IMG/VR virus record: IMGVR_UViG_3300036832_000434
Location: 7,750 to 71,749 of that record
Length of the DNA: 64,000 nt
Origin: a virus
Direction: 5' to 3' (one strand)
Shown: positions 1 through 64,000 of the stretch, one piece after another
Layout: each line of letters begins with the position of its first letter
Position numbering within the stretch: the stretch's first letter is position 1
Position numbers and translations under genes: made by a program
The notes under the pieces: model-generated
Told to the model about the DNA's origin: nothing
What the model saw: the letters and a program-made list of their open reading frames with translations, nothing else
Database searches by the model: none

Positions 1-451
1 GATCGCCGGCCAGGGCGTCCAATCGGCCGCGAAAAATTCCACGGCGTAGGCGGGCGGTTCTAGGAGCTTGCGGACGTGGCGTAGCGGCCATGTCGTGCCC
101 CAATGCTCCCAAAGCCAAGCGAGCGCGGCCGGATCGTCGGGGCCGAGGATCGCGAGATCGCCGGGGACCGGGATCAGGGCGTGCAAATCGAACGCGCATC
201 CCTTGCTCCGGCCTACCCATGCGATCGCCGCTTCGTGGCTTGCCTCAACCGCCTCGCGCAGCTCGCCGGCACGCGCGCGGGCAACCGGGATGCGGCGGCG
301 GCGATCGAGCGCCAAGAGCCAATGAAACCAAGCCTCGGTCATTTCGGCGTAGCGATAGCTCCAGGGCACGATGCCGGCGCCGGCCGCCGCGGCGCGGAAA
401 CGATCGAGCGGCTCAGCCGGGCCGGAGACGTCGAGCCGGTGATAGAGCCAG

Positions 452-721
452 TCAGGATGCGGGAGGTGCATCGTCGTCGGCGTCGCATCCCATTCCGATG
501 CCAAGCGCCTCGGCGATCAGCGGGGATAGGCCGGCCGCCGTCTCGACCAAGAGAGGCAGACACCATGTCCGCCCGGCATGGATACGAAGGCCAGGACACG
601 GCGCCGGAGCGCCGGGATAGGCTATGCGGCCGATGTCGCAGACTTCAAGCGCGCAGCATATCCCGCACCCATTGCACGCGGCGCCCTTACGCGGCTTCGG
701 CGGGAGGGTTATCGCCGCCAT
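452..721 (-). CDS. Small Cys-rich metal-binding protein
   Basis: CNGCGICC plus further Cys; overlaps the upstream gene. Confidence 0.55.
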   Translation of the reverse strand: MAAITLPPKPRKGAACNGCGICCALEVCDIGRIAYPGAPAPCPGLRIHAGRTWCLPLLVETAAGLSPLIAEALGIGMGCDADDDAPPAS

Positions 722-1182
722 GGCCGGCAGTGATCGAGCGCCGGATCGTCGGGATCGACGCCGTTGGCGATCGCCATCTCGAAATAGCTCTCGTGCAACT
801 CGATGTCGTCGTCGCTGACGAGCACCGGATCGAAGCGGCCTTTGGCAAGCGCGATGCGCCAGCCGATCGCGCTCTCGCCGCGGAGGATATAGCCGGCGCA
901 GACCGCCGGCCGCTCAGCCCCGCTTTGATGGCACGCGAACGTCGCGAGCGGATTGCTGATCGCCGCTCCCTTGACGATCGCCGCCGCGAGCGAGGCGCCA
1001 TCGGTTGCGGTATTCGCCGAGAGGATGAACGCCTCGGCGGGGAATTCGCCGGTCGCATCGATGCGCCAGGGGCAATCGGAGCATGGCTTGCGCCGGTAGC
1101 GGTTCGCCGCATCCTCGATCGTGAGGACGGCATGATCGGCGCCCGCGAGCCGTTTCGCGGTGAGCTTGGCCTTGCTCATCAA
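709..1182 (-). CDS. Cys/His protein, DUF6283-like
   Basis: PCSDCPWR...FACH...CAG motifs; coupled to neighbours. Confidence 0.65.
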   Translation of the reverse strand: MMSKAKLTAKRLAGADHAVLTIEDAANRYRRKPCSDCPWRIDATGEFPAEAFILSANTATDGASLAAAIVKGAAISNPLATFACHQSGAERPAVCAGYILRGESAIGWRIALAKGRFDPVLVSDDDIELHESYFEMAIANGVDPDDPALDHCRPWRR

Positions 1183-1463
1183 TCGCGCGTCGGCGGCACG
1201 TAATCGCCGGGCGGGCGCTGGAAAACGTCGCGGCCTCCGGTTATCTCCCGGCCAACCGCCTCATGGAGCATCATAATCAGGCGCGATTCCTCGACCGGCA
1301 TCACCGCGACCAGCCGGGTCAGATCGGCCGGGAGATGCTTGAGCACCGCATGGCGGAGCGCGGAGGCGCCGGAGGCGGTACGCATCGAGTCGACGATGCC
1401 CGTTTTGCTCAGCACCGGATCGTCAGTCGCGATCAGGATCAGCGCGGCGAATTCGTATTTCAC
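1179..1463 (-). CDS. Hypothetical protein, paralog of 9099..9374
   Basis: 4-bp overlaps with neighbours; shared ATDDP and R.VA.MP motifs. Confidence 0.6.
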   Translation of the reverse strand: MKYEFAALILIATDDPVLSKTGIVDSMRTASGASALRHAVLKHLPADLTRLVAVMPVEESRLIMMLHEAVGREITGGRDVFQRPPGDYVPPTRD

Positions 1464-1741
1464 GGTACTAGTCCCTTCCCAAAGTCAGGGTGCCGCTCGT
1501 AACCGAGGCGCCCTTTCATCGCGCGATGACGATCAATAGCCGCCTCCGCTTTCTGCCATGGCGACAACTCGCCTGCCGAGACTTTCAGCGCGAGCACGAA
1601 TCCAGCCCGGTCCAGGGCGTCTAGAACGCTACGGGCAACAAGGCGGGCATCGGAATTCCCGTCGCTACACACGGAAAACTCTATGGCGTTCGCGATGACT
1701 TGCTCGGCGGTTCCTGGGGTGTCGTGCTTGCTATCGGTCAT
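1460..1741 (-). CDS. Hypothetical protein
   Basis: ATG at 1741 overlaps the recombinase stop. Confidence 0.5.
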   Translation of the reverse strand: MTDSKHDTPGTAEQVIANAIEFSVCSDGNSDARLVARSVLDALDRAGFVLALKVSAGELSPWQKAEAAIDRHRAMKGRLGYERHPDFGKGLVP

Positions 1742-2652
1742 AGGCCCAATTTCCCCGCTGGATTGTCGTCGAGCTTGCCCGATCGCCGGATATAGCCGCG
1801 CATCGAGGCAAGGCTTTTGTGGCGGGTATGCCCCGCGATTTCCTCGTCGCGTGCGCCCATCCGGTGCGCCTCGGTCACGAAGCCGGCGCGTAGCCCGTGC
1901 GGCGATAGCGTCTCGTGCGCAGCGACTTTGATCCCCGCGCGCTCGGCGGCGCGTCGGACGATCCGTCTTACGCCGTCCGGATGAAGCGCGTGATCGCTGA
2001 TCGTGCCCCATTGGTCGATGCCGCGGAACACCGGGCCGAACCGGGTGGCAGATACCTCAAGCCAGCGCTGCAAGGTACGGACCGGGCACGTCATACGGTT
2101 CATCCCCGCCGGTATGACGATCTCGTCGCCCGCGCGCCCCTGGTCGGTTTTGCTCGCCGGGATATGGAGGCGGATCGAGCCGGGCTGAAACGTGAGGTGC
2201 TCGCGCTCGATCGCGGTGATCTCCGATCGTCGGAGGCCCCCGGCGAAGCCGATCAGGATGATCGCGCGGTCGCGTAGCCCGGTGAGCGTTTCATCGCAGG
2301 AAAGGAGCATCGCCCTGACTTCGCGTAGGCAAAGTGCTGCGGCGCGGCGCGGCGGCGTGCCATGGGCGCGGGCGATCCCACGCATCGTATTACGGACGAT
2401 GATCGCGTCGGATGGAAAGTCATAGCCGGCGACGAGATGCGCCGCGGCGATCCCGCGGAGCCGGCGGCGAAGCGTGGCGGTGGCGTGCGTCCGCGCGATC
2501 GAGGCGAGATAGCGCGCGATCAGGGCGGGATCGGCCGGCATCGCGAGGGCGAGATCATGCGCCCGGCAGAACGCATGGAAAGCCGCAAGGTCGCGGGCGT
2601 AGGCGGCGCGTGTCGCGGCGGAGAAGCTCGGCGCGGCATACGGGTTATCCAT
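1738..2652 (-). CDS. Tyrosine recombinase (Cre/XerD-like, SAM-like N-domain)
   Basis: Catalytic R (GLRRSE), K (SKTDQ), HxxR (HGLR), H (TRH), Y (GYIR); ATG at 2652 coupled to upstream stop. Confidence 0.92.
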   Translation of the reverse strand: MDNPYAAPSFSAATRAAYARDLAAFHAFCRAHDLALAMPADPALIARYLASIARTHATATLRRRLRGIAAAHLVAGYDFPSDAIIVRNTMRGIARAHGTPPRRAAALCLREVRAMLLSCDETLTGLRDRAIILIGFAGGLRRSEITAIEREHLTFQPGSIRLHIPASKTDQGRAGDEIVIPAGMNRMTCPVRTLQRWLEVSATRFGPVFRGIDQWGTISDHALHPDGVRRIVRRAAERAGIKVAAHETLSPHGLRAGFVTEAHRMGARDEEIAGHTRHKSLASMRGYIRRSGKLDDNPAGKLGL

Positions 2653-3323
2653 CAATGCACACTCCCCGGCGAGGCGTCCGGCTTCGGCGGATAGCGGAAA
2701 ACCCCGGTCAGCGATGCGATATGAAGGACGGCCATTAACCGGCTCAGGCTCATATGATCGAGCGTCTTGATCTGATCTAGCCCGATGCCGTCGGGGAGTA
2801 GCTTGGCGATGGTTTCCTCGATCCGCTCGATCGCGTGCTCTTTCGAGACATAGCCGCCGTTTGGGCCTCCGGCGCCCTCCGGCTGTCCGGCGAGCGCGAG
2901 CGCGTATATCTCCGGCTTTAGCTCGATCGTGACGCCGTAAAGCTGAAATACCGGCTTTTTCGGTTCGGTTTTCTCCCGCTCGTTTTGCGCGGCGATCCGG
3001 CATAGCGCGACGAGTATCCCCTTGCCGTGTTCCTCGGCCTCCCGGAAGGTTCGGCAGGGCTGCCCGGCGGGCGTCCCCATCGCGTTGGGATAGCCGGGCG
3101 GCATACCTCGGAAAATCACGTCGGCGTGCCAGCCGCCAAGCGGCGCGGGATAGATCGCCAGCGAATAGAGCATCGACTCGCGCAATTGCGAGATCGTCGC
3201 GAGGCCAAGCGCCGACGTCATCTTGCTATCGTTCGCCTTGCGGGCCTCGGCGCGCGCCCATGGCAGGAGCGTGCGAAGCAGGACGCGGCCTTTGTTGATT
3301 TGCTCCGGTGTTGCTTCCATCAC
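2652..3323 (-). CDS. Hypothetical protein
   Basis: Protein-like composition; coupled at both ends. Confidence 0.65.
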   Translation of the reverse strand: MMEATPEQINKGRVLLRTLLPWARAEARKANDSKMTSALGLATISQLRESMLYSLAIYPAPLGGWHADVIFRGMPPGYPNAMGTPAGQPCRTFREAEEHGKGILVALCRIAAQNEREKTEPKKPVFQLYGVTIELKPEIYALALAGQPEGAGGPNGGYVSKEHAIERIEETIAKLLPDGIGLDQIKTLDHMSLSRLMAVLHIASLTGVFRYPPKPDASPGSVH

Positions 3324-3583
3324 GCGATCTCGTCAATCACGACGCCAGAACCGAAAACTTTGAGCCGGACCGGATAGCCGGTCATCTGCCGCACGACGGC
3401 CGCGTAAGGCCGGAACGACTCGATCCGATCGTGATCTGCGCCGATCAGCGGCGTCATCCCCGGCATACCGGGCAACGTCCCGGCGCAGATGCCCTCGCCG
3501 CCATCCGGCTCGGTCGCGACCCAAGCAAAGAGCTTGTCGATCGTTTGGCCGGTGCCGGCCTTCCATGGCTTGTCATCGGCCAT
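3320..3583 (-). CDS. Hypothetical phage protein
   Basis: MADDKPWK start; operon coupling. Confidence 0.55.
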   Translation of the reverse strand: MADDKPWKAGTGQTIDKLFAWVATEPDGGEGICAGTLPGMPGMTPLIGADHDRIESFRPYAAVVRQMTGYPVRLKVFGSGVVIDEIA

Positions 3584-3824
3584 CGGAGCCGTCCTCGGCT
3601 TGCTCATCGGCGTAGCGGAAGAGTATAAACCGCGTCGCCGCGGGACCGATATTGCGGCGCATCTCATTCGTGGCGGCACGAAGCGCGAGGGCGGTTGTGA
3701 TTTCTCGCCCAAGCGTATGACTGGCCATGGCGATCAGCCCGTTGAAGCTATCAAAGAACATCTGCTCATCCGGCCGCAACCTCTCGCCGACTTCGGGGAT
3801 GCGGACCTCGATTTTATCGGCCAT
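3573..3824 (-). CDS. Hypothetical protein
   Basis: Operon coupling. Confidence 0.55.
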   Translation of the reverse strand: MADKIEVRIPEVGERLRPDEQMFFDSFNGLIAMASHTLGREITTALALRAATNEMRRNIGPAATRFILFRYADEQAEDGSDGR

Positions 3825-4152
3825 TGGAGCCGTCCCCTAGCTCGTTGTAGTCGTGGCTCATCTGCGAGTCCGCGAACGATCGGAGCACGAAAGCCGCGGC
3901 CTCGGCGCTCAGTTCTAGCCGTAGGCGTGCGATCGCGGCCGAGAGCGTGACCGAGATCATCATCTGAGAGCCGAGGCGATCGCCTGCGAGGTCGAGAAGC
4001 GGATCGAGGACGTCAAGAAATTCCTTTACCATCGGGCTAAATTCGCCGCCTCCAAGGGAGATGGCTTTAACTTCGATCGTGCCGCCATATTCGGCCTCGG
4101 CGCCGGCTTTGGCGGCGGCCGAGATTTCGGCGGAATTCGGCGGCTTTGGCAT
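3814..4152 (-). CDS. Hypothetical protein
   Basis: GGAG RBS; operon coupling. Confidence 0.55.
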   Translation of the reverse strand: MPKPPNSAEISAAAKAGAEAEYGGTIEVKAISLGGGEFSPMVKEFLDVLDPLLDLAGDRLGSQMMISVTLSAAIARLRLELSAEAAAFVLRSFADSQMSHDYNELGDGSNGR

Positions 4153-4203
4153 GGGGTGCTCCGGTGATTGTGGCGGCGGGTTATCGTGCGCGATATATGC
4201 TAG

Positions 4204-4344
4204 TTATCGCATATGAGGCGGGATCGGCGGCCGTCGGCGACATCGCCGCTCGGTCCGATCGAGCCGCCCGATCAGGAAGCCCACGCTAAAGGCGAGCGCC
4301 CATCCCGCGACGTGGGCGAGGGTCGTAAAGAGCCATTCAGCCAT
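4204..4344 (-). CDS. Small membrane protein
   Basis: MAEWLFTT start; one hydrophobic helix. Confidence 0.4.
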   Translation of the reverse strand: MAEWLFTTLAHVAGWALAFSVGFLIGRLDRTERRCRRRPPIPPHMR

Positions 4345-4505
4345 CACTCCGCCTCTGCGAGCGCGCGCAAGGCTTCGGCGAGCCGCTCGAAAAACTGGCC
4401 CTCGATTTCGGTGTCGCGCTCGCTCCCCGCCTGGATCACGGATTCGGCCATCCATTCCGGGTCGGCGCCATCGAGCCACGCGCGGAGCGCATCGTTTACG
4501 TCCAT
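4344..4505 (-). CDS. Small acidic hypothetical protein
   Basis: GAGGA RBS before MDVNDAL. Confidence 0.45.
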   Translation of the reverse strand: MDVNDALRAWLDGADPEWMAESVIQAGSERDTEIEGQFFERLAEALRALAEAE

Positions 4506-4634
4506 GGGGTAGTGTCCTCTCGCCGCACTATAAAACGCACATTGCGCGCCGGGCAACCGCTAAGGCCGGCTTGCGTCCGCCAGTTTTACCGGCATATTAC
4601 GCCATCACACAAAACATCATACGGCAGGCGCGAG

Positions 4635-5072
4635 ATGGCGACACAGGCGGACAAAGAGCATACCGACGGCCCCTATTCGGTTCGTTGGCTCGATGCGGCG
4701 AGCAAGCGCGATGCCAAGGCGGCGGCGGCGCGCGCCTCGCTCGATGTCGGCGAGTGGTGGGCACTCGCGGCGAGGACACAACTCGCTTTCGAGCGTGGCG
4801 AATTGGTCCATCGGACCGATGACGGGATCGTCGATGGGAGCCGGGCGCTGACCCTGATCGACGAGGCCCCGGCCGATCGCCGCTTCTCGGTCGATGAGGC
4901 GGCGCGCGTGGTCGAGATCGCCGGTCACATCGCCAATCTCCGCGGGCGGATCACGGATCGCGCGCTGACCGCTCTACTCGCCAAAGCCGTCTCGCCGCTC
5001 GGCCTGACCGCGGCGGACCTCGGCGATCGGCCGCTCGCGCGCGTGGCGAAGGCGATCGATGGCGAGCGATGA
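4635..5072 (+). CDS. Hypothetical protein, possible N-terminal ribbon-helix-helix
   Basis: PYSVRWLD...AKAAAARASLDVGEW resembles RHH; divergent from 4505. Confidence 0.5.
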   Translation: MATQADKEHTDGPYSVRWLDAASKRDAKAAAARASLDVGEWWALAARTQLAFERGELVHRTDDGIVDGSRALTLIDEAPADRRFSVDEAARVVEIAGHIANLRGRITDRALTALLAKAVSPLGLTAADLGDRPLARVAKAIDGER

Positions 5073-5163
5073 CGCTCGGTATTGCGCCGTATGACGATCG
5101 GCGGCAGAGTTTCCCCCGTTCAACTCTTAGGTTCCACAGGCCAAGGAATTGACTGCAAACCGG

Positions 5164-5205
5164 AACTCCGCGCCCCTCGATCGAACCGGGCGCGGGGTTT
5201 CTTTT
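5164..5205 (+). terminator. Intrinsic terminator
   Basis: AACTCCGCGCCC / GGGCGCGGGGTT stem followed by TCTTTT. Confidence 0.7.
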
Positions 5206-5222
5206 GGGAAAGGATACCGGCG

Positions 5223-5396
5223 ATGGGTCTGATCCTGCTGATCCTGATCCTCTTTCTGCTATTCGGCGGCGGCGGATACTACGGCTATCGCTCGGGGTAT
5301 TACGGCGGCTCCCACTACGGCGGCGGTCTGATCGTGCTCGTGCTCGTCGTCGTGCTCGTGTTCTTCTTGTTCGGCGGGGGTCTGCCATACCGATGA
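5223..5396 (+). CDS. Small Gly-rich membrane protein, DUF3309-like
   Basis: Two hydrophobic helices around GGGGYYGY...YGGG; AGGA RBS. Confidence 0.75.
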   Translation: MGLILLILILFLLFGGGGYYGYRSGYYGGSHYGGGLIVLVLVVVLVFFLFGGGLPYR

Positions 5397-5450
5397 CCGG
5401 GCTGAAAATAGGTGACTCGACTCAATCCGCCGCAGTATCAATCAACCATC

Positions 5451-5888
5451 ATGCCGGCGCAAAATTCTGATGACCGATGCCGGCAATTATGGTCGGCGAT
5501 GCTGCTGGTCGCGGTGGGAGATATCCGCGATCAGCAGTATGATTCGCTCGACTACATGCAATCCGTGCAGTTTTTCACGGCGACATCCGGCGCCTGGGCG
5601 TCCTGGCGGGCCGAAGTCGCCGAAATGCTTGAACTCCACGCCGACGATCTCAAGCGCCTCGGGCGGGCCGAGATCGCGGCGCGCGAGGCGCGTGATCCTC
5701 CCCCGGTGATCCGCGTAGAGCCGGCCGTCGGACCGATCGTCACACCGCATACTACGGCGATCGGTCCGGCGCCGGATGATCGGATCGTGCCGCTCAGAAA
5801 GCCTCTCCATCTCGCGCGGCCACGGGTCCGCCCGGATGCCAAAGCGCCTGGGGCATGGATCACGGCATTCGCCAAGCGTAGGGCGTGA
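5451..5888 (+). CDS. Hypothetical phage protein
   Basis: R.LW.A.L..AV.D N-terminus common in phage proteins. Confidence 0.55.
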   Translation: MPAQNSDDRCRQLWSAMLLVAVGDIRDQQYDSLDYMQSVQFFTATSGAWASWRAEVAEMLELHADDLKRLGRAEIAAREARDPPPVIRVEPAVGPIVTPHTTAIGPAPDDRIVPLRKPLHLARPRVRPDAKAPGAWITAFAKRRA

Positions 5889-5891
5889 GCC

Positions 5892-6083
5892 TTATTCTAA
5901 GCGCGAGGCCAATTCTTCGATGGTCAGCCTCAGTGGATCGTTAACTGGGGTATTTACGATCTCGACACTTAATTGCGTCCGAAACTCCGCCAGGAAGCCC
6001 GGTAGCTTGGCCTCCCACGTCCTAGCGAGGGCGACAATTATCGCGCTCAGCAAAGCCTCCGCGTGCTCGATTTCTGCGCTCAT
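5892..6083 (-). CDS. Hypothetical protein (lower GC)
   Basis: AAGGA RBS. Confidence 0.5.
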   Translation of the reverse strand: MSAEIEHAEALLSAIIVALARTWEAKLPGFLAEFRTQLSVEIVNTPVNDPLRLTIEELASRLE

Positions 6084-6098
6084 TGGCGTGTCTTTTCC

Positions 6099-6335
6099 TT
6101 ACCAGCGGTGATCCATCGGTCCGGTCGCGGGGATCGGCACGCCGGCCGCCTCGATCTCAGCGCGCTTGACGAACACCGGCCGAAAATTAGCGATCCTCCG
6201 GCCGCGGGCTTCGTAGGCTACTTCGCCCATCCGCTTTGTCTCCCAGCCGACTTTGGGGAAATCGACGGCAAACATATTGCCGATCCAAATCTCATCGGCG
6301 TCGGCTTCGGGGTGTCTGACGCGCTCAGCCGTCAT
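6099..6335 (-). CDS. Hypothetical phage protein
   Basis: MTAERVRHP start; coupled. Confidence 0.5.
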   Translation of the reverse strand: MTAERVRHPEADADEIWIGNMFAVDFPKVGWETKRMGEVAYEARGRRIANFRPVFVKRAEIEAAGVPIPATGPMDHRW

Positions 6336-6567
6336 CGCTACGCATCGCCCGATCGGTGATGTGGCGTGCCCAACGCTCGGCATCCTCCGGCGTCGGCGGC
6401 GGGATCGGGACAAGGTTCTCGGCGGCGGCATCGGCTTGGCCTGGGAGCACGACGCAGGCGACGAGCGCGACGCATCGCGTGCCGTCCTCGGCGTGGCCCT
6501 GCCACATCCGGACCATAACCTCGCCCTCCATAAAGAAATGCGGCGTCGGTTCGATAGTCAGTTTCAT
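6325..6567 (-). CDS. Hypothetical phage protein
   Basis: MKLTIEPT...RMWQG; overlaps upstream stop. Confidence 0.55.
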   Translation of the reverse strand: MKLTIEPTPHFFMEGEVMVRMWQGHAEDGTRCVALVACVVLPGQADAAAENLVPIPPPTPEDAERWARHITDRAMRSDDG

Positions 6568-7124
6568 ATCGTCGCCTCGCTCTCGGCCTTCGCCCGCCGC
6601 GCCCATAGCATCCGGAGGAAGCCGACACACGTCCGCATCCGACTCGTGTCCTCGATCATCTTGATCGTGCCGTCAGGATTGCGCACCGGATCGCCGTCTA
6701 TCGTCAGCGGGCGCTTCGGAAAGAGGAAATTTCCCGGCCCCTTGCTCATATCGATCGGCGTCCCCTTGTGGCAGTAGAACCAGCCTTGCCCGTCATAGCC
6801 GGCGGCCTTGAGCGATACCATAAGCTCGGCCCATCGCTCGGGATCGCGCTGCTCGGGCGAGCCGGGGCGGAAGGCGCAATTGTCGCACGGCTCAGCGCAG
6901 ACGACATCGCGCACATAGAGCGGAGGGAACGGCTCCCAAATCGCCTTGCAGTCGAGGCACGTATGCCAGTCGCAATCGATGCCGGCGTCCTTGACGATAT
7001 CGGGCGGGAAATCAGTCGCCTTGATGACCGCGATCGAGCGGCTCCGGCAAGCCGGACACCAGGGATCGCGCGGGCGCGGAATGCCGGAGGCGTCGGCCTT
7101 GAGGCGGGCGCGAGCTTGGCCCAT
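6564..7124 (-). CDS. Cys-rich Zn-binding protein
   Basis: CPAC, CLDC, PCDNCAFR, FYCH, CVG. Confidence 0.6.
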   Translation of the reverse strand: MGQARARLKADASGIPRPRDPWCPACRSRSIAVIKATDFPPDIVKDAGIDCDWHTCLDCKAIWEPFPPLYVRDVVCAEPCDNCAFRPGSPEQRDPERWAELMVSLKAAGYDGQGWFYCHKGTPIDMSKGPGNFLFPKRPLTIDGDPVRNPDGTIKMIEDTSRMRTCVGFLRMLWARRAKAESEATI

Positions 7125-7375
7125 CAGATCGGCTCGGCGAGCGAGGGCAGCGGCGGGAGCGTCGATATGCCGGCGCGGACCGCTGATCGCGGCTTCGGAT
7201 CGTCGGTCCGGATGATCGGCGACGGCCGCGGCGTCAGCCCGAATTTCGTCACCTTGCGCGTGAGGGTGGAACTGCTGAGCTTGAACCGCTCGCGGATGAC
7301 CTTGCCGCTATCGCCGCGCTCCCAGGCCGCGATAAAAGCCTTGTTGTGGGCTTCGTCCCAGGGCTTGCCTTTCAT
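7124..7375 (-). CDS. GcrA-like regulator (N-terminal HTH only)
   Basis: W.....AAWERGDS...I......S.....KV.KFGLTPRPSPI. Confidence 0.65.
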   Translation of the reverse strand: MKGKPWDEAHNKAFIAAWERGDSGKVIRERFKLSSSTLTRKVTKFGLTPRPSPIIRTDDPKPRSAVRAGISTLPPLPSLAEPI

Positions 7376-7473
7376 CTCGTCACTCCATTGCTATCAGGGG
7401 GGAAATCCCAGTCGTTTCTCCCGCGAGAATAAGGGACACGATGAGATGCAACGGGTTTGTCCCTTTCGTCATC

Positions 7474-7671
7474 CTACGTAAACAGATTGGCGCGTTGCTC
7501 GGCGAGGATACGATGCGATACCTCGATCGCCTCGGCGATTGTGTTCTTTCTGGCGGTCCATGATCGCCCGGCCGGCTCGGCGACGGTGACGACGAGCGCG
7601 CCGTCCTCATCCTCGGCGATCGTGGTACTCCATCCGTCGTCGGGGTGGTTGATATGGATCGAGCTTTTCAT
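7474..7671 (-). CDS. Hypothetical protein
   Basis: Operon coupling. Confidence 0.5.
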   Translation of the reverse strand: MKSSIHINHPDDGWSTTIAEDEDGALVVTVAEPAGRSWTARKNTIAEAIEVSHRILAEQRANLFT

Positions 7672-7949
7672 CGCCGGCCGGGCCTCACGCCGCGCTCATG
7701 CTCGGCCGCCGGCTGCGGCGGCTCCGGCCAGACAAGTTCGGCCCCGGTCACTTCGCGGAGCGTGTCCGTTACCGCCTTTTGCATCAGGAGCATGAAATCG
7801 CGCTTGATCGTCGGATTGTCGCGCGCGAACCGGAGGCGGACCATACCCAAGAGAATCGCCCCGTCCATCGTCCCCGGCATAGCATAGTAGGCTTTCCAGA
7901 AATCGCCGTCCTCGCGTAAGGCCAAGCGCCCGGTCGGGGTGTGTGCCAT
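7668..7949 (-). CDS. Hypothetical phage protein
   Basis: GRLALREDGDFWKAYYA motif; coupled. Confidence 0.6.
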   Translation of the reverse strand: MAHTPTGRLALREDGDFWKAYYAMPGTMDGAILLGMVRLRFARDNPTIKRDFMLLMQKAVTDTLREVTGAELVWPEPPQPAAEHERGVRPGRR

Positions 7950-8194
7950 TATCGAATTGCCCTGATGATGGTTATCCGAACGGCGTCGCCGTCCGCTCTG
8001 ATCCGGTAACGGCCGGTGCCGAGTTTGGTCCAAGCCGCACCGTTGACGGCGAGATAGGTGTCGCGCTTGGCCGGCTGGTGGTCAGGTAGCGGGATCAGCG
8101 CATCATCGCCCGCGTCGATCGCCGCGCGCGTCAGCCGGGCCGCCTCGCGGCGGATGCGACGATTATCGGCGACTTGTCGCGCGAGATCGGTCAA
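7949..8194 (-). CDS. Hypothetical protein
   Basis: Operon coupling. Confidence 0.45.
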   Translation of the reverse strand: MTDLARQVADNRRIRREAARLTRAAIDAGDDALIPLPDHQPAKRDTYLAVNGAAWTKLGTGRYRIRADGDAVRITIIRAIR

Positions 8195-8508
8195 TCGATC
8201 CGTCCTTTGTAGGGGAGCGCGTACGGCGCCTCGCGCTTGGCGGCCTCGATCTCAGCCCGTAGGCCAGCGTCAGGGGCAAGCCGGATATAGGCGGCATAGT
8301 CGCCCGCCGGACGTCCCGCCTCCTGCTCACGGGCCGCTAGCGCGGCTTCCTCGGCGGCGCGGCGGCGGGTGGCCTTCTCGCGGCTGACGATCGACGAGAC
8401 GCGGCTGATTTCGAGGCCGACGTCGGAGGCGATCACTTTGATCCGCTCGCCGGATTGCCGGCGGCGGTAGATTTCGGCGTCGCGCTCGGGGTGTTTGCTG
8501 GCGCTCAC
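8191..8508 (-). CDS. HTH DNA-binding protein
   Basis: RDAEIYRRRQSGERIKVIASDVGLEISRVSSIV. Confidence 0.65.
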   Translation of the reverse strand: MSASKHPERDAEIYRRRQSGERIKVIASDVGLEISRVSSIVSREKATRRRAAEEAALAAREQEAGRPAGDYAAYIRLAPDAGLRAEIEAAKREAPYALPYKGRID

Positions 8509-8714
8509 GACGCGAACGGATAGACGATATTGGCGACGAGCTTGGCCGCGCGTGACGTCTGAAACGGCTTATCGCAGCACGGGCAAACGTCGATCCTAGC
8601 CCGATGCGGCGGGACGATCGCCCAATGCCCGGTTTCGTCATCTTGGACGATCGCGAGCCGATCGCTTCGGACGTTCTGATCGTTGTAACCCGCGATATCC
8701 TTTTCCTCGATCAT
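8505..8714 (-). CDS. Hypothetical protein with CPCC
   Basis: Operon coupling. Confidence 0.5.
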   Translation of the reverse strand: MIEEKDIAGYNDQNVRSDRLAIVQDDETGHWAIVPPHRARIDVCPCCDKPFQTSRAAKLVANIVYPFAS

Positions 8715-8902
8715 CAGAGAAATCCTTTCCGCGCGTTGTTTTGGGCTTCCCGGATTTGCGCGAGGATATCTGGCTCGAACCTTTTAATCCCGCGAATCGC
8801 TATCCTCTCCATCGCCGTCCATCCGAGTTTGCGCGCCACGCGGGACGCGCAAAGCATGACGAACGCGGGCACCGAAATGTTGATTCTGACGGGAGCGGTC
8901 AT
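8714..8902 (-). CDS. Hypothetical protein
   Basis: ATG overlaps upstream stop. Confidence 0.4.
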   Translation of the reverse strand: MTAPVRINISVPAFVMLCASRVARKLGWTAMERIAIRGIKRFEPDILAQIREAQNNARKGFL

Positions 8903-9102
8903 AAGAATCCTTTCTGCGGGTTTTGCTCGCGCTCGATTTCGACAAGGGTTTGCAGCACGGCCGACATCGCCGCCTGCTCGCGCGCCGCGGCCTCGGCCGA
9001 CATCTTGCCGGCGGCAATCCAGCGCGGATAGACGCGCGCCCGCATCGCTAGCTCGCGGCGCACGCAAGCGATCTGATCGGCGAGCGGGACCGCGGCGCTC
9101 AA
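8899..9102 (-). CDS. Conserved small phage protein
   Basis: QIACVRRELAMRARVYPRW..GKM motif. Confidence 0.7.
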   Translation of the reverse strand: MSAAVPLADQIACVRRELAMRARVYPRWIAAGKMSAEAAAREQAAMSAVLQTLVEIEREQNPQKGFL

Positions 9103-9374
9103 TGGACCATCCGCCGACGGCGGCGGATCGCATGGCTCGGCCCGTGCTCGCGGAGCACGGTCAGCGCGCTTCCGGCGTCCTCTGCCGCGAGCATATGGCC
9201 GGCGATCATCAGCTTGCCCTCATCCTCCGGCATGATGGCCACGACACGCGAGAGCGAGGGGAGCGCGGCGAGCACCGCGGAGCGGAGCGGGGCGAGGCTT
9301 CCGGCCTCGGCGATCGGGTTCAATAGCAGCGGATCATCGGTCGCGACGATGACGACGACAGCGACATTCGGCAT
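9099..9374 (-). CDS. Hypothetical protein, paralog of 1179..1463
   Basis: ATDDP motif; AAGGA RBS. Confidence 0.6.
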   Translation of the reverse strand: MPNVAVVVIVATDDPLLLNPIAEAGSLAPLRSAVLAALPSLSRVVAIMPEDEGKLMIAGHMLAAEDAGSALTVLREHGPSHAIRRRRRMVH

Positions 9375-9439
9375 GGCGATGATTCCTTCCGCTGGAAAAT
9401 GGAAGCGCCCGGCCTATCGGTGGCCGGGCGCCTTGGGCG

Positions 9440-9655
9440 TTACCAGCCTTGTTGCGGGGCAGCGCCGCCGAATACGAGCGCGCCGCCGTCGCTCTTATTC
9501 GCGTGCCAGAACACGCGGGCACGTTTGCCGAGGGCGGCGCGGATAGTCGCCGGAAGCTCCCTCGTCGGCATCATCACGGAGATTGTCCGGCGGTCCTCGC
9601 TATAGATCAGCGCGTCAGGCGGGCCGGAGATCGGCTTTTGGATTTTGACGATCAT
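9440..9655 (-). CDS. Hypothetical phage protein
   Basis: GAGGA RBS; MIVKIQKP...LIY..DR. Confidence 0.55.
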   Translation of the reverse strand: MIVKIQKPISGPPDALIYSEDRRTISVMMPTRELPATIRAALGKRARVFWHANKSDGGALVFGGAAPQQGW

Positions 9656-9666
9656 AATGTCCTCTC

Positions 9667-9999
9667 TCACGCCGCGATCGGCTTGGCGTACTCGAAATAG
9701 CTCCGGACGCGCTCGTTGACCGCCCGGCCGAGAGCGGTCGCAGATATCTCCGATACGCGGCGATCGTCCGCGCTGTCGGTGCGCGTCAGCAAGCCGATCT
9801 CGATCAGCCGGTCCGCCGTGCGCGAGATCGTCGGCGCCGAAATCTCCAGTACCGCCGCGGCATCGCCGCGCGCGAGCGGGACGCCGTTGTCGCAGACGAG
9901 CGCGAGCAGTTGGAGATGTCGGGGATTGAGCTTGCCCATTGCCGGATCGGCCGCGAGCAAAGCCGAGAAAGCCCATAGATGGGTCGCGGTGGTACTCAT
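9667..9999 (-). CDS. MarR-family winged-helix regulator
   Basis: ISAPTISRTADRLIEIGLLTRTDSADDRR. Confidence 0.8.
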   Translation of the reverse strand: MSTTATHLWAFSALLAADPAMGKLNPRHLQLLALVCDNGVPLARGDAAAVLEISAPTISRTADRLIEIGLLTRTDSADDRRVSEISATALGRAVNERVRSYFEYAKPIAA

Positions 10000-11903
10000 G
10001 CCGGCGCTCCCTCGGCCGGCGGTAGCGCCGCGTGCTTGGCGCCGAACGCCGCATCCGCGCGATCAAATAGATCGGGGGCGGATTCTTTGAGCCGGAGCAT
10101 CACGGTTCGGATCGCGCTACTGCGGAAATAGGTGTCGAATTCCGCCCGTGTCTTGATCGCCTCGATCTCGGCTACCGTCCGCTCGACCCATTTCTCATCT
10201 GCGATGCGCGGGTCAGGCGGCGGCTCTCCGGCCGGCTTTGCCGAGGCGCGCATCAGATCGCCTAGCCAGACCGGGGCGGATATCCCGAACGCCGCGATCC
10301 GATCGGAGACCGCGCGGATCGCGAGCAAGCGTTGTGCGAACGGCGCCTCCGAAAGCGTGGTTTTCTGCGCCTCAAGCCATCCCGGAAGCGCGTCGCGGCC
10401 GTGGTTTTCCACCTCCGCGCGGATCAGCTTGACATAGCCCGGCCACGACGTTTTGCCGCGCTCGATCGGCGGTGCTACGGCCGCATACGCCGTATGACTT
10501 TCGGTCTGACGCTCCGGCTCGGGTGCGTCCATCTCGGCGAGCAATTTCGCCGCCGCCGGATAGTCGAGCCTGATCTGATCGAGCGTGTCGGCGTTGTAGG
10601 CGATCAGCGCATCGATCGCCTCCGCTTGCTCGGCCTCGTTTGCCTCCCGCCATAGTATCAGAAACGCCTTGGCGAATTGCTCCGGATTGCTGATCGACGG
10701 CCCGGTTGCATCGCCGAGGTGATCGATCAGGAACGCCTCGAATTCGGGATCAGCGGCCTTTGCCGGCTTGCGGGCGGCCTCGGCCCGCGCCTTCTGCTCG
10801 GCTTGCTCGGCGGCGAGCTTGCGCCTCCGCTCGGCGGCTTCCTCCGCTTTCGCCTTGGCTTCCTCGTCGGCCTTGGCCTTGGCGGCGGCATCCTCCGCGG
10901 CCTTCGCCTTGGCGGCATCCTCGGCGGTATTGCGCCGATCGCCGAAGGCGGTGCCGGGATCGACCGTCTCATCCTCCGGCCGCTCGGCTTCATCGACCGC
11001 CGCGCCAAGGTAATCGACTTTGCCGTCGATCGTCGGGGCGTCCATCACGGCCCCGAAATCCATCCGCCGCCGCCGGTCCTGCGCCTCATCGATCGCGATC
11101 ACCGAGGCGACTTCGACGGAGCGCGGGAGCCATTTCGAGCCTGACCGGAACACGGTTTTACGCGCCATCGCGATCTCATGGGCGACCCAGGGCGCCTCGG
11201 TATAGCCGCGCGGGACACTCCATCCCTTCGCCTGCGCGCCGTCGCGTTGCTCGACGGCAAAACGGTAGGCTTGGCTCTTGTCGCGGATCGCCAAAACCTC
11301 GCTGTACGGCATCACCTCGAACGCCTGACCGTCGGCAAGCGTCGCGTGCATGTAGGCATAGACGGGGCGGTCATTCGGCCCGCGCATCCCCTTCGGCTTG
11401 TGGCGGACGTGCGCATCGGAGCCGTACTCGAATGAGAACTCATCGCCCGGCCAGACGACATCGGCATGAACGGCGCGGACTAATTTGGTACGGTATGAAA
11501 GATCGAGCAGCCCCGGATAGCCGAAGATCACGTTGATTTCGACCGTATCGAGATCGCGCTTGCGCGTCGCCGGATTGTAGATTTTGGTTTTGAACGGGAT
11601 CAGGTAGCCATGGCCGAGGGGCGTGTTCGGCTCTAGCCCGACTTGGCTCAGCGTGAGGCACGCGCCGACGAATGAGCGGACCGTGGCCTCGGCGAGCAAC
11701 GGCGATTTGGTAACGCTCTGCTCGAATAGGCGGAGCATCCGGTTCGGCTGTACGTGTTGCGGGACCGAGGCGGAAATCCGCTCGAAAAACTCTTGCGTCT
11801 TGAATGCCTCGGCGAGCGTGGCGCATTGACGCAATGGCTTGAAGCTCGTTTTGGCGGGGAGATTGGCGACGTTGCCCGGCCCCTTGGCGGCGGTTTCCGA
11901 CAT
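9996..11903 (-). CDS. recT: RecT-family single-strand annealing protein with long C-terminal extension
   Basis: GLEPNTPLGHGYLIPF, IFGYPGLLDL, VVWPGDEF, MARKTV...KWLPRS. Confidence 0.88.
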   Translation of the reverse strand: MSETAAKGPGNVANLPAKTSFKPLRQCATLAEAFKTQEFFERISASVPQHVQPNRMLRLFEQSVTKSPLLAEATVRSFVGACLTLSQVGLEPNTPLGHGYLIPFKTKIYNPATRKRDLDTVEINVIFGYPGLLDLSYRTKLVRAVHADVVWPGDEFSFEYGSDAHVRHKPKGMRGPNDRPVYAYMHATLADGQAFEVMPYSEVLAIRDKSQAYRFAVEQRDGAQAKGWSVPRGYTEAPWVAHEIAMARKTVFRSGSKWLPRSVEVASVIAIDEAQDRRRRMDFGAVMDAPTIDGKVDYLGAAVDEAERPEDETVDPGTAFGDRRNTAEDAAKAKAAEDAAAKAKADEEAKAKAEEAAERRRKLAAEQAEQKARAEAARKPAKAADPEFEAFLIDHLGDATGPSISNPEQFAKAFLILWREANEAEQAEAIDALIAYNADTLDQIRLDYPAAAKLLAEMDAPEPERQTESHTAYAAVAPPIERGKTSWPGYVKLIRAEVENHGRDALPGWLEAQKTTLSEAPFAQRLLAIRAVSDRIAAFGISAPVWLGDLMRASAKPAGEPPPDPRIADEKWVERTVAEIEAIKTRAEFDTYFRSSAIRTVMLRLKESAPDLFDRADAAFGAKHAALPPAEGAPA

Positions 11904-11904
11904 C

Positions 11905-12708
11905 TCAGCGGACTCCCATCTTGGTTTCTTCGAAGAATTCGATGCCGGGGATCACCACAAGCGGCTTGCGCGTCGTCGGATCGCGGCCGAAATCGGCAAC
12001 CGCCGTTTTGATCGCGTCCTCGTTGACCATCAGGTATTTGCGCGGGATTTTCGCCGGCTCGACGACACGCCATTTCCAATTCGCGCGGAGCGATGCCGTG
12101 GCGCCGTACGTGCCGGTGACGCGGGTCAGATCGGCCGGGCGGGCGGTAGCGGCGGCGGCGGCGGCTGCCGCCTTGTCGGCGGCCTCTTGGGCTTTGTCGA
12201 AGGCCCAATCGAGCGCGCCCGGCGCGGCCGGCTTCTCTGCGGCGAGCAACGCCGCGGCCTCGGCCGCCTTGCGTTCGGCTTCCTCGCGTGCGGCCTTCGC
12301 CTCGGCCTCCGCCTCGGCCCGGCGCTTGGCGAGCATCCGCCGGCCATAATCGTCCATCGCGGTCTGGATCGGCGCGAGCGATGCGCCTACCGGTGCGACC
12401 AAACGGGCGAACCAAGCATCGACCGCCCGGCCGCCATCGAGAAACGGCGCCTTGGACTCAACCCGGCGCTTTTCTGCCGTGCCGGTCAGCGCCCTTGCCA
12501 TTTTGATGTTCTCGCCGATCTCGGCGAGGGTGTCGTCGTCGTCGATGCGCGGATGGGCCTCGGCCGTCTTGGCGAGCGCGTCGAGAATTTCGGCCCGTCG
12601 CGCGATCAGGCTTTCGAGCGCGAAATCGAGCCATGCGGTAATTTCAGCCGGCGTCAGCGGTGCCGGCGGCACGGGCGCGTTGCGCCCATGATCGATCATT
12701 CCGTCCAT
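11905..12708 (-). CDS. Coiled-coil recombination-associated protein (Gp157/Gam-like C-terminus)
   Basis: KAPFL..GRAVDAWF coiled coil; KIPRKYLMVNEDAI...IPGIEFFEE. Confidence 0.65.
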   Translation of the reverse strand: MDGMIDHGRNAPVPPAPLTPAEITAWLDFALESLIARRAEILDALAKTAEAHPRIDDDDTLAEIGENIKMARALTGTAEKRRVESKAPFLDGGRAVDAWFARLVAPVGASLAPIQTAMDDYGRRMLAKRRAEAEAEAKAAREEAERKAAEAAALLAAEKPAAPGALDWAFDKAQEAADKAAAAAAAATARPADLTRVTGTYGATASLRANWKWRVVEPAKIPRKYLMVNEDAIKTAVADFGRDPTTRKPLVVIPGIEFFEETKMGVR

Positions 12709-13079
12709 TACAGTGTCCTCGGGAGAATTGGTTTCAGGAGCATATGGTCGATCCGCTTGTGCGGATTGGCCGCGGGATGGTCCGGCGCGCTCGCTTTTGC
12801 TGCGGCCTTGGTCGCGATCAGCCAATCGTATTCGGCTTGATCGATCATGGTCCCGCCGGTCCAAATGCGTTCGACGCCTTCGGCTTGGGCGGGATCGGGA
12901 TGGGGATCGAAAGAAAACTCGTCGATTATCGCGCACCATCCGGCGGCGGTTTCGACGATCTGAGCAGGAACGGCCCATCCGCCCCTGACAAGGCGGAGGC
13001 GGAACGTGCCGGGCGAGGGCGGCCAAACGAGCCGGGCTTGTGCCGGATCATGCCGGCGGTTCGAAGCCATTACGCACAC
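12708..13079 (-). CDS. Hypothetical phage protein
   Basis: PGTFRLRLVRGGWAVPA...I..AEY.WL. Confidence 0.6.
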   Translation of the reverse strand: MCVMASNRRHDPAQARLVWPPSPGTFRLRLVRGGWAVPAQIVETAAGWCAIIDEFSFDPHPDPAQAEGVERIWTGGTMIDQAEYDWLIATKAAAKASAPDHPAANPHKRIDHMLLKPILPRTL

Positions 13080-13171
13080 TCCCTAGCATTAAATACGCTA
13101 GGGGCGATTATATCCGAGGTGTGCGATTATATCCAGATCGCGCGCGCATTATTGCGCGCTGCTGGCGCGAT

Positions 13172-13882
13172 TTATTCGCTTCGGCGGGGTGGCGGAATGT
13201 ATCGGATCACCATCACGACGGGAGCAACGGCCACGATCCGCGCATTGAGCATCGGCGGCACGGCATGGCCGATCAGGGTCGCGCGGCCGTCCGGCTGGAT
13301 GGTGACGGTTCGGACAAGACACGTCCCGTCGTCTAGCTCGCAGACGCATTCCTTGCCCTGCAACGCCGGATCGATCCGGCGGATCGATTCAAGTGGGGTG
13401 TGCATCACGACATCGCCGTTTCGATAGGCTGGATAGAGATCATCGCCTACAACCGGAAGCGCATCGAGATCGCGCGGATCGGGGATGTTTTCGATCAAAG
13501 ACTGACCGAACGGACGCTCGCCGGCACCGGGGCGGAGAGCCGCAGGGATGTCGATTTTTTCTTGCAGCATCCGAGTTACTCTCCCTCCGGCTACGAGATA
13601 CCCGACGATACGCGCGGTTGTGCGCGTCTGCAATTCTTCGCCGAAAAGGAGGAAATTCGCTGACGTACTCAAAACATTCGCATAAACCGCTGCGATCTTT
13701 GGGTTTATCGAGCGCCGGCCATTTTCGTGATGCTGGTAGGTCGTCACGCTCATTCCGACAGCGCGTGCAAAATCCTTAGCGCTGATATAGCCCGCTTTCA
13801 TCCGTGCGGTTTTTAGTCGATTTGCGGCCGATCGATAGAGGGCTGATCCCATCTCCGAATAACCGCCTGCCATGTCATTCAC
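13172..13882 (-). CDS. CI-like repressor (XRE HTH + degenerate S24 domain)
   Basis: RLKTARMKAG...YQHHENGRR...FLLFGE; VVGDDLYP.YRNGDVV; divergent from Cro-like gene. Confidence 0.8.
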   Translation of the reverse strand: MNDMAGGYSEMGSALYRSAANRLKTARMKAGYISAKDFARAVGMSVTTYQHHENGRRSINPKIAAVYANVLSTSANFLLFGEELQTRTTARIVGYLVAGGRVTRMLQEKIDIPAALRPGAGERPFGQSLIENIPDPRDLDALPVVGDDLYPAYRNGDVVMHTPLESIRRIDPALQGKECVCELDDGTCLVRTVTIQPDGRATLIGHAVPPMLNARIVAVAPVVMVIRYIPPPRRSE

Positions 13883-13968
13883 AGCGATGGTCCTCTCGTT
13901 CGTAGTCTATGGTTTTCTGACGCGCAAAGGGCTTGACGGGCGAAGTGCGATCTGCACATCAATCGGGG

Positions 13969-14328
13969 ATGGACGCGAGCCGAAGATCGTTTGCCAGCCA
14001 CGCCGAAGCCATCGATCTTTGGCCGTCGGTTGTGGTGCTCGCCGATGATCTGACCCTCCCGCTCTCGACCGTCCGTTCCTGGCGTGAGCGCAATTCGATC
14101 CCATCCGCGCATTGGTCCGCCGTCGCCGCCGCCGCCAAGGCTAGGCGGCTACGAGTCACAGCGGATGCGCTCCAGGCGATCGAGGCCGATCGGGACCGGG
14201 AGCGTCGGGCGCGGAGGAACCTTCCTGCGCAAAGTGCGCGCACGGTAGTCCCGCCTAATGAGATTGCGCAAGAGGACAACGGGCGGACTCGTGCGCGAAA
14301 ACAATCAATTACGGAGGCCATGGGGTGA
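13969..14328 (+). CDS. Cro-like HTH regulator
   Basis: IDLWPS...LADDL....TVRSWRERNSIP..HW. Confidence 0.75.
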   Translation: MDASRRSFASHAEAIDLWPSVVVLADDLTLPLSTVRSWRERNSIPSAHWSAVAAAAKARRLRVTADALQAIEADRDRERRARRNLPAQSARTVVPPNEIAQEDNGRTRARKQSITEAMG

Positions 14329-15026
14329 TGCAGACGGACCAAAGCAACGTCACCAATGACGCGGTGCTCGATTATCTCCGGCAGTACCAGCAGCAGCGGC
14401 GTGCCTGTGACGAGGCCAATGGCGTCCTCCGATCCTTGCTCAAGCGGGCGAAAAGCGACGGGATCAATACGAAGGCGATGATCGCGACCGTCACCGCAAG
14501 CAAACTCGATCCCGAGGTCGTGCAACAGGATATGCGCGACCAAATCCGCTATATGGCGCTCCGGAACATGCCGGTGCATCAGGTCGATCTATTCGGCGAA
14601 AACGGCCTCGATCTCCGCGTCACCGAGAAAAGCCGCGAGGAAGATCAGTCGTGGGCCGCTGACGACGCCGGCTATCATGCCGGGCGGCACGGCGCGCGGG
14701 TCGAAGATTGCCCCTACCAAGCCGGTTCCTCGCTCGCCGATCACTGGTATCGGTCGTGGAAGCGCGGTCAGGAGGCGATCGCGCGCGAACTCGGCCCCGA
14801 CGTGAAGCCGGCGACTGCGAGCCGAAAGCGTCCGAATCGGGAACAACAGACTCTCGACACCGAATCGGGCGAATCGGGCGAGGACGATGGCGTCGAGACG
14901 GTGGGCGCTACGCCGCCGCTGACTGAGCGGGCGACGAAATCCCGTGGCCGGCCGCCTAAGCTCGCGGCCAACGGCGCGCGGGTTAACCGGCCCCGTGCCT
15001 CGCGGGCTTCCGCCGCGGCACACTAG
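14325..15026 (+). CDS. GapR-like (DUF2312) domain fused to RMF-like domain
   Basis: AKSDGINTKAM...KLD N-domain; GYHAG..G....CPY.......W..SW..G. Confidence 0.6.
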   Translation: MMQTDQSNVTNDAVLDYLRQYQQQRRACDEANGVLRSLLKRAKSDGINTKAMIATVTASKLDPEVVQQDMRDQIRYMALRNMPVHQVDLFGENGLDLRVTEKSREEDQSWAADDAGYHAGRHGARVEDCPYQAGSSLADHWYRSWKRGQEAIARELGPDVKPATASRKRPNREQQTLDTESGESGEDDGVETVGATPPLTERATKSRGRPPKLAANGARVNRPRASRASAAAH

Positions 15027-15063
15027 CCGATCCCCTTCCCTCCATCGCTAGGGGTTTGCTGTT

Positions 15064-15624
15064 GTGTCGCTCTCCGACGATCGACGCTGGCCGGGCGGCG
15101 TTTTGGCTCTCGATTTATCGAGCCGGGTCGGGTGGGCCTACGGCCTCCCCGGCGAGCCGGCCCCGCTTTTCGGGTGCTGGCAGCTTCCCTATGTCGGGGG
15201 CGAGGGCGCCCGCTATGCGGCGTTCGAAAACGAGCTAGCGCTTGCCATCGAGCGTCACGCGCCGGCCCGGCTGATCCTAGAGGCTCCGCTGACATTCCAG
15301 GCTTTGCTAGGCGTCAGCAACGCCAAGGTCATGCAGCAGCAATACACGCTCCGCGGGTTCGCATACTCGGAAGCGTGGCGGGCCGCGGTCCCGATCTCCG
15401 AAGTCGATAGCTACACCGTCCGGAGCGAGGTGCTCGGCAAGGGGACATTCGCCAAGGATACCGTCAAGCGCGAGGTGATCTCCTACTGCCGCAAGCGCGG
15501 CTGGCGGGTGCCGGACCATAACGCGGGCGATGCGTGCTTGGTCTGGCAATGGCTGACCGATCGGCTGCTCGTACGTCCGCCGGTCGCCGGGCCGCTTTTC
15601 GCAATGTCGGGGAGGCTTCCATGA
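15064..15624 (+). CDS. RuvC-like Holliday junction resolvase
   Basis: VLALDLS..GWA, LILEAP, DHNAGDA acidic motifs. Confidence 0.8.
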   Translation: MSLSDDRRWPGGVLALDLSSRVGWAYGLPGEPAPLFGCWQLPYVGGEGARYAAFENELALAIERHAPARLILEAPLTFQALLGVSNAKVMQQQYTLRGFAYSEAWRAAVPISEVDSYTVRSEVLGKGTFAKDTVKREVISYCRKRGWRVPDHNAGDACLVWQWLTDRLLVRPPVAGPLFAMSGRLP

Positions 15625-16649
15625 ACCAAATCTCCATGATCCTCCCGCCGGCCGGGCCGATCGAGCAACGTGCGCAGCGTATCCGCGATCTCGTCGGCGC
15701 GGCGCGGACGTGCATCATCGAGATCGGCCGCGAACTCATCGCCGCCAAGGGTGAGCTACCGCACGGCGACTGGTTGCCTTGGCTCGAAACCGAATTCGGC
15801 TGGTCAGTTCGTACAGCCGATAACTACATGAATGTAGCCCACAAATTCGCAAGTGTTGCGAATTTCGACGGCCTCACCATCGACGCGACGGCCCTTTATG
15901 CGCTGGCCTCCCCCGACGTTCCTCCGGCGGCGCGGGAGGAAGCGATCGGGCGGGCGGCCAAGGGCGAGCGGATCACGAAAGCCGAGGCAGACAAGATGGT
16001 TGCCGATGCGACGCTAGCGGCGGTTGCCGATGCAATCGAGGCCGAACGCGCGACGGTCAAGCGAGAGATCGCAGAGTTGACTGAGCGGATAAAGGCAGAA
16101 ACCAGCGCGGAAATGGACGACGCGGCGCAGACCTTATCTGATCTGCAAACCGCCTATGAGGCCGCAATCGAACGCCACAACGAGTTGCAGGGGAAGATCG
16201 ATAACCCGACCGAAGAAATCGTAATCCGCCTCATCGCTCGGCTGACCAAAAAACGCCCATCGAAGCTGACGCTCGTCGCCATCGCTTCGGCGCTGTCGCG
16301 CCCGATCGTGTTCGCCGGCAAGCAATACCAGCCCGCTGCCGAACAGCAGATCGCCGCGATGCGGCAGGCCAAGGCCACGGCCGATGAGCAGCTTGGCAAG
16401 CTGTTCGATCCTAAAGGGCCGCCGGTTCGATGGCACCGCGCTTTGATGGCGCTGCGCACGATCAACGATCTCGACCCCGTTGCTGACCTATTCGGCGCAC
16501 GTCACGACGGTTTCGACCATGCGTTCGCGATCGAGCTACCCAAAGCGCTTGCCTGGATCACCGATTTTGCGAGGGAGATGAGCAAATGCCACCGAACCAA
16601 CACGAACAAAATCTCCGCTTCGTCGTCGAGCAGATCAAACGCCGGCTGA
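15621..16649 (+). CDS. DUF3102-like protein
   Basis: IIEIGRELIAAK..LPHGDWLPWL..EF.WS.RTA.NYM. Confidence 0.8.
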   Translation: MNQISMILPPAGPIEQRAQRIRDLVGAARTCIIEIGRELIAAKGELPHGDWLPWLETEFGWSVRTADNYMNVAHKFASVANFDGLTIDATALYALASPDVPPAAREEAIGRAAKGERITKAEADKMVADATLAAVADAIEAERATVKREIAELTERIKAETSAEMDDAAQTLSDLQTAYEAAIERHNELQGKIDNPTEEIVIRLIARLTKKRPSKLTLVAIASALSRPIVFAGKQYQPAAEQQIAAMRQAKATADEQLGKLFDPKGPPVRWHRALMALRTINDLDPVADLFGARHDGFDHAFAIELPKALAWITDFAREMSKCHRTNTNKISASSSSRSNAG

Positions 16650-17140
16650 AAGCGGGAGACGGCAGGAAATCCTATAGCACCGTTGAAGCCACGGGAATGC
16701 TGTTCGACCGACTAGCTAAAACCAACAAGCTCGACGGCATGGGCCAGGAGGTTATGCGACTTGGTTGTCGGTGCGCGATTGCCGACAATCCGAACCGTGG
16801 TCGGTCGAGCGGAGCATCCGACTTTGGCGGATCGACATCGGAGGCATTGCTTCGCTTACGTCAGCGATCGTTCAACGATTTCGATGCCGACTGGCTAGAC
16901 GAAGAAGTCGCGTTAAACGAGGGGGTGAATGCCGTTCGCATGTTGCGGCGCGACTGCCAGCTTGCAGAATTTCGGGAGTGGATTGATCTCAAGCGCAAGA
17001 AAGGTTCGGAGACGATCGCCGATGCTGATCGGGGGCAGGCGCTGATCGACATGCACCCCGAATGGGAAGCCCAGCCATATTTGACCGCTGAGCAAATCGT
17101 GGGCGCGACCTTGATCGCCGACGACGAAGAAACCGCGTGA
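16586..17140 (+). CDS. Hypothetical protein
   Basis: GGAG RBS; lower GC; coupled to next gene. Confidence 0.6.
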   Translation: MPPNQHEQNLRFVVEQIKRRLKAGDGRKSYSTVEATGMLFDRLAKTNKLDGMGQEVMRLGCRCAIADNPNRGRSSGASDFGGSTSEALLRLRQRSFNDFDADWLDEEVALNEGVNAVRMLRRDCQLAEFREWIDLKRKKGSETIADADRGQALIDMHPEWEAQPYLTAEQIVGATLIADDEETA

Positions 17141-17370
17141 CGCTCCGCTGCCGCTGCGGCTCGCCAGACTGGGTCCATGCCGATCCCGGCACCGTGCGGA
17201 TCGTGACGGGCGACGCGGCGAACGTGATCCTGCTCAAGCCGATCAGGGCAAAGCCGGCGCGGGCATGGTGCATTGCGTGCTCGCCGTGGATTCAATCCGC
17301 CCGGCGTGCGGAGTCGATCCGGGGCGCACACCTCGCGGCGGCGGAAAGAGCTTGGAATTCAGCGCCATGA
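17137..17370 (+). CDS. Small Zn-ribbon-like protein
   Basis: CRCG...WCIAC. Confidence 0.45.
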   Translation: MTLRCRCGSPDWVHADPGTVRIVTGDAANVILLKPIRAKPARAWCIACSPWIQSARRAESIRGAHLAAAERAWNSAP

Positions 17371-17659
17371 CTCACGGCATTCATGCAGAAACGCAAGAAT
17401 TTGCTTTTTCGCGCGAGGCGTTTGAAAATGAAAACGGCCCGCGTTTCTATTCGCGGGCCGTCTCGATTGGTTTAACCGTGCGGGGTGTGAAGCAGCACGA
17501 CAAAATAGGCGGGAAAAACCTCACCCCCTATTTGTCATGCTGACGCACCCTGCGCAAGTGGGAGAGCGTTACAGTGTTGATAATTTGCTCACAATCGCAT
17601 GATTCCAATCCTCTAAGTCGGTCCGGCCGCGGTGTGCAATTAACCCGGAGGGCGCCGCG

Positions 17660-18634
17660 ATGACCTCATCCCCGCATATTTCCTGGGCTTTCAGTCAGCG
17701 CAATTTATCGCTCGCTCAGCGGATGGTTCTGATCGCGCTCGCCGATCGGGCGAACGGATCACGCGTCTGCTGGCCATCGTTCAAGCGCATAGCCGCCGAT
17801 TGTGAGATGACGCAGCGGGCGGTCATCGCCGCCGTGAAGCACCTCCGCGAGCGTTCGCTTATCGAATGCGTGACCGATCCGGACGAAAGGGCGGCAATTC
17901 TGGCGCGCGACGGAGCATGGGAAGGAAGCCGATCGAACCTCTATCGCATCCTCCGCCCGCTCGCCGAAACAGAGAAACCCGGCGATCCGGCGCAACCGCC
18001 GATCTATGAACCTAGTTCACCCTCAGAGCCGGAGCCGCCGCCTGACTATGAACCTAGTTCACCCTCATGGGAGCCTGACTATGAACCTAGTTCACCCTTG
18101 ACCGTGAATCAGGTTCACCCCGAGGGTGAACTACGTTCATACGAATCCCCCATAGAATCTCCAAAGGAAGAAGTAAGAGGCTCACTACGTTCGCCTAGCG
18201 TGCGACGAGAACGCGACGAGATCGCAATCTCAGGTCATCGGGCTATCGTCGATGCGTGGAATGCAACCGCGGCGCGCACCGGGCTTGCCCTCGTCAGAAA
18301 ATTGCGACCGGACCGCGCACGCAAATTGTCCGCCCGGCTGAGCGAGCACAGCGTCGATGAGATCATCGCCGGCATCGAGAAGATCGGGGCGAGCGCCTAC
18401 TGCCACGGCGCGGGCGAAAACGGCTGGCGGGCGGATTTCGATTTCCTGCTGCAACCGAAATCCTGCGAGCGTGCGATCAGCGGGTTTTACGACGATCGCC
18501 CGGCGAAGGGCTTCAACCCGGCGAACCTGACCGGTGCCGGCGCCCTCTTGTGGAAAATCGAGCGCGAGAAAGCCGAAAAAGCGGCTCGACAAGGGACCAA
18601 GCAACCCGAGATGATGGAGATCGGACATGGTTGA
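17660..18634 (+). CDS. Phage replication initiator (N-terminal winged HTH)
   Basis: VLIALADRANG...CWPS..RIA..C; internal iterons; GWRADFDFLL C-domain. Confidence 0.85.
   Translation: MTSSPHISWAFSQRNLSLAQRMVLIALADRANGSRVCWPSFKRIAADCEMTQRAVIAAVKHLRERSLIECVTDPDERAAILARDGAWEGSRSNLYRILRPLAETEKPGDPAQPPIYEPSSPSEPEPPPDYEPSSPSWEPDYEPSSPLTVNQVHPEGELRSYESPIESPKEEVRGSLRSPSVRRERDEIAISGHRAIVDAWNATAARTGLALVRKLRPDRARKLSARLSEHSVDEIIAGIEKIGASAYCHGAGENGWRADFDFLLQPKSCERAISGFYDDRPAKGFNPANLTGAGALLWKIEREKAEKAARQGTKQPEMMEIGHG
18004..18139. repeat. Iterons, probable replication origin
   Basis: CTATGAACCTAGTTCACCCT at 18004, 18046, 18079; degenerate TGAA-N5-TTCA copies at 18105 and 18127. Confidence 0.85.
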
Positions 18635-19493
18635 TCTCGTCGATCGCGCCATCGTCGTCGAATGGCTCGCCAAGCTCGCGCTCCGCTGCGCCCCGATCAA
18701 ATCCGGCGCGGAGGATACGGAGCTTCGGATCAGGACGTTCGCCGCGCCGCTCGCCGCAGACCTACCAGCCGGCGCGTTCACCGATGCGAGCCTTGAGGCG
18801 ATCTCGCGCAAATGCGAATTCTTCCCCGGCTACGCGCAGCTACGGAAATTGCTCGACGGCTGGTGGGAGGCCAACAAGGCGTCTCCGCTCATCGCGCTAT
18901 CCGGGGGCATACCGGAGGGGATGCCGGCGGCGGATCGCTCGATGATAATTTTCTGGCGGGAGTATATCTCCGGCGCCAAGCCGCTCCCGACAAACGTCTC
19001 GCTCGATACGTGGCTCAGCATGATCCGCAAGCCGACGCCGGCCGCGTTCGCCTTCCTGTGCAATACATGCACGAAGGCGGCCTCGATCGCCGTCCGCCAC
19101 AATTGGATCAGGGACCGGCGGACCACGCCGACGGCCGATGAGATCGAGGCGGTGCATGATGCCGTGCTCGACGCGAAAGCGGCGATGCACCCGACAGCCG
19201 CGACGATGCCCGTACAGCCGCCCCGCCCCGCCGCCGCGCCTACCCCCCCGGCGCAAGCCTCGCCTCCTGCCACCGACGAACCTCGCCCGAGTCCCGTGCC
19301 TGCCAAGACGCTCAGCCCGGAGCACCTCGCCGCGCATCGCATGGCGGCCGGCATTTCCATCCCGCCGTCGCCGACGCCGGCCCCGGCCAAAGCCGGCTCG
19401 CGCCCGTTCGCCGCCCGCCCGGCAAACGACGCCCATCCGCCGCCGCCGAAACCGGCTCCCGCACCGGCCGGAGGGCCGTTCCCATGGTCCTGA
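18627..19493 (+). CDS. Replication accessory protein (helicase-loader position)
   Basis: Follows initiator; C.FFP..A.L motif; Pro-rich tail. Confidence 0.55.
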   Translation: MVDLVDRAIVVEWLAKLALRCAPIKSGAEDTELRIRTFAAPLAADLPAGAFTDASLEAISRKCEFFPGYAQLRKLLDGWWEANKASPLIALSGGIPEGMPAADRSMIIFWREYISGAKPLPTNVSLDTWLSMIRKPTPAAFAFLCNTCTKAASIAVRHNWIRDRRTTPTADEIEAVHDAVLDAKAAMHPTAATMPVQPPRPAAAPTPPAQASPPATDEPRPSPVPAKTLSPEHLAAHRMAAGISIPPSPTPAPAKAGSRPFAARPANDAHPPPPKPAPAPAGGPFPWS

Positions 19494-19693
19494 TCGAAGG
19501 CGTCAGCGCCGAGACATGGGTCGAGCGCGTTGGCCGGCTGCTCCGCGAGCCGGAGGAACAGGAAGGCGGCTCGCTTTCGCCAGAACTCAAAGAGCGGATG
19601 GCGATCAGCGATGCGCAATTTCGCGCCGACAAAGAGATGCTCGACGAAATCCATCTCATGCTCCGCCACATCTGCGAGAGGATGGGGGCATGA
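19484..19693 (+). CDS. Hypothetical protein
   Basis: Coupled to neighbours. Confidence 0.5.
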   Translation: MVLIEGVSAETWVERVGRLLREPEEQEGGSLSPELKERMAISDAQFRADKEMLDEIHLMLRHICERMGA

Positions 19694-20250
19694 ATACCGC
19701 AACCGAGGGCACAATGATCCCGATAAAGCTCCCGCGTCAGCCAATTCTGACGCTCAACAAGCCGCCGCCGCCGCCCAAGATCGACAAATCCAAGCTCTCG
19801 CCACGCGAGCGCCGCGAACTGAAAGCCAAGCGCCGGGCCGAGAAAGCCGCTGCCAAGATCGCCAAAAAGGCCGCCGTCGCGGCCAACCTCGCCAAAGAAA
19901 AAAAGGCACAGAAAAAGGCGATCAAGAAACGCCGCGATCGCAATTACGATTTCGCCCGCCGGCTCGCGCTCTCGACGGCGGTATTCGACCATACCGCGCC
20001 CAAGCCGCTCGCGATCGGCATCCTCGCCGCCGTCAAGGCCCGGCTCGAATGTGGGCACAACGAAGGAAAACAATTTCTGGCGTGGTGGTGCCACAAGGCG
20101 CCGTATCAGCGCGCGCTCGCCGCCGGAGGGCCGCGCTACAGCCTAGACGGCACCGAGGCCGGCGAGGTGACGGCGGAGCAGATGGCGGTCGCCACGGACC
20201 GCCTAGCGGCCAAGGCGGCGGCCGAGGCGCCGGCCGAGGCGGTCGCATGA
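19690..20250 (+). CDS. ProQ/FinO-domain RNA chaperone with Lys-rich N-terminus
   Basis: PKPLAIGI...WWC....YQRAL..G.PRYSLDG...GEVT.EQ. Confidence 0.85.
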   Translation: MNTATEGTMIPIKLPRQPILTLNKPPPPPKIDKSKLSPRERRELKAKRRAEKAAAKIAKKAAVAANLAKEKKAQKKAIKKRRDRNYDFARRLALSTAVFDHTAPKPLAIGILAAVKARLECGHNEGKQFLAWWCHKAPYQRALAAGGPRYSLDGTEAGEVTAEQMAVATDRLAAKAAAEAPAEAVA

Positions 20251-20468
20251 CGCGGCTCGTCAACCTTGGCCGCGGTGCTTGGGTCAACCCGGAGGCGGTC
20301 GTATCGATCGCCCCGCACGATGCGATCGGGGGGCTGACGGAGCCGTCGGTCCGGCTGACCACGGTCGCCGGCCTCGATTCGATCGAATGGACGTGCGGCA
20401 ATATCGACGATGCCATCCGCACGGCGAATATGTGGGCCGAACTCTGCAACACCGACGGCCGCCGATGA
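20247..20468 (+). CDS. Hypothetical protein
   Basis: ATGA overlaps at both ends. Confidence 0.5.
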   Translation: MTRLVNLGRGAWVNPEAVVSIAPHDAIGGLTEPSVRLTTVAGLDSIEWTCGNIDDAIRTANMWAELCNTDGRR

Positions 20469-21244
20469 GCTTGCGTCAGCGCACCGTGAAAATCGTGCAG
20501 TGGGATGGGCCTCTCCCATCCGTCGGCGAATTTATCGCCGCCCGTACCCGGCTCGGCGATCCCTGGAAAATCCGCAATCTCCAATTACGCCGCGGCGGCT
20601 TCGTCGTGCTCGATCTCTACCGATCGGGAGTGCCTCCGGATGGCGCGGTGATCCATCCGTCAGCGCGGATACAACCCTCCGATCCAAACGGGCCGCCGCG
20701 CGTGCGGCAAGTGGTCGGATCGGGGCCGACGGCAGTCATGGCGGCATCCTGGCGCGATCCGTCGGATATCCGGCCGAACGCATCGAGCCGGCCGCGCCAG
20801 TTGAACGGATTCCGCCGGTACTGCCCGCTCCGGCGGATGCTTGAGGGCGGCTCACGCCGGATTACCGAGGCGCATATCCGGGCCGCCGATCTATTCCGCG
20901 CCGATGTCGATCTCGCCCGCTTTGGCGCTAGTAGCGATCTCGACGATGCCGCGGTCGTGTCGCGCCATTTCGGGCCGCGCGCCGGCCCGGCGGAAAGCGC
21001 GATCGCCCAGGCCGAGGCGGCAGCCGCGGTGCAACGCACGTTCGCCCGGTTTCCCCCGGCGCACGCGGCTATGCTAGCCGCCATCGTGCTCTCCAACCGC
21101 TCGATCCGTTCATGGTGCGCTAGCCGCGCGGAGCCGGTGATACCAGATATGGAAACGGGCAAACTGATCTCGATCCTCGACGTCCTCGTCGATCAGTATA
21201 TCGGCCGGATCACACAGGCCCATGCGCTCGGCGAGATCGCCTAG
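20465..21244 (+). CDS. DUF6456-like / Q-antiterminator-position protein
   Basis: Last gene of replication operon; IT..H..AA..FR.D and C-terminal HTH-like region. Confidence 0.55.
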   Translation: MSLRQRTVKIVQWDGPLPSVGEFIAARTRLGDPWKIRNLQLRRGGFVVLDLYRSGVPPDGAVIHPSARIQPSDPNGPPRVRQVVGSGPTAVMAASWRDPSDIRPNASSRPRQLNGFRRYCPLRRMLEGGSRRITEAHIRAADLFRADVDLARFGASSDLDDAAVVSRHFGPRAGPAESAIAQAEAAAAVQRTFARFPPAHAAMLAAIVLSNRSIRSWCASRAEPVIPDMETGKLISILDVLVDQYIGRITQAHALGEIA

Positions 21245-21345
21245 ATCAGCGCATCGCCTTCCGGCTTGCATCGAGGCGCCCTAGCGCCGTATATGCCGGC
21301 CCGGCCCGGCTTGTTCGATGAGTAGTGTCCTCGGGGAGTACGCGG

Positions 21346-21729
21346 CTACGGCGGGGCGGATGCGTCGTCACGGTCTCTATCCGCCCCGCCTGCATCGTAA
21401 AGCGCCCGGAATTGCGCAAGCGACGTCTCCGCCCGTTCAAGCATGACCTCGGCGACAAGAACCGCCGCCCGGTGCATCGCCTCCGCCTCATCCCAGGTCG
21501 AGCATCGCGTCTGGTAGCTATCCTCGCCATCGAAGCCAAAGATCATCGTTTCGAATAGGATCGGCTGACCGCCGAAAAAATTGTGATCGAGGCCGAGAAA
21601 GACCGTCGAGATATCGAGCGGGCCGACGGCGGTCCGCCCGACGTGGCGATCGGCGCGTTCCATCCAGCGGCCCCATTTGACCATATCGGGGCACGCGACC
21701 GGCTTGCGGTCTTTCAGGATGTACATCAT
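21346..21729 (-). CDS. Conserved phage protein
   Basis: ISTVFLGLDH.F....PILFETMIFG...RCSTW.EA...H. Confidence 0.7.
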   Translation of the reverse strand: MMYILKDRKPVACPDMVKWGRWMERADRHVGRTAVGPLDISTVFLGLDHNFFGGQPILFETMIFGFDGEDSYQTRCSTWDEAEAMHRAAVLVAEVMLERAETSLAQFRALYDAGGADRDRDDASAPP

Positions 21730-22082
21730 CTCCGCACGTAGAGCGCGCCGATCGCCACGCGCCGGCCCTCCCCGTCGATCTCGCGATCCGTCTCCGCGAT
21801 CCGCCGGCCGGTCCCCGGATGGCGATGCCAGTCGGCCGGCTCGCCTGATCCGTCCCAGGCATCGAGTGCCGCGATCGCCTTCGCCCGGTCGTGGTAGCAC
21901 CATCGATCATCGATCGAGATCAGATCGCCGATCCGCCCGGTGACGATCGCCGTCGTGTAGGCGAACCGGCTGATCGCGGCATAATGCCGGCCGTCGGCGA
22001 GCGGGCGAATGTGCGAAAAGCCGCTCTCATCGATCAACTGCTGAAAGAAAACGAGGCTCGGGGAAAGCGTTTCCACGGTCAT
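21726..22082 (-). CDS. Hypothetical phage protein
   Basis: RWCY...A..AL.AWDG.GEP..W.RH..TGRR. Confidence 0.65.
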   Translation of the reverse strand: MTVETLSPSLVFFQQLIDESGFSHIRPLADGRHYAAISRFAYTTAIVTGRIGDLISIDDRWCYHDRAKAIAALDAWDGSGEPADWHRHPGTGRRIAETDREIDGEGRRVAIGALYVRR

Positions 22083-22251
22083 TTGTGGCGCTCCAAAATC
22101 TCGCGTCGTACGGCGGCAGGAATATGCCGTGAATTCAATCCGATGCCAAACTCGCGCTTGACATGCACTGTGAGCAAAGGCATGTTTTTTCTAGAATGGG
22201 ATTGTTGTTCCTAGTGGAACGCAACGATGTAGGGGTTTCCCGTCGGCTTCG

Positions 22252-22440
22252 TCATGGGATCGTCCGCGCCGATTCCTCGCGCTCGATGCGGCGCGCAAGA
22301 TCGCAGAGCGTCCGCGTCGTGGCGTCATCGCTCCCGGTGTAGTGGCGCCACAATTCGCGATCCTGCTCTGACCATGGGCCGCCACGGAAAAAGAGGATCA
22401 CGGCGCGGGCGAGCCGCTCGGCTTGGCTGATCTCGATCAC
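22252..22440 (-). CDS. Hypothetical protein
   Basis: Coupled to upstream gene. Confidence 0.45.
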   Translation of the reverse strand: MIEISQAERLARAVILFFRGGPWSEQDRELWRHYTGSDDATTRTLCDLARRIEREESARTIP

Positions 22441-22658
22441 GGCTTGGCCTCCGGTTCCTCGTCGTCGAAACGATAGGTCGCCGGCACGAACGCCGCGCCG
22501 ACGGAGTAGGCTTCAAGTAGGAACATGGTCAGCGCCTGGATATAGCCGGTGCGCCATTCTGAATCCGGATCGCGCGCGATGTCGCGGAGCATCCGCTTTG
22601 CGATCCGTAGCCCCTGGTCAGGCGGAATGACCTCCGGCGTCGATTGTTTATCGGTCAT
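22437..22658 (-). CDS. Hypothetical protein
   Basis: GAGGA RBS. Confidence 0.5.
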   Translation of the reverse strand: MTDKQSTPEVIPPDQGLRIAKRMLRDIARDPDSEWRTGYIQALTMFLLEAYSVGAAFVPATYRFDDEEPEAKP

Positions 22659-23160
22659 TTGTGTCCTCGGGATAGGGGCTATCAGGGGGAGCGCACGGCT
22701 CGCCGCCACGCCAGAATTCGACGTAATCCCAGCCGTCGGCGATCAGGTAAAACTCGCTCGGCGAGATGGCTTGCATCCGGTATTGTGGCGTCACGCCAAG
22801 GCCGAAGCGCTTCGGCTGGCCCGGATCGTCGATCCGCCGGGCATAGGACGGTGCGGCGAGAAACGGGCAGACGCTGAGCGCGTATTCCGCGCAATCGAGA
22901 TGTAGCGGCGGATCGATAAAGGCGCCGCGAGGATGGAGGAAACATCGGCTCCCGCCGACAAACCAAAATCCCCGGCTGATCCGTTTGCCGCAGATCGCGC
23001 AGAGCCGCTTGCCAATGCACTCGCGAAACCGGGCGAAGTCATTAACCGGAAATTGCGCCCCGCCGGTTTTGTCACGTACGACGATGAACGGGATCGGATA
23101 GCCGCGTGCGTCCTTTTCGAGCGTCCGCATCCGCGGCGGAATAGGCGCGGAGCGGATCAT
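22648..23160 (-). CDS. Conserved Zn-binding phage protein
   Basis: RGYPIPF, CAICG, FVGG, DPPLH.DCAEYA...CPFL. Confidence 0.7.
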   Translation of the reverse strand: MIRSAPIPPRMRTLEKDARGYPIPFIVVRDKTGGAQFPVNDFARFRECIGKRLCAICGKRISRGFWFVGGSRCFLHPRGAFIDPPLHLDCAEYALSVCPFLAAPSYARRIDDPGQPKRFGLGVTPQYRMQAISPSEFYLIADGWDYVEFWRGGEPCAPPDSPYPEDTNDR

Positions 23161-24143
23161 CGGCGCACCTTGTAATGGCTCCGATTGAGCCACGAGAGCC
23201 GCGTATCCTCGGTCACGCCGACGAGCGTATCGCGGATGAAAGACTGCACCCCGGAGGCATACGTCCGGAGATGCCCGCGGCGGATATGGGGGACTGGCGA
23301 GGCGTGCGTCCCGCCCAAGCTCTCGCCCGCCCTCGGCCGCCCGCGGAGCATCATCGCGGTCACATAGGGCGCTGAATTAACCCGGTCATAGGGCGGGATC
23401 GGGGGCTTGCCGGACTTCGCTCGCGCCCGTTGCAGCTTATCAGCCACGCGGACCGTCTCACGCTCGATCCCGTTGGTCGAGAGCATTATCAGGCAGGTCA
23501 TCAGCGGATCGAGGACATTTCCCGCCGCCGCGTTCTCCGGCGCTTCGCCGTTGTTTATCGCCTCGGCGCCCGGCATGAAGCGCCAGATCGAGGGCGCGCA
23601 ACGCGCCGAGTAACTATCCGGCTTTTCCGGCTCCGGTAGATAGAGGATGCGATCGCCGATCGTCAGCGTCCCTTGGCCGGCAAATTGCGCCGGCTCTAGC
23701 TCGACGACTTCGCAGTCCCCGTTCGGTCGATCCGGCTCACAGGGATTGATGAGATAGACCGCGGCGTTGCGCTCATCCCAGGTATGGTAGAGCAGCCACG
23801 GGTCGCGAAACGGCTGATTGAGGACACCGGCCGCGTAAAGCGGCCCGCCGCGGTGTCCGCCGTCTTTAATCAGCGCGTTGGGAAGCTCGCCGAAATCGAT
23901 CAGCCGCCCGGCTTTGACCGCTTCGAACGCCATATCGCCGATCAATTCCACCTCGCGCTGACGCGGCGCGAATTGCATCGCTTCTTCCGGCACTATGCCG
24001 GTTAGCTGCGGCCCGCCGATCAAGTAGCTCTCGATGATCTTGCGGACTTGCCCGATCGTCGGCCGCCAGGGCGCCATGGTCGATAGATCGCACTCCATAA
24101 ACGCGCCGTCGCCAGCCTCATTGGGCCTGACATTAGGGGCCAT
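23157..24143 (-). CDS. Hypothetical phage protein
   Basis: 328 aa; C-terminal HASP.PH.RRGH.R motif. Confidence 0.7.
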   Translation of the reverse strand: MAPNVRPNEAGDGAFMECDLSTMAPWRPTIGQVRKIIESYLIGGPQLTGIVPEEAMQFAPRQREVELIGDMAFEAVKAGRLIDFGELPNALIKDGGHRGGPLYAAGVLNQPFRDPWLLYHTWDERNAAVYLINPCEPDRPNGDCEVVELEPAQFAGQGTLTIGDRILYLPEPEKPDSYSARCAPSIWRFMPGAEAINNGEAPENAAAGNVLDPLMTCLIMLSTNGIERETVRVADKLQRARAKSGKPPIPPYDRVNSAPYVTAMMLRGRPRAGESLGGTHASPVPHIRRGHLRTYASGVQSFIRDTLVGVTEDTRLSWLNRSHYKVRR

Positions 24144-24146
24144 GGC

Positions 24147-24740
24147 TCAGCCCTCCCCGATCGGCGTCTGACCCTCGCCGACGCCGATATCCTCGGCGAC
24201 GAGACGGGTGTCGGAGATCGAAAACGGGAATTGAAAGCTCGGCTCGACCGATCCCCAAAGGTGGTACTGGTTGGCGGTATCGACGAGCCGGGACTCGGCC
24301 GGGTATAGCTCGACCGCCTCACATTCCGGGCCGAGAAGGTCGTTTTTGATCCGCTGCAAATCCCGCCAGGAACGGACTTGCGTCTGATCGATCCGCTTGA
24401 TCGAGAGGTGGCGGAACGCCGGCCCGGCCTCTTTGACCGCGACTTGATAGCGCGAATTCACATAAAGCCGGTTGCGGCTCATCTCGTCATCGATCAGGAG
24501 CCGGACGTCATCCTCCGACTTGCCGGTCAGCGCCGCGCCCTTGCGGACAAGATCGGGATGCGGCGCGTGCGCCTCCGCCGGATGAAACGGCGTCCATGGG
24601 GTCTCTGCGGTTTTCCTCGCCCTCGCCTCGGCGACGAGCCGGGCGCAGTAGTCGATCAGCGTGGAATCCGGGCTGAATTTCGGAGCCGCGGCGCGCAAGA
24701 GGCTTTCGAGCGCGCCAACTAAGTCACGGTAGCTAGCCAT
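24147..24740 (-). CDS. DUF7694-like protein
   Basis: HLSIKR...WRDLQRIKN...GPE.EAVELYPAESRLVD.AN.YHLW. Confidence 0.75.
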   Translation of the reverse strand: MASYRDLVGALESLLRAAAPKFSPDSTLIDYCARLVAEARARKTAETPWTPFHPAEAHAPHPDLVRKGAALTGKSEDDVRLLIDDEMSRNRLYVNSRYQVAVKEAGPAFRHLSIKRIDQTQVRSWRDLQRIKNDLLGPECEAVELYPAESRLVDTANQYHLWGSVEPSFQFPFSISDTRLVAEDIGVGEGQTPIGEG

Positions 24741-24759
24741 TGTGGTTTGTGTCCTCGGT

Positions 24760-24993
24760 TTATCGGATGAAGGTCAAAAGCCATTCTGCGGCGGCGATCC
24801 GAGTCGGAAAACCGCCATGGCGGATATATCCATCGGTGGCGATCCATCGCCCCGTCGGGTGGTACGGATACGTCCGCGCTTCCTCTTTCAGCACGCGGCC
24901 GATCCGGGCATGGGCCTCGGTCCCGACGTAATACTCGTACGCCTCGCCGGGGACCGAGGGATGGAACGTGAAGGCGGTCATGCCCTGGGTCAT
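24760..24993 (-). CDS. Hypothetical protein
   Basis: ATG overlaps upstream stop. Confidence 0.45.
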   Translation of the reverse strand: MTQGMTAFTFHPSVPGEAYEYYVGTEAHARIGRVLKEEARTYPYHPTGRWIATDGYIRHGGFPTRIAAAEWLLTFIR

Positions 24994-25469
24994 CTCCCGC
25001 CCCCGATCTTGCTGAGACATTCATCGCCGAAGCCGCTCTCGATGCTCTCAGGGTGCGTCAGCCGGCGCGCGCAACGGCCGCACTTGCCGGCGTGCATGAA
25101 ATCGAGGCCGGCAAGGATGGTGCCGTGCGCGGAGAGGGCGCGGAACATGCGCTCGAAACCGACGGCGGCGGGGCTATCGCCGCTCTGACAGGATTTCGCC
25201 GTGGTGGCGAAGCGAAGGCCCTGCGCGGCCTCGCGGATGATCCCGAGATAGGTAAACACCTCCGGCGCGGTCAGGAGCGAGACAAACCAAAGCGTCTTGC
25301 CCTCGCCGGCCCGGCGGACTTGATAGGTGTAATGCGCTCCGGTGCGGTGCGATCTGAGCGTCAGGATCGCGTTGCCCGCGAGCATGAAAGAGCGCGCGGC
25401 GGCGGCATCGGCGATGACGTGGCCGTCGGCGATAGTCGGATCGTCAGCGATCATGGTCGCATTAGACAT
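24990..25469 (-). CDS. DUF6011-like Zn-finger protein
   Basis: AGNA..TL.S..TG..YTY; CGRCAR.LT.PESI..G.G.EC. Confidence 0.75.
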   Translation of the reverse strand: MSNATMIADDPTIADGHVIADAAAARSFMLAGNAILTLRSHRTGAHYTYQVRRAGEGKTLWFVSLLTAPEVFTYLGIIREAAQGLRFATTAKSCQSGDSPAAVGFERMFRALSAHGTILAGLDFMHAGKCGRCARRLTHPESIESGFGDECLSKIGGGR

Positions 25470-25494
25470 CGGGGAGAAACCCTCGAAAATAGCC

Positions 25495-25550
25495 GGGCGG
25501 GGTGCCCTGGCGGCAAAAGTCTTATCGCATTTCGAACGGTCGAAATCCAG
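25495..25550 (-). promoter_or_regulatory. Repeated promoter + leader hairpin, copy 1
   Basis: CTGG 42 nt before AGGGCACCCCGCCC; 25 nt to ATG 25469. Confidence 0.7.
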
Positions 25551-25563
25551 GCTATTCCGCAGC

Positions 25564-25587
25564 AAAAAGGCGGCCCGGAGGCCGCCT
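25564..25587 (-). terminator. Intrinsic terminator
   Basis: AGGCGGCC stem followed by T-run on minus strand. Confidence 0.65.
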
Positions 25588-25823
25588 CAGATGCGAGCCA
25601 GCGCCCTCCGGCCTTTCGCCGTGATCGCCCAGCGATCCCAATCCGCCGATCGCATGTTCGTCACTCGCGCCCAGCCGGCGGCAAGAACAGGCTCCATCAA
25701 TACGTATGCCTCCGCATGATCTTGCAGGCCCAACTCGTCGGCGAGCGTGGCGGCGTCGGGGTGCGCGCCCGATAAAGCGGGAGCCGCGCGCCGAAGCGCA
25801 GAGAGAATTTCGATGGCTTCCAT
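25587..25823 (-). CDS. Small winged-helix-like protein
   Basis: GGAG RBS; W.IT.KGR.AL C-terminus. Confidence 0.5.
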   Translation of the reverse strand: MEAIEILSALRRAAPALSGAHPDAATLADELGLQDHAEAYVLMEPVLAAGWARVTNMRSADWDRWAITAKGRRALARI

Positions 25824-25834
25824 ATTCGTCTCCG

Positions 25835-26023
25835 TCAATCGCTCTCGATCGGCTCGTCGGCCCAGTACTGGCCGTTGGTGAAAATCTCCGGCCGGTATCG
25901 CGCCCGCCGCGCCGGCTCGCATTTCGTGCAAACTAAGCCGCAGAAAATCCCCCGCGCGTCAGTCAGATCGTAGCGCGGAAGGCCGGAGCCGCAGGCGCAT
26001 GGCTTGTCGCCGAATACTCTCAT
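25835..26023 (-). CDS. Small Cys-rich protein
   Basis: C.CGSG...DARGIFC..C.KC. Confidence 0.6.
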   Translation of the reverse strand: MRVFGDKPCACGSGLPRYDLTDARGIFCGLVCTKCEPARRARYRPEIFTNGQYWADEPIESD

Positions 26024-26226
26024 CGTCCGCCTCCGGTTCTTAACGGCACCGCAAGGCCGGCGGCGTCGGCGAGCGAGTCGACTTGATCGAGCGGGCAATT
26101 CTGGCAGCGGAGGTGACGCCAATTTACGCCGGGCCTTCCCTCGCAGCCGCATCCTGACGATCGGCAAGAGTGAGCCGCTTGGCTGACGATCGTTTGTGCG
26201 ATCAATTCAAGCGATAGTTGCGTCAT
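26020..26226 (-). CDS. Small Cys-rich protein
   Basis: Coupled at both ends. Confidence 0.45.
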   Translation of the reverse strand: MTQLSLELIAQTIVSQAAHSCRSSGCGCEGRPGVNWRHLRCQNCPLDQVDSLADAAGLAVPLRTGGGR

Positions 26227-26804
26227 CGTCCGCTCTTTCGAAGCCCGGCCGCGTGCTCGGCGATGTCAGCGACGGCCTCGGCGAGCGTGTCATAGTACCG
26301 CTCGCAAATCGGGCCGAACACCGGAAGCATTCGGTTGGTTTTCCAGCGCCCGAAACGGCTGATCGAGCCGATCTGCACCTCGCCGACGAAAATCCAAATC
26401 GAGGCGGTATCGCAATTGACATGCCGGCACCGATCGAGCCGGAGCGTCGGATCGCCCGCGGCGAACGTGCGCGCCTCGGTCAAGGCTTGCTCCTGCTCGA
26501 CGACGCTCATCGTCCGGCCCGGTTCCTCGTCGCGGGTGCAAGCGATCCCGCCGTTGTGGCCCCATCCGATCGCGCCGCCCCTGACATCGACCTGGGCGAT
26601 CAGCGCGGCCGTCGCCGGCTCGATGTTGAAGCCGCTCGCAAGCGTCTTGCCGTCCATATCGTTCTCATGCTCGTAAACGACTTCGATCCCGGCCCGGCGC
26701 ATGTTCTCGACCATATCATCCCAGGCGGCTTCCGACGTCGCCCCGGTGCCCCATATCGCGGTGTCATCGGTCACGATGTAACCGGCTTGCGTGATCGTGC
26801 TCAT
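26223..26804 (-). CDS. Hypothetical protein
   Basis: GGAG RBS; MSTITQAG start. Confidence 0.55.
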   Translation of the reverse strand: MSTITQAGYIVTDDTAIWGTGATSEAAWDDMVENMRRAGIEVVYEHENDMDGKTLASGFNIEPATAALIAQVDVRGGAIGWGHNGGIACTRDEEPGRTMSVVEQEQALTEARTFAAGDPTLRLDRCRHVNCDTASIWIFVGEVQIGSISRFGRWKTNRMLPVFGPICERYYDTLAEAVADIAEHAAGLRKSGR

Positions 26805-26992
26805 CGGACGACTCCCTTGCCGGCGCCGATCATGGTCAGCGCCTCTATTGCTGCGGAAAGATTGGCGACGGTGCTGATCCGCTCCGGCGAATTCCAATCG
26901 TAGCCGGGCAAATCGGCAAGGATGGCATACGCGGCATTGATCGGCGGAAGGCCGGAGAGCGTTTCAAGCCAACATTCGGGTGTGCGTGACAT
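26801..26992 (-). CDS. Hypothetical protein
   Basis: ATG 24 nt after leader hairpin. Confidence 0.5.
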   Translation of the reverse strand: MSRTPECWLETLSGLPPINAAYAILADLPGYDWNSPERISTVANLSAAIEALTMIGAGKGVVR

Positions 26993-27016
26993 CGGGATGG
27001 TCCCTGATCCATCGCC

Positions 27017-27157
27017 GGGCGGAATGCCCTGGCGGCGCAACGAATATCGGCCGATCCACGGCGCTTTGCCAGCGATTTGTTTTGTGACGTGCGAAAATAA
27101 AGCTGGCCGTTCTCGATCGTGACGCCTAAAACCTCTCTTGCCGAGGGCATTTCGCCC
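27017..27157. promoter_or_regulatory. Back-to-back promoter + leader hairpin, copies 2 (minus) and 3 (plus)
   Basis: AGGGCATTCCGCCC (minus, 27017-27030) and AGGGCATTTCGCCC (plus, 27144-27157), each with GCTGGC 41-42 nt upstream. Confidence 0.7.
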
Positions 27158-27182
27158 CGGAAATTTGAGAGGATTTCTCCAA

Positions 27183-28154
27183 ATGGCTCACGAGATCACT
27201 ATCCGCGAAAACGGCAAGGCCGAGATGGCATTCGCGGAAGGGACCAAATTCCCTTGGCACTTCAAGGATACCAAGCCGGCGATGGTGCCGCACGGTTCCC
27301 CGGTTTCCGATTGGGTCGGACTCGCCGGCATGGATTGGGACGTCTGCCAATCCCCCGTCATCTATGAGGCCGGCGGCGTCAGCCGCGAATTCGCTGAGCG
27401 CTTCGTACTCCACCGCTCCGACACCTTCGCCCCGCTTGGCGTCGTCTCCGACGATTATTGCATCCTTCATCCGCGTGAGTGCATCGAGTTCTTCTCCGAT
27501 CTCGTCGCCTCCGTCGGCCTGAAATTGGATACCGCGGGCACATTGTTCGGCGGCCGGCGGTTTTGGGCGCTCGCTTCCGTCGGCGAGGCGTGCATGATCG
27601 ACAACCGCGATCCGATCAAAGGCTACCTCCTGCTCACCTCATCGGCGGATGGCTCGCGGGCAACGGAAGCGCGTTTCGTCTCGATCCGCGTCGTCTGCGC
27701 GAACACGCTCAAGATGAGCGAGAAGGAGTCGGCCGGTCAGATCAAAATCACGCACCGGAGCGAATGGGATTCGAGCAACGTCAAAAAGCGCCTCGGCATC
27801 GCGCCGGCCACTTTCGAGACATTCATGGCGAACATGCGCAAGCTCGCCGACAAGCGCCTGACCGACGATCAGGCGGCGGCCCAAATCAAGATCCTGCTCG
27901 GGAAAGAGGAAAAGGATGCGGCGAAAGAGGGCCGCGTTTTCGCCAAGGTGATGGACCTTTTTCGCGGGCTTGCGACCGGCTCCGATCTCCCCGGCGTAGA
28001 AGGCACCGCTTACGGCTTGCTCAATGCCGTGACTGAGGCCATCGACCACCGTTCCAAGGCGATGTCGGATAGCCATCGCTTGCAAAACTCGCTCATGGGC
28101 GCGGGCGACAAGCTCAAGGTTCGGGCGCGCGATCAGCTTCTCGCGCTCGTCTGA
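27183..28154 (+). CDS. DUF932-family phage/plasmid protein
   Basis: AGMDW.V, RSDT..PLGVVS..Y, TAG.L.GG...WALA, YLLL..S.DGS, RVVC.NTL, GTAYGL.NAVTE..DH. Confidence 0.9.
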   Translation: MAHEITIRENGKAEMAFAEGTKFPWHFKDTKPAMVPHGSPVSDWVGLAGMDWDVCQSPVIYEAGGVSREFAERFVLHRSDTFAPLGVVSDDYCILHPRECIEFFSDLVASVGLKLDTAGTLFGGRRFWALASVGEACMIDNRDPIKGYLLLTSSADGSRATEARFVSIRVVCANTLKMSEKESAGQIKITHRSEWDSSNVKKRLGIAPATFETFMANMRKLADKRLTDDQAAAQIKILLGKEEKDAAKEGRVFAKVMDLFRGLATGSDLPGVEGTAYGLLNAVTEAIDHRSKAMSDSHRLQNSLMGAGDKLKVRARDQLLALV

Positions 28155-28177
28155 TCCGCGGTTTCGAACGTGCGAAA

Positions 28178-28205
28178 AGAAAGGGCGGCTCCGGCCGCCT
28201 TTTCT
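28178..28205 (+). terminator. Intrinsic terminator, possibly bidirectional
   Basis: AGAAAGGGCGGC-TCCG-GCCGCCTTTTCT. Confidence 0.75.
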
Positions 28206-28255
28206 GCGTCGATCGCGCTTCCGAAGCGGCCGGCTTGTCGTTTATACCGGCGGGC

Positions 28256-28516
28256 ATGGACGCTGACGAATTACGCGCAATTCTCGATCGGATGGGCTGG
28301 AGCCAGGGCGATCTGGCGCGCAACGCCCAACGCGATCTGCGGCGGACGCGCAAAATGGCGCAGGGTCAGGAGCCGATCGACGAGCCGCTCGCCGACTGGC
28401 TCCGCCGGCTAGAGCCGCTGATCTCTGATCCGCCGCTACGGCCGGGCAATCATCGCGGACGGGAGGACATGCCACATGGCAGAGAGCCGCCGCCGAGGAC
28501 GCAAGCCAGGGGCTAA
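28256..28516 (+). CDS. Small XRE-like HTH protein
   Basis: ELRAIL.RMGWSQ.DLAR.......RKM..G..PI. Confidence 0.7.
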   Translation: MDADELRAILDRMGWSQGDLARNAQRDLRRTRKMAQGQEPIDEPLADWLRRLEPLISDPPLRPGNHRGREDMPHGREPPPRTQARG

Positions 28517-29075
28517 GACATCGGGGGGCCTCTCGATCGCCTATGTGCCGCTCCGCGATCTCGTCCCCTATCAGAACAACTCGCGCACGCATACCGGCGC
28601 ACAGATCGAGCAGATCAAAGCCTCGATGCTCCGATTCGGATGGACGACGCCGATCGCCATCGCCGATCGTGGCGTCATCGCCGGCCATGCAAGGCTGACC
28701 GCCGCCCTCGCGCTCGCGGCGGAAGGCAAGCCGATCCCGCGCCATCCCGATCCGGCGCTCGGTCCCGTGGTCGATCTCTCGGCGCTGACGCCAGCGGAAC
28801 GCCGGGCCTACGTGATCGCCGATAACAAGATCGCCACCGCGGCGGGATGGGATGACGGACTTCTCCGCTTCGAAATGGAGGAACTCCGGGACGGCGGTTT
28901 CGATCTCATGCTGACCGGCTTCTCCGACGTCGAAATAGGGAACCTATTCGCTGATCCGACGCCGCCAGGGGACTTCCGCGGCTACGATGAGACGATCGAG
29001 ATCGAGCATACCTGTCCGCGCTGCGGCTTCGCATGGAGTGGCAACGCGACTAGCCGGCCGCTCGCCGCAGAATGA
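28476..29075 (+). CDS. ParB/Srx-like protein with C-terminal Zn ribbon
   Basis: LVPY.NNSRTH...QI.QI..S..RFGW..PI, IAGHARL.AA, YVIADNK, CPRCG. Confidence 0.88.
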   Translation: MAESRRRGRKPGAKTSGGLSIAYVPLRDLVPYQNNSRTHTGAQIEQIKASMLRFGWTTPIAIADRGVIAGHARLTAALALAAEGKPIPRHPDPALGPVVDLSALTPAERRAYVIADNKIATAAGWDDGLLRFEMEELRDGGFDLMLTGFSDVEIGNLFADPTPPGDFRGYDETIEIEHTCPRCGFAWSGNATSRPLAAE

Positions 29076-30427
29076 GGCTATGGATTGAGCGGAGCACCGG
29101 GCTTCCAACAGGATGGAGATTGCCCCGGCGTCGCTTTCCTGGTTTCGCGCACGAATTCTTCGATTTCACCGATCGGCCACATCCGACGGTCGATACACTT
29201 CCGCGCACTCGCATCGTGATCGAGCATGACGGCCTCCCTATGAAACCACGCGCTGACAAGCCGCCGTATCGCATCCCGTCGATGGCGGAGATCGCCGCGA
29301 TCGAGCCGAACGGGCTGATCGCCGCATCGACATTCTCGGGGTGCGGCGGCTCGTCGCTCGGCTATCGTATGGCTGGCTACCGGGTCGCCTACGCCAATGA
29401 ATTCGTCGCCGCGGCGCGTGATAGCTACCGGGCAAATGCGGCGCCAGGGACGATCCTAGACGGCCGCGACATCCGGTCCGTCAGCGCGGCCGACATCCTC
29501 CGCCGGATCGGCCTCGATGTCGGAGAGCTAGACCTTCTCGACGGCTCGCCGCCGTGCTCGTCATTTTCGACCGCTGGAAAGCGTCACGAAGGCTGGGGCA
29601 AGCAATCCGCATACTCCGACACCGCTCAGCGGACCGATGATCTGTTTTTCGAATTCGTCCGCATCGTCCGCGATGCGCAGCCGCGGGCCTTCGTTGCGGA
29701 GAACGTCTCGGGCTTGGTCAAGGGCACCGGCAAAGGTTACTTCCTGGAAGTACTCTCTAGCATGAAGGCCGCCGGCTACCGCGTCGAGGCGCGGCTGCTC
29801 GACGCGCAATGGCTCGGCGTGCCCCAGGCGCGCGAACGGCTGATCTTTGTTGGCGTCAGGAATGACCTTGGCCTCGCGCCGGCCCATCCGAAGCCGCTTC
29901 CGTACCGGTACAGCGTCCGCGATGCGCTCCCCTGGATCAATCGGCAGGGTGACAATGCCGGCTTCGGCGGGGGAACTCTCCGCTTCGCTGGCGGGCCATC
30001 GCCGACGATCGGCTCGTCGCCGCAGACCGGAAATGGTCGTTTCCCGCCGTCACTCGTCGAGGCCGAGGCGGACATAAGCCGGTACGCGATCGGCCGGGAA
30101 TGGGATAAGCTCCTGCCGGGCGAGGCGACATTCTACGGCGCGAGCCTCGCCAAGCCGGCGCTCGATCGGCCGTCGCCGACGATCACGCAGAGAGGCGGGG
30201 ACAATACCGCCGCGTCAGTCTGTCACCCGACGGAAAAGCGGAAATTCTCGATCGCCGAACTCCGGCGGATTTGCGGCTTCCCCGACGATTTCATCCTGAC
30301 CGGGACGTATGCGCAGCAGTGGGAGCGCCTCGGCCGTGCCGTGCCGCCCCCAATGATGCGCGCGATCGCCGAAACGATCCGCGATCGCGTGCTGATCCCG
30401 GCGCGGAGCCGGGCCGCCGCCGCGTGA
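29072..30427 (+). CDS. DNA (cytosine-5) methyltransferase-family enzyme, motif-X Asn replaced by Arg
   Basis: Motif I FSGCGG, IV GSPPC, VI ENV, VIII Q.R.R, X LGRAVPP; alternative start 29240. Confidence 0.92.
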   Translation: MRLWIERSTGLPTGWRLPRRRFPGFAHEFFDFTDRPHPTVDTLPRTRIVIEHDGLPMKPRADKPPYRIPSMAEIAAIEPNGLIAASTFSGCGGSSLGYRMAGYRVAYANEFVAAARDSYRANAAPGTILDGRDIRSVSAADILRRIGLDVGELDLLDGSPPCSSFSTAGKRHEGWGKQSAYSDTAQRTDDLFFEFVRIVRDAQPRAFVAENVSGLVKGTGKGYFLEVLSSMKAAGYRVEARLLDAQWLGVPQARERLIFVGVRNDLGLAPAHPKPLPYRYSVRDALPWINRQGDNAGFGGGTLRFAGGPSPTIGSSPQTGNGRFPPSLVEAEADISRYAIGREWDKLLPGEATFYGASLAKPALDRPSPTITQRGGDNTAASVCHPTEKRKFSIAELRRICGFPDDFILTGTYAQQWERLGRAVPPPMMRAIAETIRDRVLIPARSRAAAA

Positions 30428-30493
30428 TCCGGCTCGTCGCTTGGCTCGTTATGCTCGGCTTTGCCCTATTCTTCCGATGGTGGCTCCGCGGAC

Positions 30494-30748
30494 CTAGACC
30501 GGATCGTCGGCTCCGCCCGCGCCGCGGCTAGTCGCCAAAGCCGCGGCGGTCTGAGCGTCACTCATCACAAGGCCATGCTCGTCGTAGCACGCCAAGCGCC
30601 CCACCTCCCCACAGGTCGGGCACTCGGGGCAGACGCAATCATCGATCGGGCGCGAGCAGACATCGCATGGCCCCTCGCCGCCGCAAGCGTCCTCGATCAT
30701 CCGATTGCTGACGCCGGGGGGCAACGATGAGCCGAAAATGCCGCGCAT
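30494..30748 (-). CDS. Small Cys-rich protein
   Basis: LPPGV...CDVC...C.CPECPTCG. Confidence 0.55.
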   Translation of the reverse strand: MRGIFGSSLPPGVSNRMIEDACGGEGPCDVCSRPIDDCVCPECPTCGEVGRLACYDEHGLVMSDAQTAAALATSRGAGGADDPV

Positions 30749-31662
30749 CAGAGCGCCGCGCCGTAGCGCATTTTGCCGTCGGTCCCCTTCCACTTGCTCA
30801 TAACGAAGCCGACGGCCTCGGCCGCCTTATAGACGCGGAACATCGTCGCGGAGCATTGCGCCCAGGCTAGCTCGGAACATCCCTCGGCCTCGGAAACGCC
30901 GTCCTTGCGGAGCATCATACGAAAGAGCGCGAGCTTTTTCCCGGTCAACCCGGCCGCGACGATCTTCGCCTCGATCGCTTCGTCAGCCGCCTTCGCTACC
31001 GCCTTTTTGGCCTTCGGCGTCTTGGCGATCACCTCGGCCGCCATCCGCGCGACGGTATCGGCAACCGCATCCGGTGCCATCAGCATCGCCTCTACCCTGA
31101 CGGTCTCCGGAGCGGCGGCGGGCGCGACGTCCTCGCCGAATAGCGCCGCGAGTTTGCAGCCGCGTACCGTCACCTTGCCGACGCCATCGCCGGCAACCGC
31201 ATAGCCCAAGCCGATCTCCGGATGCGCGCCGACGTAGCCTTGCGCAAACTTGCGTGCGCCGGCCAACGTCTTGAAGGTGCGAGACTTGCTAAAACCATCG
31301 ACGGCCGAATACCGGACGGCGATCTCGACGGCGGGAGCCTTGGCCGGCTCCGCTGCGGCTTTCTTCGCCATATCGTTCGTCTCCATCTTGCGGGCGATAC
31401 ATTCGGCGGCAACCGCGGCGGACCTCTCCGCGATCTCGGCCATCGCCTCTACCTCGTTGAAATACGCCTCGCTCGCCGCGTCAGCCGCCGGCTCGTCATC
31501 CGCCGCGGGCGCGACGACATCCTCGATCGTCAGCCCCTTCGCTTGAAGCACCTTGAACGTCCGGCTTTCGCCGATCTTGCGGCTTTCGAACCGCACGGCG
31601 GGCTTCGGCGCGTGCGTGTTGTAGATCGAGAGCAATTCGGCGTTGGAGAGTTGGTCAAACAC
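30748..31662 (-). CDS. Hypothetical protein with DUF3489-like C-terminal wHTH
   Basis: K.A....MM.R..G.S..E....L.W; GTG start after leader hairpin. Confidence 0.65.
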   Translation of the reverse strand: MFDQLSNAELLSIYNTHAPKPAVRFESRKIGESRTFKVLQAKGLTIEDVVAPAADDEPAADAASEAYFNEVEAMAEIAERSAAVAAECIARKMETNDMAKKAAAEPAKAPAVEIAVRYSAVDGFSKSRTFKTLAGARKFAQGYVGAHPEIGLGYAVAGDGVGKVTVRGCKLAALFGEDVAPAAAPETVRVEAMLMAPDAVADTVARMAAEVIAKTPKAKKAVAKAADEAIEAKIVAAGLTGKKLALFRMMLRKDGVSEAEGCSELAWAQCSATMFRVYKAAEAVGFVMSKWKGTDGKMRYGAAL

Positions 31663-31687
31663 GGGATCGGCCCCTTTGTCATGTCGC

Positions 31688-31742
31688 GGGCGGAATGCCC
31701 TGCGCTCCGATCGTTATGAACTGCCAATGCGAAATTCGCCAG
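31688..31742 (-). promoter_or_regulatory. Repeated promoter + leader hairpin, copy 4
   Basis: GCTGGC 41 nt before AGGGCATTCCGCCC; 25 nt to GTG 31662. Confidence 0.7.
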
Positions 31743-31768
31743 CATTATGCACGGGAGGGCCGATCAGC

Positions 31769-32458
31769 ATGTCGCTCGCGAAATTGCCCAAGCCCGACTC
31801 CGCCTTCGATATCCCGCAGGAATGGACATTCGATAGCCTGACCGTCGCGGATAATTTCGAGCGTCACGTCCGCGAGCAACTCCCCTGGTATGGATTGGCA
31901 ACCAACGCGATCGCTCACGTCGCGCGCCATTACATCCCGCAAGGTGGGCTGATCTACGATCTCGGCGCTGCAACCGGCAATATCGGCCGCGCGCTGGAAG
32001 AAACCATCGACGCGCGCCGGGCCGAACTGATCTCGATCGAGGCATCGGAGGAAATGGCCCAGCGCTACACCGGGCCGCAGAGAGAAAACCTCGCGATCGA
32101 TAACGTCGTCGGCTTCGCCTATCGCCATTTCGATCTCGCCGTCGCGTTCCTAACAATCATGTTCGTCCCGATTACCGAACGCCCCTTGCTGATCGAGGCG
32201 CTCCGCGACAAATGCCGGCCGGGCGGAGCGATCATCATTTTCGACAAAACCGAGGCGATCGGCGGCTACGCCGGAACCGTGCTCTGGCGCCTCGCCCTCG
32301 CCGGCAAGCTCGCCTCCGGCGTCAGCGCCGAGGATATCGTCGCCAAGGAACTCTCGCTCGGCGGCGTGCAACGGCCGATCCGCCCCGAACTGCTCGGCGA
32401 CGACGCGATCGAGTTTTTCCGCTTCGGCGAATTCGCCGGCTGGCTCATCGAGGGCTGA
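31769..32458 (+). CDS. CmoA-like class I SAM-dependent enzyme (carboxy-SAM synthase family)
   Basis: WTFD..VA..F..HV....PWY, YDLGAATG, T.MF....R..L, PGGA...DK, K...G.S..DI..K...L..V; GGAGG RBS. Confidence 0.8.
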   Translation: MSLAKLPKPDSAFDIPQEWTFDSLTVADNFERHVREQLPWYGLATNAIAHVARHYIPQGGLIYDLGAATGNIGRALEETIDARRAELISIEASEEMAQRYTGPQRENLAIDNVVGFAYRHFDLAVAFLTIMFVPITERPLLIEALRDKCRPGGAIIIFDKTEAIGGYAGTVLWRLALAGKLASGVSAEDIVAKELSLGGVQRPIRPELLGDDAIEFFRFGEFAGWLIEG

Positions 32459-32494
32459 TTTTTCCGACGATTTTGCGACAAACAGGGCGGGGGC

Positions 32495-33007
32495 ATGGGG
32501 ATAAATAGCGTAAAAAAGAAACGTGGCCGTCCGCGTAAGCTCGCCGTCGTCGAGACGCGCCCCTCCGCCGGCCGCCCGCCATTCGTGCCGACACAAAAGC
32601 AGCGCGATATGGTCATCGGTCTGACCGGCCTATTGGTCCCTGTCGAAGTCATCGCGCGCAAGGTGATGAATGACGGCGAGGGCATGGACCCTGAGACGCT
32701 ACGCAAGTACTTCTCCCGCGAGTTGGAGATCGGGCGCGAGGACACGATCGCCGGCCTCAAGGGGATCATGCTCGCGCACGCGCAGAGAGGCTCGATCCGT
32801 GCCGCGCAATTCCTCATCGAGAAGCTCGGCGGTGCTGAATTCGCGCCACGGCTCCGCGTTGGCGGGATCGAGGACGCGCCACCGATCAAGGTCAGCGCCG
32901 AGGCAAGGATCACCGTCTATATCCCCGACAACGGGCGCGACAAACCGCCGCCAGCCGAGGCCACGCCGGAACCGGAGCCGGCGGACGATCCCGACGACGG
33001 CGAATGA
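32495..33007 (+). CDS. Terminase small subunit
   Basis: GRP...PT, TLRKYF..EL..G; directly upstream of TerL. Confidence 0.75.
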   Translation: MGINSVKKKRGRPRKLAVVETRPSAGRPPFVPTQKQRDMVIGLTGLLVPVEVIARKVMNDGEGMDPETLRKYFSRELEIGREDTIAGLKGIMLAHAQRGSIRAAQFLIEKLGGAEFAPRLRVGGIEDAPPIKVSAEARITVYIPDNGRDKPPPAEATPEPEPADDPDDGE

Positions 33008-34380
33008 TCGACATCCGGCCGCACGCCGGACCGCAGGAGGCATTCCTTTCCAGCGCCGCGGATATCGTCATTTTCGGCGGTGCAGCCGGCGGCGGCAAAA
33101 CCTGGGGCCTCCTGTTGGAGCCGCTCCGCCATGTGCCAAGCAACCCGGAATTCGACGCGGTTATTTTCCGGCGCAACACGACGCAGATCAAAAACCCCGG
33201 CGGTCTCTACGATCAGGCGATCCGCCTCTATCCCGCGCTCGGCGGCTACCCCGTATCCAAGCCGCTCGGCTTTCGCTGGCGCTCCGGCGGCGGGCGCGTC
33301 ACCCTCGCCCATATCGAGCATGAAAACTCCAAGCTCGATTGGCACGGCGCGCAAATCCCGCTCATCATGTTCGATGAACTGACCACGTTCACCGAGACGC
33401 AATTCTGGTACCTCTTTTCGCGCAACCGCTCGATGTCCGGCGTCTCCGGCTATATTCGAGCGTCATGCAACGCTGACGCCGATTCCTGGGTCGCGAACCT
33501 GATCTCATGGTGGATCGATCAGCGCACCGGATTCCCGATCGAGGCACGCTCCGGCGTGCTCCGCTGGTTTATCCGCCTCGATGTAGAATTGATTTGGGCG
33601 AACTCCCGCGCCGAACTCGTCGAGAAGTATCCAGGGAGCGAACCGAAGTCGCTGACGTTCATCGGCGCCAAGCTCGACGACAACCCGACGCTCGTCGCCT
33701 CCGATCCGACATACCGCGCCTCGCTCATGGCGATGAACCGGGTCGAGCGCGCGCGACTGCTCGATGGCAATTGGCTGATCCGGCCTTCCGCCGGCCTCTA
33801 CTTTCAGCGCGGATGGTGCGAATTCATCGACACCCCGCCGGCTCAAATGCGTGTCTGCCGTGGCTGGGACATGGCGGCGACACCCTACACCGGGACCAAC
33901 GATCCGGATTGGACCAGCGGGACCAAGATCGGCCGCACGCCAGACGGGCGCTATGTGATCCTCGATAACGTCCGCCTCCGCGCCGGGCCGCGCGACGTCG
34001 CCCGGCTGATCCGCAACACCGCGTCAGCCGACGGCAAATCGGTCCGCATCGACATCCCGCAGGAGCCGGCCGCGGCAGGCAAGATGCTCGTCGCCTCGCT
34101 CTCGCGGCTACTCGACGGCTACCCCGTCACGTTCTCCCCGGAAACCGGCGACAAGCTCACCCGCTTCTCCCCGTTCTCCGCCCAGGCCGAGGCCGGCAAC
34201 GTGATGATCCTCCGCGGCGCCTGGAATGAGCCGTATCTGACGAACCTAGAGGGCTTCCCGCCGCCGACGACGGGCACCGGCCACGACGACGACGCCGATT
34301 CGACGAGCCGCGCGTACAACAACCTCATGGTCGCGAGGGCACCCCTGATGATCTCCGACGAATTGCTCGAATTGATCTGA
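33004..34380 (+). CDS. Terminase large subunit
   Basis: Walker A GGAAGGGKT, Walker B FDELT, nuclease GWD.A and HDD.AD. Confidence 0.95.
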   Translation: MIDIRPHAGPQEAFLSSAADIVIFGGAAGGGKTWGLLLEPLRHVPSNPEFDAVIFRRNTTQIKNPGGLYDQAIRLYPALGGYPVSKPLGFRWRSGGGRVTLAHIEHENSKLDWHGAQIPLIMFDELTTFTETQFWYLFSRNRSMSGVSGYIRASCNADADSWVANLISWWIDQRTGFPIEARSGVLRWFIRLDVELIWANSRAELVEKYPGSEPKSLTFIGAKLDDNPTLVASDPTYRASLMAMNRVERARLLDGNWLIRPSAGLYFQRGWCEFIDTPPAQMRVCRGWDMAATPYTGTNDPDWTSGTKIGRTPDGRYVILDNVRLRAGPRDVARLIRNTASADGKSVRIDIPQEPAAAGKMLVASLSRLLDGYPVTFSPETGDKLTRFSPFSAQAEAGNVMILRGAWNEPYLTNLEGFPPPTTGTGHDDDADSTSRAYNNLMVARAPLMISDELLELI

Positions 34381-34384
34381 TCGG

Positions 34385-37300
34385 ATGGGGCGCAAAGCCA
34401 AGCGCCGCGCGGGGAAGGCTGCCCGCCGGGAAGCCGCGCGCGCTGCGCGGGGGCCGCGTTCCGAGGTTATGGCCGACGCTGTAGCGTCCCTTCCCCCCGC
34501 GCTACGGATCAGCCAACGGGCCTTGGACGCGGCCTCTACGCAACCGGAACTCTTTGCATCCTCGCCCTGGGAAATCGCCCGCCCGCCGCCCGGCGTGGTG
34601 CCCGATGACGTGTTCGCCGGCATCGCCGCCGACGCCTCCCTCGGCTCGCTCTATTCGTACGGCCAGACCAACGCATTCACCGACGGGATGCAATGGCTCG
34701 GCTATCCCTACCTTTCGGAGCTAGCGCAGCGGCCTGAATACCGCCGCATGGTCGAGCAGACCGCCAAGGAAATGACGCGGCGGTGGATCAAGCTAAACGC
34801 CGCGGGCGATGATCCCGATAAGGATAAAGCGCGCCGGATCAAGATCATCGAGGGCCAGCTAAAGCGCCATCGCGTGCAAGCGAAATTCCGCCGGCTCGCC
34901 GAACTCGATGGCTTTTTCGGCCGCGGTCATCTCTACATCGACACCGGGCACACCGCGGAGCCGGACGAACTCGCGATCCCGCTGATCCGCGACGCGCGCA
35001 AGATCGGCAGGCGGGGCTTGAAGCGCCTCAAGATCGTTGAACCGATCTGGACCTATCCATTCGACTACGCGACGACCGATCCGCTCGATCCGGACTTCTA
35101 CCGGCCGCGGCAATGGTTCGTACAGGGCCGCAAGGTGCATCGTAGCCGGCTGCTGACCGTCGTCGGCCGCGAGGTGCCGGACATGCTCAAGCCGGCCTAT
35201 GCGTTCGGCGGTGTGGCGCTGACGCAGATGGCAAAGCCCTACGTCGAGAATTGGCTACGCACCCGGCAATCGGTCGCCGATCTGATCCATTCGTTTTCGG
35301 TCAGCGGGATCAAGACGAGCCTCTTTTCGACGATGAATGAAGTCGGCGATCAGCCGCTACTCAAGCGCGTGCAGTTATTCAACAAGACACGCGACAACCG
35401 CGGCATGTTGGTGATCGACAAAGACGCCGAGGAATTCTTTAACGTCTCGACGCCGCTTGGCACACTCGATCATTTACAGGCGCAGTCGCAAGAGCAGATG
35501 GCCTCGGTCAATGGCATCCCGCTCGTCGTGCTGCTCGGGATCACGCCATCGGGCCTCAATGCGTCATCGGACGGCGAAATCCGGACGTGGTATGCGTGGA
35601 TCGAGGCGATGCAGGAGCATCTATTCGACGACGATTTGCGTGTCGTGCTCGAAATCATCCAGCTTTCCGAATTCGGCGAGATCGATCCCGAGATCACGCA
35701 TACCTGGGAACCGCTCTGGCAACTCGACGAAGCCGGAGCCGCCCAGGTCCGCAAGACGGATGCCGATACCGATATGGAGTACGTCAACGGCGGCGTGCTC
35801 TCGCCGGCCGAGGTGCGTCAGCGCATCGCCGACGCCGAGGACTCGCTATATCCGGGCCTCGATGTCGATGATCTCCCGGAGCCGCCCGGCGGTGGCGGCA
35901 TGGAAGGCGAGGGCGATCCGTTCGGCGGGATGCCTGATCCGGCCAACGCCAATGAGCCGCCGCCGGCTGATCCCGCGCAAGCGAAGGCGCCGATCTCGCC
36001 GCTCCGGATCGCGGGCGATGCCTTCAAGGAAGAAGATGTCGATCGCGACAAGAGCGGGAAATTCACCTCCGGCGGTGGCGGTGGCGGCGGCGCGACCAAG
36101 GTCGAGAACGTCGCCGACTGGAAAAAGGTCGGCCCGCAGCTTGGCGGCAATCCTGGCGGGAAATACCAAAGCCCCGAGGGCGATCATTACTATATCAAGC
36201 AGTCGAAATCGGACGATCACGCCAAAAACGAGGTGCTTGCCGGCAAGCTCTATCAGGCGGCGAAAGCCCCGGTATTCCATTCGCGGCTGGTCGATGTCGG
36301 CGGCGGCAAGCTCGGGACGTCGAGCAAATGGAAGGGCGACGCGACCGATATCAACCCGGCGTCGAAAGCGGAGCGCAAAGAGGCGCAGCAGCATTTCGCC
36401 GTCCATGCGTGGCTGGCGAACCATGACGCCGCCGGAACCGACACGTACAACCAGGGCAAGCTCAATGGCGTCATGCACACAATGGATGTGGGCGGGGCGC
36501 TCAATTACAAAGGACTCGGCGGCCTAAAGGGCAAGACCTTCGACGATGAAGCCGACGAGTGGGAGTTGATGCGCGCGGGTGACGTGGTGAGCCAGAAAGG
36601 CGCCGCGATCTTTGGCGACATGACCGACGCGGAACTGAAAGCGAGCGCGGAGAAAGTCGCCGCCGTTCCTGATGAGACGATCGCGAAGCTCGTCGAAGAA
36701 CACGGCCCCGGCGATGCGGCGGCAAAAGCGGCGCTGACGGAAAAGCTGATCGCGCGCAAGAACAACATCATAAAGAAAGCCGGGATCGAGGCGCCGGCCG
36801 CTCCGGCTCCTGCCGCGCCGGCCGAGACGCCGCCCGCTCCCGCCGAGACGGCCCCTGGCGTCAAGAATCAGGCTTTCGAGGATGCCCATCTCCGCGGTCC
36901 GGACGGCAAATTCCTCCCGAAGCCGGATGACGATTCGAGCGCGGAGCAGGCCGATCTCTACGCCTACGCGACCGAGGAAGGCGAGACGTTCAACAACAAG
37001 ATTTTCAACGTCCAAGACGTGATGCTCGACTCGAAAGACCCAGATGTCATCGCCTACGGGCAAAAGCTACTCGACGGCTTGAACGCACCGGCCACGCCGG
37101 CAGGCACCGAGGCACCCCCGGCGGCGCCGGCCGCTCCGGTCGAGCCAAAGCCCGCCCCGCCTGATCCGCCCTCCTACGCTGGCCCGGCGGCGAAGAAAAT
37201 CGCCGAGATGACGAAGGCGATGCTCGCCGAGGGCAAATCGCCGGAGGAAATCGCCGCCGCGATCAAAGAGTATGCCGCGAGCTTCAAGGGCAACAATACG

Positions 37301-38761
37301 CAGACCTATGCGAAGAACGTCCTCGCGCACCTCGAAAAGAGCCACGGGCTAGCCAAGGGCACGCTCGCCAAGCTCGGCGCTGGCGGGAAGCCGCCGGCCG
37401 CCCCTCCGGCGCCACCGGCCCCCGTATCGCCGCTGACGGTAGCCTCGCCCCCGGCCACGCCGGCTATCCCGGAACCGCCGCTCCCGCAATCGACGGCGAC
37501 GCAGCAGTATATCGATTCGTACGCCAAGGAAGCATTGCACAGCACGGCGGACAAGATCGCGACGCTCTCCAAATACGCGACTGCTCCGACGACAAATCCC
37601 GATGATGCCGCGTTCGCGAATGCGTGGCTCGCCAATCTCATGGCGAAGTCGCAAGCCGCGCCGATGCCACCTCCGCCGACGCCGGCCCCAACGCCAGCGC
37701 CGACACTCGCGCCAACCCCGGCCCCGACACCCGCCCCGGCTCCGCCGCCACCCCCGCCGCTCGCCGGGCCGATGCCGCATCCCGATTCCGGGCCGCAGAA
37801 AACGATCTACGCGCTCGCGACCGGCCCCGGCACCGATGCCGAGAAGGCGGCCAAGATCAAGGCGGAAGCCGCCGGCATGTACCAGGGCGGCTTTGCCAAG
37901 AAATTCGCTGACCAATGGATCACCGCACTCGGCGGCGATCCGGCGGCACCCGCGCCGACGCCGGCCCCGATGCCAGCCCCGCCGAAGGCCACGCCAGCGC
38001 CGAAGCCGGCGGCCAAGGGGGCGCTCGCCACGGCCGCGAAAGGGACCGCCAAGCAGGCGGACGATCATGCCGCGGCGATCCCGGCCTATTGGGTCAATCA
38101 AGGCGTCAAGGCGACGGAACGTGTATCGGCGAAAACCAAGCTCAGGCGCATCCAGAACATTCACGCGCTCGCGGCCGGGGCGAAGCATACGGATACGATC
38201 ACCTCCGCGATCGCCAAGGAAGCCTGCCCAACGGCACTTAGCGGATTCTGGCAAAAGGGAGAGGGGGCGGTAGCGCTCGACGCGGTTAAAAGCTACTCGG
38301 GCGGCGGCTATTCCGACATCAACGCGGCACTCCGCGATCCCGATCATTCATCGACGAGCGCGATCACCAAAGCCAATCTGATCGATGATCTATTCGAAAT
38401 GCCCGAGGCGTCTGTCACGACTGATTTCATCGCCCATCGCGGCGAACAGGTGCCGGAGAAGCAAATCGCGCAGTGGATGAAAGGATTGGAGCAAGGCAAG
38501 CCGGTCCGCTACTCAAAAGACGGCTTCATATCATCGTCGTTTGCCGATCAGCCGGCCGGGATCGGGAAGGGTCATAACGTCCAATTCCAGATCGTTGTGC
38601 GCAAGGGCACGCGCGCCGTCGGGATCGGCGTTCATGGCGTCAGCCAATATGGATCGGCGGAAAACGAGGTTATGCTGCGGCACGGGCAATCCTTCGAAAT
38701 CTATGACATCACGAAGGGCAGCAACGGCAAAACCTATATCAAGATGGCCGTCGCCACTTAG
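34385..38761 (+). CDS. Portal protein (DUF1073-like) fused to kinase-like domain, helical repeats and ADP-ribosyltransferase
   Basis: Portal motifs GYPYL.ELAQ.PEY, VH.SRL, LLG.TP.GLNASS.GE in the first ~500 aa; about 950 extra aa in the same frame. Confidence 0.88.
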   Translation: MGRKAKRRAGKAARREAARAARGPRSEVMADAVASLPPALRISQRALDAASTQPELFASSPWEIARPPPGVVPDDVFAGIAADASLGSLYSYGQTNAFTDGMQWLGYPYLSELAQRPEYRRMVEQTAKEMTRRWIKLNAAGDDPDKDKARRIKIIEGQLKRHRVQAKFRRLAELDGFFGRGHLYIDTGHTAEPDELAIPLIRDARKIGRRGLKRLKIVEPIWTYPFDYATTDPLDPDFYRPRQWFVQGRKVHRSRLLTVVGREVPDMLKPAYAFGGVALTQMAKPYVENWLRTRQSVADLIHSFSVSGIKTSLFSTMNEVGDQPLLKRVQLFNKTRDNRGMLVIDKDAEEFFNVSTPLGTLDHLQAQSQEQMASVNGIPLVVLLGITPSGLNASSDGEIRTWYAWIEAMQEHLFDDDLRVVLEIIQLSEFGEIDPEITHTWEPLWQLDEAGAAQVRKTDADTDMEYVNGGVLSPAEVRQRIADAEDSLYPGLDVDDLPEPPGGGGMEGEGDPFGGMPDPANANEPPPADPAQAKAPISPLRIAGDAFKEEDVDRDKSGKFTSGGGGGGGATKVENVADWKKVGPQLGGNPGGKYQSPEGDHYYIKQSKSDDHAKNEVLAGKLYQAAKAPVFHSRLVDVGGGKLGTSSKWKGDATDINPASKAERKEAQQHFAVHAWLANHDAAGTDTYNQGKLNGVMHTMDVGGALNYKGLGGLKGKTFDDEADEWELMRAGDVVSQKGAAIFGDMTDAELKASAEKVAAVPDETIAKLVEEHGPGDAAAKAALTEKLIARKNNIIKKAGIEAPAAPAPAAPAETPPAPAETAPGVKNQAFEDAHLRGPDGKFLPKPDDDSSAEQADLYAYATEEGETFNNKIFNVQDVMLDSKDPDVIAYGQKLLDGLNAPATPAGTEAPPAAPAAPVEPKPAPPDPPSYAGPAAKKIAEMTKAMLAEGKSPEEIAAAIKEYAASFKGNNTQTYAKNVLAHLEKSHGLAKGTLAKLGAGGKPPAAPPAPPAPVSPLTVASPPATPAIPEPPLPQSTATQQYIDSYAKEALHSTADKIATLSKYATAPTTNPDDAAFANAWLANLMAKSQAAPMPPPPTPAPTPAPTLAPTPAPTPAPAPPPPPPLAGPMPHPDSGPQKTIYALATGPGTDAEKAAKIKAEAAGMYQGGFAKKFADQWITALGGDPAAPAPTPAPMPAPPKATPAPKPAAKGALATAAKGTAKQADDHAAAIPAYWVNQGVKATERVSAKTKLRRIQNIHALAAGAKHTDTITSAIAKEACPTALSGFWQKGEGAVALDAVKSYSGGGYSDINAALRDPDHSSTSAITKANLIDDLFEMPEASVTTDFIAHRGEQVPEKQIAQWMKGLEQGKPVRYSKDGFISSSFADQPAGIGKGHNVQFQIVVRKGTRAVGIGVHGVSQYGSAENEVMLRHGQSFEIYDITKGSNGKTYIKMAVAT

Positions 38762-38808
38762 GCGGATTTGGCGCATAGTATCCGGTCAGCAGCAAAGGAA
38801 ATGGCGAG

Positions 38809-39027
38809 ATGAGCGAGAGCGACAAAGCAGCGAAACCCGACGACGACAACACGGACGATACCGGCGATCCCGATGCGCGCTGGAATGACGGGGGCATCGT
38901 CACCATCGGCGATGAGGTCGTCTATGACGGGGAGGCGGAATTCCTCGGCAAGCCCTCGAAAGTCGGCCAGAAAATGCCGCTCCCCGAGAGCATGTTGGAC
39001 GACAGCGAAGTCGAGGACGATGCCTGA
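38809..39027 (+). CDS. Small very acidic protein
   Basis: 72 aa, D/E-rich; directly after the ART domain. Confidence 0.55.
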   Translation: MSESDKAAKPDDDNTDDTGDPDARWNDGGIVTIGDEVVYDGEAEFLGKPSKVGQKMPLPESMLDDSEVEDDA

Positions 39028-39244
39028 TCCCGCCGCCGGCTTCCTCGATCCGCATCCGCGGAACGGCGCGGGCCTTGGCTTCATGCGATGCGGAACGTGC
39101 GCCGGGAACGGCTTTCGGATCGTCGGCGCGATCCCCGATGAGCGATTTGTCCGCTGCTCATCGTGCGGCGGATCGGGGCAATTCTACCTCGATCAGCCGG
39201 AGGTATCGGCGGCGGCTCGGGGCTGGGATTTGGCGACGTCCTGA
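39020..39244 (+). CDS. Small DnaJ-type Zn-finger protein
   Basis: CGTCAGNG and CSSCGGSG. Confidence 0.55.
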   Translation: MPDPAAGFLDPHPRNGAGLGFMRCGTCAGNGFRIVGAIPDERFVRCSSCGGSGQFYLDQPEVSAAARGWDLATS

Positions 39245-39247
39245 TCG

Positions 39248-40063
39248 ATGGCCCAGCCGCCTAAGACACTTCCGCCGGTCCATCCGAATATCGGCATAGA
39301 GGCCGCGTACCGAAGGCGCCTCACGGCGCTGATCGACGAGATGCACCGATCCATCCTCTACTGGATCACGGCCGCCTATCGCGGCTATGAGGCCGAAGCT
39401 GACGATCTCGCGCTCGATGCAGCGCCGGTCCCCTCGGCCGCGCTGATCCGCAAGATGCGGCGTCTCGGCAACCGTTGGATCGACCGTTTCGACAAGGCCG
39501 CGCCGGAGATCGCTGCGCACTTCGCCAAGCACGTCTCAGAGCGCTCCGACGCCGCGCTTGCCGCGAGCCTCCGCAAAGCCGGCATCTCGGTCCGCTTCCA
39601 GACCACGCCGGCCATTCGTGACGCCATGGACGCCGCCGTTGGCGAGAATGTCGGCCTCATCAAGACGATCGCCGCGCAGCACTTCGCCAAGGTCGAAACC
39701 GCCGTGCTCCGCTCGGCCGCCGTCGGCCGCGATCTCCACGCGCTGACCGAGGAACTCAGCGCCGGTTATGGCGTCACGAAACGCCGCGCCGCGTTTATCG
39801 CCAAGGATCAGAGCAACAAGATGACGGCGGTCGTGACCAAGGCACGTCAAACCCAAGTCGGGATCAAGCAGGCGATCTGGCTACACTCGGCCGGCGGCAA
39901 TAAGCCTCGCCCGGAGCACGTCGCCTTTTCCGGCAAGAAATACGATGTCGAGAAAGGCGCCTACCTTGAAGGCGTTTGGACGTGGCCCGGCCATGAGATC
40001 AACTGCCGATGCGTGTCGAAGGCGATCCTCCCCGCGCTCGCCGGCCTATCCGGAACTACGTGA
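39248..40063 (+). CDS. MuF / SPP1 gp7-like head morphogenesis protein (short form)
   Basis: ENV.LIK.I, RA.FIA.DQ..K, W.HS, R..H, PG..INCRC. Confidence 0.92.
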   Translation: MAQPPKTLPPVHPNIGIEAAYRRRLTALIDEMHRSILYWITAAYRGYEAEADDLALDAAPVPSAALIRKMRRLGNRWIDRFDKAAPEIAAHFAKHVSERSDAALAASLRKAGISVRFQTTPAIRDAMDAAVGENVGLIKTIAAQHFAKVETAVLRSAAVGRDLHALTEELSAGYGVTKRRAAFIAKDQSNKMTAVVTKARQTQVGIKQAIWLHSAGGNKPRPEHVAFSGKKYDVEKGAYLEGVWTWPGHEINCRCVSKAILPALAGLSGTT

Positions 40064-40454
40064 GCAACTGGATCACGTTGACGGCCTTGGTCCGCTCGTC
40101 GATCGTCTCAACCCATATTTTCGACTTGCCACTCTGGACCGCCGCCATACCGAATTCGGCGAGGATCATATCGACGGCCTCGATCGATGGCATCAGACGC
40201 GCGCGCGTCACGCTGATGCTGATGTGCGCGCAAAGCCCAGGCGGCGGCGCCTCCGGCTGGCGCTCGACCGAATAGGTCACGACATAGCCTACGGGTAGCT
40301 CGATCGTAAACGCGCCCATCCGCCGCCGGTACGCCGCGGGATCGGCCTTCGCCTGTGCCATCGCCTCGGCCGGATCGATCGGATTGGCGGCCATGCGGGC
40401 GCGGAGCGAGCCGATCATCGCCCGTTGTTCGTCGCCGATAATCAGAGCCGGCAT
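40056..40454 (-). CDS. Hypothetical protein antisense within the head operon
   Basis: MPALIIG start; fills the MuF-DUF2213 gap; H.SISV motif. Confidence 0.6.
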   Translation of the reverse strand: MPALIIGDEQRAMIGSLRARMAANPIDPAEAMAQAKADPAAYRRRMGAFTIELPVGYVVTYSVERQPEAPPPGLCAHISISVTRARLMPSIEAVDMILAEFGMAAVQSGKSKIWVETIDERTKAVNVIQLLT

Positions 40455-40489
40455 GTCGAAAACCCCTTTCAGAGCTAGGAGGCCGCCCG

Positions 40490-41959
40490 ATGCGCGAAAC
40501 GCTGCCCCTAGCCCTCGATGAGTCGGTCCGCTCATACGATCAGGACGGGCATTTGCACGTCAAGATCGCCAATATCAGCAAGGCGGCGGTCAATCCATAT
40601 ATCGGCCGCGAAATCCCCGACTGGCAAAAGCTCGGCCTCGATCCGAAGCGCGTCTATAAGCTGCTCCGCGATCCCGACGAACTCCGCAAGGGGGCCGCGA
40701 GCTTCGCCGGCAAATCGATCCTCTCGGTCCATCGGCCGATGACGGCAACCGATCACAAGCATTCGCTCGTCGTCGGCTCCGTCGGTTCCGACATCCGCTA
40801 CGATCACCCCTATCTCCGCGCGCCGCTCTCGGTCTGGGATGGCGCAGCCATCGCCGGGATCGAAACCGAGGATCAGCGCGAGCTTTCCTCCGGCTACCGC
40901 TACCGCGCCGACATGACGCCAGGAACCTACGAAGGCGAGCGGTACGATGGCGTCATGCGCGATATCCAAGGGAACCATGTCGCGCTCGTCGAGAGCGGAC
41001 GCGCCGGCTCGGATGTCGTCGTCGGCGATGCGGCGCTGCGCCTTTCCCCGCTTGTCATCACAAAGGAGGCTACCATGGCAACAAAACCAGCCGGGCCGAT
41101 GCTATCGCGCAAGGCGCTTCTCGCGTCCGGCGCGCTCCGCGCCTACCTCCATCCGAAGATGGCGGCAGACAAGGCCATCGATCTCACCCCGGTCCTGACC
41201 GGTGTCACCGCGAAAAACTGGAAGGCAAGCAAGCCGAAGATCGTCAGCGCGCTAGGTGCTGCGACGCTCGGCAAGCTCGCGGCGGATGCCGATATCGCTG
41301 ACGTAACCGCGATGCTCGACAAGCTCGATGACGTCGCCGATGGCGTCGCAGACGAGCCGGTCCCCCCGCCCGGCCCCGATCCTGATGATGATGGTGCGGT
41401 CGATGGCGAGGCTGACGCCGCCGGCCGCGTCGCTGAATTCCTTGAGGGCAAGCTATCGCCGGAGGATATCCAGGCGGTTCTGACCCTGCTCAAGCCCGAA
41501 GTCGATCCGCCGGCCGGAGAAGCGCCACCAGCCGCTGGCGGCGGCGGCGGCAAGGATAACGCCCCGCCATTCGTCAAAGGAAAGGACGCGCAGCCGATGA
41601 ATACCGGGATCACCAAGCAGGCGATGGACGCCGCACTTGCGAAAGCGCGGACCGAGACGGAAGCGGCGACGATCGCCAAGCTCCGCGCGATCGCGGTCGC
41701 GGAGCGCGAGGTCCGCCCGCATATCGGCGAACTCACCATCGCCCAGGATAGCGCCGAGGCGGTCTATAAGCTCGCGCTCGACGCCGCCGGGATCGATCTC
41801 ACCAACGTCCCCGAGGCCGCCTACGCGGCGATGGTGCGGATGCTACCGCCCAAGGGCGAGCCGGCACGCGGCACGCCGCGGCTCGGGATGGACGCCGCCG
41901 GGACCGCCAAATTGAAAGAGCGGTTTCCGAACGTCGGCCGGCTCTCGCACTCGGCCTGA
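40490..41959 (+). CDS. DUF2213 prohead protease/scaffold
   Basis: ISKA.VNPY.G.EIP, ELS.GY, YDG.MR.I.GNHVALV..GRAG. Confidence 0.92.
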   Translation: MRETLPLALDESVRSYDQDGHLHVKIANISKAAVNPYIGREIPDWQKLGLDPKRVYKLLRDPDELRKGAASFAGKSILSVHRPMTATDHKHSLVVGSVGSDIRYDHPYLRAPLSVWDGAAIAGIETEDQRELSSGYRYRADMTPGTYEGERYDGVMRDIQGNHVALVESGRAGSDVVVGDAALRLSPLVITKEATMATKPAGPMLSRKALLASGALRAYLHPKMAADKAIDLTPVLTGVTAKNWKASKPKIVSALGAATLGKLAADADIADVTAMLDKLDDVADGVADEPVPPPGPDPDDDGAVDGEADAAGRVAEFLEGKLSPEDIQAVLTLLKPEVDPPAGEAPPAAGGGGGKDNAPPFVKGKDAQPMNTGITKQAMDAALAKARTETEAATIAKLRAIAVAEREVRPHIGELTIAQDSAEAVYKLALDAAGIDLTNVPEAAYAAMVRMLPPKGEPARGTPRLGMDAAGTAKLKERFPNVGRLSHSA

Positions 41960-41995
41960 TCCCCGCCCTCAGTCAAACGATCGGAGACAACCATC

Positions 41996-42493
41996 ATGGC
42001 TTTCCAGGGAACCGTTAACGTCACGCAAGCGCCGGCCGTCGCTGGCGACTTTGCATCGACCAACCCGCGCCATTCCGTGCTTTCCGTCCCCGGCGGCTTC
42101 GTCGCCGGCACCAACGGCCTCACCGTTGGCCTATTCGCCTGGGCGGACTCGACCGGGATCATCCTCTCGAATGCCGGCTCCGGCACCCCGACGGGCTTCC
42201 TCCACCGCGATCTCCAAGGGCTGATCGGGACGTATCTCGCCGGCTCCGGGATGACGGTTCCGGCCGGTTTCGGCATCGGCGAGCTATTCAACGGCGGCGA
42301 TTTCTGGGTCAAAAACGCGGGCGCCGGAGCCGTCACCGTCGGCATGAAAGCCTTCGCCAACAATACCACGGGGGCGGTTTCGTTCGCCGCCGCGGGCGCG
42401 ACGGTTTCCGGCGCGACAGAAACGAAATGGATCGCCATGACGGCCGGCGCCGCGGGCGAACTCGTCAAGATGTCGAATACGCCGCTCGGCTGA
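41996..42493 (+). CDS. Capsid cement/decoration protein
   Basis: FQ..VN...APAV.GDFAS.NP, GDFW; between scaffold and capsid. Confidence 0.8.
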   Translation: MAFQGTVNVTQAPAVAGDFASTNPRHSVLSVPGGFVAGTNGLTVGLFAWADSTGIILSNAGSGTPTGFLHRDLQGLIGTYLAGSGMTVPAGFGIGELFNGGDFWVKNAGAGAVTVGMKAFANNTTGAVSFAAAGATVSGATETKWIAMTAGAAGELVKMSNTPLG

Positions 42494-42556
42494 TCGAGCA
42501 CAACCCGGCGCGCGCCATCCCTTCTCACCGCGCTCCCGACAACAGGAGACAGTATC

Positions 42557-43621
42557 ATGCAACGTAATCCGGAATTCGCGCGCGACGCCGCTATTCTTGC
42601 TCGCGATTGGGGTATTCATCTTCCGTTCGCGCTTGACTGGTCAGACGGCACAAGCGCCGATCAGATCATGCAGCGGATCATGGCGATGGACGCGCAGCCG
42701 ACGCTCGTCACGACGCCAAACTCCGGCATCCCGGCTTGGTTTACGACGCTCGTCGATCCCGAGGTCGTACGCATCCTCCAGACGCCGAACATGGGCGCGA
42801 AAATCCTCGGCGAGCAAAAGAAAGGCTCTTGGACAGACCAAACCCTGATGATCCCGGTGATCGAGAATACCGGCGAGGTCAGCAGCTACGGCGATTACAA
42901 CGAGAACGGCCGCTCGGATATCAACGAAGATTGGGAATTCCGCCAAGCCTACCTTTTCCAGACGATCATCGAAGTGGGCGATCTTGAGGCCGATCGCGCG
43001 GGCGAGGCGAAGCTAAACCTCGTCTCTGAGAAGCAGACGTCGGCTACCAAGACGCTCGATAAATTCATGGATTTTTGCTACCATTTCGGCGTCTCGGGCT
43101 TGCAGAACTATGGGATTTTGAACGATCCCTCGCTCCCCGCGGCGGCCACACCGACGACGAAAACGGCCGGCGGCGTCAAATGGGTCAATGCCGGCGTCAT
43201 CAATGCGCAGGCGTCCGAAATGTACGCCGACGTGCAAATCCTCGCCAACCAGCTATTCAGCGTGACCGGCGGTCTGATCGACGCCGATTCGGCGATGACG
43301 CTCGTCTATCCGAACACCGTGGCCGGCGCGATGACCGCGGTCAATTCGTTCGGGATCACGATCAAGGCGTTCATCAAGGAGTCGTTTCCGAACCTCGATT
43401 ATGTCGTCGATCCGCGCTACGCGACGGTCGCCGGCAATGTCGTACAACTCATCGCCAAGCAGTTTGACGGCAAGGATACCGGATACTGCGGCTTCAACGA
43501 GAAAAGCCGGGATCACAACATGGTCCGCGCGCTTTCGTCTTGGAAGCAAAAGAAAACCGCGGGCACCTGGGGCGCGGTCATCCGCTATCCCCTTGCGTTC
43601 GCGCAGATGCTTGGAGTCTGA
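42557..43621 (+). CDS. Major capsid protein (DUF2184-like)
   Basis: MDAQP.L.T..N.GIP, E.TG....YGD, GL.NYG.LNDP.L, GTWG..I. Confidence 0.92.
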   Translation: MQRNPEFARDAAILARDWGIHLPFALDWSDGTSADQIMQRIMAMDAQPTLVTTPNSGIPAWFTTLVDPEVVRILQTPNMGAKILGEQKKGSWTDQTLMIPVIENTGEVSSYGDYNENGRSDINEDWEFRQAYLFQTIIEVGDLEADRAGEAKLNLVSEKQTSATKTLDKFMDFCYHFGVSGLQNYGILNDPSLPAAATPTTKTAGGVKWVNAGVINAQASEMYADVQILANQLFSVTGGLIDADSAMTLVYPNTVAGAMTAVNSFGITIKAFIKESFPNLDYVVDPRYATVAGNVVQLIAKQFDGKDTGYCGFNEKSRDHNMVRALSSWKQKKTAGTWGAVIRYPLAFAQMLGV

Positions 43622-43626
43622 TCGCG

Positions 43627-44058
43627 ATGGCCGGGACACTGACGGTTGCCTGCAAAATCCCGACGGGCCTCGTGATACAGGTCTATACATCCGAGGAATG
43701 GGATGAGCCGGTGATGGGCGGCGGCACGCGCCGGTCAAAGCGTGCCATCAAAAAGGGCGATCCGATCAAGCTCAACGGCCCGGCGAAGTTTTTCAACAAG
43801 GCCCCGCTTCACGACATCCGCAACGGCGTGGGCCTCACCTATGGCGTCGATGCGGATACCTTCGCCGAGTGGCTCAAGCAGAACGCGGACTCCGATTTCG
43901 TGAAAAAGGGGATGGTATTTGCCAATCCCAAGACGCCCGAAGTCGATGCCCAGGCGAAAGACCGTCGCGGCGAGAAAAGCGGCATGGAACGGATGAATCC
44001 GAAAGACCTTCCGGCCGAATTCAAGCGCAAGATCACGACGGCCGAGGACGTCGAGTAA
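43627..44058 (+). CDS. Virion-associated hypothetical protein
   Basis: V.CK.P.G, G.T..VD...F..W; conserved post-capsid position. Confidence 0.7.
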   Translation: MAGTLTVACKIPTGLVIQVYTSEEWDEPVMGGGTRRSKRAIKKGDPIKLNGPAKFFNKAPLHDIRNGVGLTYGVDADTFAEWLKQNADSDFVKKGMVFANPKTPEVDAQAKDRRGEKSGMERMNPKDLPAEFKRKITTAEDVE

Positions 44059-44113
44059 GGCCCCGCCTTCCACGGCTCCGCCTCCCCCCCTCCCGATCTG
44101 AAAGGTCAGCACA

Positions 44114-44599
44114 ATGAGCGATACAACGACGGTCGCGAGCAGCGCGCCGATGACGATCCGTATCTACCAGATCGATAAAGACGCCGATCCTGATCGGCCC
44201 GGCGCGGCGCCGGAGCGCGAGTACCGCGATATCGTCGGCGAGCGTCATCCCGACGCGGTGCATGGCCTCGGCATCACCCGCAACGTACCGATCGCGATGA
44301 TCGACGCATGGCTTGAAGCAAATCCGGCGCACCGGGACGTGTTTACCAAGATGAGCGACGACGATCTTGAGAAGCATTCCGACGTGCATTCGACGTTCGG
44401 CTGGGAGCCGCACCTAGAGGCCGCGGCCAACGATGCCGACAACAACAAGCTCGCCGAACAGGGCACCGAACCGCCGCCGGATGCGCCCCCGGCGCCACGG
44501 GCCGCCGAACCGCCGCCACCGGGCACGGCAGCAGCACCGGCCGCCACGCCAGCGCCAGCCGCCGCGACGCCGCCCCCGCCGCCTCCGGCCGCGGCCTGA
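44114..44599 (+). CDS. Hypothetical protein with Pro/Ala tail
   Basis: GIT.NV....DAWL..N weakly like the preceding gene. Confidence 0.6.
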
Positions 44600-44603
44600 T
44601 CCG

Positions 44604-45047
44604 ATGTCGGGAACGGGAATCGTGACGTTCGATTATACCGGATGGTCCGCGCGCTATCCGGAACTCGCCGGCTCGACCGGGCAGGCGCTCGCGCAGGCGT
44701 ATTTCGATAACGATGCGGTGCTCTACCTCGATAATACCGCGTGCTCTCCCGTTCCTGACGTCAACAAGCGCCGGGCGCTGCTCAATATGATCGTGGCCCA
44801 TATCGCGGCGCTCAATTCGCCGACGGCGGATGGCCAGCCGGCCTCCCCGCTCGTCGGGCGGATCACCAACGCGAGCGAGGGATCGGTCAACGTCTCGGTC
44901 GATATGCCCGGCCCGGATAGCGCCGCGTTCTGGATGCAGACCAAATACGGCGCGGCGTTCTGGCAGGCGACGGCCTCGCTCCGCACGATGCGCTACATCC
45001 CCGGCGATCAGCCGGCTTTCGACGTCCCGCCGTTCTTCCCGTACTGA
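44604..45047 (+). CDS. Head-tail adaptor (DUF4054-like)
   Basis: F.Y.....YPE, VAH.A.L, VGRI..ASEGSV.VS, QT.YG..FW. Confidence 0.88.
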
Positions 45048-45051
45048 TCCG

Positions 45052-45600
45052 ATGGCCTCGGTCAAGGGCGGCGATCAGATGGCCAAGCGCCTCGCCAAGA
45101 TCGCGGCGAAGGTCGCCAAGCTCCCGAACGTGCGCGTGGGCTTCCTCGAAAACGCCAAGTATCCGAACGGAACGCCGGTCGCGATGATCGCAGCAATTCA
45201 GGAATACGGGGCGCCGCGGGCGCGCATCCCGCCGCGGCCGTTCTTTCGCACGATGATTACCGCGCACAAGGGCGAATGGGGCAAGGAACTCGGCCTCGTC
45301 CTGAAATCCGTTGATTATGACGCCAAGATTGCCCTCGATCAGATGGGCCAGCATATCGCGGGCGAGCTTCGTCAGTCGATCGTCGATACGATCGCGCCCG
45401 CGCTCTCGCCGATCACGCTGATGCTCCGGATGATGCGCAAGAAAAACCCCGCCCTCGTCGTCACCGGGCGGACCGTCGGCGAGGCGGCAAGGCGCGTCGC
45501 GGCCGGCGAGAAAGCGAAGGGGGTATCGACCAAACCCTTGGTTGACAGCGGGAACCTACTCAACTCGATCGACCATGAAGTATCGGACGGTACGCCATGA
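45052..45600 (+). CDS. Virion morphogenesis / tail completion protein
   Basis: VGF.E.A.Y, A...EYG, IPPRPFFR, KPLVD.G.L. Confidence 0.8.
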   Translation: MASVKGGDQMAKRLAKIAAKVAKLPNVRVGFLENAKYPNGTPVAMIAAIQEYGAPRARIPPRPFFRTMITAHKGEWGKELGLVLKSVDYDAKIALDQMGQHIAGELRQSIVDTIAPALSPITLMLRMMRKKNPALVVTGRTVGEAARRVAAGEKAKGVSTKPLVDSGNLLNSIDHEVSDGTP

Positions 45601-45974
45601 ATTTGCACTCGATCGTCGCGCCCGCGGTCGGCGCGATCAATCCGACCTCGATCGCCACGCTACGGGCCTCTACCGGCTCGACGACGGCGCCGGACGGTAA
45701 GCGGGTGCCTACCTATGCCGAACCGGTCAGGGTGCCGTGTCAGGTCCAATCCTTGCAGTACAACGACATCCTCCAACTCGATGCGCTCGGCATCCAGGGG
45801 AGCAAGAGCAAGATTTACGTCAACGGACGGTGGGAGGGGATCATCCGGCCGGATCGGCGCGGCGGCGATCTCATCACCATGCCGGACGGGCGGGTCTATC
45901 TCGTGACGCTCGTTTTGGAGGATTGGCCGGACTGGTGTTGCGTGGCCGTGACCTTGCAGACTGACGCGGCCTGA
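45597..45974 (+). CDS. Head closure/neck protein
   Basis: MNLH.IV...I..INP, QVQ.L, GGD.I, E.WPDW. Confidence 0.8.
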   Translation: MNLHSIVAPAVGAINPTSIATLRASTGSTTAPDGKRVPTYAEPVRVPCQVQSLQYNDILQLDALGIQGSKSKIYVNGRWEGIIRPDRRGGDLITMPDGRVYLVTLVLEDWPDWCCVAVTLQTDAA

Positions 45975-45979
45975 TCGCG

Positions 45980-46588
45980 ATGTCGGCCACGCTCGCGCTC
46001 ACCGAGTCGAACATGCTCGCCGGCCTCCGCGCGGTGCTCCTATCGCTGATCGCGCCAGGGACCGAAGTGATCGAGGGCGAGATCAACCGGGTGCCGGAGC
46101 CCGCCGGCGGGGATTTCGTCGTGATGATCCCGATCACCCGCGAGAGATTGGCGACGAATGTCGATACGTACGACGATATCCCCGGTGCCGGCGTCAAGCT
46201 GATCCGGATGCCGACGGCCGTCACCGTGCAGATCGATATCCATGGCCCGAACAGCGCCGACAACGCGGCGATCGTGGCGGCGATCTTTCGCGATGAGTCG
46301 ATGAGCGATGGCCTCGCGATCTCGGGCCTCGATATCGCCCCGCTCTATACCAGCGAGCCGCGGCAGACGCCGTTCATCAACGCGGAGCAACAGGTCGAAT
46401 TCCGTTGGGCGATCGATCTCACGTTGCAAGTCAACCCGATCGTCACCATCGGGCAGGATTTCGCCGATACGATCGTCGTCACGCTAAACGAGGTCGATCT
46501 ATTCCCCTTAGTCCCCGATACGCTGCTCGTCGGCGGCGATGGCGATCTGCTCGTCGGCGGCGACGGCGATCGATTGATCTCCGGATAG
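45980..46588 (+). CDS. Neck/tail terminator protein
   Basis: NRVPEP, Q.D.HG, PLY, P..N.EQQ.E.RW, Q.FAD. Confidence 0.8.
   Translation: MSATLALTESNMLAGLRAVLLSLIAPGTEVIEGEINRVPEPAGGDFVVMIPITRERLATNVDTYDDIPGAGVKLIRMPTAVTVQIDIHGPNSADNAAIVAAIFRDESMSDGLAISGLDIAPLYTSEPRQTPFINAEQQVEFRWAIDLTLQVNPIVTIGQDFADTIVVTLNEVDLFPLVPDTLLVGGDGDLLVGGDGDRLISG
46523..46570 (+). repeat. 24-bp tandem duplication encoding LLVGGDGD x2
   Basis: CTGCTCGTCGGCGGCGA(T/C)GGCGAT twice. Confidence 0.85.
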
Positions 46589-46597
46589 GGGCTATCC

Positions 46598-47962
46598 ATG
46601 GCTGATCGGACTATCGCAGCGATAGACATCGTTACCGCGCTCGGCCTCGGCGCCGACGGCCAAGTGCTGACGACGGATGGCGCCACCATCCCCGCGTGGC
46701 GCAATCAACCGGCCTGGGGAACGGTCGCGGAGATCGATACCGGCCCTGGCCTGACCGGCGGGCCGATCACTCGATCCGGTGTGATCGGGATCAATTTCGG
46801 CACCGTCGCCGGTACTGTCATGGCGGGCGACGATGCCCGTGTCGTCGGGGCGGAGCAGGCGGCGAACAAGGGCGCGGCCGGCGGCTATGCCGCGCTCGAC
46901 GGGACCGGCAAGGTGCCTACCGCGCAGCTTCCGGCGTCCGTCCTCGGCAGTCTCCATTTTCAGGGGACGTGGAACGCCGCGACGAATAGCCCGGCGCTCG
47001 CTTCCGGTGTCGGCACGACGGGGCAGTACTATGTCGTCGGGACCGCGGGCACGACGGCGATCGATGGCGTCGCCGTTTGGGCCGCCGGGGATTGGATCAC
47101 TTTCGACGGCTCGAAATGGGACAAGCTCGACGGGCAAGCCAATCCAGTAACCTCGGTTGCTGGCCGGCAAGGCGCCGTCACCCTCGCCGTCGCCGACATC
47201 GCCGGCCTCGGCGCGCTCGCGAGCCTCGGCCTCCCGGCGGCCGGGCTGATCGTCAGCAATGGCTCGGCGCTCGTCGATGCGACGATCGGCGCCGGCCTAT
47301 CGTTCAATAACGGCACCGTCGCGCTCGCTACGATCGCGCCTAGCGCCTTGCTCGCCAATCCCGGCACCGTCGCCGCCCCGCCGGCCGCAACCTCGCTCTC
47401 GGCGATCCTAGACGCTGCCGCGGGGGCGGCTCAGGGCAGTATGCTCTATCGCTCCGGCACCGGATGGGTCGTGCTCACGCCGGGCACGTCGGGGCAAGTG
47501 CTCACCGCGGGCGGCGGGGCGGCAAACCTCGCCTGGGCGACGCCAAGCTCTGGCGTGACAAACTTCTCCGGCCTCGCCGGGGCCGCGACATACGGCCAGC
47601 TACCGGCCGAGGTGCAGAACATCCCGATCAGCTTCGTCCTCCCCGGCAAGCCGGCGGCGGGACAGGTGATGAACCTCCCGATGGCGATGCCGGTAACGAT
47701 CGGGAGCGCGCTATCCGGCGCGCGCGTGTTCCAGGGCACGGCGACGACGGCTAACGCCGCTTTCACGCTTAACCGGATCAGCGGCGGAACCACGATCACC
47801 GCGCTCGGCACGATCACCGTCCTCTCATCCTCGCCGACGGCCGCCGCCTTGTCCGGAACCGGCGGCACGCTCGCGGCCGGCGACGTGCTCCAACTCGTCG
47901 CGCCTACGCAGGACGCGACCCTCGCCGATTTGGGGATTACGATCCTATGCGCCCGCGTTTAG
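46598..47962 (+). CDS. Fibre-like virion protein
   Basis: Gly/Ala/Thr-rich; NKG...GYA.LD..GKVP..QLP, GTWNA, VTSVAG..G.V. Confidence 0.75.
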
Positions 47963-48495
47963 CGAAGGTGGTTCCAATTAGTCCCGTTGATGATCAGCGT
48001 GATTGTCGGCCGAGATACCTTGAACAAATCAGCGATGAACTGTTGGGACATTCGCTTTGTCGCGTGCAATGCGCGAATGGCGTACACGTCAGCCTCGGAC
48101 AAGATGGCTTTGTGGTTCTTGCTGCCATTCATCCTAGTCCGATGTCTATGCTGATCGTCTCGGTTCTCCAAAATGGTGGCCCATCGAAGATTGGTCTCGC
48201 GATTGTCGTGTCCATTATTGTTCCAATGCGCGACTTCATGCTTAGGCGTTGGTGGGGGGCCGTGAAAAACCCGGCAGATTATGGTGTGCAAATTGGCCGA
48301 ATGGCCTTCGCCAAGATGCACTGTCTGATAGCGCCTATTTTTCGACTTCGATATCCGCAGCAGTGTGCCGCGATAGCGCATAGGTCTGCCGTTCTTGTCG
48401 GAGACAATGCGATCAATCGACCGCAACCGTCCGAGACTAGATGCCTCATATCCCGGATGATCTGGTATTGCTCGCCATTCTTCGCGCTTTGTCAT
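47959..48495 (-). CDS. NUMOD4-HNH homing endonuclease
   Basis: WR.IP...GYEAS.LGR.RS; H......F.G, V.H.N....DN...NL.W.T..EN; C-terminal HTH. Confidence 0.92.
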
Positions 48496-48543
48496 GGAAG
48501 CGAGAGTAGCACAATTACCATCCTAGCCGCGAGGGTCTAGCTC

Positions 48544-50508
48544 ATGGCGCTGGTTTTCATGGAAGGGTTTGATAAGTATGGCCCGGTAGGGCAGGCAACA
48601 CCCACTCCGGCTAGCCTTATAGGGGCGGGAGAATGGACTAGCCTATCCGCTGGCCCAACTATAGTCGCAGGATTGAGCACGCCCGGCAACGCGATTCGTA
48701 TATCTACACCCGGCGGTGGCAACCTCTCGACATTGACGAGAGGCTTGGGGGTTAACTATTCGCGCCTCATCGGCGGATTTCGGTTTAATTGGAGCAGCGG
48801 GACAGGAGGTGCTGCTTCCGGTTTGAGTTTATTAGACGGCGCTTCTAATCAAGTATTCGTCGGGGTCAATGGGTCGGGCAACATAGTTGTAAAGCCGTCT
48901 CACTCATCAGGGTCTAATATAGCTGTTTCTTCTGGCGTAATTACGACCGGATCGACGCATTATCTTGAATTCGACATAACGATCGGCGCGAGCGCTGCCT
49001 ATCAGGTCTGGCTTGACGGGGTTTCCGTTCTCAGCGGCACGGGCAATACAAGGAATGGAACCGCGAACAATTATGCGAATTCTATCTTGCTTGGGTGCTT
49101 CTCTGGGACCAACACTTTGGTTTGCGATTTCGACGATCTCTATCTTTTCGACGCGACCGGCGCGACATGCAACGCCGCGCTATTGACTAATCCGATCGTC
49201 GAAACCTCGTTTCCATCCGGCGACGCACAGGCGCAATGGACGCCAGGAGCCACGATCATCGGGCAGGATTACTCGGCGACGGCGAACACCAACGCGCCGG
49301 GCGCTAATCAGCTTTTTGTTCGCCCGTTCACCCCGCCGGTCAACATGACGCTCAACTCGGTCTCGGTTCGCCCGGCGGCGACGAGCGCGACCGTGAAGCT
49401 CCGGCCGGTGCTCTATGGCCCTCCGGCCGCGACCGGCGCGCACCGCTACTGGCGCGTCTATACGTACAACACGACGCCTAGCAACGGCGGGCCGTACATC
49501 GCGGAGTACCAGTTCCGCGAGGTAGCGGGAACGCCGCAGACATTCAGCGGCGGCACAATCTCGGCCTCGACGGTAGGAAATGGCGCGGCGGCTAACGCCG
49601 CGGATGGCAACGTCGCAACATACTGGGGTGGCTCCGGGGCCTTACCAAATTGGTGGGCATACGACTATGGCCCTGGCGTTACGAAAACCATCGTCGAGGT
49701 CGCAATCACGAAAGAGAATTCGCAGAATTTCAACACGAACAATTTCGATATTCAGTATAGCGACGATGCGATCACATGGCAGACCGTGGCGAACTATACA
49801 TGCGGCCCTTGGACAATTCCGAGTAACCAGACACAGCTATTCGACGTCTCCGCCCGCCCAAATACCGCCGGCTCGCCCGGCTCGGCGCTCGTCGCCGCCG
49901 GCCCGGAAGTCGTCGGTATGACGTCGGGCGCAACGCTGACCGCGCCATTCTCGGCCGGGCAGGCGCTGACCGCGGGAACGACCTACGCGATCGGCTTCAT
50001 CACCGATACCTCCGTCGCATTGAGCGAGGTCGATGCGGGCACGACCGGGATCAAGGTGGCGAACACCTATGCGGGTGGCGCCCCCGCCACGCTCCCGACA
50101 CCAACGACGGGAAATCCGTCCTGGCAGCTTTGGGGGAACTGCACGGGGGCCGCCGCGAACTGGGCCTCGCTATCGAGCAATCCGCCGATCGATGACATCG
50201 CCTATGTCACCTCATCGACCGTCGGGCAGGAGGATTTGTATAGCTTCGCGCCGCTATCGAGCGCGCCGGCCGCGGTCCATGCGGTCGCGGTCAAGGCCCG
50301 CGTCAAACGATCCGATAGCGGCACGCGCACCGTCGATGTCCGCGCGGCATCGGCGGGAGTAGATAGCGCCGGCTCGGCCTCCGGCTTCACTCCGGGGACT
50401 TCGTTCGGCTGGGTCGATAGCTATTTCCCGCTCGATCCGGCAACCGGCATCGCCTGGACGGGGACCGGGGTTAACGCGCTGACCGCGGGGATCAAGGTCG
50501 CCTCGTGA
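48544..50508 (+). CDS. Virion protein with lectin-like and F5/8 discoidin-like domains
   Basis: MAL.F.EGFD, H YLE..I, DD.Y; RYWRV, A.DG...T.W, QYSDD...W. Confidence 0.7.
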   Translation: MALVFMEGFDKYGPVGQATPTPASLIGAGEWTSLSAGPTIVAGLSTPGNAIRISTPGGGNLSTLTRGLGVNYSRLIGGFRFNWSSGTGGAASGLSLLDGASNQVFVGVNGSGNIVVKPSHSSGSNIAVSSGVITTGSTHYLEFDITIGASAAYQVWLDGVSVLSGTGNTRNGTANNYANSILLGCFSGTNTLVCDFDDLYLFDATGATCNAALLTNPIVETSFPSGDAQAQWTPGATIIGQDYSATANTNAPGANQLFVRPFTPPVNMTLNSVSVRPAATSATVKLRPVLYGPPAATGAHRYWRVYTYNTTPSNGGPYIAEYQFREVAGTPQTFSGGTISASTVGNGAAANAADGNVATYWGGSGALPNWWAYDYGPGVTKTIVEVAITKENSQNFNTNNFDIQYSDDAITWQTVANYTCGPWTIPSNQTQLFDVSARPNTAGSPGSALVAAGPEVVGMTSGATLTAPFSAGQALTAGTTYAIGFITDTSVALSEVDAGTTGIKVANTYAGGAPATLPTPTTGNPSWQLWGNCTGAAANWASLSSNPPIDDIAYVTSSTVGQEDLYSFAPLSSAPAAVHAVAVKARVKRSDSGTRTVDVRAASAGVDSAGSASGFTPGTSFGWVDSYFPLDPATGIAWTGTGVNALTAGIKVAS

Positions 50509-50714
50509 CCGATGCCGTCAGCACCGGCCTGATCCGCGAGAGCCTCTATTCCGCGACCGGGGCGCTACGTGCCACCGGGATCGTCATCGAGACGCTCCGG
50601 ACCACGGGGACCGGCGGCGCGACGTTCCTTAACATCGACGGCGTGATCCGCGAGGTGCTCCGATCGAGCGCCGTTCGGACGTCATCGGCGGCGATCGTGG
50701 TCGTGATGGGATGA
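50505..50714 (+). CDS. Small virion-associated protein
   Basis: Coupled; G.I.E.L repeated three times. Confidence 0.5.
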   Translation: MTDAVSTGLIRESLYSATGALRATGIVIETLRTTGTGGATFLNIDGVIREVLRSSAVRTSSAAIVVVMG

Positions 50715-51013
50715 GCGTACGCCAGCGCTCCGCGCCGGTCCGCAATCCGCGCCATCTCGCCTTTATCCGCTCGCAGCCGTGCGCCGCTGACGGCTGCCGC
50801 ACCCGCCCGGTCGAGGCGCATCACCTCCGCGTCGGGACCGATGGCGGGATGGGCCTCAAGCCGTCGGATACCTGGGCGATCCCGCTCTGCCGCGTCCATC
50901 ACGCCGAAATCCATCGCCTCGGCGAGCAAGTTTTCGAACGTCAGATCGGGATCGGGCTGCGCGCACTCGCGGCCGAACTCGCGACACTATCCAAGGGGGG
51001 ACCGATGCCATGA
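50711..51013 (+). CDS. DUF968-like HNH-type nuclease
   Basis: HL.FIR.QPC, AHH.R, GMG.KP.D...IPLC..HH.E.H. Confidence 0.8.
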   Translation: MSVRQRSAPVRNPRHLAFIRSQPCAADGCRTRPVEAHHLRVGTDGGMGLKPSDTWAIPLCRVHHAEIHRLGEQVFERQIGIGLRALAAELATLSKGGPMP

Positions 51014-51366
51014 GGCTAGTCATTCTCGCGTTGGCCCTCGGCTTCGCCTCGCCGGCATTCGGCCAAGGCGCGGGCACGGGCGCGGACTTCTCGGCTAATC
51101 CGGCGACGATCCCGATGACCGGCTTCGTGCTCTTGCAGACCATCCCGGCGACACCGGGCCGGCAAAACGTCGAGATTCAAAATCAATCAGGCGGCCTAAT
51201 TCAAGTGGTGCGCGACGACGGAAGCGGCAACAACCAAACGTCTTTCATGCTCGGGAGCGGTGGCGGGATCGGGCTTCAAGGCGGCGACTGGTCGAGCGGC
51301 ACATTCAAGGGCCGGATTCGCCTCTATGGAGCGGCCGGCTCTCAGGTCGCGGCGGGGCAAGAATGA
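51010..51366 (+). CDS. Small beta-rich protein with Sec-like signal peptide
   Basis: MRLVILALALGFASPAFG N-terminus. Confidence 0.65.
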   Translation: MRLVILALALGFASPAFGQGAGTGADFSANPATIPMTGFVLLQTIPATPGRQNVEIQNQSGGLIQVVRDDGSGNNQTSFMLGSGGGIGLQGGDWSSGTFKGRIRLYGAAGSQVAAGQE

Positions 51367-54300
51367 TGCGCAAATTTCGCTTTCAGCGTCGGCGTCATGC
51401 TTCGCCCGATATAGAGTCGCCGATAATTTCATCGCGGCGTGATCTAGCGTTGGTCGCAGCGGTAGGCGGCGTTGCGATGCTTTCCGGGCGGGCCGCCAAA
51501 GCCACGACTAGCGCGCCGTTACCGCCGCTAGACCAAATTGGCCGCAACGCAATCAAAGAGCCGATCAATGGCGTCGCCGTCACCGATGCCGTCTATGGTG
51601 CCGTCGATGATGGCTTAAAGGGCTATTTCACCGCGACCTGGGTAGTCGCCGCATCGACTTTGACGGTTGCTATGGCGAGCTTGAGCGTGACCGTTGCCAA
51701 CACCGGCACGTACAACGGCGCGACCGTGGCCCAGGTGACGTTTCCCGGTCTGACGTCGGGCATGGGAATCAACTTAGGCTCGGAATGGATCGGCAAGCCG
51801 ATTGCCATTACCGGCGCGGGCGCCGCGGGCGGAACGCTCGTCGCTAAGGTCGTCGGTTTCTTCTATGATAGCGTAAATGCCAACGTAGCTACCGCAATCC
51901 TCAATATCCCCGCACCGACACCGATCACGGCCTCGACTCAGAGCCTAGCTTGCCCGTGCTTTACCTCCGGGTCGGACGGCTCCGGCGTGCCGTCGTGCGT
52001 AGGCGCCGCAATCTGGATCAGCAACGGCGCCGCGCCGGCCACAACAGGGAGTATCCAAAAATCTACCGCGCTGCGCGATACCATCGCTTCGGTCGTGTCA
52101 CCGTTTCAGATCACCATTGCCGGCACATTTACCGCGCCGTCCGTCACCGCGATTCCCGGTAGCCTGATCGTTTGGGGCAAGAACAACTCCGCGGCCGTTA
52201 TCGCCGCCGGGCGCGCAGCGATCGGCTTCGGCCGCAAGACCCTATTCTTTCCCGGTTTTTCGTTCGCGAACTCGACCGGCCTATTCTGCTGCTTCGATTT
52301 CGTCACAAACGCCGGGCTGGCGGTAAATTTGGCGAACTATCTCGCGTCAGAGACGCTCAGCGCGCTGCACTGGATTTCCTCCGACGCGGAGACATTCGTT
52401 TCCTCGGCCACAGGGGCCAACGGCAACACGGCGACAGGATTTTTTCAGGATACGAACTACAAAAAGAGCGCGGTGCCGTTCAACGCGCCGGGCCTTCCGG
52501 TGCCGAAAATCGGTATCCAAGGGGCAATGCACATGCCCCGATGCGCCACACTCAATAGCATCGTTGTCGTCGTGACCGGCGATAGCTGGGGCACGCCAGA
52601 CCCATCAGGCACAGGAGGCAATGACCACTATAGCCTCCTATGCGCGGAATTGCAGCGCCAGAACCCCGGCAAGACGATTCATATCGTCAACCGCGCGATC
52701 AGCGGCGCCACATATCAATGGCTCAATAGCGTGCCAAACCCGGCGGCATTCCCGCCGTGGTACGCCGTGCATAGCAATCCGTGGCTTTCGTATATTCAGA
52801 CGGTCCCGGTGGATGGCCTCGGAACCGTGACTCCTGACCTCGTCATCATTTACATGACGGGCAATAACGAAGGCTCCAATGCCGGGCAGATGTATAAAAA
52901 CGATGTCGCATCTACGATCGCGACAATAAAGGGCTGGCCACAGACGAACGGGCTGCCGCCGGATATCGTGATGATCGCCGGGGGATCGAAGGGCACCGAG
53001 AACTTTACCAACGGCTCATCCGAAGCGGTGCATCTAACGCACGAATACTGCACGAGCTTCTTGCGATCGTTCGCTCGCGTCAACGGTATCGGGTTGATGG
53101 ATTTCGGCACGTATGGCGGGATGCTCGTGGATGGCTGGTCGCCGGATGCGATGATTCTCAAACAAGTGCCGTCGCTAGCTGCCGGGGTTGCGACCGCGAC
53201 AGCGCCTTATTCGTGCCAGTATCTCACTAGAGATTTTTTCTTCGCGGTGCAGCTTGGGACGGCGGCACAGACCGGCACTTCGTTTTGGGCGGCGGCCGGC
53301 ACGCTCTCGATTAGCCTCGCAGCCAAGCCTGACAACCGGCTATGGATCGGCCCCGACGGCTCAGGCAACCTCGTGGTCGCGGCGGTGACTTGGGGGCTAC
53401 CGGTCACGACGCCATGCGCGATCACCAACGGCGCGGGCGCGCTCGTCACCAGCGGCCAGACCTCCCTGACCCCGACAGCGCAGTTTATCGCCCCGGCGCC
53501 GCCTTCATTCAAAATCGGCAACAACGCCGCTAGCTTCACGTCCGGCATGGTCGGCCAGTGCTTCCTGATCCCGACGAGCCTCTACAACAATGCCGATATG
53601 CGTAGCTACGTCTCAGGATACACCAACTCTAACAATGCTTATGTCTCGGACGGCAACGGCAATGGGGGATCGACCGGTTCGATTTTCGTCGGCGGCCAGA
53701 TGTTCGTCGCCAATGACGCTACGGCCAAGGCGGATATCATTCTCGCCGGGGCTGGCGCGACGAATCATTTGCTGACCGGGGCGAACTCCCTAGTGACGAA
53801 GGTCGCAACCTACACTAGCAAGAATTCGGTCGGCTTGGCCGCCAACGCCTCCGCTACACTCACGGCCGGCTCCCCGGTCAAGGTGTTCGTTGGCAGCATT
53901 GCGGTCGGGCCTACGTACGACACGGCGATGCAAATCGCTACGGATGCCGGCGCAAACCCGATCTATACGATCCAGAAACGCGGCAACCACCTTCGCATAG
54001 GCTACGTGCCCGGTGGATCGGTAATCGCCAACAACGTCCGCGCGGCGATTCAGAACAATGAAATCGTGGTCTGGGAAGGCGACGTCGAATGCTACGGCGG
54101 CCCCTACATTCCGCAAATTTGGGCCGGCGCCTCGGTCACAGTGCAGGTCGTATATGCGTGGCTCGGGGAGCGGGATTTGCGCCTACCAAGCAATACTGAG
54201 CGCGAAATATGGGGCGCCGGAGATGCCGCCACTACATTCGATTATGGCGGCGATACTTCGCATCTATCGCAGATCGGGATCAGTCGCATCGTCGATCCGA

Positions 54301-54632
54301 TCATGGCTCGGCAGAATTGGGCGGCCGGAGCAAACTACGCGGGCACGTTCGCCGTCAACGTGCCCACAACCGGCTTTAGCTACACGATCCCGGCCAATCA
54401 AGCATTTACCCAACTCACCCCGGCCGGCACGCTTGCGAGCGGCACGATCACGCTCCCGGCGGTGTCGCCCCAGGGCGGCCGGATTGAGATCATGTCAACG
54501 CAGACGATCACCTCGCTAACCGTGTCCGCACCAAGCGGCTACACCATACAGGGTGCCGCGGTCACGACGTTGGCGGCCAACGGCACGCTGGCATATCGGC
54601 TCGCCGGCACGGTGTTCTGCCGCGTGCAATGA
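51363..54632 (+). CDS. Large tailspike-like protein with SGNH/GDSL esterase domain and Tat-like leader
   Basis: GDSW, NRAISG, GNNE, DTSH; SRRDL + hydrophobic stretch + AKA. Confidence 0.7.
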   Translation: MMRKFRFQRRRHASPDIESPIISSRRDLALVAAVGGVAMLSGRAAKATTSAPLPPLDQIGRNAIKEPINGVAVTDAVYGAVDDGLKGYFTATWVVAASTLTVAMASLSVTVANTGTYNGATVAQVTFPGLTSGMGINLGSEWIGKPIAITGAGAAGGTLVAKVVGFFYDSVNANVATAILNIPAPTPITASTQSLACPCFTSGSDGSGVPSCVGAAIWISNGAAPATTGSIQKSTALRDTIASVVSPFQITIAGTFTAPSVTAIPGSLIVWGKNNSAAVIAAGRAAIGFGRKTLFFPGFSFANSTGLFCCFDFVTNAGLAVNLANYLASETLSALHWISSDAETFVSSATGANGNTATGFFQDTNYKKSAVPFNAPGLPVPKIGIQGAMHMPRCATLNSIVVVVTGDSWGTPDPSGTGGNDHYSLLCAELQRQNPGKTIHIVNRAISGATYQWLNSVPNPAAFPPWYAVHSNPWLSYIQTVPVDGLGTVTPDLVIIYMTGNNEGSNAGQMYKNDVASTIATIKGWPQTNGLPPDIVMIAGGSKGTENFTNGSSEAVHLTHEYCTSFLRSFARVNGIGLMDFGTYGGMLVDGWSPDAMILKQVPSLAAGVATATAPYSCQYLTRDFFFAVQLGTAAQTGTSFWAAAGTLSISLAAKPDNRLWIGPDGSGNLVVAAVTWGLPVTTPCAITNGAGALVTSGQTSLTPTAQFIAPAPPSFKIGNNAASFTSGMVGQCFLIPTSLYNNADMRSYVSGYTNSNNAYVSDGNGNGGSTGSIFVGGQMFVANDATAKADIILAGAGATNHLLTGANSLVTKVATYTSKNSVGLAANASATLTAGSPVKVFVGSIAVGPTYDTAMQIATDAGANPIYTIQKRGNHLRIGYVPGGSVIANNVRAAIQNNEIVVWEGDVECYGGPYIPQIWAGASVTVQVVYAWLGERDLRLPSNTEREIWGAGDAATTFDYGGDTSHLSQIGISRIVDPIMARQNWAAGANYAGTFAVNVPTTGFSYTIPANQAFTQLTPAGTLASGTITLPAVSPQGGRIEIMSTQTITSLTVSAPSGYTIQGAAVTTLAANGTLAYRLAGTVFCRVQ

Positions 54633-54673
54633 CGGCCGCGTCTATCCACAATCATCGATAGGGGACCAAAGCC

Positions 54674-56386
54674 ATGACGGTTAACTCGATCCCGGCCTCG
54701 GCAATCGTCGCCGTCACTCCCGGCGTGCTCGCCGCGGGCGGCTCTGCGCTCGATCTCTCCGGCCTCGTCCTCACGACAAATCCGCGCATCCCGATCGGGA
54801 CCGTGCTATCGTTCGCCTCATACCCCGATGTCTCGGCGTACTTCGGCCCCACTTCGCAGGAGGCTGGCATCGCCGCGGTCTATTTCCTCGGCTTCGACAA
54901 TTCGAACAAGAAACCCGGCCAGCTTCTATTCTCGCAGTATCCGACGGCCAATGTCGGCGCCTACCTCCGCGGCGGCTCGATCGCGCTCCTACCGCTCACC
55001 GCGCTCCAGGCGCTAACCGGCGTGCTGACCGTCACGATCGACGGCACGCCGCGGACGTCGAGCACGATCAACCTCTCGGCCGCGACAAGCCCATCGAACG
55101 CCGCGGCGATCATCGCCACCGCACTCGGGGGATCGGGACCGCAGCACGCCGCTTTCACCGGCTCGATCTCGACCACCGTTCTGACCGTCTCGGCGATGAC
55201 GTCCGGCGCGATCCAAGTCGGCGACGTCATCGCGGGCGGCACCGTCTCGGCCGGGACCACGATCATCGCGCAACTCTCCGGCTCGCCCGGCGTGGCGGGC
55301 ACCTATACCGTCTCGGCCTCTCAGACCGTCACCTCGGCCGCGCTGACCGCCTCCCTCCCCGTCGTCTCCTACGATGCCACGGCCGGCGCCTTCGTGGTTT
55401 CGAGCGGCACAACCGGCGCCTCGTCAACGATCGGCTTCGGCTCTGGCACGATCGCGACCGGCCTCGCGCTGACCGCGGCGGCCGGCGCCGTCACCTCGCA
55501 AGGCGCGGTCGCATCGACACCATCGGGCGCGATGAATGCCGTGATCGGCCAGACGGGCGATTTCGCCTCGTTTATGACCGCCTTCAAGCCATCGACGAGC
55601 GACATGGTAGCCTTTGCCGCTTGGACCAATGCCACGGTCGATAACTATGTCTATGTGATGTGGGATACCGACATCACCCTGACCACTTCGAGCTTCGGAT
55701 CATCCGCGCTCGGGCAGATCGCCAACGCCGCCTATGATGGCACGTTCGGTATATACGAAACGTCCGATATCAATCTCGCCGCGTTCGTGATGGGCATGAT
55801 CGCCTCGATCGATTTCGCCGAGACGAACGGGCGGACCAATGCGGCGTTCCGGACGCAATCGGGCCTCACGCCTCAGATCGTCAACCAGACGATCGCCGCC
55901 CAGCTTGAAGCCAACGGGTGCAATTTCTTCGGCGCCTGGGGGACCGCCAATGATCGGTTCCTATTCCTCTATCCGGGCGCGATCACCGGCAAATTCCGTT
56001 GGCTCGATACTTACGTCAACCAAATCTGGATGAATAACCAATTCCAATTGGCGCTGCTCTTGTTCCTGACGCAAGTCAAGTCGGTTCCGTACAATCAAGT
56101 CGGCTATGCGATGATCGAGGCGGCTTGCATGGACGTCATCAATCAGGCGGTCAATTTCGGCGCCGTAGTCCCCGGCGTGACGCTCTCGTCGGCCCAGGTC
56201 GCCGAGGTAAACAACGCCGCCGGCCTCAAGATCGACACGGTGCTCGCGTCGCGCGGCTGGTATCTCCAAGTCAGGGACGCGACGCCACAGGTCCGCGCCG
56301 CACGCGGCACGCCGCCTTGCACGTTCTGGTATATGGACGGCGGGAGCGTGCAGCGCCTCGGCCTCGCATCCGTCACCGTGCAATAA
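54674..56386 (+). CDS. Tail sheath protein (DUF3383-like)
   Basis: SIPAS.IV.V.P.VL, V..YFG..S.E, W.D.YVNQIW, FWY.DGGSVQ. Confidence 0.92.
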   Translation: MTVNSIPASAIVAVTPGVLAAGGSALDLSGLVLTTNPRIPIGTVLSFASYPDVSAYFGPTSQEAGIAAVYFLGFDNSNKKPGQLLFSQYPTANVGAYLRGGSIALLPLTALQALTGVLTVTIDGTPRTSSTINLSAATSPSNAAAIIATALGGSGPQHAAFTGSISTTVLTVSAMTSGAIQVGDVIAGGTVSAGTTIIAQLSGSPGVAGTYTVSASQTVTSAALTASLPVVSYDATAGAFVVSSGTTGASSTIGFGSGTIATGLALTAAAGAVTSQGAVASTPSGAMNAVIGQTGDFASFMTAFKPSTSDMVAFAAWTNATVDNYVYVMWDTDITLTTSSFGSSALGQIANAAYDGTFGIYETSDINLAAFVMGMIASIDFAETNGRTNAAFRTQSGLTPQIVNQTIAAQLEANGCNFFGAWGTANDRFLFLYPGAITGKFRWLDTYVNQIWMNNQFQLALLLFLTQVKSVPYNQVGYAMIEAACMDVINQAVNFGAVVPGVTLSSAQVAEVNNAAGLKIDTVLASRGWYLQVRDATPQVRAARGTPPCTFWYMDGGSVQRLGLASVTVQ

Positions 56387-56398
56387 GGAGCTAGGCCA

Positions 56399-56830
56399 AT
56401 GCCAACGATCACCGCAGCGAATTCCGTCTTTATGCTGACCGTGGTATCGCTTTTCCCGACTCCCGTACAGCTTCAAGGCTTCTCGGCTGACGATATGTGG
56501 GACACCGAGGCGATCGACAACGCGGAAACGATGATGGGCGTTGACGGCTACCTTTCCGCCGGATGGGTCGCCGTGCCGCGCGTGCAGACGATCACCCTCC
56601 AGGCCGATAGCCCGTCAAACGACTTTTTCGATAGCTGGGCCGGCGCCCAGGAAACCAACCGCGAGCTTATGGTCGCCAATGGCATCGTCCGGCTTCCCGC
56701 GCTCAGCAAATCCTATGCGCTGGTCAGGGGATTTCTGACCCAATACAAGCCGATGGCGCAGCTTCAAAAGACGCTCCGCCCGCGCCCCTATCGGATCACG
56801 TGGAATAGCATCACGGCGGCGCCGATCTGA
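56399..56830 (+). CDS. Tail tube protein (DUF3277-like)
   Basis: TIT.ANS, LQGF..DD, MGVDG.LS.G, LQADS.S. Confidence 0.88.
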   Translation: MPTITAANSVFMLTVVSLFPTPVQLQGFSADDMWDTEAIDNAETMMGVDGYLSAGWVAVPRVQTITLQADSPSNDFFDSWAGAQETNRELMVANGIVRLPALSKSYALVRGFLTQYKPMAQLQKTLRPRPYRITWNSITAAPI

Positions 56831-57321
56831 TGGCGCGACGCGAGAAGCAGATCACCATCGAGGGCGAGGGCCGCGACAAGGGCAAGGCGTTCGTCATTAC
56901 CGAAATGCCGGCTACGGCGGCGGAGAAGTGGGCCATTCGCGCGTTCCTAGCGATGGGCCAATCTGGCGTGGAAATCCCCGACGATCTCGCCCAGGCCGGA
57001 TTGATGGGCGTCGCCTCGATGGGCGTCCGCGCGCTTCTCGGGATGCCGTGGGCGCTCGTCGAGCCATTGCTTGACGAGATGTGGGCTTGCATCGCCTACA
57101 TCCCTGATCCGGGCCGGCCGGGCACGACGATTACCGGCCACTTGCTCGATACCCAGATCGAGGACGTCAGCACGCGGCTCTTGCTCCGCCAGGAAGTGCT
57201 TGATCTCCACTTGGGTTTTTCGCTCGCCGAAATCACCTCGAAATTCCGCTTGGCGATGACGGCGGGAATGACGGACGATACGTCCGATACGTCAACGTCC
57301 CCGCCATCATCGGCGCAGTGA
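56830..57321 (+). CDS. Tail assembly chaperone
   Basis: GRD.GK.F.ITEM.A..AE.WA; between tube and tape measure. Confidence 0.85.
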   Translation: MARREKQITIEGEGRDKGKAFVITEMPATAAEKWAIRAFLAMGQSGVEIPDDLAQAGLMGVASMGVRALLGMPWALVEPLLDEMWACIAYIPDPGRPGTTITGHLLDTQIEDVSTRLLLRQEVLDLHLGFSLAEITSKFRLAMTAGMTDDTSDTSTSPPSSAQ

Positions 57322-57455
57322 TTTCGGCGAACCGCGCGACACTCCACGAACTCGATACCGTCTATGGCGCGGAGGATTTATACATGCTGCTCGAAATAAT
57401 CGCCGTCGATCGCGAGAATGAACGGATCGCCGCACGGATCGCGCGCGAGGAATAG
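57213..57455 (+). other. -1 frameshift site and extension of the tail chaperone
   Basis: G GGT TTT at 57213-57219 in frame; -1 frame open to TAG at 57453-57455. Confidence 0.75.
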
Positions 57456-57460
57456 GTCCG

Positions 57461-59320
57461 ATGCCTACGATCATCGACGCACTCATCGTCACCCTCGGGC
57501 TTGACGCCAAGAATTATCAGACCGGCTCGGCACAGGCCGCGGCGACATTCACCAAGACGAAACAAAATGCCGCCCAGGCGGCGAAGGAGGTCGAAGCCTC
57601 GGGCAAGCGCGCGGCGGAATTCTTTACCTCGATCAAGAAAGAGGCGGCCGGCGCGTTCGCTCTATTCCTCGGCGGCAAGGGGATCGGGGCGTTCGTTTCC
57701 GATGCCGTGACGAGCCTCTCCGCGCTCAGCCGGACCGCGCGCAATGTCGGCACGTCATCGGTCCCGCAGATCGCCGCCATGAGTCAAGCCGTCGCCCGGA
57801 TCGGCGGCAACGCAGACGAAGCAAGGGCATCGTACCAAGCGCTTTCCGATGCGGTCGAGCGGATGAACCGGATGGGATCGCCGGAGCTTATCGGTCCGCT
57901 CAATCAGCTTGGCCTCGGCCGCGGCGCGACCATGGAACAAATTGTCGCAGCGCTTACCAAGAAAGCCGATGTCGATCCTAAATTCGCCCGCCTCATCGCG
58001 CAGCAATTGAATGTCGGCGAGGGCATCACGCAACTGATTATGCGCGGCTCGAAACAGGTCAGCGCCGATCTAGCCATGCAGAAAAGGATCGGCCTTCCGA
58101 CGGAAGAAGAAGTAAAAAGGGCGGAGCGGTTGCAGACCGCATGGGCCGATTTCTCGGCGGCGGCAACGCGCGTCGGCCAACGCCTTCTCAGTGACGTAGA
58201 GCCTTACCTTGAGGGGTTCCTTACCACCGCGACGAATCTCGTCACCGCGATCCCGCCATTGACTGATGCGATCGTCGCGCTCGGCCTCGCTTTTACCACG
58301 CTCAAAGTGTCAAGCTCGGTACTCGCCTTCCTCCGCCTGATTACCGGCTTCGGCGCGCGGGCCGGGGCCGCCGCGGCCGGGGCCGCCGCCGCCCAAGCGG
58401 GAGCCGCCGCCGCCGGGGGAGCCGCCGCGGCCGGCGGGGGCGCCGCCGCCGCCGGGGCAGGCGCCACGGCCGCCGGAGCCGCTACGGGGGGCGCCGCTAC
58501 CGCCGCGGGCGCGCTGGCGTCTCGGGGCATCCTAGCCGGCATAGCGGGGACGGCCGCGCGGTTCGCCGGTCCCGTCGGGGCATTTCTGTACGCCATGAAA
58601 CCGTCCGCCGGGGCCGGGGCCGAGGAACTCGAATTCGAGCGCCGGCATCGTGAGGGCATGGGGGCGGCTCCGCCCGCCGGCCTCGATGTCAGCAGCCGCC
58701 AGTACGGCGCTTTCAAGTCGTCGGTCTCCGGGATCGAGAGCGGCGGCCGGTATGACATCATGGGCGGATCATCCGGCCGCTTCGCCGGGCGCTACCAGAT
58801 GGGTGCTGCCGAGATCGCCGAAACCGCGCGCCGGCTCGGGGTAGCGGTGCCATCGCAGGCGCAATTCCTCGCCGATCCGGCGATGCAAGAGCGGTTCTTT
58901 GACGCCTACACGGCCGGGCATCATCAAACCATGATGGCGAATAGTGCGGCCTATCGCGCGCTCTCACCCGACAAGCAACTCGCCGCCCTCGCGTACGCGC
59001 ACAATCAGGGGGCCGGCGGGGCGATGCGCTGGCTCGCGACCGGCGCCGTCGGTAGCGACGCCTTCGGCACGCCAGGAACGCGCTACGCCGCCGCGGTCGA
59101 TCGCGCCCTAGCGGGAGGGGCCGATCCGGCGATGCTCGCCGCCTCGCGCGGGCGGCCGGCGGGCGGGGTGCCCGCGAACGTCGATCGGAGCAGCGAGGTG
59201 CATATCGCCTCGATCAATATCAACACACAGGCCACCGATGCCGATGGGATCGCGCGCTCGATCGCGCCCGCGCTCCGCCGCCGCGGCCTCGTCGCGCAAG
59301 CGAATTCCGGCCTCGCCTGA
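57461..59320 (+). CDS. Tape measure protein with C-terminal lysozyme-like domain
   Basis: T.ID.L.V.LG.D start; helical body; IESGG.Y...A.GRYQ.G. Confidence 0.85.
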   Translation: MPTIIDALIVTLGLDAKNYQTGSAQAAATFTKTKQNAAQAAKEVEASGKRAAEFFTSIKKEAAGAFALFLGGKGIGAFVSDAVTSLSALSRTARNVGTSSVPQIAAMSQAVARIGGNADEARASYQALSDAVERMNRMGSPELIGPLNQLGLGRGATMEQIVAALTKKADVDPKFARLIAQQLNVGEGITQLIMRGSKQVSADLAMQKRIGLPTEEEVKRAERLQTAWADFSAAATRVGQRLLSDVEPYLEGFLTTATNLVTAIPPLTDAIVALGLAFTTLKVSSSVLAFLRLITGFGARAGAAAAGAAAAQAGAAAAGGAAAAGGGAAAAGAGATAAGAATGGAATAAGALASRGILAGIAGTAARFAGPVGAFLYAMKPSAGAGAEELEFERRHREGMGAAPPAGLDVSSRQYGAFKSSVSGIESGGRYDIMGGSSGRFAGRYQMGAAEIAETARRLGVAVPSQAQFLADPAMQERFFDAYTAGHHQTMMANSAAYRALSPDKQLAALAYAHNQGAGGAMRWLATGAVGSDAFGTPGTRYAAAVDRALAGGADPAMLAASRGRPAGGVPANVDRSSEVHIASININTQATDADGIARSIAPALRRRGLVAQANSGLA

Positions 59321-60300
59321 TGGCGCTGATCCCGATCTCGACTCCGGCGTTTCCGAACGTCCCGAACGCGCCGGGCGTGCCTCCGGTTCTCCGCCAGATA
59401 GGCGCGGTCGCGAGTACGGCAACGCTCCTGATCGCCGATGTGCGCAAGGTCATCAACGCCTTTTCCGGCGGGGCGCAATGGGGCCTCTTTTTCCCCTCCG
59501 GTCAGCCCGCGCTCGTCGGCGTCGATAGCACCATCGCCGTCGATGTACGCCGCGACTACGCGACGAGCGACTATCCGGTCGAGCAAGGCGGGTTTGAGAC
59601 TTACAACAAGGTCATTCGCCCGCGTGAAATCCGCGTCGAGATCGCGGTATCGGGGGCCGGCTCGCTGCTATCCTCGATCGGCGGAAGCCTCGTCTCGCTC
59701 ATAACGGGAAACGATCCACAGGTCGCCAACCGGGGCCGGACGATCGATGCGATGCACGCGCTCGCCGATAGCCTCGCGCCCCTCGATATCCGCACGCCAG
59801 AGGGCGCGTATGGCGGCTACACCATCGAGCATTACGACTACCGCCGCGAGGCGCGGGGCGGGATCAGCCTCATCAAAGTCGATATCTGGCTTCGCGAAAT
59901 CCGCCAAGCGGCGAAAAACGCCTTTACGACGGAGCCGGCCAAGGCGCCGGACACGGCGACGCCGCCGACGATCACCGATCCAAAAACCGCAGGCGCCTCA
60001 CTGCCGACGAACTCCGGGGCGGTGCAGCCTTCCGTGATAACCGAAGCGCAGGCGAGCACCCTTCCGAGTGGCCCCGGTAGCGATCCCGGCATCGCCGGAG
60101 GCCCAGGCGGCGGCGGCGTGACGCCAACGGGATCGGATACACAGCCGTATTTCGACTCGTCGGGCAAGCAACTCGGCATCGCGCCGACGACGACACCGAT
60201 CGGCGGGCCGATTGTCGGCGAGTATGCCAACGGTCAGCCGGTGATCGGTGGCGCGTGGCAGCACGGTTTCTATGACCAAGCCGGGAACTGGATCAAATAG
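59320..60300 (+). CDS. Baseplate/Dit-like tube initiator
   Basis: P.VP..PGVP, DYPVEQG.F..YNKV. Confidence 0.8.
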   Translation: MALIPISTPAFPNVPNAPGVPPVLRQIGAVASTATLLIADVRKVINAFSGGAQWGLFFPSGQPALVGVDSTIAVDVRRDYATSDYPVEQGGFETYNKVIRPREIRVEIAVSGAGSLLSSIGGSLVSLITGNDPQVANRGRTIDAMHALADSLAPLDIRTPEGAYGGYTIEHYDYRREARGGISLIKVDIWLREIRQAAKNAFTTEPAKAPDTATPPTITDPKTAGASLPTNSGAVQPSVITEAQASTLPSGPGSDPGIAGGPGGGGVTPTGSDTQPYFDSSGKQLGIAPTTTPIGGPIVGEYANGQPVIGGAWQHGFYDQAGNWIK

Positions 60301-60302
60301 CT

Positions 60303-60605
60303 ATGCAAGTGATCCCGACCAACCCGGTGCCATCGCAGACGCTATCGACCGTGCTCGCCGGCCAGCCATGCCGGATCAATATCTATCAGCGCACGACCGG
60401 GCTTTTCCTCGATCTCTACGTCAGCGACGCGCTCATCATCGCAGGCGTGCTCTGCCTCAATACCGTGCTGATCGTGCGCGACGCCTATCTCGGGTTTGTC
60501 GGCGATCTCGCGTTTTTCGATACCGCCGGCCAGGATGATCCGGAGCCATCCGGCCTCGGCGCGCGTTGGCTGCTCTGCTACGTCGAAACGACGGACCGCT
60601 CGTGA
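60303..60605 (+). CDS. Baseplate small protein
   Basis: IP...P.Q, LF.DL, YLGF.GDL.F.DT.G..DP...GLG.R. Confidence 0.8.
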   Translation: MQVIPTNPVPSQTLSTVLAGQPCRINIYQRTTGLFLDLYVSDALIIAGVLCLNTVLIVRDAYLGFVGDLAFFDTAGQDDPEPSGLGARWLLCYVETTDRS

Positions 60606-61483
60606 GCTTCGCGGAACGCCGGCTCGACATCACGATCGGCCTCGGCAAAGGCGACTACGGCGAGGCCGGCGCTGACTATACCACGTTCTATTCGCTCCGC
60701 GCCGCGGCGCAGATCATCCGAACCGGCAACGGCGGTTTCTCGACGGCGACGATCACCCTCTCCGGCCTCCCGCTATCGTTCATCAACAAGATATCTTCGC
60801 TCGGGAAGCCGATCACGCGCGACCGGCTAAACACGGTCAGCGTAGCGGCCGGCGACGCCGCGAGCGGCATGGGCACCGTCTTTATGGGGACGATCCAAGA
60901 GGCATGGGCGGACTTCAACGCCGCGCCCGATGTCAAATTCACCATCGAAGCCATGAACGGCACGATGGATAAGATGCGCCCCATTCCGCCGACGTCCTAT
61001 CCAGGCCCGGCCGATGTCGCGACAGTCATGGAAACCTTTGCCCGCTCGATGGGCTACACGCTCGAAAACAACGGCGTCACCGGCCAGATACCATCGAGCT
61101 ACTTTCCCGGCACGCTCCGCGATCAGATCGAGGCGGCGCGGCTCACGGCCGACATCGATGTCTATTTCGACGACGTTCATAGTGTTCTCGTCATCTCGCC
61201 GAAGGGCGTCGCGCGTGGCACGGCGATCCCCGACATCTCGCCGGCAACCGGGATGATCGGCTACCCGGCGTATGCGGCCGGGGGGATCAGCGTGCGGACG
61301 CTCTACAATCCCGCGATCGCGTTCATGGGCAACGTCAAGATCACCTCCGGCCTACAGACGGCGTGCGGGATTTGGACCGTCAACAAGCTGAGCCACAACC
61401 TTGAAGCGCAGACGCCAAACGGCGCATGGTTCACAGAATTCGAGGCAAATCGTCTTGGCGACCCAACCACCATACCCCGATAA
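60602..61483 (+). CDS. Baseplate hub protein
   Basis: GTG overlaps upstream stop; V.AGD, F.G.I..A, ENNGV, TG.IGYP. Confidence 0.8.
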   Translation: MSFAERRLDITIGLGKGDYGEAGADYTTFYSLRAAAQIIRTGNGGFSTATITLSGLPLSFINKISSLGKPITRDRLNTVSVAAGDAASGMGTVFMGTIQEAWADFNAAPDVKFTIEAMNGTMDKMRPIPPTSYPGPADVATVMETFARSMGYTLENNGVTGQIPSSYFPGTLRDQIEAARLTADIDVYFDDVHSVLVISPKGVARGTAIPDISPATGMIGYPAYAAGGISVRTLYNPAIAFMGNVKITSGLQTACGIWTVNKLSHNLEAQTPNGAWFTEFEANRLGDPTTIPR

Positions 61484-62153
61484 TTCCGGCTATGCCGGCG
61501 CGCGAGATTTCGGCTCCGATGCCTCCGATCTGACCGCGCATAGCTTCCTGATCTCGCAGATACTTGCGAAAATCCACGGCGCGACACTTGTCCTTGTTCG
61601 TGCCGTCACGAATAGCGGGGGCGTCAGCCCGGTAGGCTTCGTCGATGTCACGCCAATGGTCAATCAGATCGACGGCATCGGCAGGGCGACGCCGCATGGC
61701 GTTATTCATGGCCTCCCGTATATACGCATCCAGGGCGGGACAAACGCGATCATCCTCGATCCCGTCGTCGGCGACATCGGCGTCGCGATCTTCGCGAGCC
61801 GCGACATCTCGGCAGTCAAGCGGACGCGCAAGATCAGCAATCCCGGAAGCCGGCGGCGCAACTCGATGTCGGATGGCATCTACATCGGCGGCTGCCTCAA
61901 TGGCACGCCGACACAATATATCCAGTTCGGGCCAAGCGGGATCGCGATGTCGTCGCCGACGGCGATCTTGCTTTCCGCGCCGGTTGTCGGGATCGATGCA
62001 CCGTCCGGATGCACCGTGACGTCGCCGACGATCTCGCTCGATGGCAACGTCGGCGCGACCGGCACGATGCAAAACAACGGCGTCAATGTCGGCTCGACCC
62101 ATCGCCATGGCGGGGTGCAGACTGGCGGCGGCAACACAGGAGGGCCGCTATGA
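61455..62153 (+). CDS. Baseplate central spike
   Basis: G.VDV.P.V, PY.R.QGG.NA.I.DP.VGD.G, C-terminal H.H.GV..G; start uncertain. Confidence 0.85.
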   Translation: MATQPPYPDNSGYAGARDFGSDASDLTAHSFLISQILAKIHGATLVLVRAVTNSGGVSPVGFVDVTPMVNQIDGIGRATPHGVIHGLPYIRIQGGTNAIILDPVVGDIGVAIFASRDISAVKRTRKISNPGSRRRNSMSDGIYIGGCLNGTPTQYIQFGPSGIAMSSPTAILLSAPVVGIDAPSGCTVTSPTISLDGNVGATGTMQNNGVNVGSTHRHGGVQTGGGNTGGPL

Positions 62154-62512
62154 AAACTCTCTTGCTCGACATCGATACCTGGGATTTGGTCAAAGACGCG
62201 CACGGCAACATCGCCGTCGCCGATGGGCCGTACGCGCTCGCCCAGGACGCCGCATCGGCGATCAAGCTCTTTGCCGGCGAGCTATGGTATGACACCTCGA
62301 AAGGCATCCCGTATTTCGATGCCGTGTTCGGCCAAGCGCCAGCGCTCGAAAACATCCGCGGGCTTCTCGTAGGCGCCGCGCTGACCGTCCCCGGCGTGGT
62401 GCGCGCGGTGGTCTATTTCTCTGACTTCACCGGCCGCAAGCTGAGCGGACAGGTCCAGATCACCGCGGCGGATGGCACGACTTCGGCGGCATCGTTCGGG
62501 GTGGGCCGATGA
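62150..62512 (+). CDS. Baseplate wedge protein (gp25/gp46-like)
   Basis: WDL..D..GNIA, AQD.A.A...F.GE.WYD...G.PY. Confidence 0.8.
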   Translation: MKTLLLDIDTWDLVKDAHGNIAVADGPYALAQDAASAIKLFAGELWYDTSKGIPYFDAVFGQAPALENIRGLLVGAALTVPGVVRAVVYFSDFTGRKLSGQVQITAADGTTSAASFGVGR

Positions 62513-63942
62513 GCGGCACGACTTCGGTCCCGCAGCCGGTATTCGGCCCGGCCGGTTTCATCGCCCCGGCCGAGGCGGACATCCTTGCCGGCGCGATCGC
62601 CGACATCGACGCGGCAATGGGCGGCGGCCTCAATCCCGCGCTCGAAACCCCGCAGGGCCAGCTAGCATCGAGCCTTTCGGCGATCGCCGCCGATAAGGAC
62701 GCGCAATTCCTCGCGCTCGCCAACTCCGTCGATCCGGCGTTCGCCGCCGGGCGGATGCAAGACGGTATCGCGCGCATCTATTTCATCACCCGCAAGCCGG
62801 CGCTCCCGACTGTCGTCCAGGCGCTATGCACGGGCCTTGCTGGCGTGCCGATCCCGACGGGCGCGCAAGCGAAGGCGGCCGACGGCACCCTCTACATTTG
62901 CACGGGCGGCGGCACGATCGGCGTAGGCGGGACCGTGACGCTCCCGTTTGCCGCGGTCGCCACCGGGCCGATCCCCTGCCCCGCGACCACGCTCTCGACG
63001 ATCTATCGCTTGGTAAACGGCTGGGACTCGATAACCAACCCGGCCGACGGCGTGCTCGGCTCCGTCGTCGAGAGCCGCGCGGCATTCGAATTCAGGCGCG
63101 GGCAATCGGTCGCACAGAACGCCGTCGGCTCGCTCGGCGCGATCCTCGGTTCGGTGCTCTCGGTCGATGGCGTGATCGATGCGATCGTGCGCGATAATCC
63201 GACGGCCGCCCCGGTGACGATCGGCGGCGTCAGCATCGCCGCTAGGAGCCTCTATGTGGCCGTCGTCGGCGGGGACTCGCTCGCGGTCGCCACCGCGATC
63301 TGGCGTAAGAAAAGCCCCGGCTGCGGCTACACCGGCAATACCACCGTCACCGTCACCGATAGCAATCCAGCCTACGTTCTCCCGCTTCCGACGTACAATG
63401 TGACGTTCGAAATCCCGACTCCGCTGACGCTCCTGATCGCGGTTCGGCTCGCGAACCTCACCTCGGTCCCTTCGAACGCCAAGACGCTCGTCGCCGCGGC
63501 GATCCAAAGCGCTTTCAGCGGCGCCGATGGCGGCCAACGGCTTCGCGTCGGGGGCACGATCTACGCGAGCCGCTTCTATGCCGGGGTCGCGGCTCTTGGG
63601 CCATGGGCGGAGATCGTCGCGATCACCCTCGGCACGACCGAGACATCCGCGGCCTCGATCACCGGCTCGATCGCCGGCACGGTGCTGACCGTGAGCGCGA
63701 TCGCCTCCGGCTCGATCGCGGCGGCGTCGATGCTATTCGGCGCCAACGTCGCCGACGGCACGACGATCGTTAATCAACTCACAGGCACGGCCGGAAGTAC
63801 CGGCACCTATACCGTGACGCCATCGCAGACCGCGCTCTCCGGCCCGATCATCGCGGCACCCGTCGCGGCGAACTCGATCGCCGTCAACATCGACCGGACG
63901 CCGGTCATCGCCACGCCAGAAATCGCGCTGATCTTGGTCTAA
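62509..63942 (+). CDS. Baseplate J-like protein
   Basis: TPQGQLA, DP..A.GR.QD.I.RIY, G...ESRA.FE.RR. Confidence 0.9.
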   Translation: MSGTTSVPQPVFGPAGFIAPAEADILAGAIADIDAAMGGGLNPALETPQGQLASSLSAIAADKDAQFLALANSVDPAFAAGRMQDGIARIYFITRKPALPTVVQALCTGLAGVPIPTGAQAKAADGTLYICTGGGTIGVGGTVTLPFAAVATGPIPCPATTLSTIYRLVNGWDSITNPADGVLGSVVESRAAFEFRRGQSVAQNAVGSLGAILGSVLSVDGVIDAIVRDNPTAAPVTIGGVSIAARSLYVAVVGGDSLAVATAIWRKKSPGCGYTGNTTVTVTDSNPAYVLPLPTYNVTFEIPTPLTLLIAVRLANLTSVPSNAKTLVAAAIQSAFSGADGGQRLRVGGTIYASRFYAGVAALGPWAEIVAITLGTTETSAASITGSIAGTVLTVSAIASGSIAAASMLFGANVADGTTIVNQLTGTAGSTGTYTVTPSQTALSGPIIAAPVAANSIAVNIDRTPVIATPEIALILV

Positions 63943-63946
63943 TCCG

Positions 63947-64000
63947 ATGGAGAATTTCAGCGCCACGATCATCTCGGCATTCGCGAACAGCGCCTCGATC
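63947..64000 (+). CDS. Start of next baseplate wedge protein (DUF2612-like), truncated by window end
   Basis: MENFSATIISAFANSASI directly after baseplate J. Confidence 0.55.
   Translation, partial: MENFSATIISAFANSASI

Follow-up and report, generated by a model that had tools for sequence, protein, structure and literature searches.

A probable CmoA/CmoX-type module for C5-carboxymethylation of DNA cytosine in a complete 71.7-kb phage genome

Locus organisation and genome setting

The window analysed here, a stretch of 64,000 nucleotides (positions 7,750 to 71,749 of the IMG/VR record IMGVR_UViG_3300036832_000434), belongs to a phage genome that is complete at 71.7 kb and has a G+C content of 64%; the relatives of this genome point to an alphaproteobacterial host. 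On the plus strand, a gene for a ParB-like protein of 199 amino acids (28476-29075) is followed by one for a predicted CmoX-type DNA cytosine C5-carboxymethyltransferase of 451 amino acids (29072-30427). The two genes overlap in an ATGA, formed by the ParB TGA (29073-29075) and the methyltransferase ATG (29072-29074), in agreement with the coupling described in an earlier note that had been made from the sequence alone. Further along the same strand lies the gene for a CmoA-like protein of 229 amino acids (31769-32458), a predicted carboxy-SAM (Cx-SAM) synthase. Its frame is open from TTG 31643, and translation probably begins at ATG 31769, which has a GGGAGGG (31753-31759) nine bases upstream. 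The distance from the methyltransferase stop to this start is 1,341 nt, in keeping with the 1.3 kb given in the earlier note. A putative small terminase (32495-33007, plus strand) lies directly downstream of the CmoA-like gene and is followed by the large terminase (33004-34380, plus strand), the region of the pair being matched by Terminase_6N (4.4e-24) and Terminase_6C (1.9e-19).

The gap between the methyltransferase and the CmoA-like gene contains one gene, or perhaps two, in the opposite orientation. An ORF of 304 amino acids (30748-31662, minus strand) is probably a real gene, with G+C values by codon position of 0.65/0.48/0.82 that are typical for the genes of this genome; two related loci (L115 and L065) have, at the corresponding place, sequences that weakly match its C-terminus. 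It had no PHROG match and no significant Pfam match (DUF3489 only, E 0.032). The gene status of a Cys-rich 99-amino-acid ORF (30494-30793, minus strand), taken from the ORF list, is uncertain; it was without a PHROG or Pfam match and was left unselected by the GC3-based gene picker. Due to these opposite-strand genes, the two enzymes do not form one simple operon and their co-expression is assumed.

The CmoX-type methyltransferase

The methyltransferase was matched by the Pfam family DNA_methylase (PF00145, E 5.4e-53) and by TIGR00675 (7.2e-47). The ORFs and motifs listed in the earlier note were all borne out by the sequence: motif I is FSGCGG (88-93), motif IV SPPC (159-162), motif VI ENV (210-212) and motif VIII Q252-x-R254-x-R256, all of them invariant in an alignment of five phage homologues, and motif X reads L-G-R-A-V-P-P, in which Arg422 is encoded by cgt (30335-30337). 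GSPPC was present in 159 of 160 related loci, and the N-terminal 56 residues also aligned in four of the eight close loci examined.

[quoted passage not shown] SpCmoX is the CmoX of Synechococcus phage S-B43, a DNA cytosine C5-carboxymethyltransferase described (Yang et al., Nat Commun December 2025, PMC12783734) together with a phage CmoA, a CmoY ligase and an association with ParBc; the natural example in another phage group that the earlier note had suspected thus exists. HMMER placed ERLGRAVPP of the window opposite ERVGRMVPP of 8YF3, and hence Arg422 at the position of Arg350. All six named ligand and catalytic residues of SpCmoX (F25, E47, F48, D69, C98 and R350) were kept in the window as F88, E110, F111, D133, C162 and R422, each invariant in the same alignment of phage homologues, the codon of the catalytic nucleophile Cys162 being at 29555-29557. 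In the published survey, SPPC was one of the two selection criteria that yielded 5,615 CmoX candidates (PMC12783734); the window protein has this motif with its catalytic Cys (S159-P-P-C162), and the same genome carries a predicted Cx-SAM synthase gene.

The identity of the methyltransferase was 40% to SpCmoX and 58% to gp123 of Streptomyces phage TurkishDelight. However, its target-recognition region failed to align with SpCmoX, and the GC specificity of the latter is therefore not transferable to the window enzyme. The other precedent named in the earlier note, the CpG carboxymethyltransferase M.MpeI N374K, is confirmed in PMC12783734: there too the motif-X Asn is changed to a basic residue, enabling the use of Cx-SAM, but the Lys is engineered and the Cx-SAM is that of the host, whereas the window combines a natural Arg with a predicted cofactor synthase of its own.

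The CmoA-like protein

TIGR00740 was the best NCBIfam family of the CmoA-like protein (E 9e-13), upholding the name given to it in the earlier note, although its 48.4 bits are below the cut-off of 193.3 bits. The validated SpCmoA (115.6 bits) and its homologues in Pseudomonas phage PaBG (130.5), TurkishDelight (89.5) and Moraxella phage Mcat8 (63.5) also score below this value, indicating that the cut-off excludes known phage members. The protein also matched phrog_4752 (1.6e-43), and its best PDB sequence match was E. coli CmoA (4GEK, 5.1e-12), with 4GEK, 4IWN and 1IM8 on top. The structure model had a pLDDT of 92.1 and its six best Foldseek matches were CmoA structures (4GEK, 4IWN and 1IM8; TM 0.72-0.77), with CysG/BelI methyltransferases behind by a small margin. 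The identity was 48% to the Mcat8 neighbour, 24% to E. coli CmoA and 20% to SpCmoA, making the window protein the most divergent of those examined.

The sub-threshold TIGR00740 score, the near-equal CysG/BelI-type fold matches and weak matches to the general domains Methyltransf_11/12/25 would also fit a different reading of the locus, in which the CmoA-like protein is an unrelated small-molecule or RNA methyltransferase and its neighbour an ordinary SAM-dependent 5-methylcytosine methylase. This was judged very improbable, since wild-type SpCmoX took only Cx-SAM and its R350N mutant took neither cofactor (PMC12783734), and since the co-occurrence described below ties the CmoA-like gene to Arg-type methyltransferases, which position 422 alone separates from the Asn type.

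Thirteen conserved positions were in common with E. coli CmoA (E. coli numbering: F20, F28, Y39, D62, G64, G68, F137, R143, G158, K165, K185, K198 and L202), twelve of which are also found in SpCmoA. Arg199 of E. coli CmoA is described as the sole side chain touching the carboxylate of the product (PMC4482062); the window protein has Glu at this position, as do the validated SpCmoA and 80 of the 135 CmoX-linked homologues, and Arg199 is therefore dispensable for the activity of phage enzymes. A clade with this Glu and a shortened C-terminus could nevertheless be imagined to make another SAM analogue, from which CmoX would move a different acidic group. The low identity to E. coli CmoA, about nine residues missing near the C-terminus and an Arg in WRLALA that occurs in neither E. 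coli CmoA nor SpCmoA speak for such a divergence. However, SpCmoA shares the Glu, the conserved CmoA core positions are kept and the acceptor Arg of CmoX is unchanged, so that synthesis of a different analogue is scarcely credible.

Co-occurrence of the motif-X Arg and CmoA

Whether a motif-X Arg goes together with a neighbouring CmoA-like gene, the check proposed in the earlier note, was assessed in a set of 160 loci related to this one, half of them (80) from genomes and half (80) viral. Arg was found at this position in 139 and Asn in 19, and two loci were truncated. A CmoA-like gene followed the methyltransferase in 135 of the 139 Arg loci and in none of the 19 Asn loci; among loci with at least 3 kb of downstream sequence the counts were 112/113 and 0/11, respectively. 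These figures represent only two to four switches on the tree rather than 158 independent trials. Among named phages, a CmoA homologue was found in all six Arg-type genomes, in two of which, both jumbo phages, it lies far from CmoX, and in none of the four genomes with Asn or Met at the motif-X position. By this test, the association of the motif-X Arg with CmoA in these sequences is more than chance.

Position 422 was the sole alignment column separating Arg-type from Asn-type relatives. As a separate observation, this position is also the only consistent difference between the Arg type and its close Asn-type relatives that lack CmoA, although R350N, the mutant described in the literature, was inactive.

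Predicted pathway and final product

Taken together, these comparisons indicate that the locus is likely a CmoA/CmoX-type phage module for the C5-carboxymethylation of DNA cytosine. By homology, the CmoA-like enzyme would convert SAM and host prephenate to Cx-SAM, Cys162 of CmoX would attack C6 of cytosine, and Arg422 would hold the carboxylate of the cofactor while the carboxymethyl group is transferred to C5, giving 5-carboxymethylcytosine (5cxmC) in the phage DNA. The central proposal of the earlier note, that Cx-SAM from the CmoA-like enzyme is used by a C5-methyltransferase with a basic motif X, is thereby supported through the match to SpCmoA and SpCmoX and the Arg at the R350 position. 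The likely benefit would be shielding of the phage DNA from host restriction; DNA modified by SpCmoX was shown to be resistant to HhaI (PMC12783734).

Searches for a CmoY-type amide ligase gave no candidate: PF00733 (Asn-synthase) had no match at E<=1 in six frames of the complete 71.7-kb genome, tblastn of three known ligases against the genome gave a best E of 0.65, and Pfam found no ligase among 40 ORF translations. Therefore, the predicted product is plain 5cxmC rather than a glycyl or other amide, and the modification probably stops there. Alternatively, 5cxmC could be only an intermediate, its carboxyl being modified further to a hypermodified final base by an unrecognised enzyme encoded by the phage or the host. 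In S-B43 virion DNA only the glycyl amide was found and no 5cxmC (PMC12783734), a ligase is present in 46 of the 135 related Arg-type loci with CmoA, and several ORFs of 290-370 amino acids without a family could hide such an enzyme. On the other hand, an Asn-synthase-type or related ligase was absent from the genome by HMM, tblastn and Pfam, 89 of the same 135 loci have no ligase within the fetched flanks, and Mcat8, with the same gene order, has no adjacent ligase, so that 5cxmC as a mere intermediate appears unlikely. As 5cxmC went undetected in S-B43 virion DNA, ligase-free phages would be the natural place to find it as the final modification.

Comparison with known systems

S-B43, a T4-like cyanophage, resembles the window phage (71.7 kb, 64% G+C) in encoding both a CmoA homologue and a C5-methyltransferase homologue in which SPPC and the Arg for binding the Cx-SAM carboxylate are present. 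However, S-B43 has CmoY and makes 5-glycylcarboxymethylcytosine, whereas the window lacks CmoY; its gene order differs, the pair in the window being interrupted by the two opposite-strand ORFs; and no ParB is annotated within 5 kb in S-B43, whereas a ParB-like gene lies directly upstream in the window. Closer in arrangement are Mcat8, TurkishDelight and PaBG, which carry a ParB-like gene, a predicted Arg-type CmoX and a predicted CmoA in this order on one strand, but without the opposite-strand genes found between CmoX and CmoA in the window. Mcat8 shares the order ParB-CmoX-CmoA-x-terminase-portal and is also ligase-free, whereas TurkishDelight and PaBG carry an extra Asn-synthase-type ligase. 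E. coli CmoA, of the tRNA cmo5U34 pathway (CmoA/CmoB), is the closest named family and solved fold for the CmoA-like protein; unlike that pathway, the locus has no CmoB, the predicted acceptor is DNA cytosine rather than tRNA ho5U, and Arg199 is replaced by Glu. Since the chemistry is already known (PMC12783734), the novelty hoped for in the earlier note is largely gone. What is added is a complete high-G+C phage genome with a minimal system of CmoA and CmoX and no ligase, and a genuine DNA modification pathway, of recent discovery, was recovered by reading the sequence alone.

The ParB-like protein

In the ParB-like protein, a ParB/Srx-type domain at the N-terminus is followed by a conserved tail at the C-terminus, F167 ... 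C180-P-x-C183-G ... W187-S-G. The invariant columns among 30 sequences are N35, G70, N117, F167, C180, P181 and C183. Pfam, including ParBc (PF02195), gave no match even at E<=10; the ParB label of the earlier note is upheld by a match to PHROG phrog_620 (9.1e-41) and by PF02195-bearing proteins with 45-54% identity, and judged from these sequences the protein is a divergent ParBc member by transitive homology. Its identity to the product of the gene upstream of CmoX in Mcat8 is 43%, and the contigs of the 5,615 CmoX sequences contain 1,660 ParBc sequences (PMC12783734). Its 199 amino acids leave no room for a full partition architecture with an HTH and a C-terminal dimerisation domain.

Longer homologues, found in phages and prophages, are fusions of ParBc (PF02195) with an N6_N4 DNA methyltransferase, as described in bioRxiv 10.1101/2025.10.10.680097, and cover only 65-84% of the ParB-like protein; it is to their ParBc domain that the N-terminal domain of the window protein is 39-54% identical. 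Among the matches listed, 119 of 120 fusions carry PF01555 and none carries PF00145. In contrast to these fusions, the ParB of the window stands on its own, has an additional conserved tail at the C-terminus and is partnered with a C5-methyltransferase.

Complex modelling placed the conserved C-terminal tail on CmoX with a score of 0.81, compared with 0.00 for the best control. Agreement between the runs covered at least 49% of contacts, with a partner pLDDT of at least 74. Of 80 solved complexes, 58 attained the mark used for the complex score, as did two of 110 mismatched pairs; these counts apply only roughly here, since alignments made for this analysis were used. The model suggests that the translationally coupled ParB-like protein is probably a detachable DNA-binding accessory docking on CmoX via its tail, and provides a testable account of how the partner may bind to the transferase. 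More tentatively, the stand-alone ParB-like protein may be a physical subunit of this C5-methyltransferase clade, in both its carboxymethyl and its methyl forms: the tail (F167 ... CPxCG.WSG) would join the Rossmann sheet of CmoX as an extra edge strand (around residues 239-244 and 272-279), a non-covalent link replacing the covalent one of the ParBc-N6/N4 fusions, and the ParB/Srx domain would give nucleotide-gated loading or sliding on DNA, allowing modification of the entire phage genome ahead of packaging. If true, the ParBc partner, left unexplained in the CmoX paper, would thereby gain a function.

Relationship of the methyltransferase to CmoX

The C5-methyltransferase of the window (CmoX; 451 aa, 29072-30427, + strand) was searched against all PDB sequences and gave 8YF3 as its top match (E 9.7e-65), in which motif X reads VGRMVPP; the second match was M.HaeIII (1.1e-23), which has Asn at the motif-X position. 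Entry 8YF3 represents SpCmoX, an enzyme of Synechococcus phage S-B43 (PMC12783734), and the CmoA/CmoX pair of this phage is a natural example from another phage group, of the kind mentioned in the earlier note. As described in that report, SpCmoA converts SAM and prephenate to carboxy-SAM (Cx-SAM), SpCmoX produces 5-carboxymethylcytosine (5cxmC) both in vitro and in E. coli, where production is lost when cmoA is deleted, and SpCmoY, an amide ligase, joins glycine onto the carboxyl group (PMC12783734). The motif-X Arg noticed earlier was located at Arg422 (cgt at 30335-30337) within LGRAVPP, and motifs I, IV, VI and VIII were all found to be present. The SpCmoX residues named in the report (F25, E47, F48, D69, C98 and R350) correspond to F88, E110, F111, D133, C162 and R422 of the window protein, these six being invariant across the window, TurkishDelight, Mcat8, PaBG and S-B43 proteins, and the window methyltransferase has every sequence-level feature by which CmoX membership was tested. 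The published survey yielded 5,615 CmoX candidates using the criteria SPPC plus R350, with 4,257 CmoA, 2,251 ligase and 1,660 ParBc sequences on the candidate contigs (PMC12783734); the window record may already be one of these candidates, because IMG/VR v4 was the database mined.

Judged from sequence, the window locus is predicted to work like the published CmoA/CmoX system. It differs from that of S-B43 in being without CmoY, in having a coupled ParB partner and in the opposite-strand genes that separate CmoX from CmoA, and the target-recognition (variable) region of the window CmoX does not align with that of SpCmoX. The closest cultured-phage relatives have the same gene set: Streptomyces phage TurkishDelight (57.6% identity) has the order ParB, ParB, CmoX, glutamine-amidotransferase ligase, CmoA; Pseudomonas phage PaBG has ParB, CmoX, CmoA, a small gene and an Asn synthase; and Moraxella phage Mcat8, with ParB, CmoX, CmoA, a small gene, terminase and portal, shares the layout of the window. 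In contrast to S-B43, the window phage is of high G+C (~64% in the window) with terminase and CmoX relatives in Alphaproteobacteria MAGs. Three relatives of its large terminase were found in genome_contigs, all of them MAGs (Rhodobacteraceae, 58%; 'proteobacterium', 47%; Alphaproteobacteria, 43%), and the nearest cellular CmoX belongs to a Rhizobiales MAG; these relatives are no more than suggestive of an alphaproteobacterial host.

Gene layout

The IMG/VR record is a complete virus genome of 71,749 bases with direct terminal repeats of 127 bases, and the window covers its bases 7750-71749. A scan of the window for tRNA genes gave none. A ParB-like ORF of 199 aa (28476-29075, + strand) precedes CmoX, the stop of the former and the start of the latter overlapping as ATGA, which bears out the coupling described in the earlier note. 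The CmoA-like gene lies downstream on the same strand, as had also been described, with its likely start at ATG 31769 (31769-32458; frame open from 31643), nine bases after GGGAGGG and 1,341 nt past the methyltransferase stop. It is followed on the + strand by two terminase genes, a putative small and the large one, and by a portal gene. Two ORFs occupy the - strand between CmoX and CmoA, namely a 304-aa ORF (30748-31662) with codon-position G+C typical for genes of this genome and a possible gene encoding a Cys-rich 99-aa product (30494-30793). PHROG and Pfam scans assigned neither to a family; the C terminus of the 304-aa ORF gave a weak, non-significant DUF3489-like match (E 0.032), and faint matches to this ORF occur at the equivalent position in two related loci. 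Across the nearest relatives the insert between CmoX and CmoA measures 0.8 to 5 kb. A scan of 28000-33100 found no promoter-like sites and five terminator-like sites against 3.6 expected, an uninformative difference, with none of these sites between CmoX and the opposite-strand genes.

Co-occurrence of the motif-X Arg with CmoA

Related loci (80 from genome_contigs and 80 from viral_contigs; 46-68% identical in the best tblastn segment) were assigned a motif-X residue using hmmalign, giving 139 with Arg, 19 with Asn and two truncated; all 14 Asn loci picked up by regular expression read QWERLGNSVPP. CmoA-like ORFs were sought with an HMM built from an alignment of CmoA-type proteins (E<=1e-4) and were found in 135/139 Arg loci and 0/19 Asn loci or, when limited to loci with at least 3 kb of downstream sequence, in 112/113 and 0/11, respectively. 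Of the four Arg loci in which CmoA was not found, three have less than 1.5 kb downstream and the other (L155) lies in a 14,961-base fragment estimated to be 35% complete. CmoA is on the same strand as CmoX in all 135 loci, and its offset from the CmoX end, as measured from HMM envelopes, is <300 nt in 87, 300-1,000 nt in 15, 1,000-2,500 nt in 30 and >2,500 nt in three. A single related locus (L151:7309-8061) has its CmoA-like gene upstream of CmoX rather than downstream, overlapping the ParB position.

Six named Arg-type phages all have CmoA in the genome: in TurkishDelight, Mcat8, PaBG and S-B43 it is adjacent, and in Erwinia phage pEa_SNUABM_28 and Yersinia phage fHe-Yen9-02, which have no CmoA within 6 kb of CmoX, it lies elsewhere (100 and 98 bits). 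The genomes of four named phages with another motif-X residue (Asn in Aphanizomenon phage CL131; Met in Flavobacterium phages tooticki6-1 and FPSV-S2 and Cellulophaga phage phi18:3) gave no TIGR00740 match. Therefore, the association proposed in the earlier note between motif-X Arg and a CmoA-like gene holds in these loci and, at the level of the whole genome, in these phages, and the finding that it had named as counting against the proposal, an Arg common in methyltransferases with no CmoA-like neighbour, is not what was seen. On a FastTree phylogeny (160 rows, L082 excluded, motif-X column removed), 2-4 changes suffice to explain the Asn label and an independent-pairs test has no more than one or two pairs to work with, too few for any claim of significance; the co-occurrence represents a handful of events, not 158 trials. 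Position 422 is the sole column in which the majority residue of the Asn-type sequences (>=85%) occurs in <=10% of the Arg-type sequences.

The 19 Asn-type relatives (L036, L038, L047, L050, L055, L061, L066, L085, L101, L107, L111, L125, L127, L138, L139, L149, L157, L158 and L163) are 46-61% identical to CmoX in the best tblastn segment, lack a CmoA-like gene and usually have the same ParB partner. The R350N mutant of SpCmoX is reported as inactive (PMC12783734), and given this result the natural Asn forms may reveal what else the cofactor switch needs. In the two jumbo phages (L174 and L177/L180 from pEa_SNUABM_28; L175 and L178/L179 from fHe-Yen9-02), the Arg-type CmoX homologue lies within an ORF of ~700 aa with a ParB-like gene upstream, the CmoA homologue is more than 10 kb from CmoX, and the TIGR00740 match is split in two pieces within a single open frame.

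The CmoA-like protein

The CmoA-like protein is the weakest part of the carboxymethylation case. Its best family is TIGR00740, at 48.4 bits against a cut-off of 193.3 bits, and it shares 20% identity with SpCmoA and 24% with E. coli CmoA. In E. coli CmoA, Arg199 alone is described as contacting the product carboxylate (PMC4482062); this position is Glu in the window protein, in SpCmoA and in 80 of 135 CmoX-linked homologues, the remainder having Arg (32), Ala (15), Ser (three), Lys (three) or a gap (two). The window protein thus falls short of both the curated cut-off and Arg199, as does the validated phage enzyme SpCmoA (115.6 bits), and all phage CmoA proteins scored lie under the cut-off. 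It keeps 13 conserved positions common to E. coli CmoA, 12 of which are also found in SpCmoA. An AlphaFold2 model calculated from an input alignment of 30 sequences (pLDDT 92.1, pTM 0.88) gave CmoA structures (4IWN, 4GEK, 1IM8) as its six top Foldseek matches (TM 0.72-0.77), with CysG/BelI structures close behind. For E. coli CmoA, low activity has been ascribed to tight product binding (PMC4482062), and SpCmoA is reported to have a kcat ten-fold above that of the E. coli enzyme (PMC12783734). Speculatively, loss of Arg199 would relieve product inhibition, and Glu at this position may be linked to faster product release in enzymes supplying a genome-wide modification.

Predicted product

A six-frame search of the complete genome gave no PF00733 match at E<=1, and tblastn searches using three ligases (SpCmoY, the Asn synthase of PaBG and the ligase of TurkishDelight) reached no E below 0.65. 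When 40 translated ORFs were scanned against Pfam, the matches were to RecT, HTH regulators, terminase, portal, Mu-F, capsid, sheath-like and baseplate proteins and several DUFs, and no ligase. Within the fetched flanks, 46 of the 135 Arg-type loci with CmoA have a ligase and 89 do not, so that loci without one are common. The product of the window locus is predicted to be unamidated 5cxmC; ORFs of the genome without a family (e.g. 11905-13026, 18627-19493 and 23157-24143) leave room for a further modifying step.

The ParB-like partner

Pfam gave no match to the ParB-like protein even at E<=10, and the label was assigned because of its PHROGs match and homologues. A ParB-like ORF is found upstream of CmoX in 92 of the 96 Arg loci having at least 1.5 kb upstream and in 17/19 Asn loci, and is therefore tied to the methyltransferase clade and not to the carboxymethyl chemistry. 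Its C-terminal tail is the most conserved stretch, with F167, C180, P181 and C183 invariant and W187, S188 and G189 nearly so; CPxC is present in 127/129 ParBs of Arg loci and 13/17 of Asn loci. Longer homologues are fusions of ParBc and N6_N4_Mtase: among the matches listed, PF01555 occurs in 119/120 fusions and PF00145 in none, the fusions span 65-84% of the query and the tail falls outside the aligned part.

Complex prediction for CmoX and the ParB-like protein gave scores of 0.81, 0.82 and 0.77 in three runs (best control 0.00), with contact agreement of at least 49% and partner pLDDT of at least 74. The score mark is reached by 58/80 solved complexes and 2/110 mismatched pairs, counts that are only roughly valid for the self-made 30-row alignments used here. 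The predicted confident interface comprises ParB residues 131, 160-176 and 185-189 and CmoX residues 216-229, 239-247, 257, 272-279 and 365, and these models support binding between the two proteins. No solved structure is known to us that pairs a stand-alone ParB-like protein with a C5-methyltransferase, and searches of open-access papers gave no description of such a physical complex. A candidate interface motif in CmoX, 'PKPxPY', was rejected as the regular expression was inconsistent (61/129 matched).

Other genes in the window

The ORF at 34385-38761 (+ strand) encodes a 1,458-aa protein in which a portal domain (PF06381, residues 109-463, E 4.9e-83) and, at the C terminus, a domain of the ADP-ribosyltransferase exoenzyme type (PF03496, residues 1298-1455, E 7.5e-13) are connected by a long Ala/Pro-rich linker; the product is possibly a virion-delivered ADP-ribosyltransferase tethered to the portal. 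A 233-aa ORF at 14325-15026 (+ strand) has a match to ribosome modulation factor (PF04957, residues 111-150, E 4.8e-08), which is unusual for a phage.
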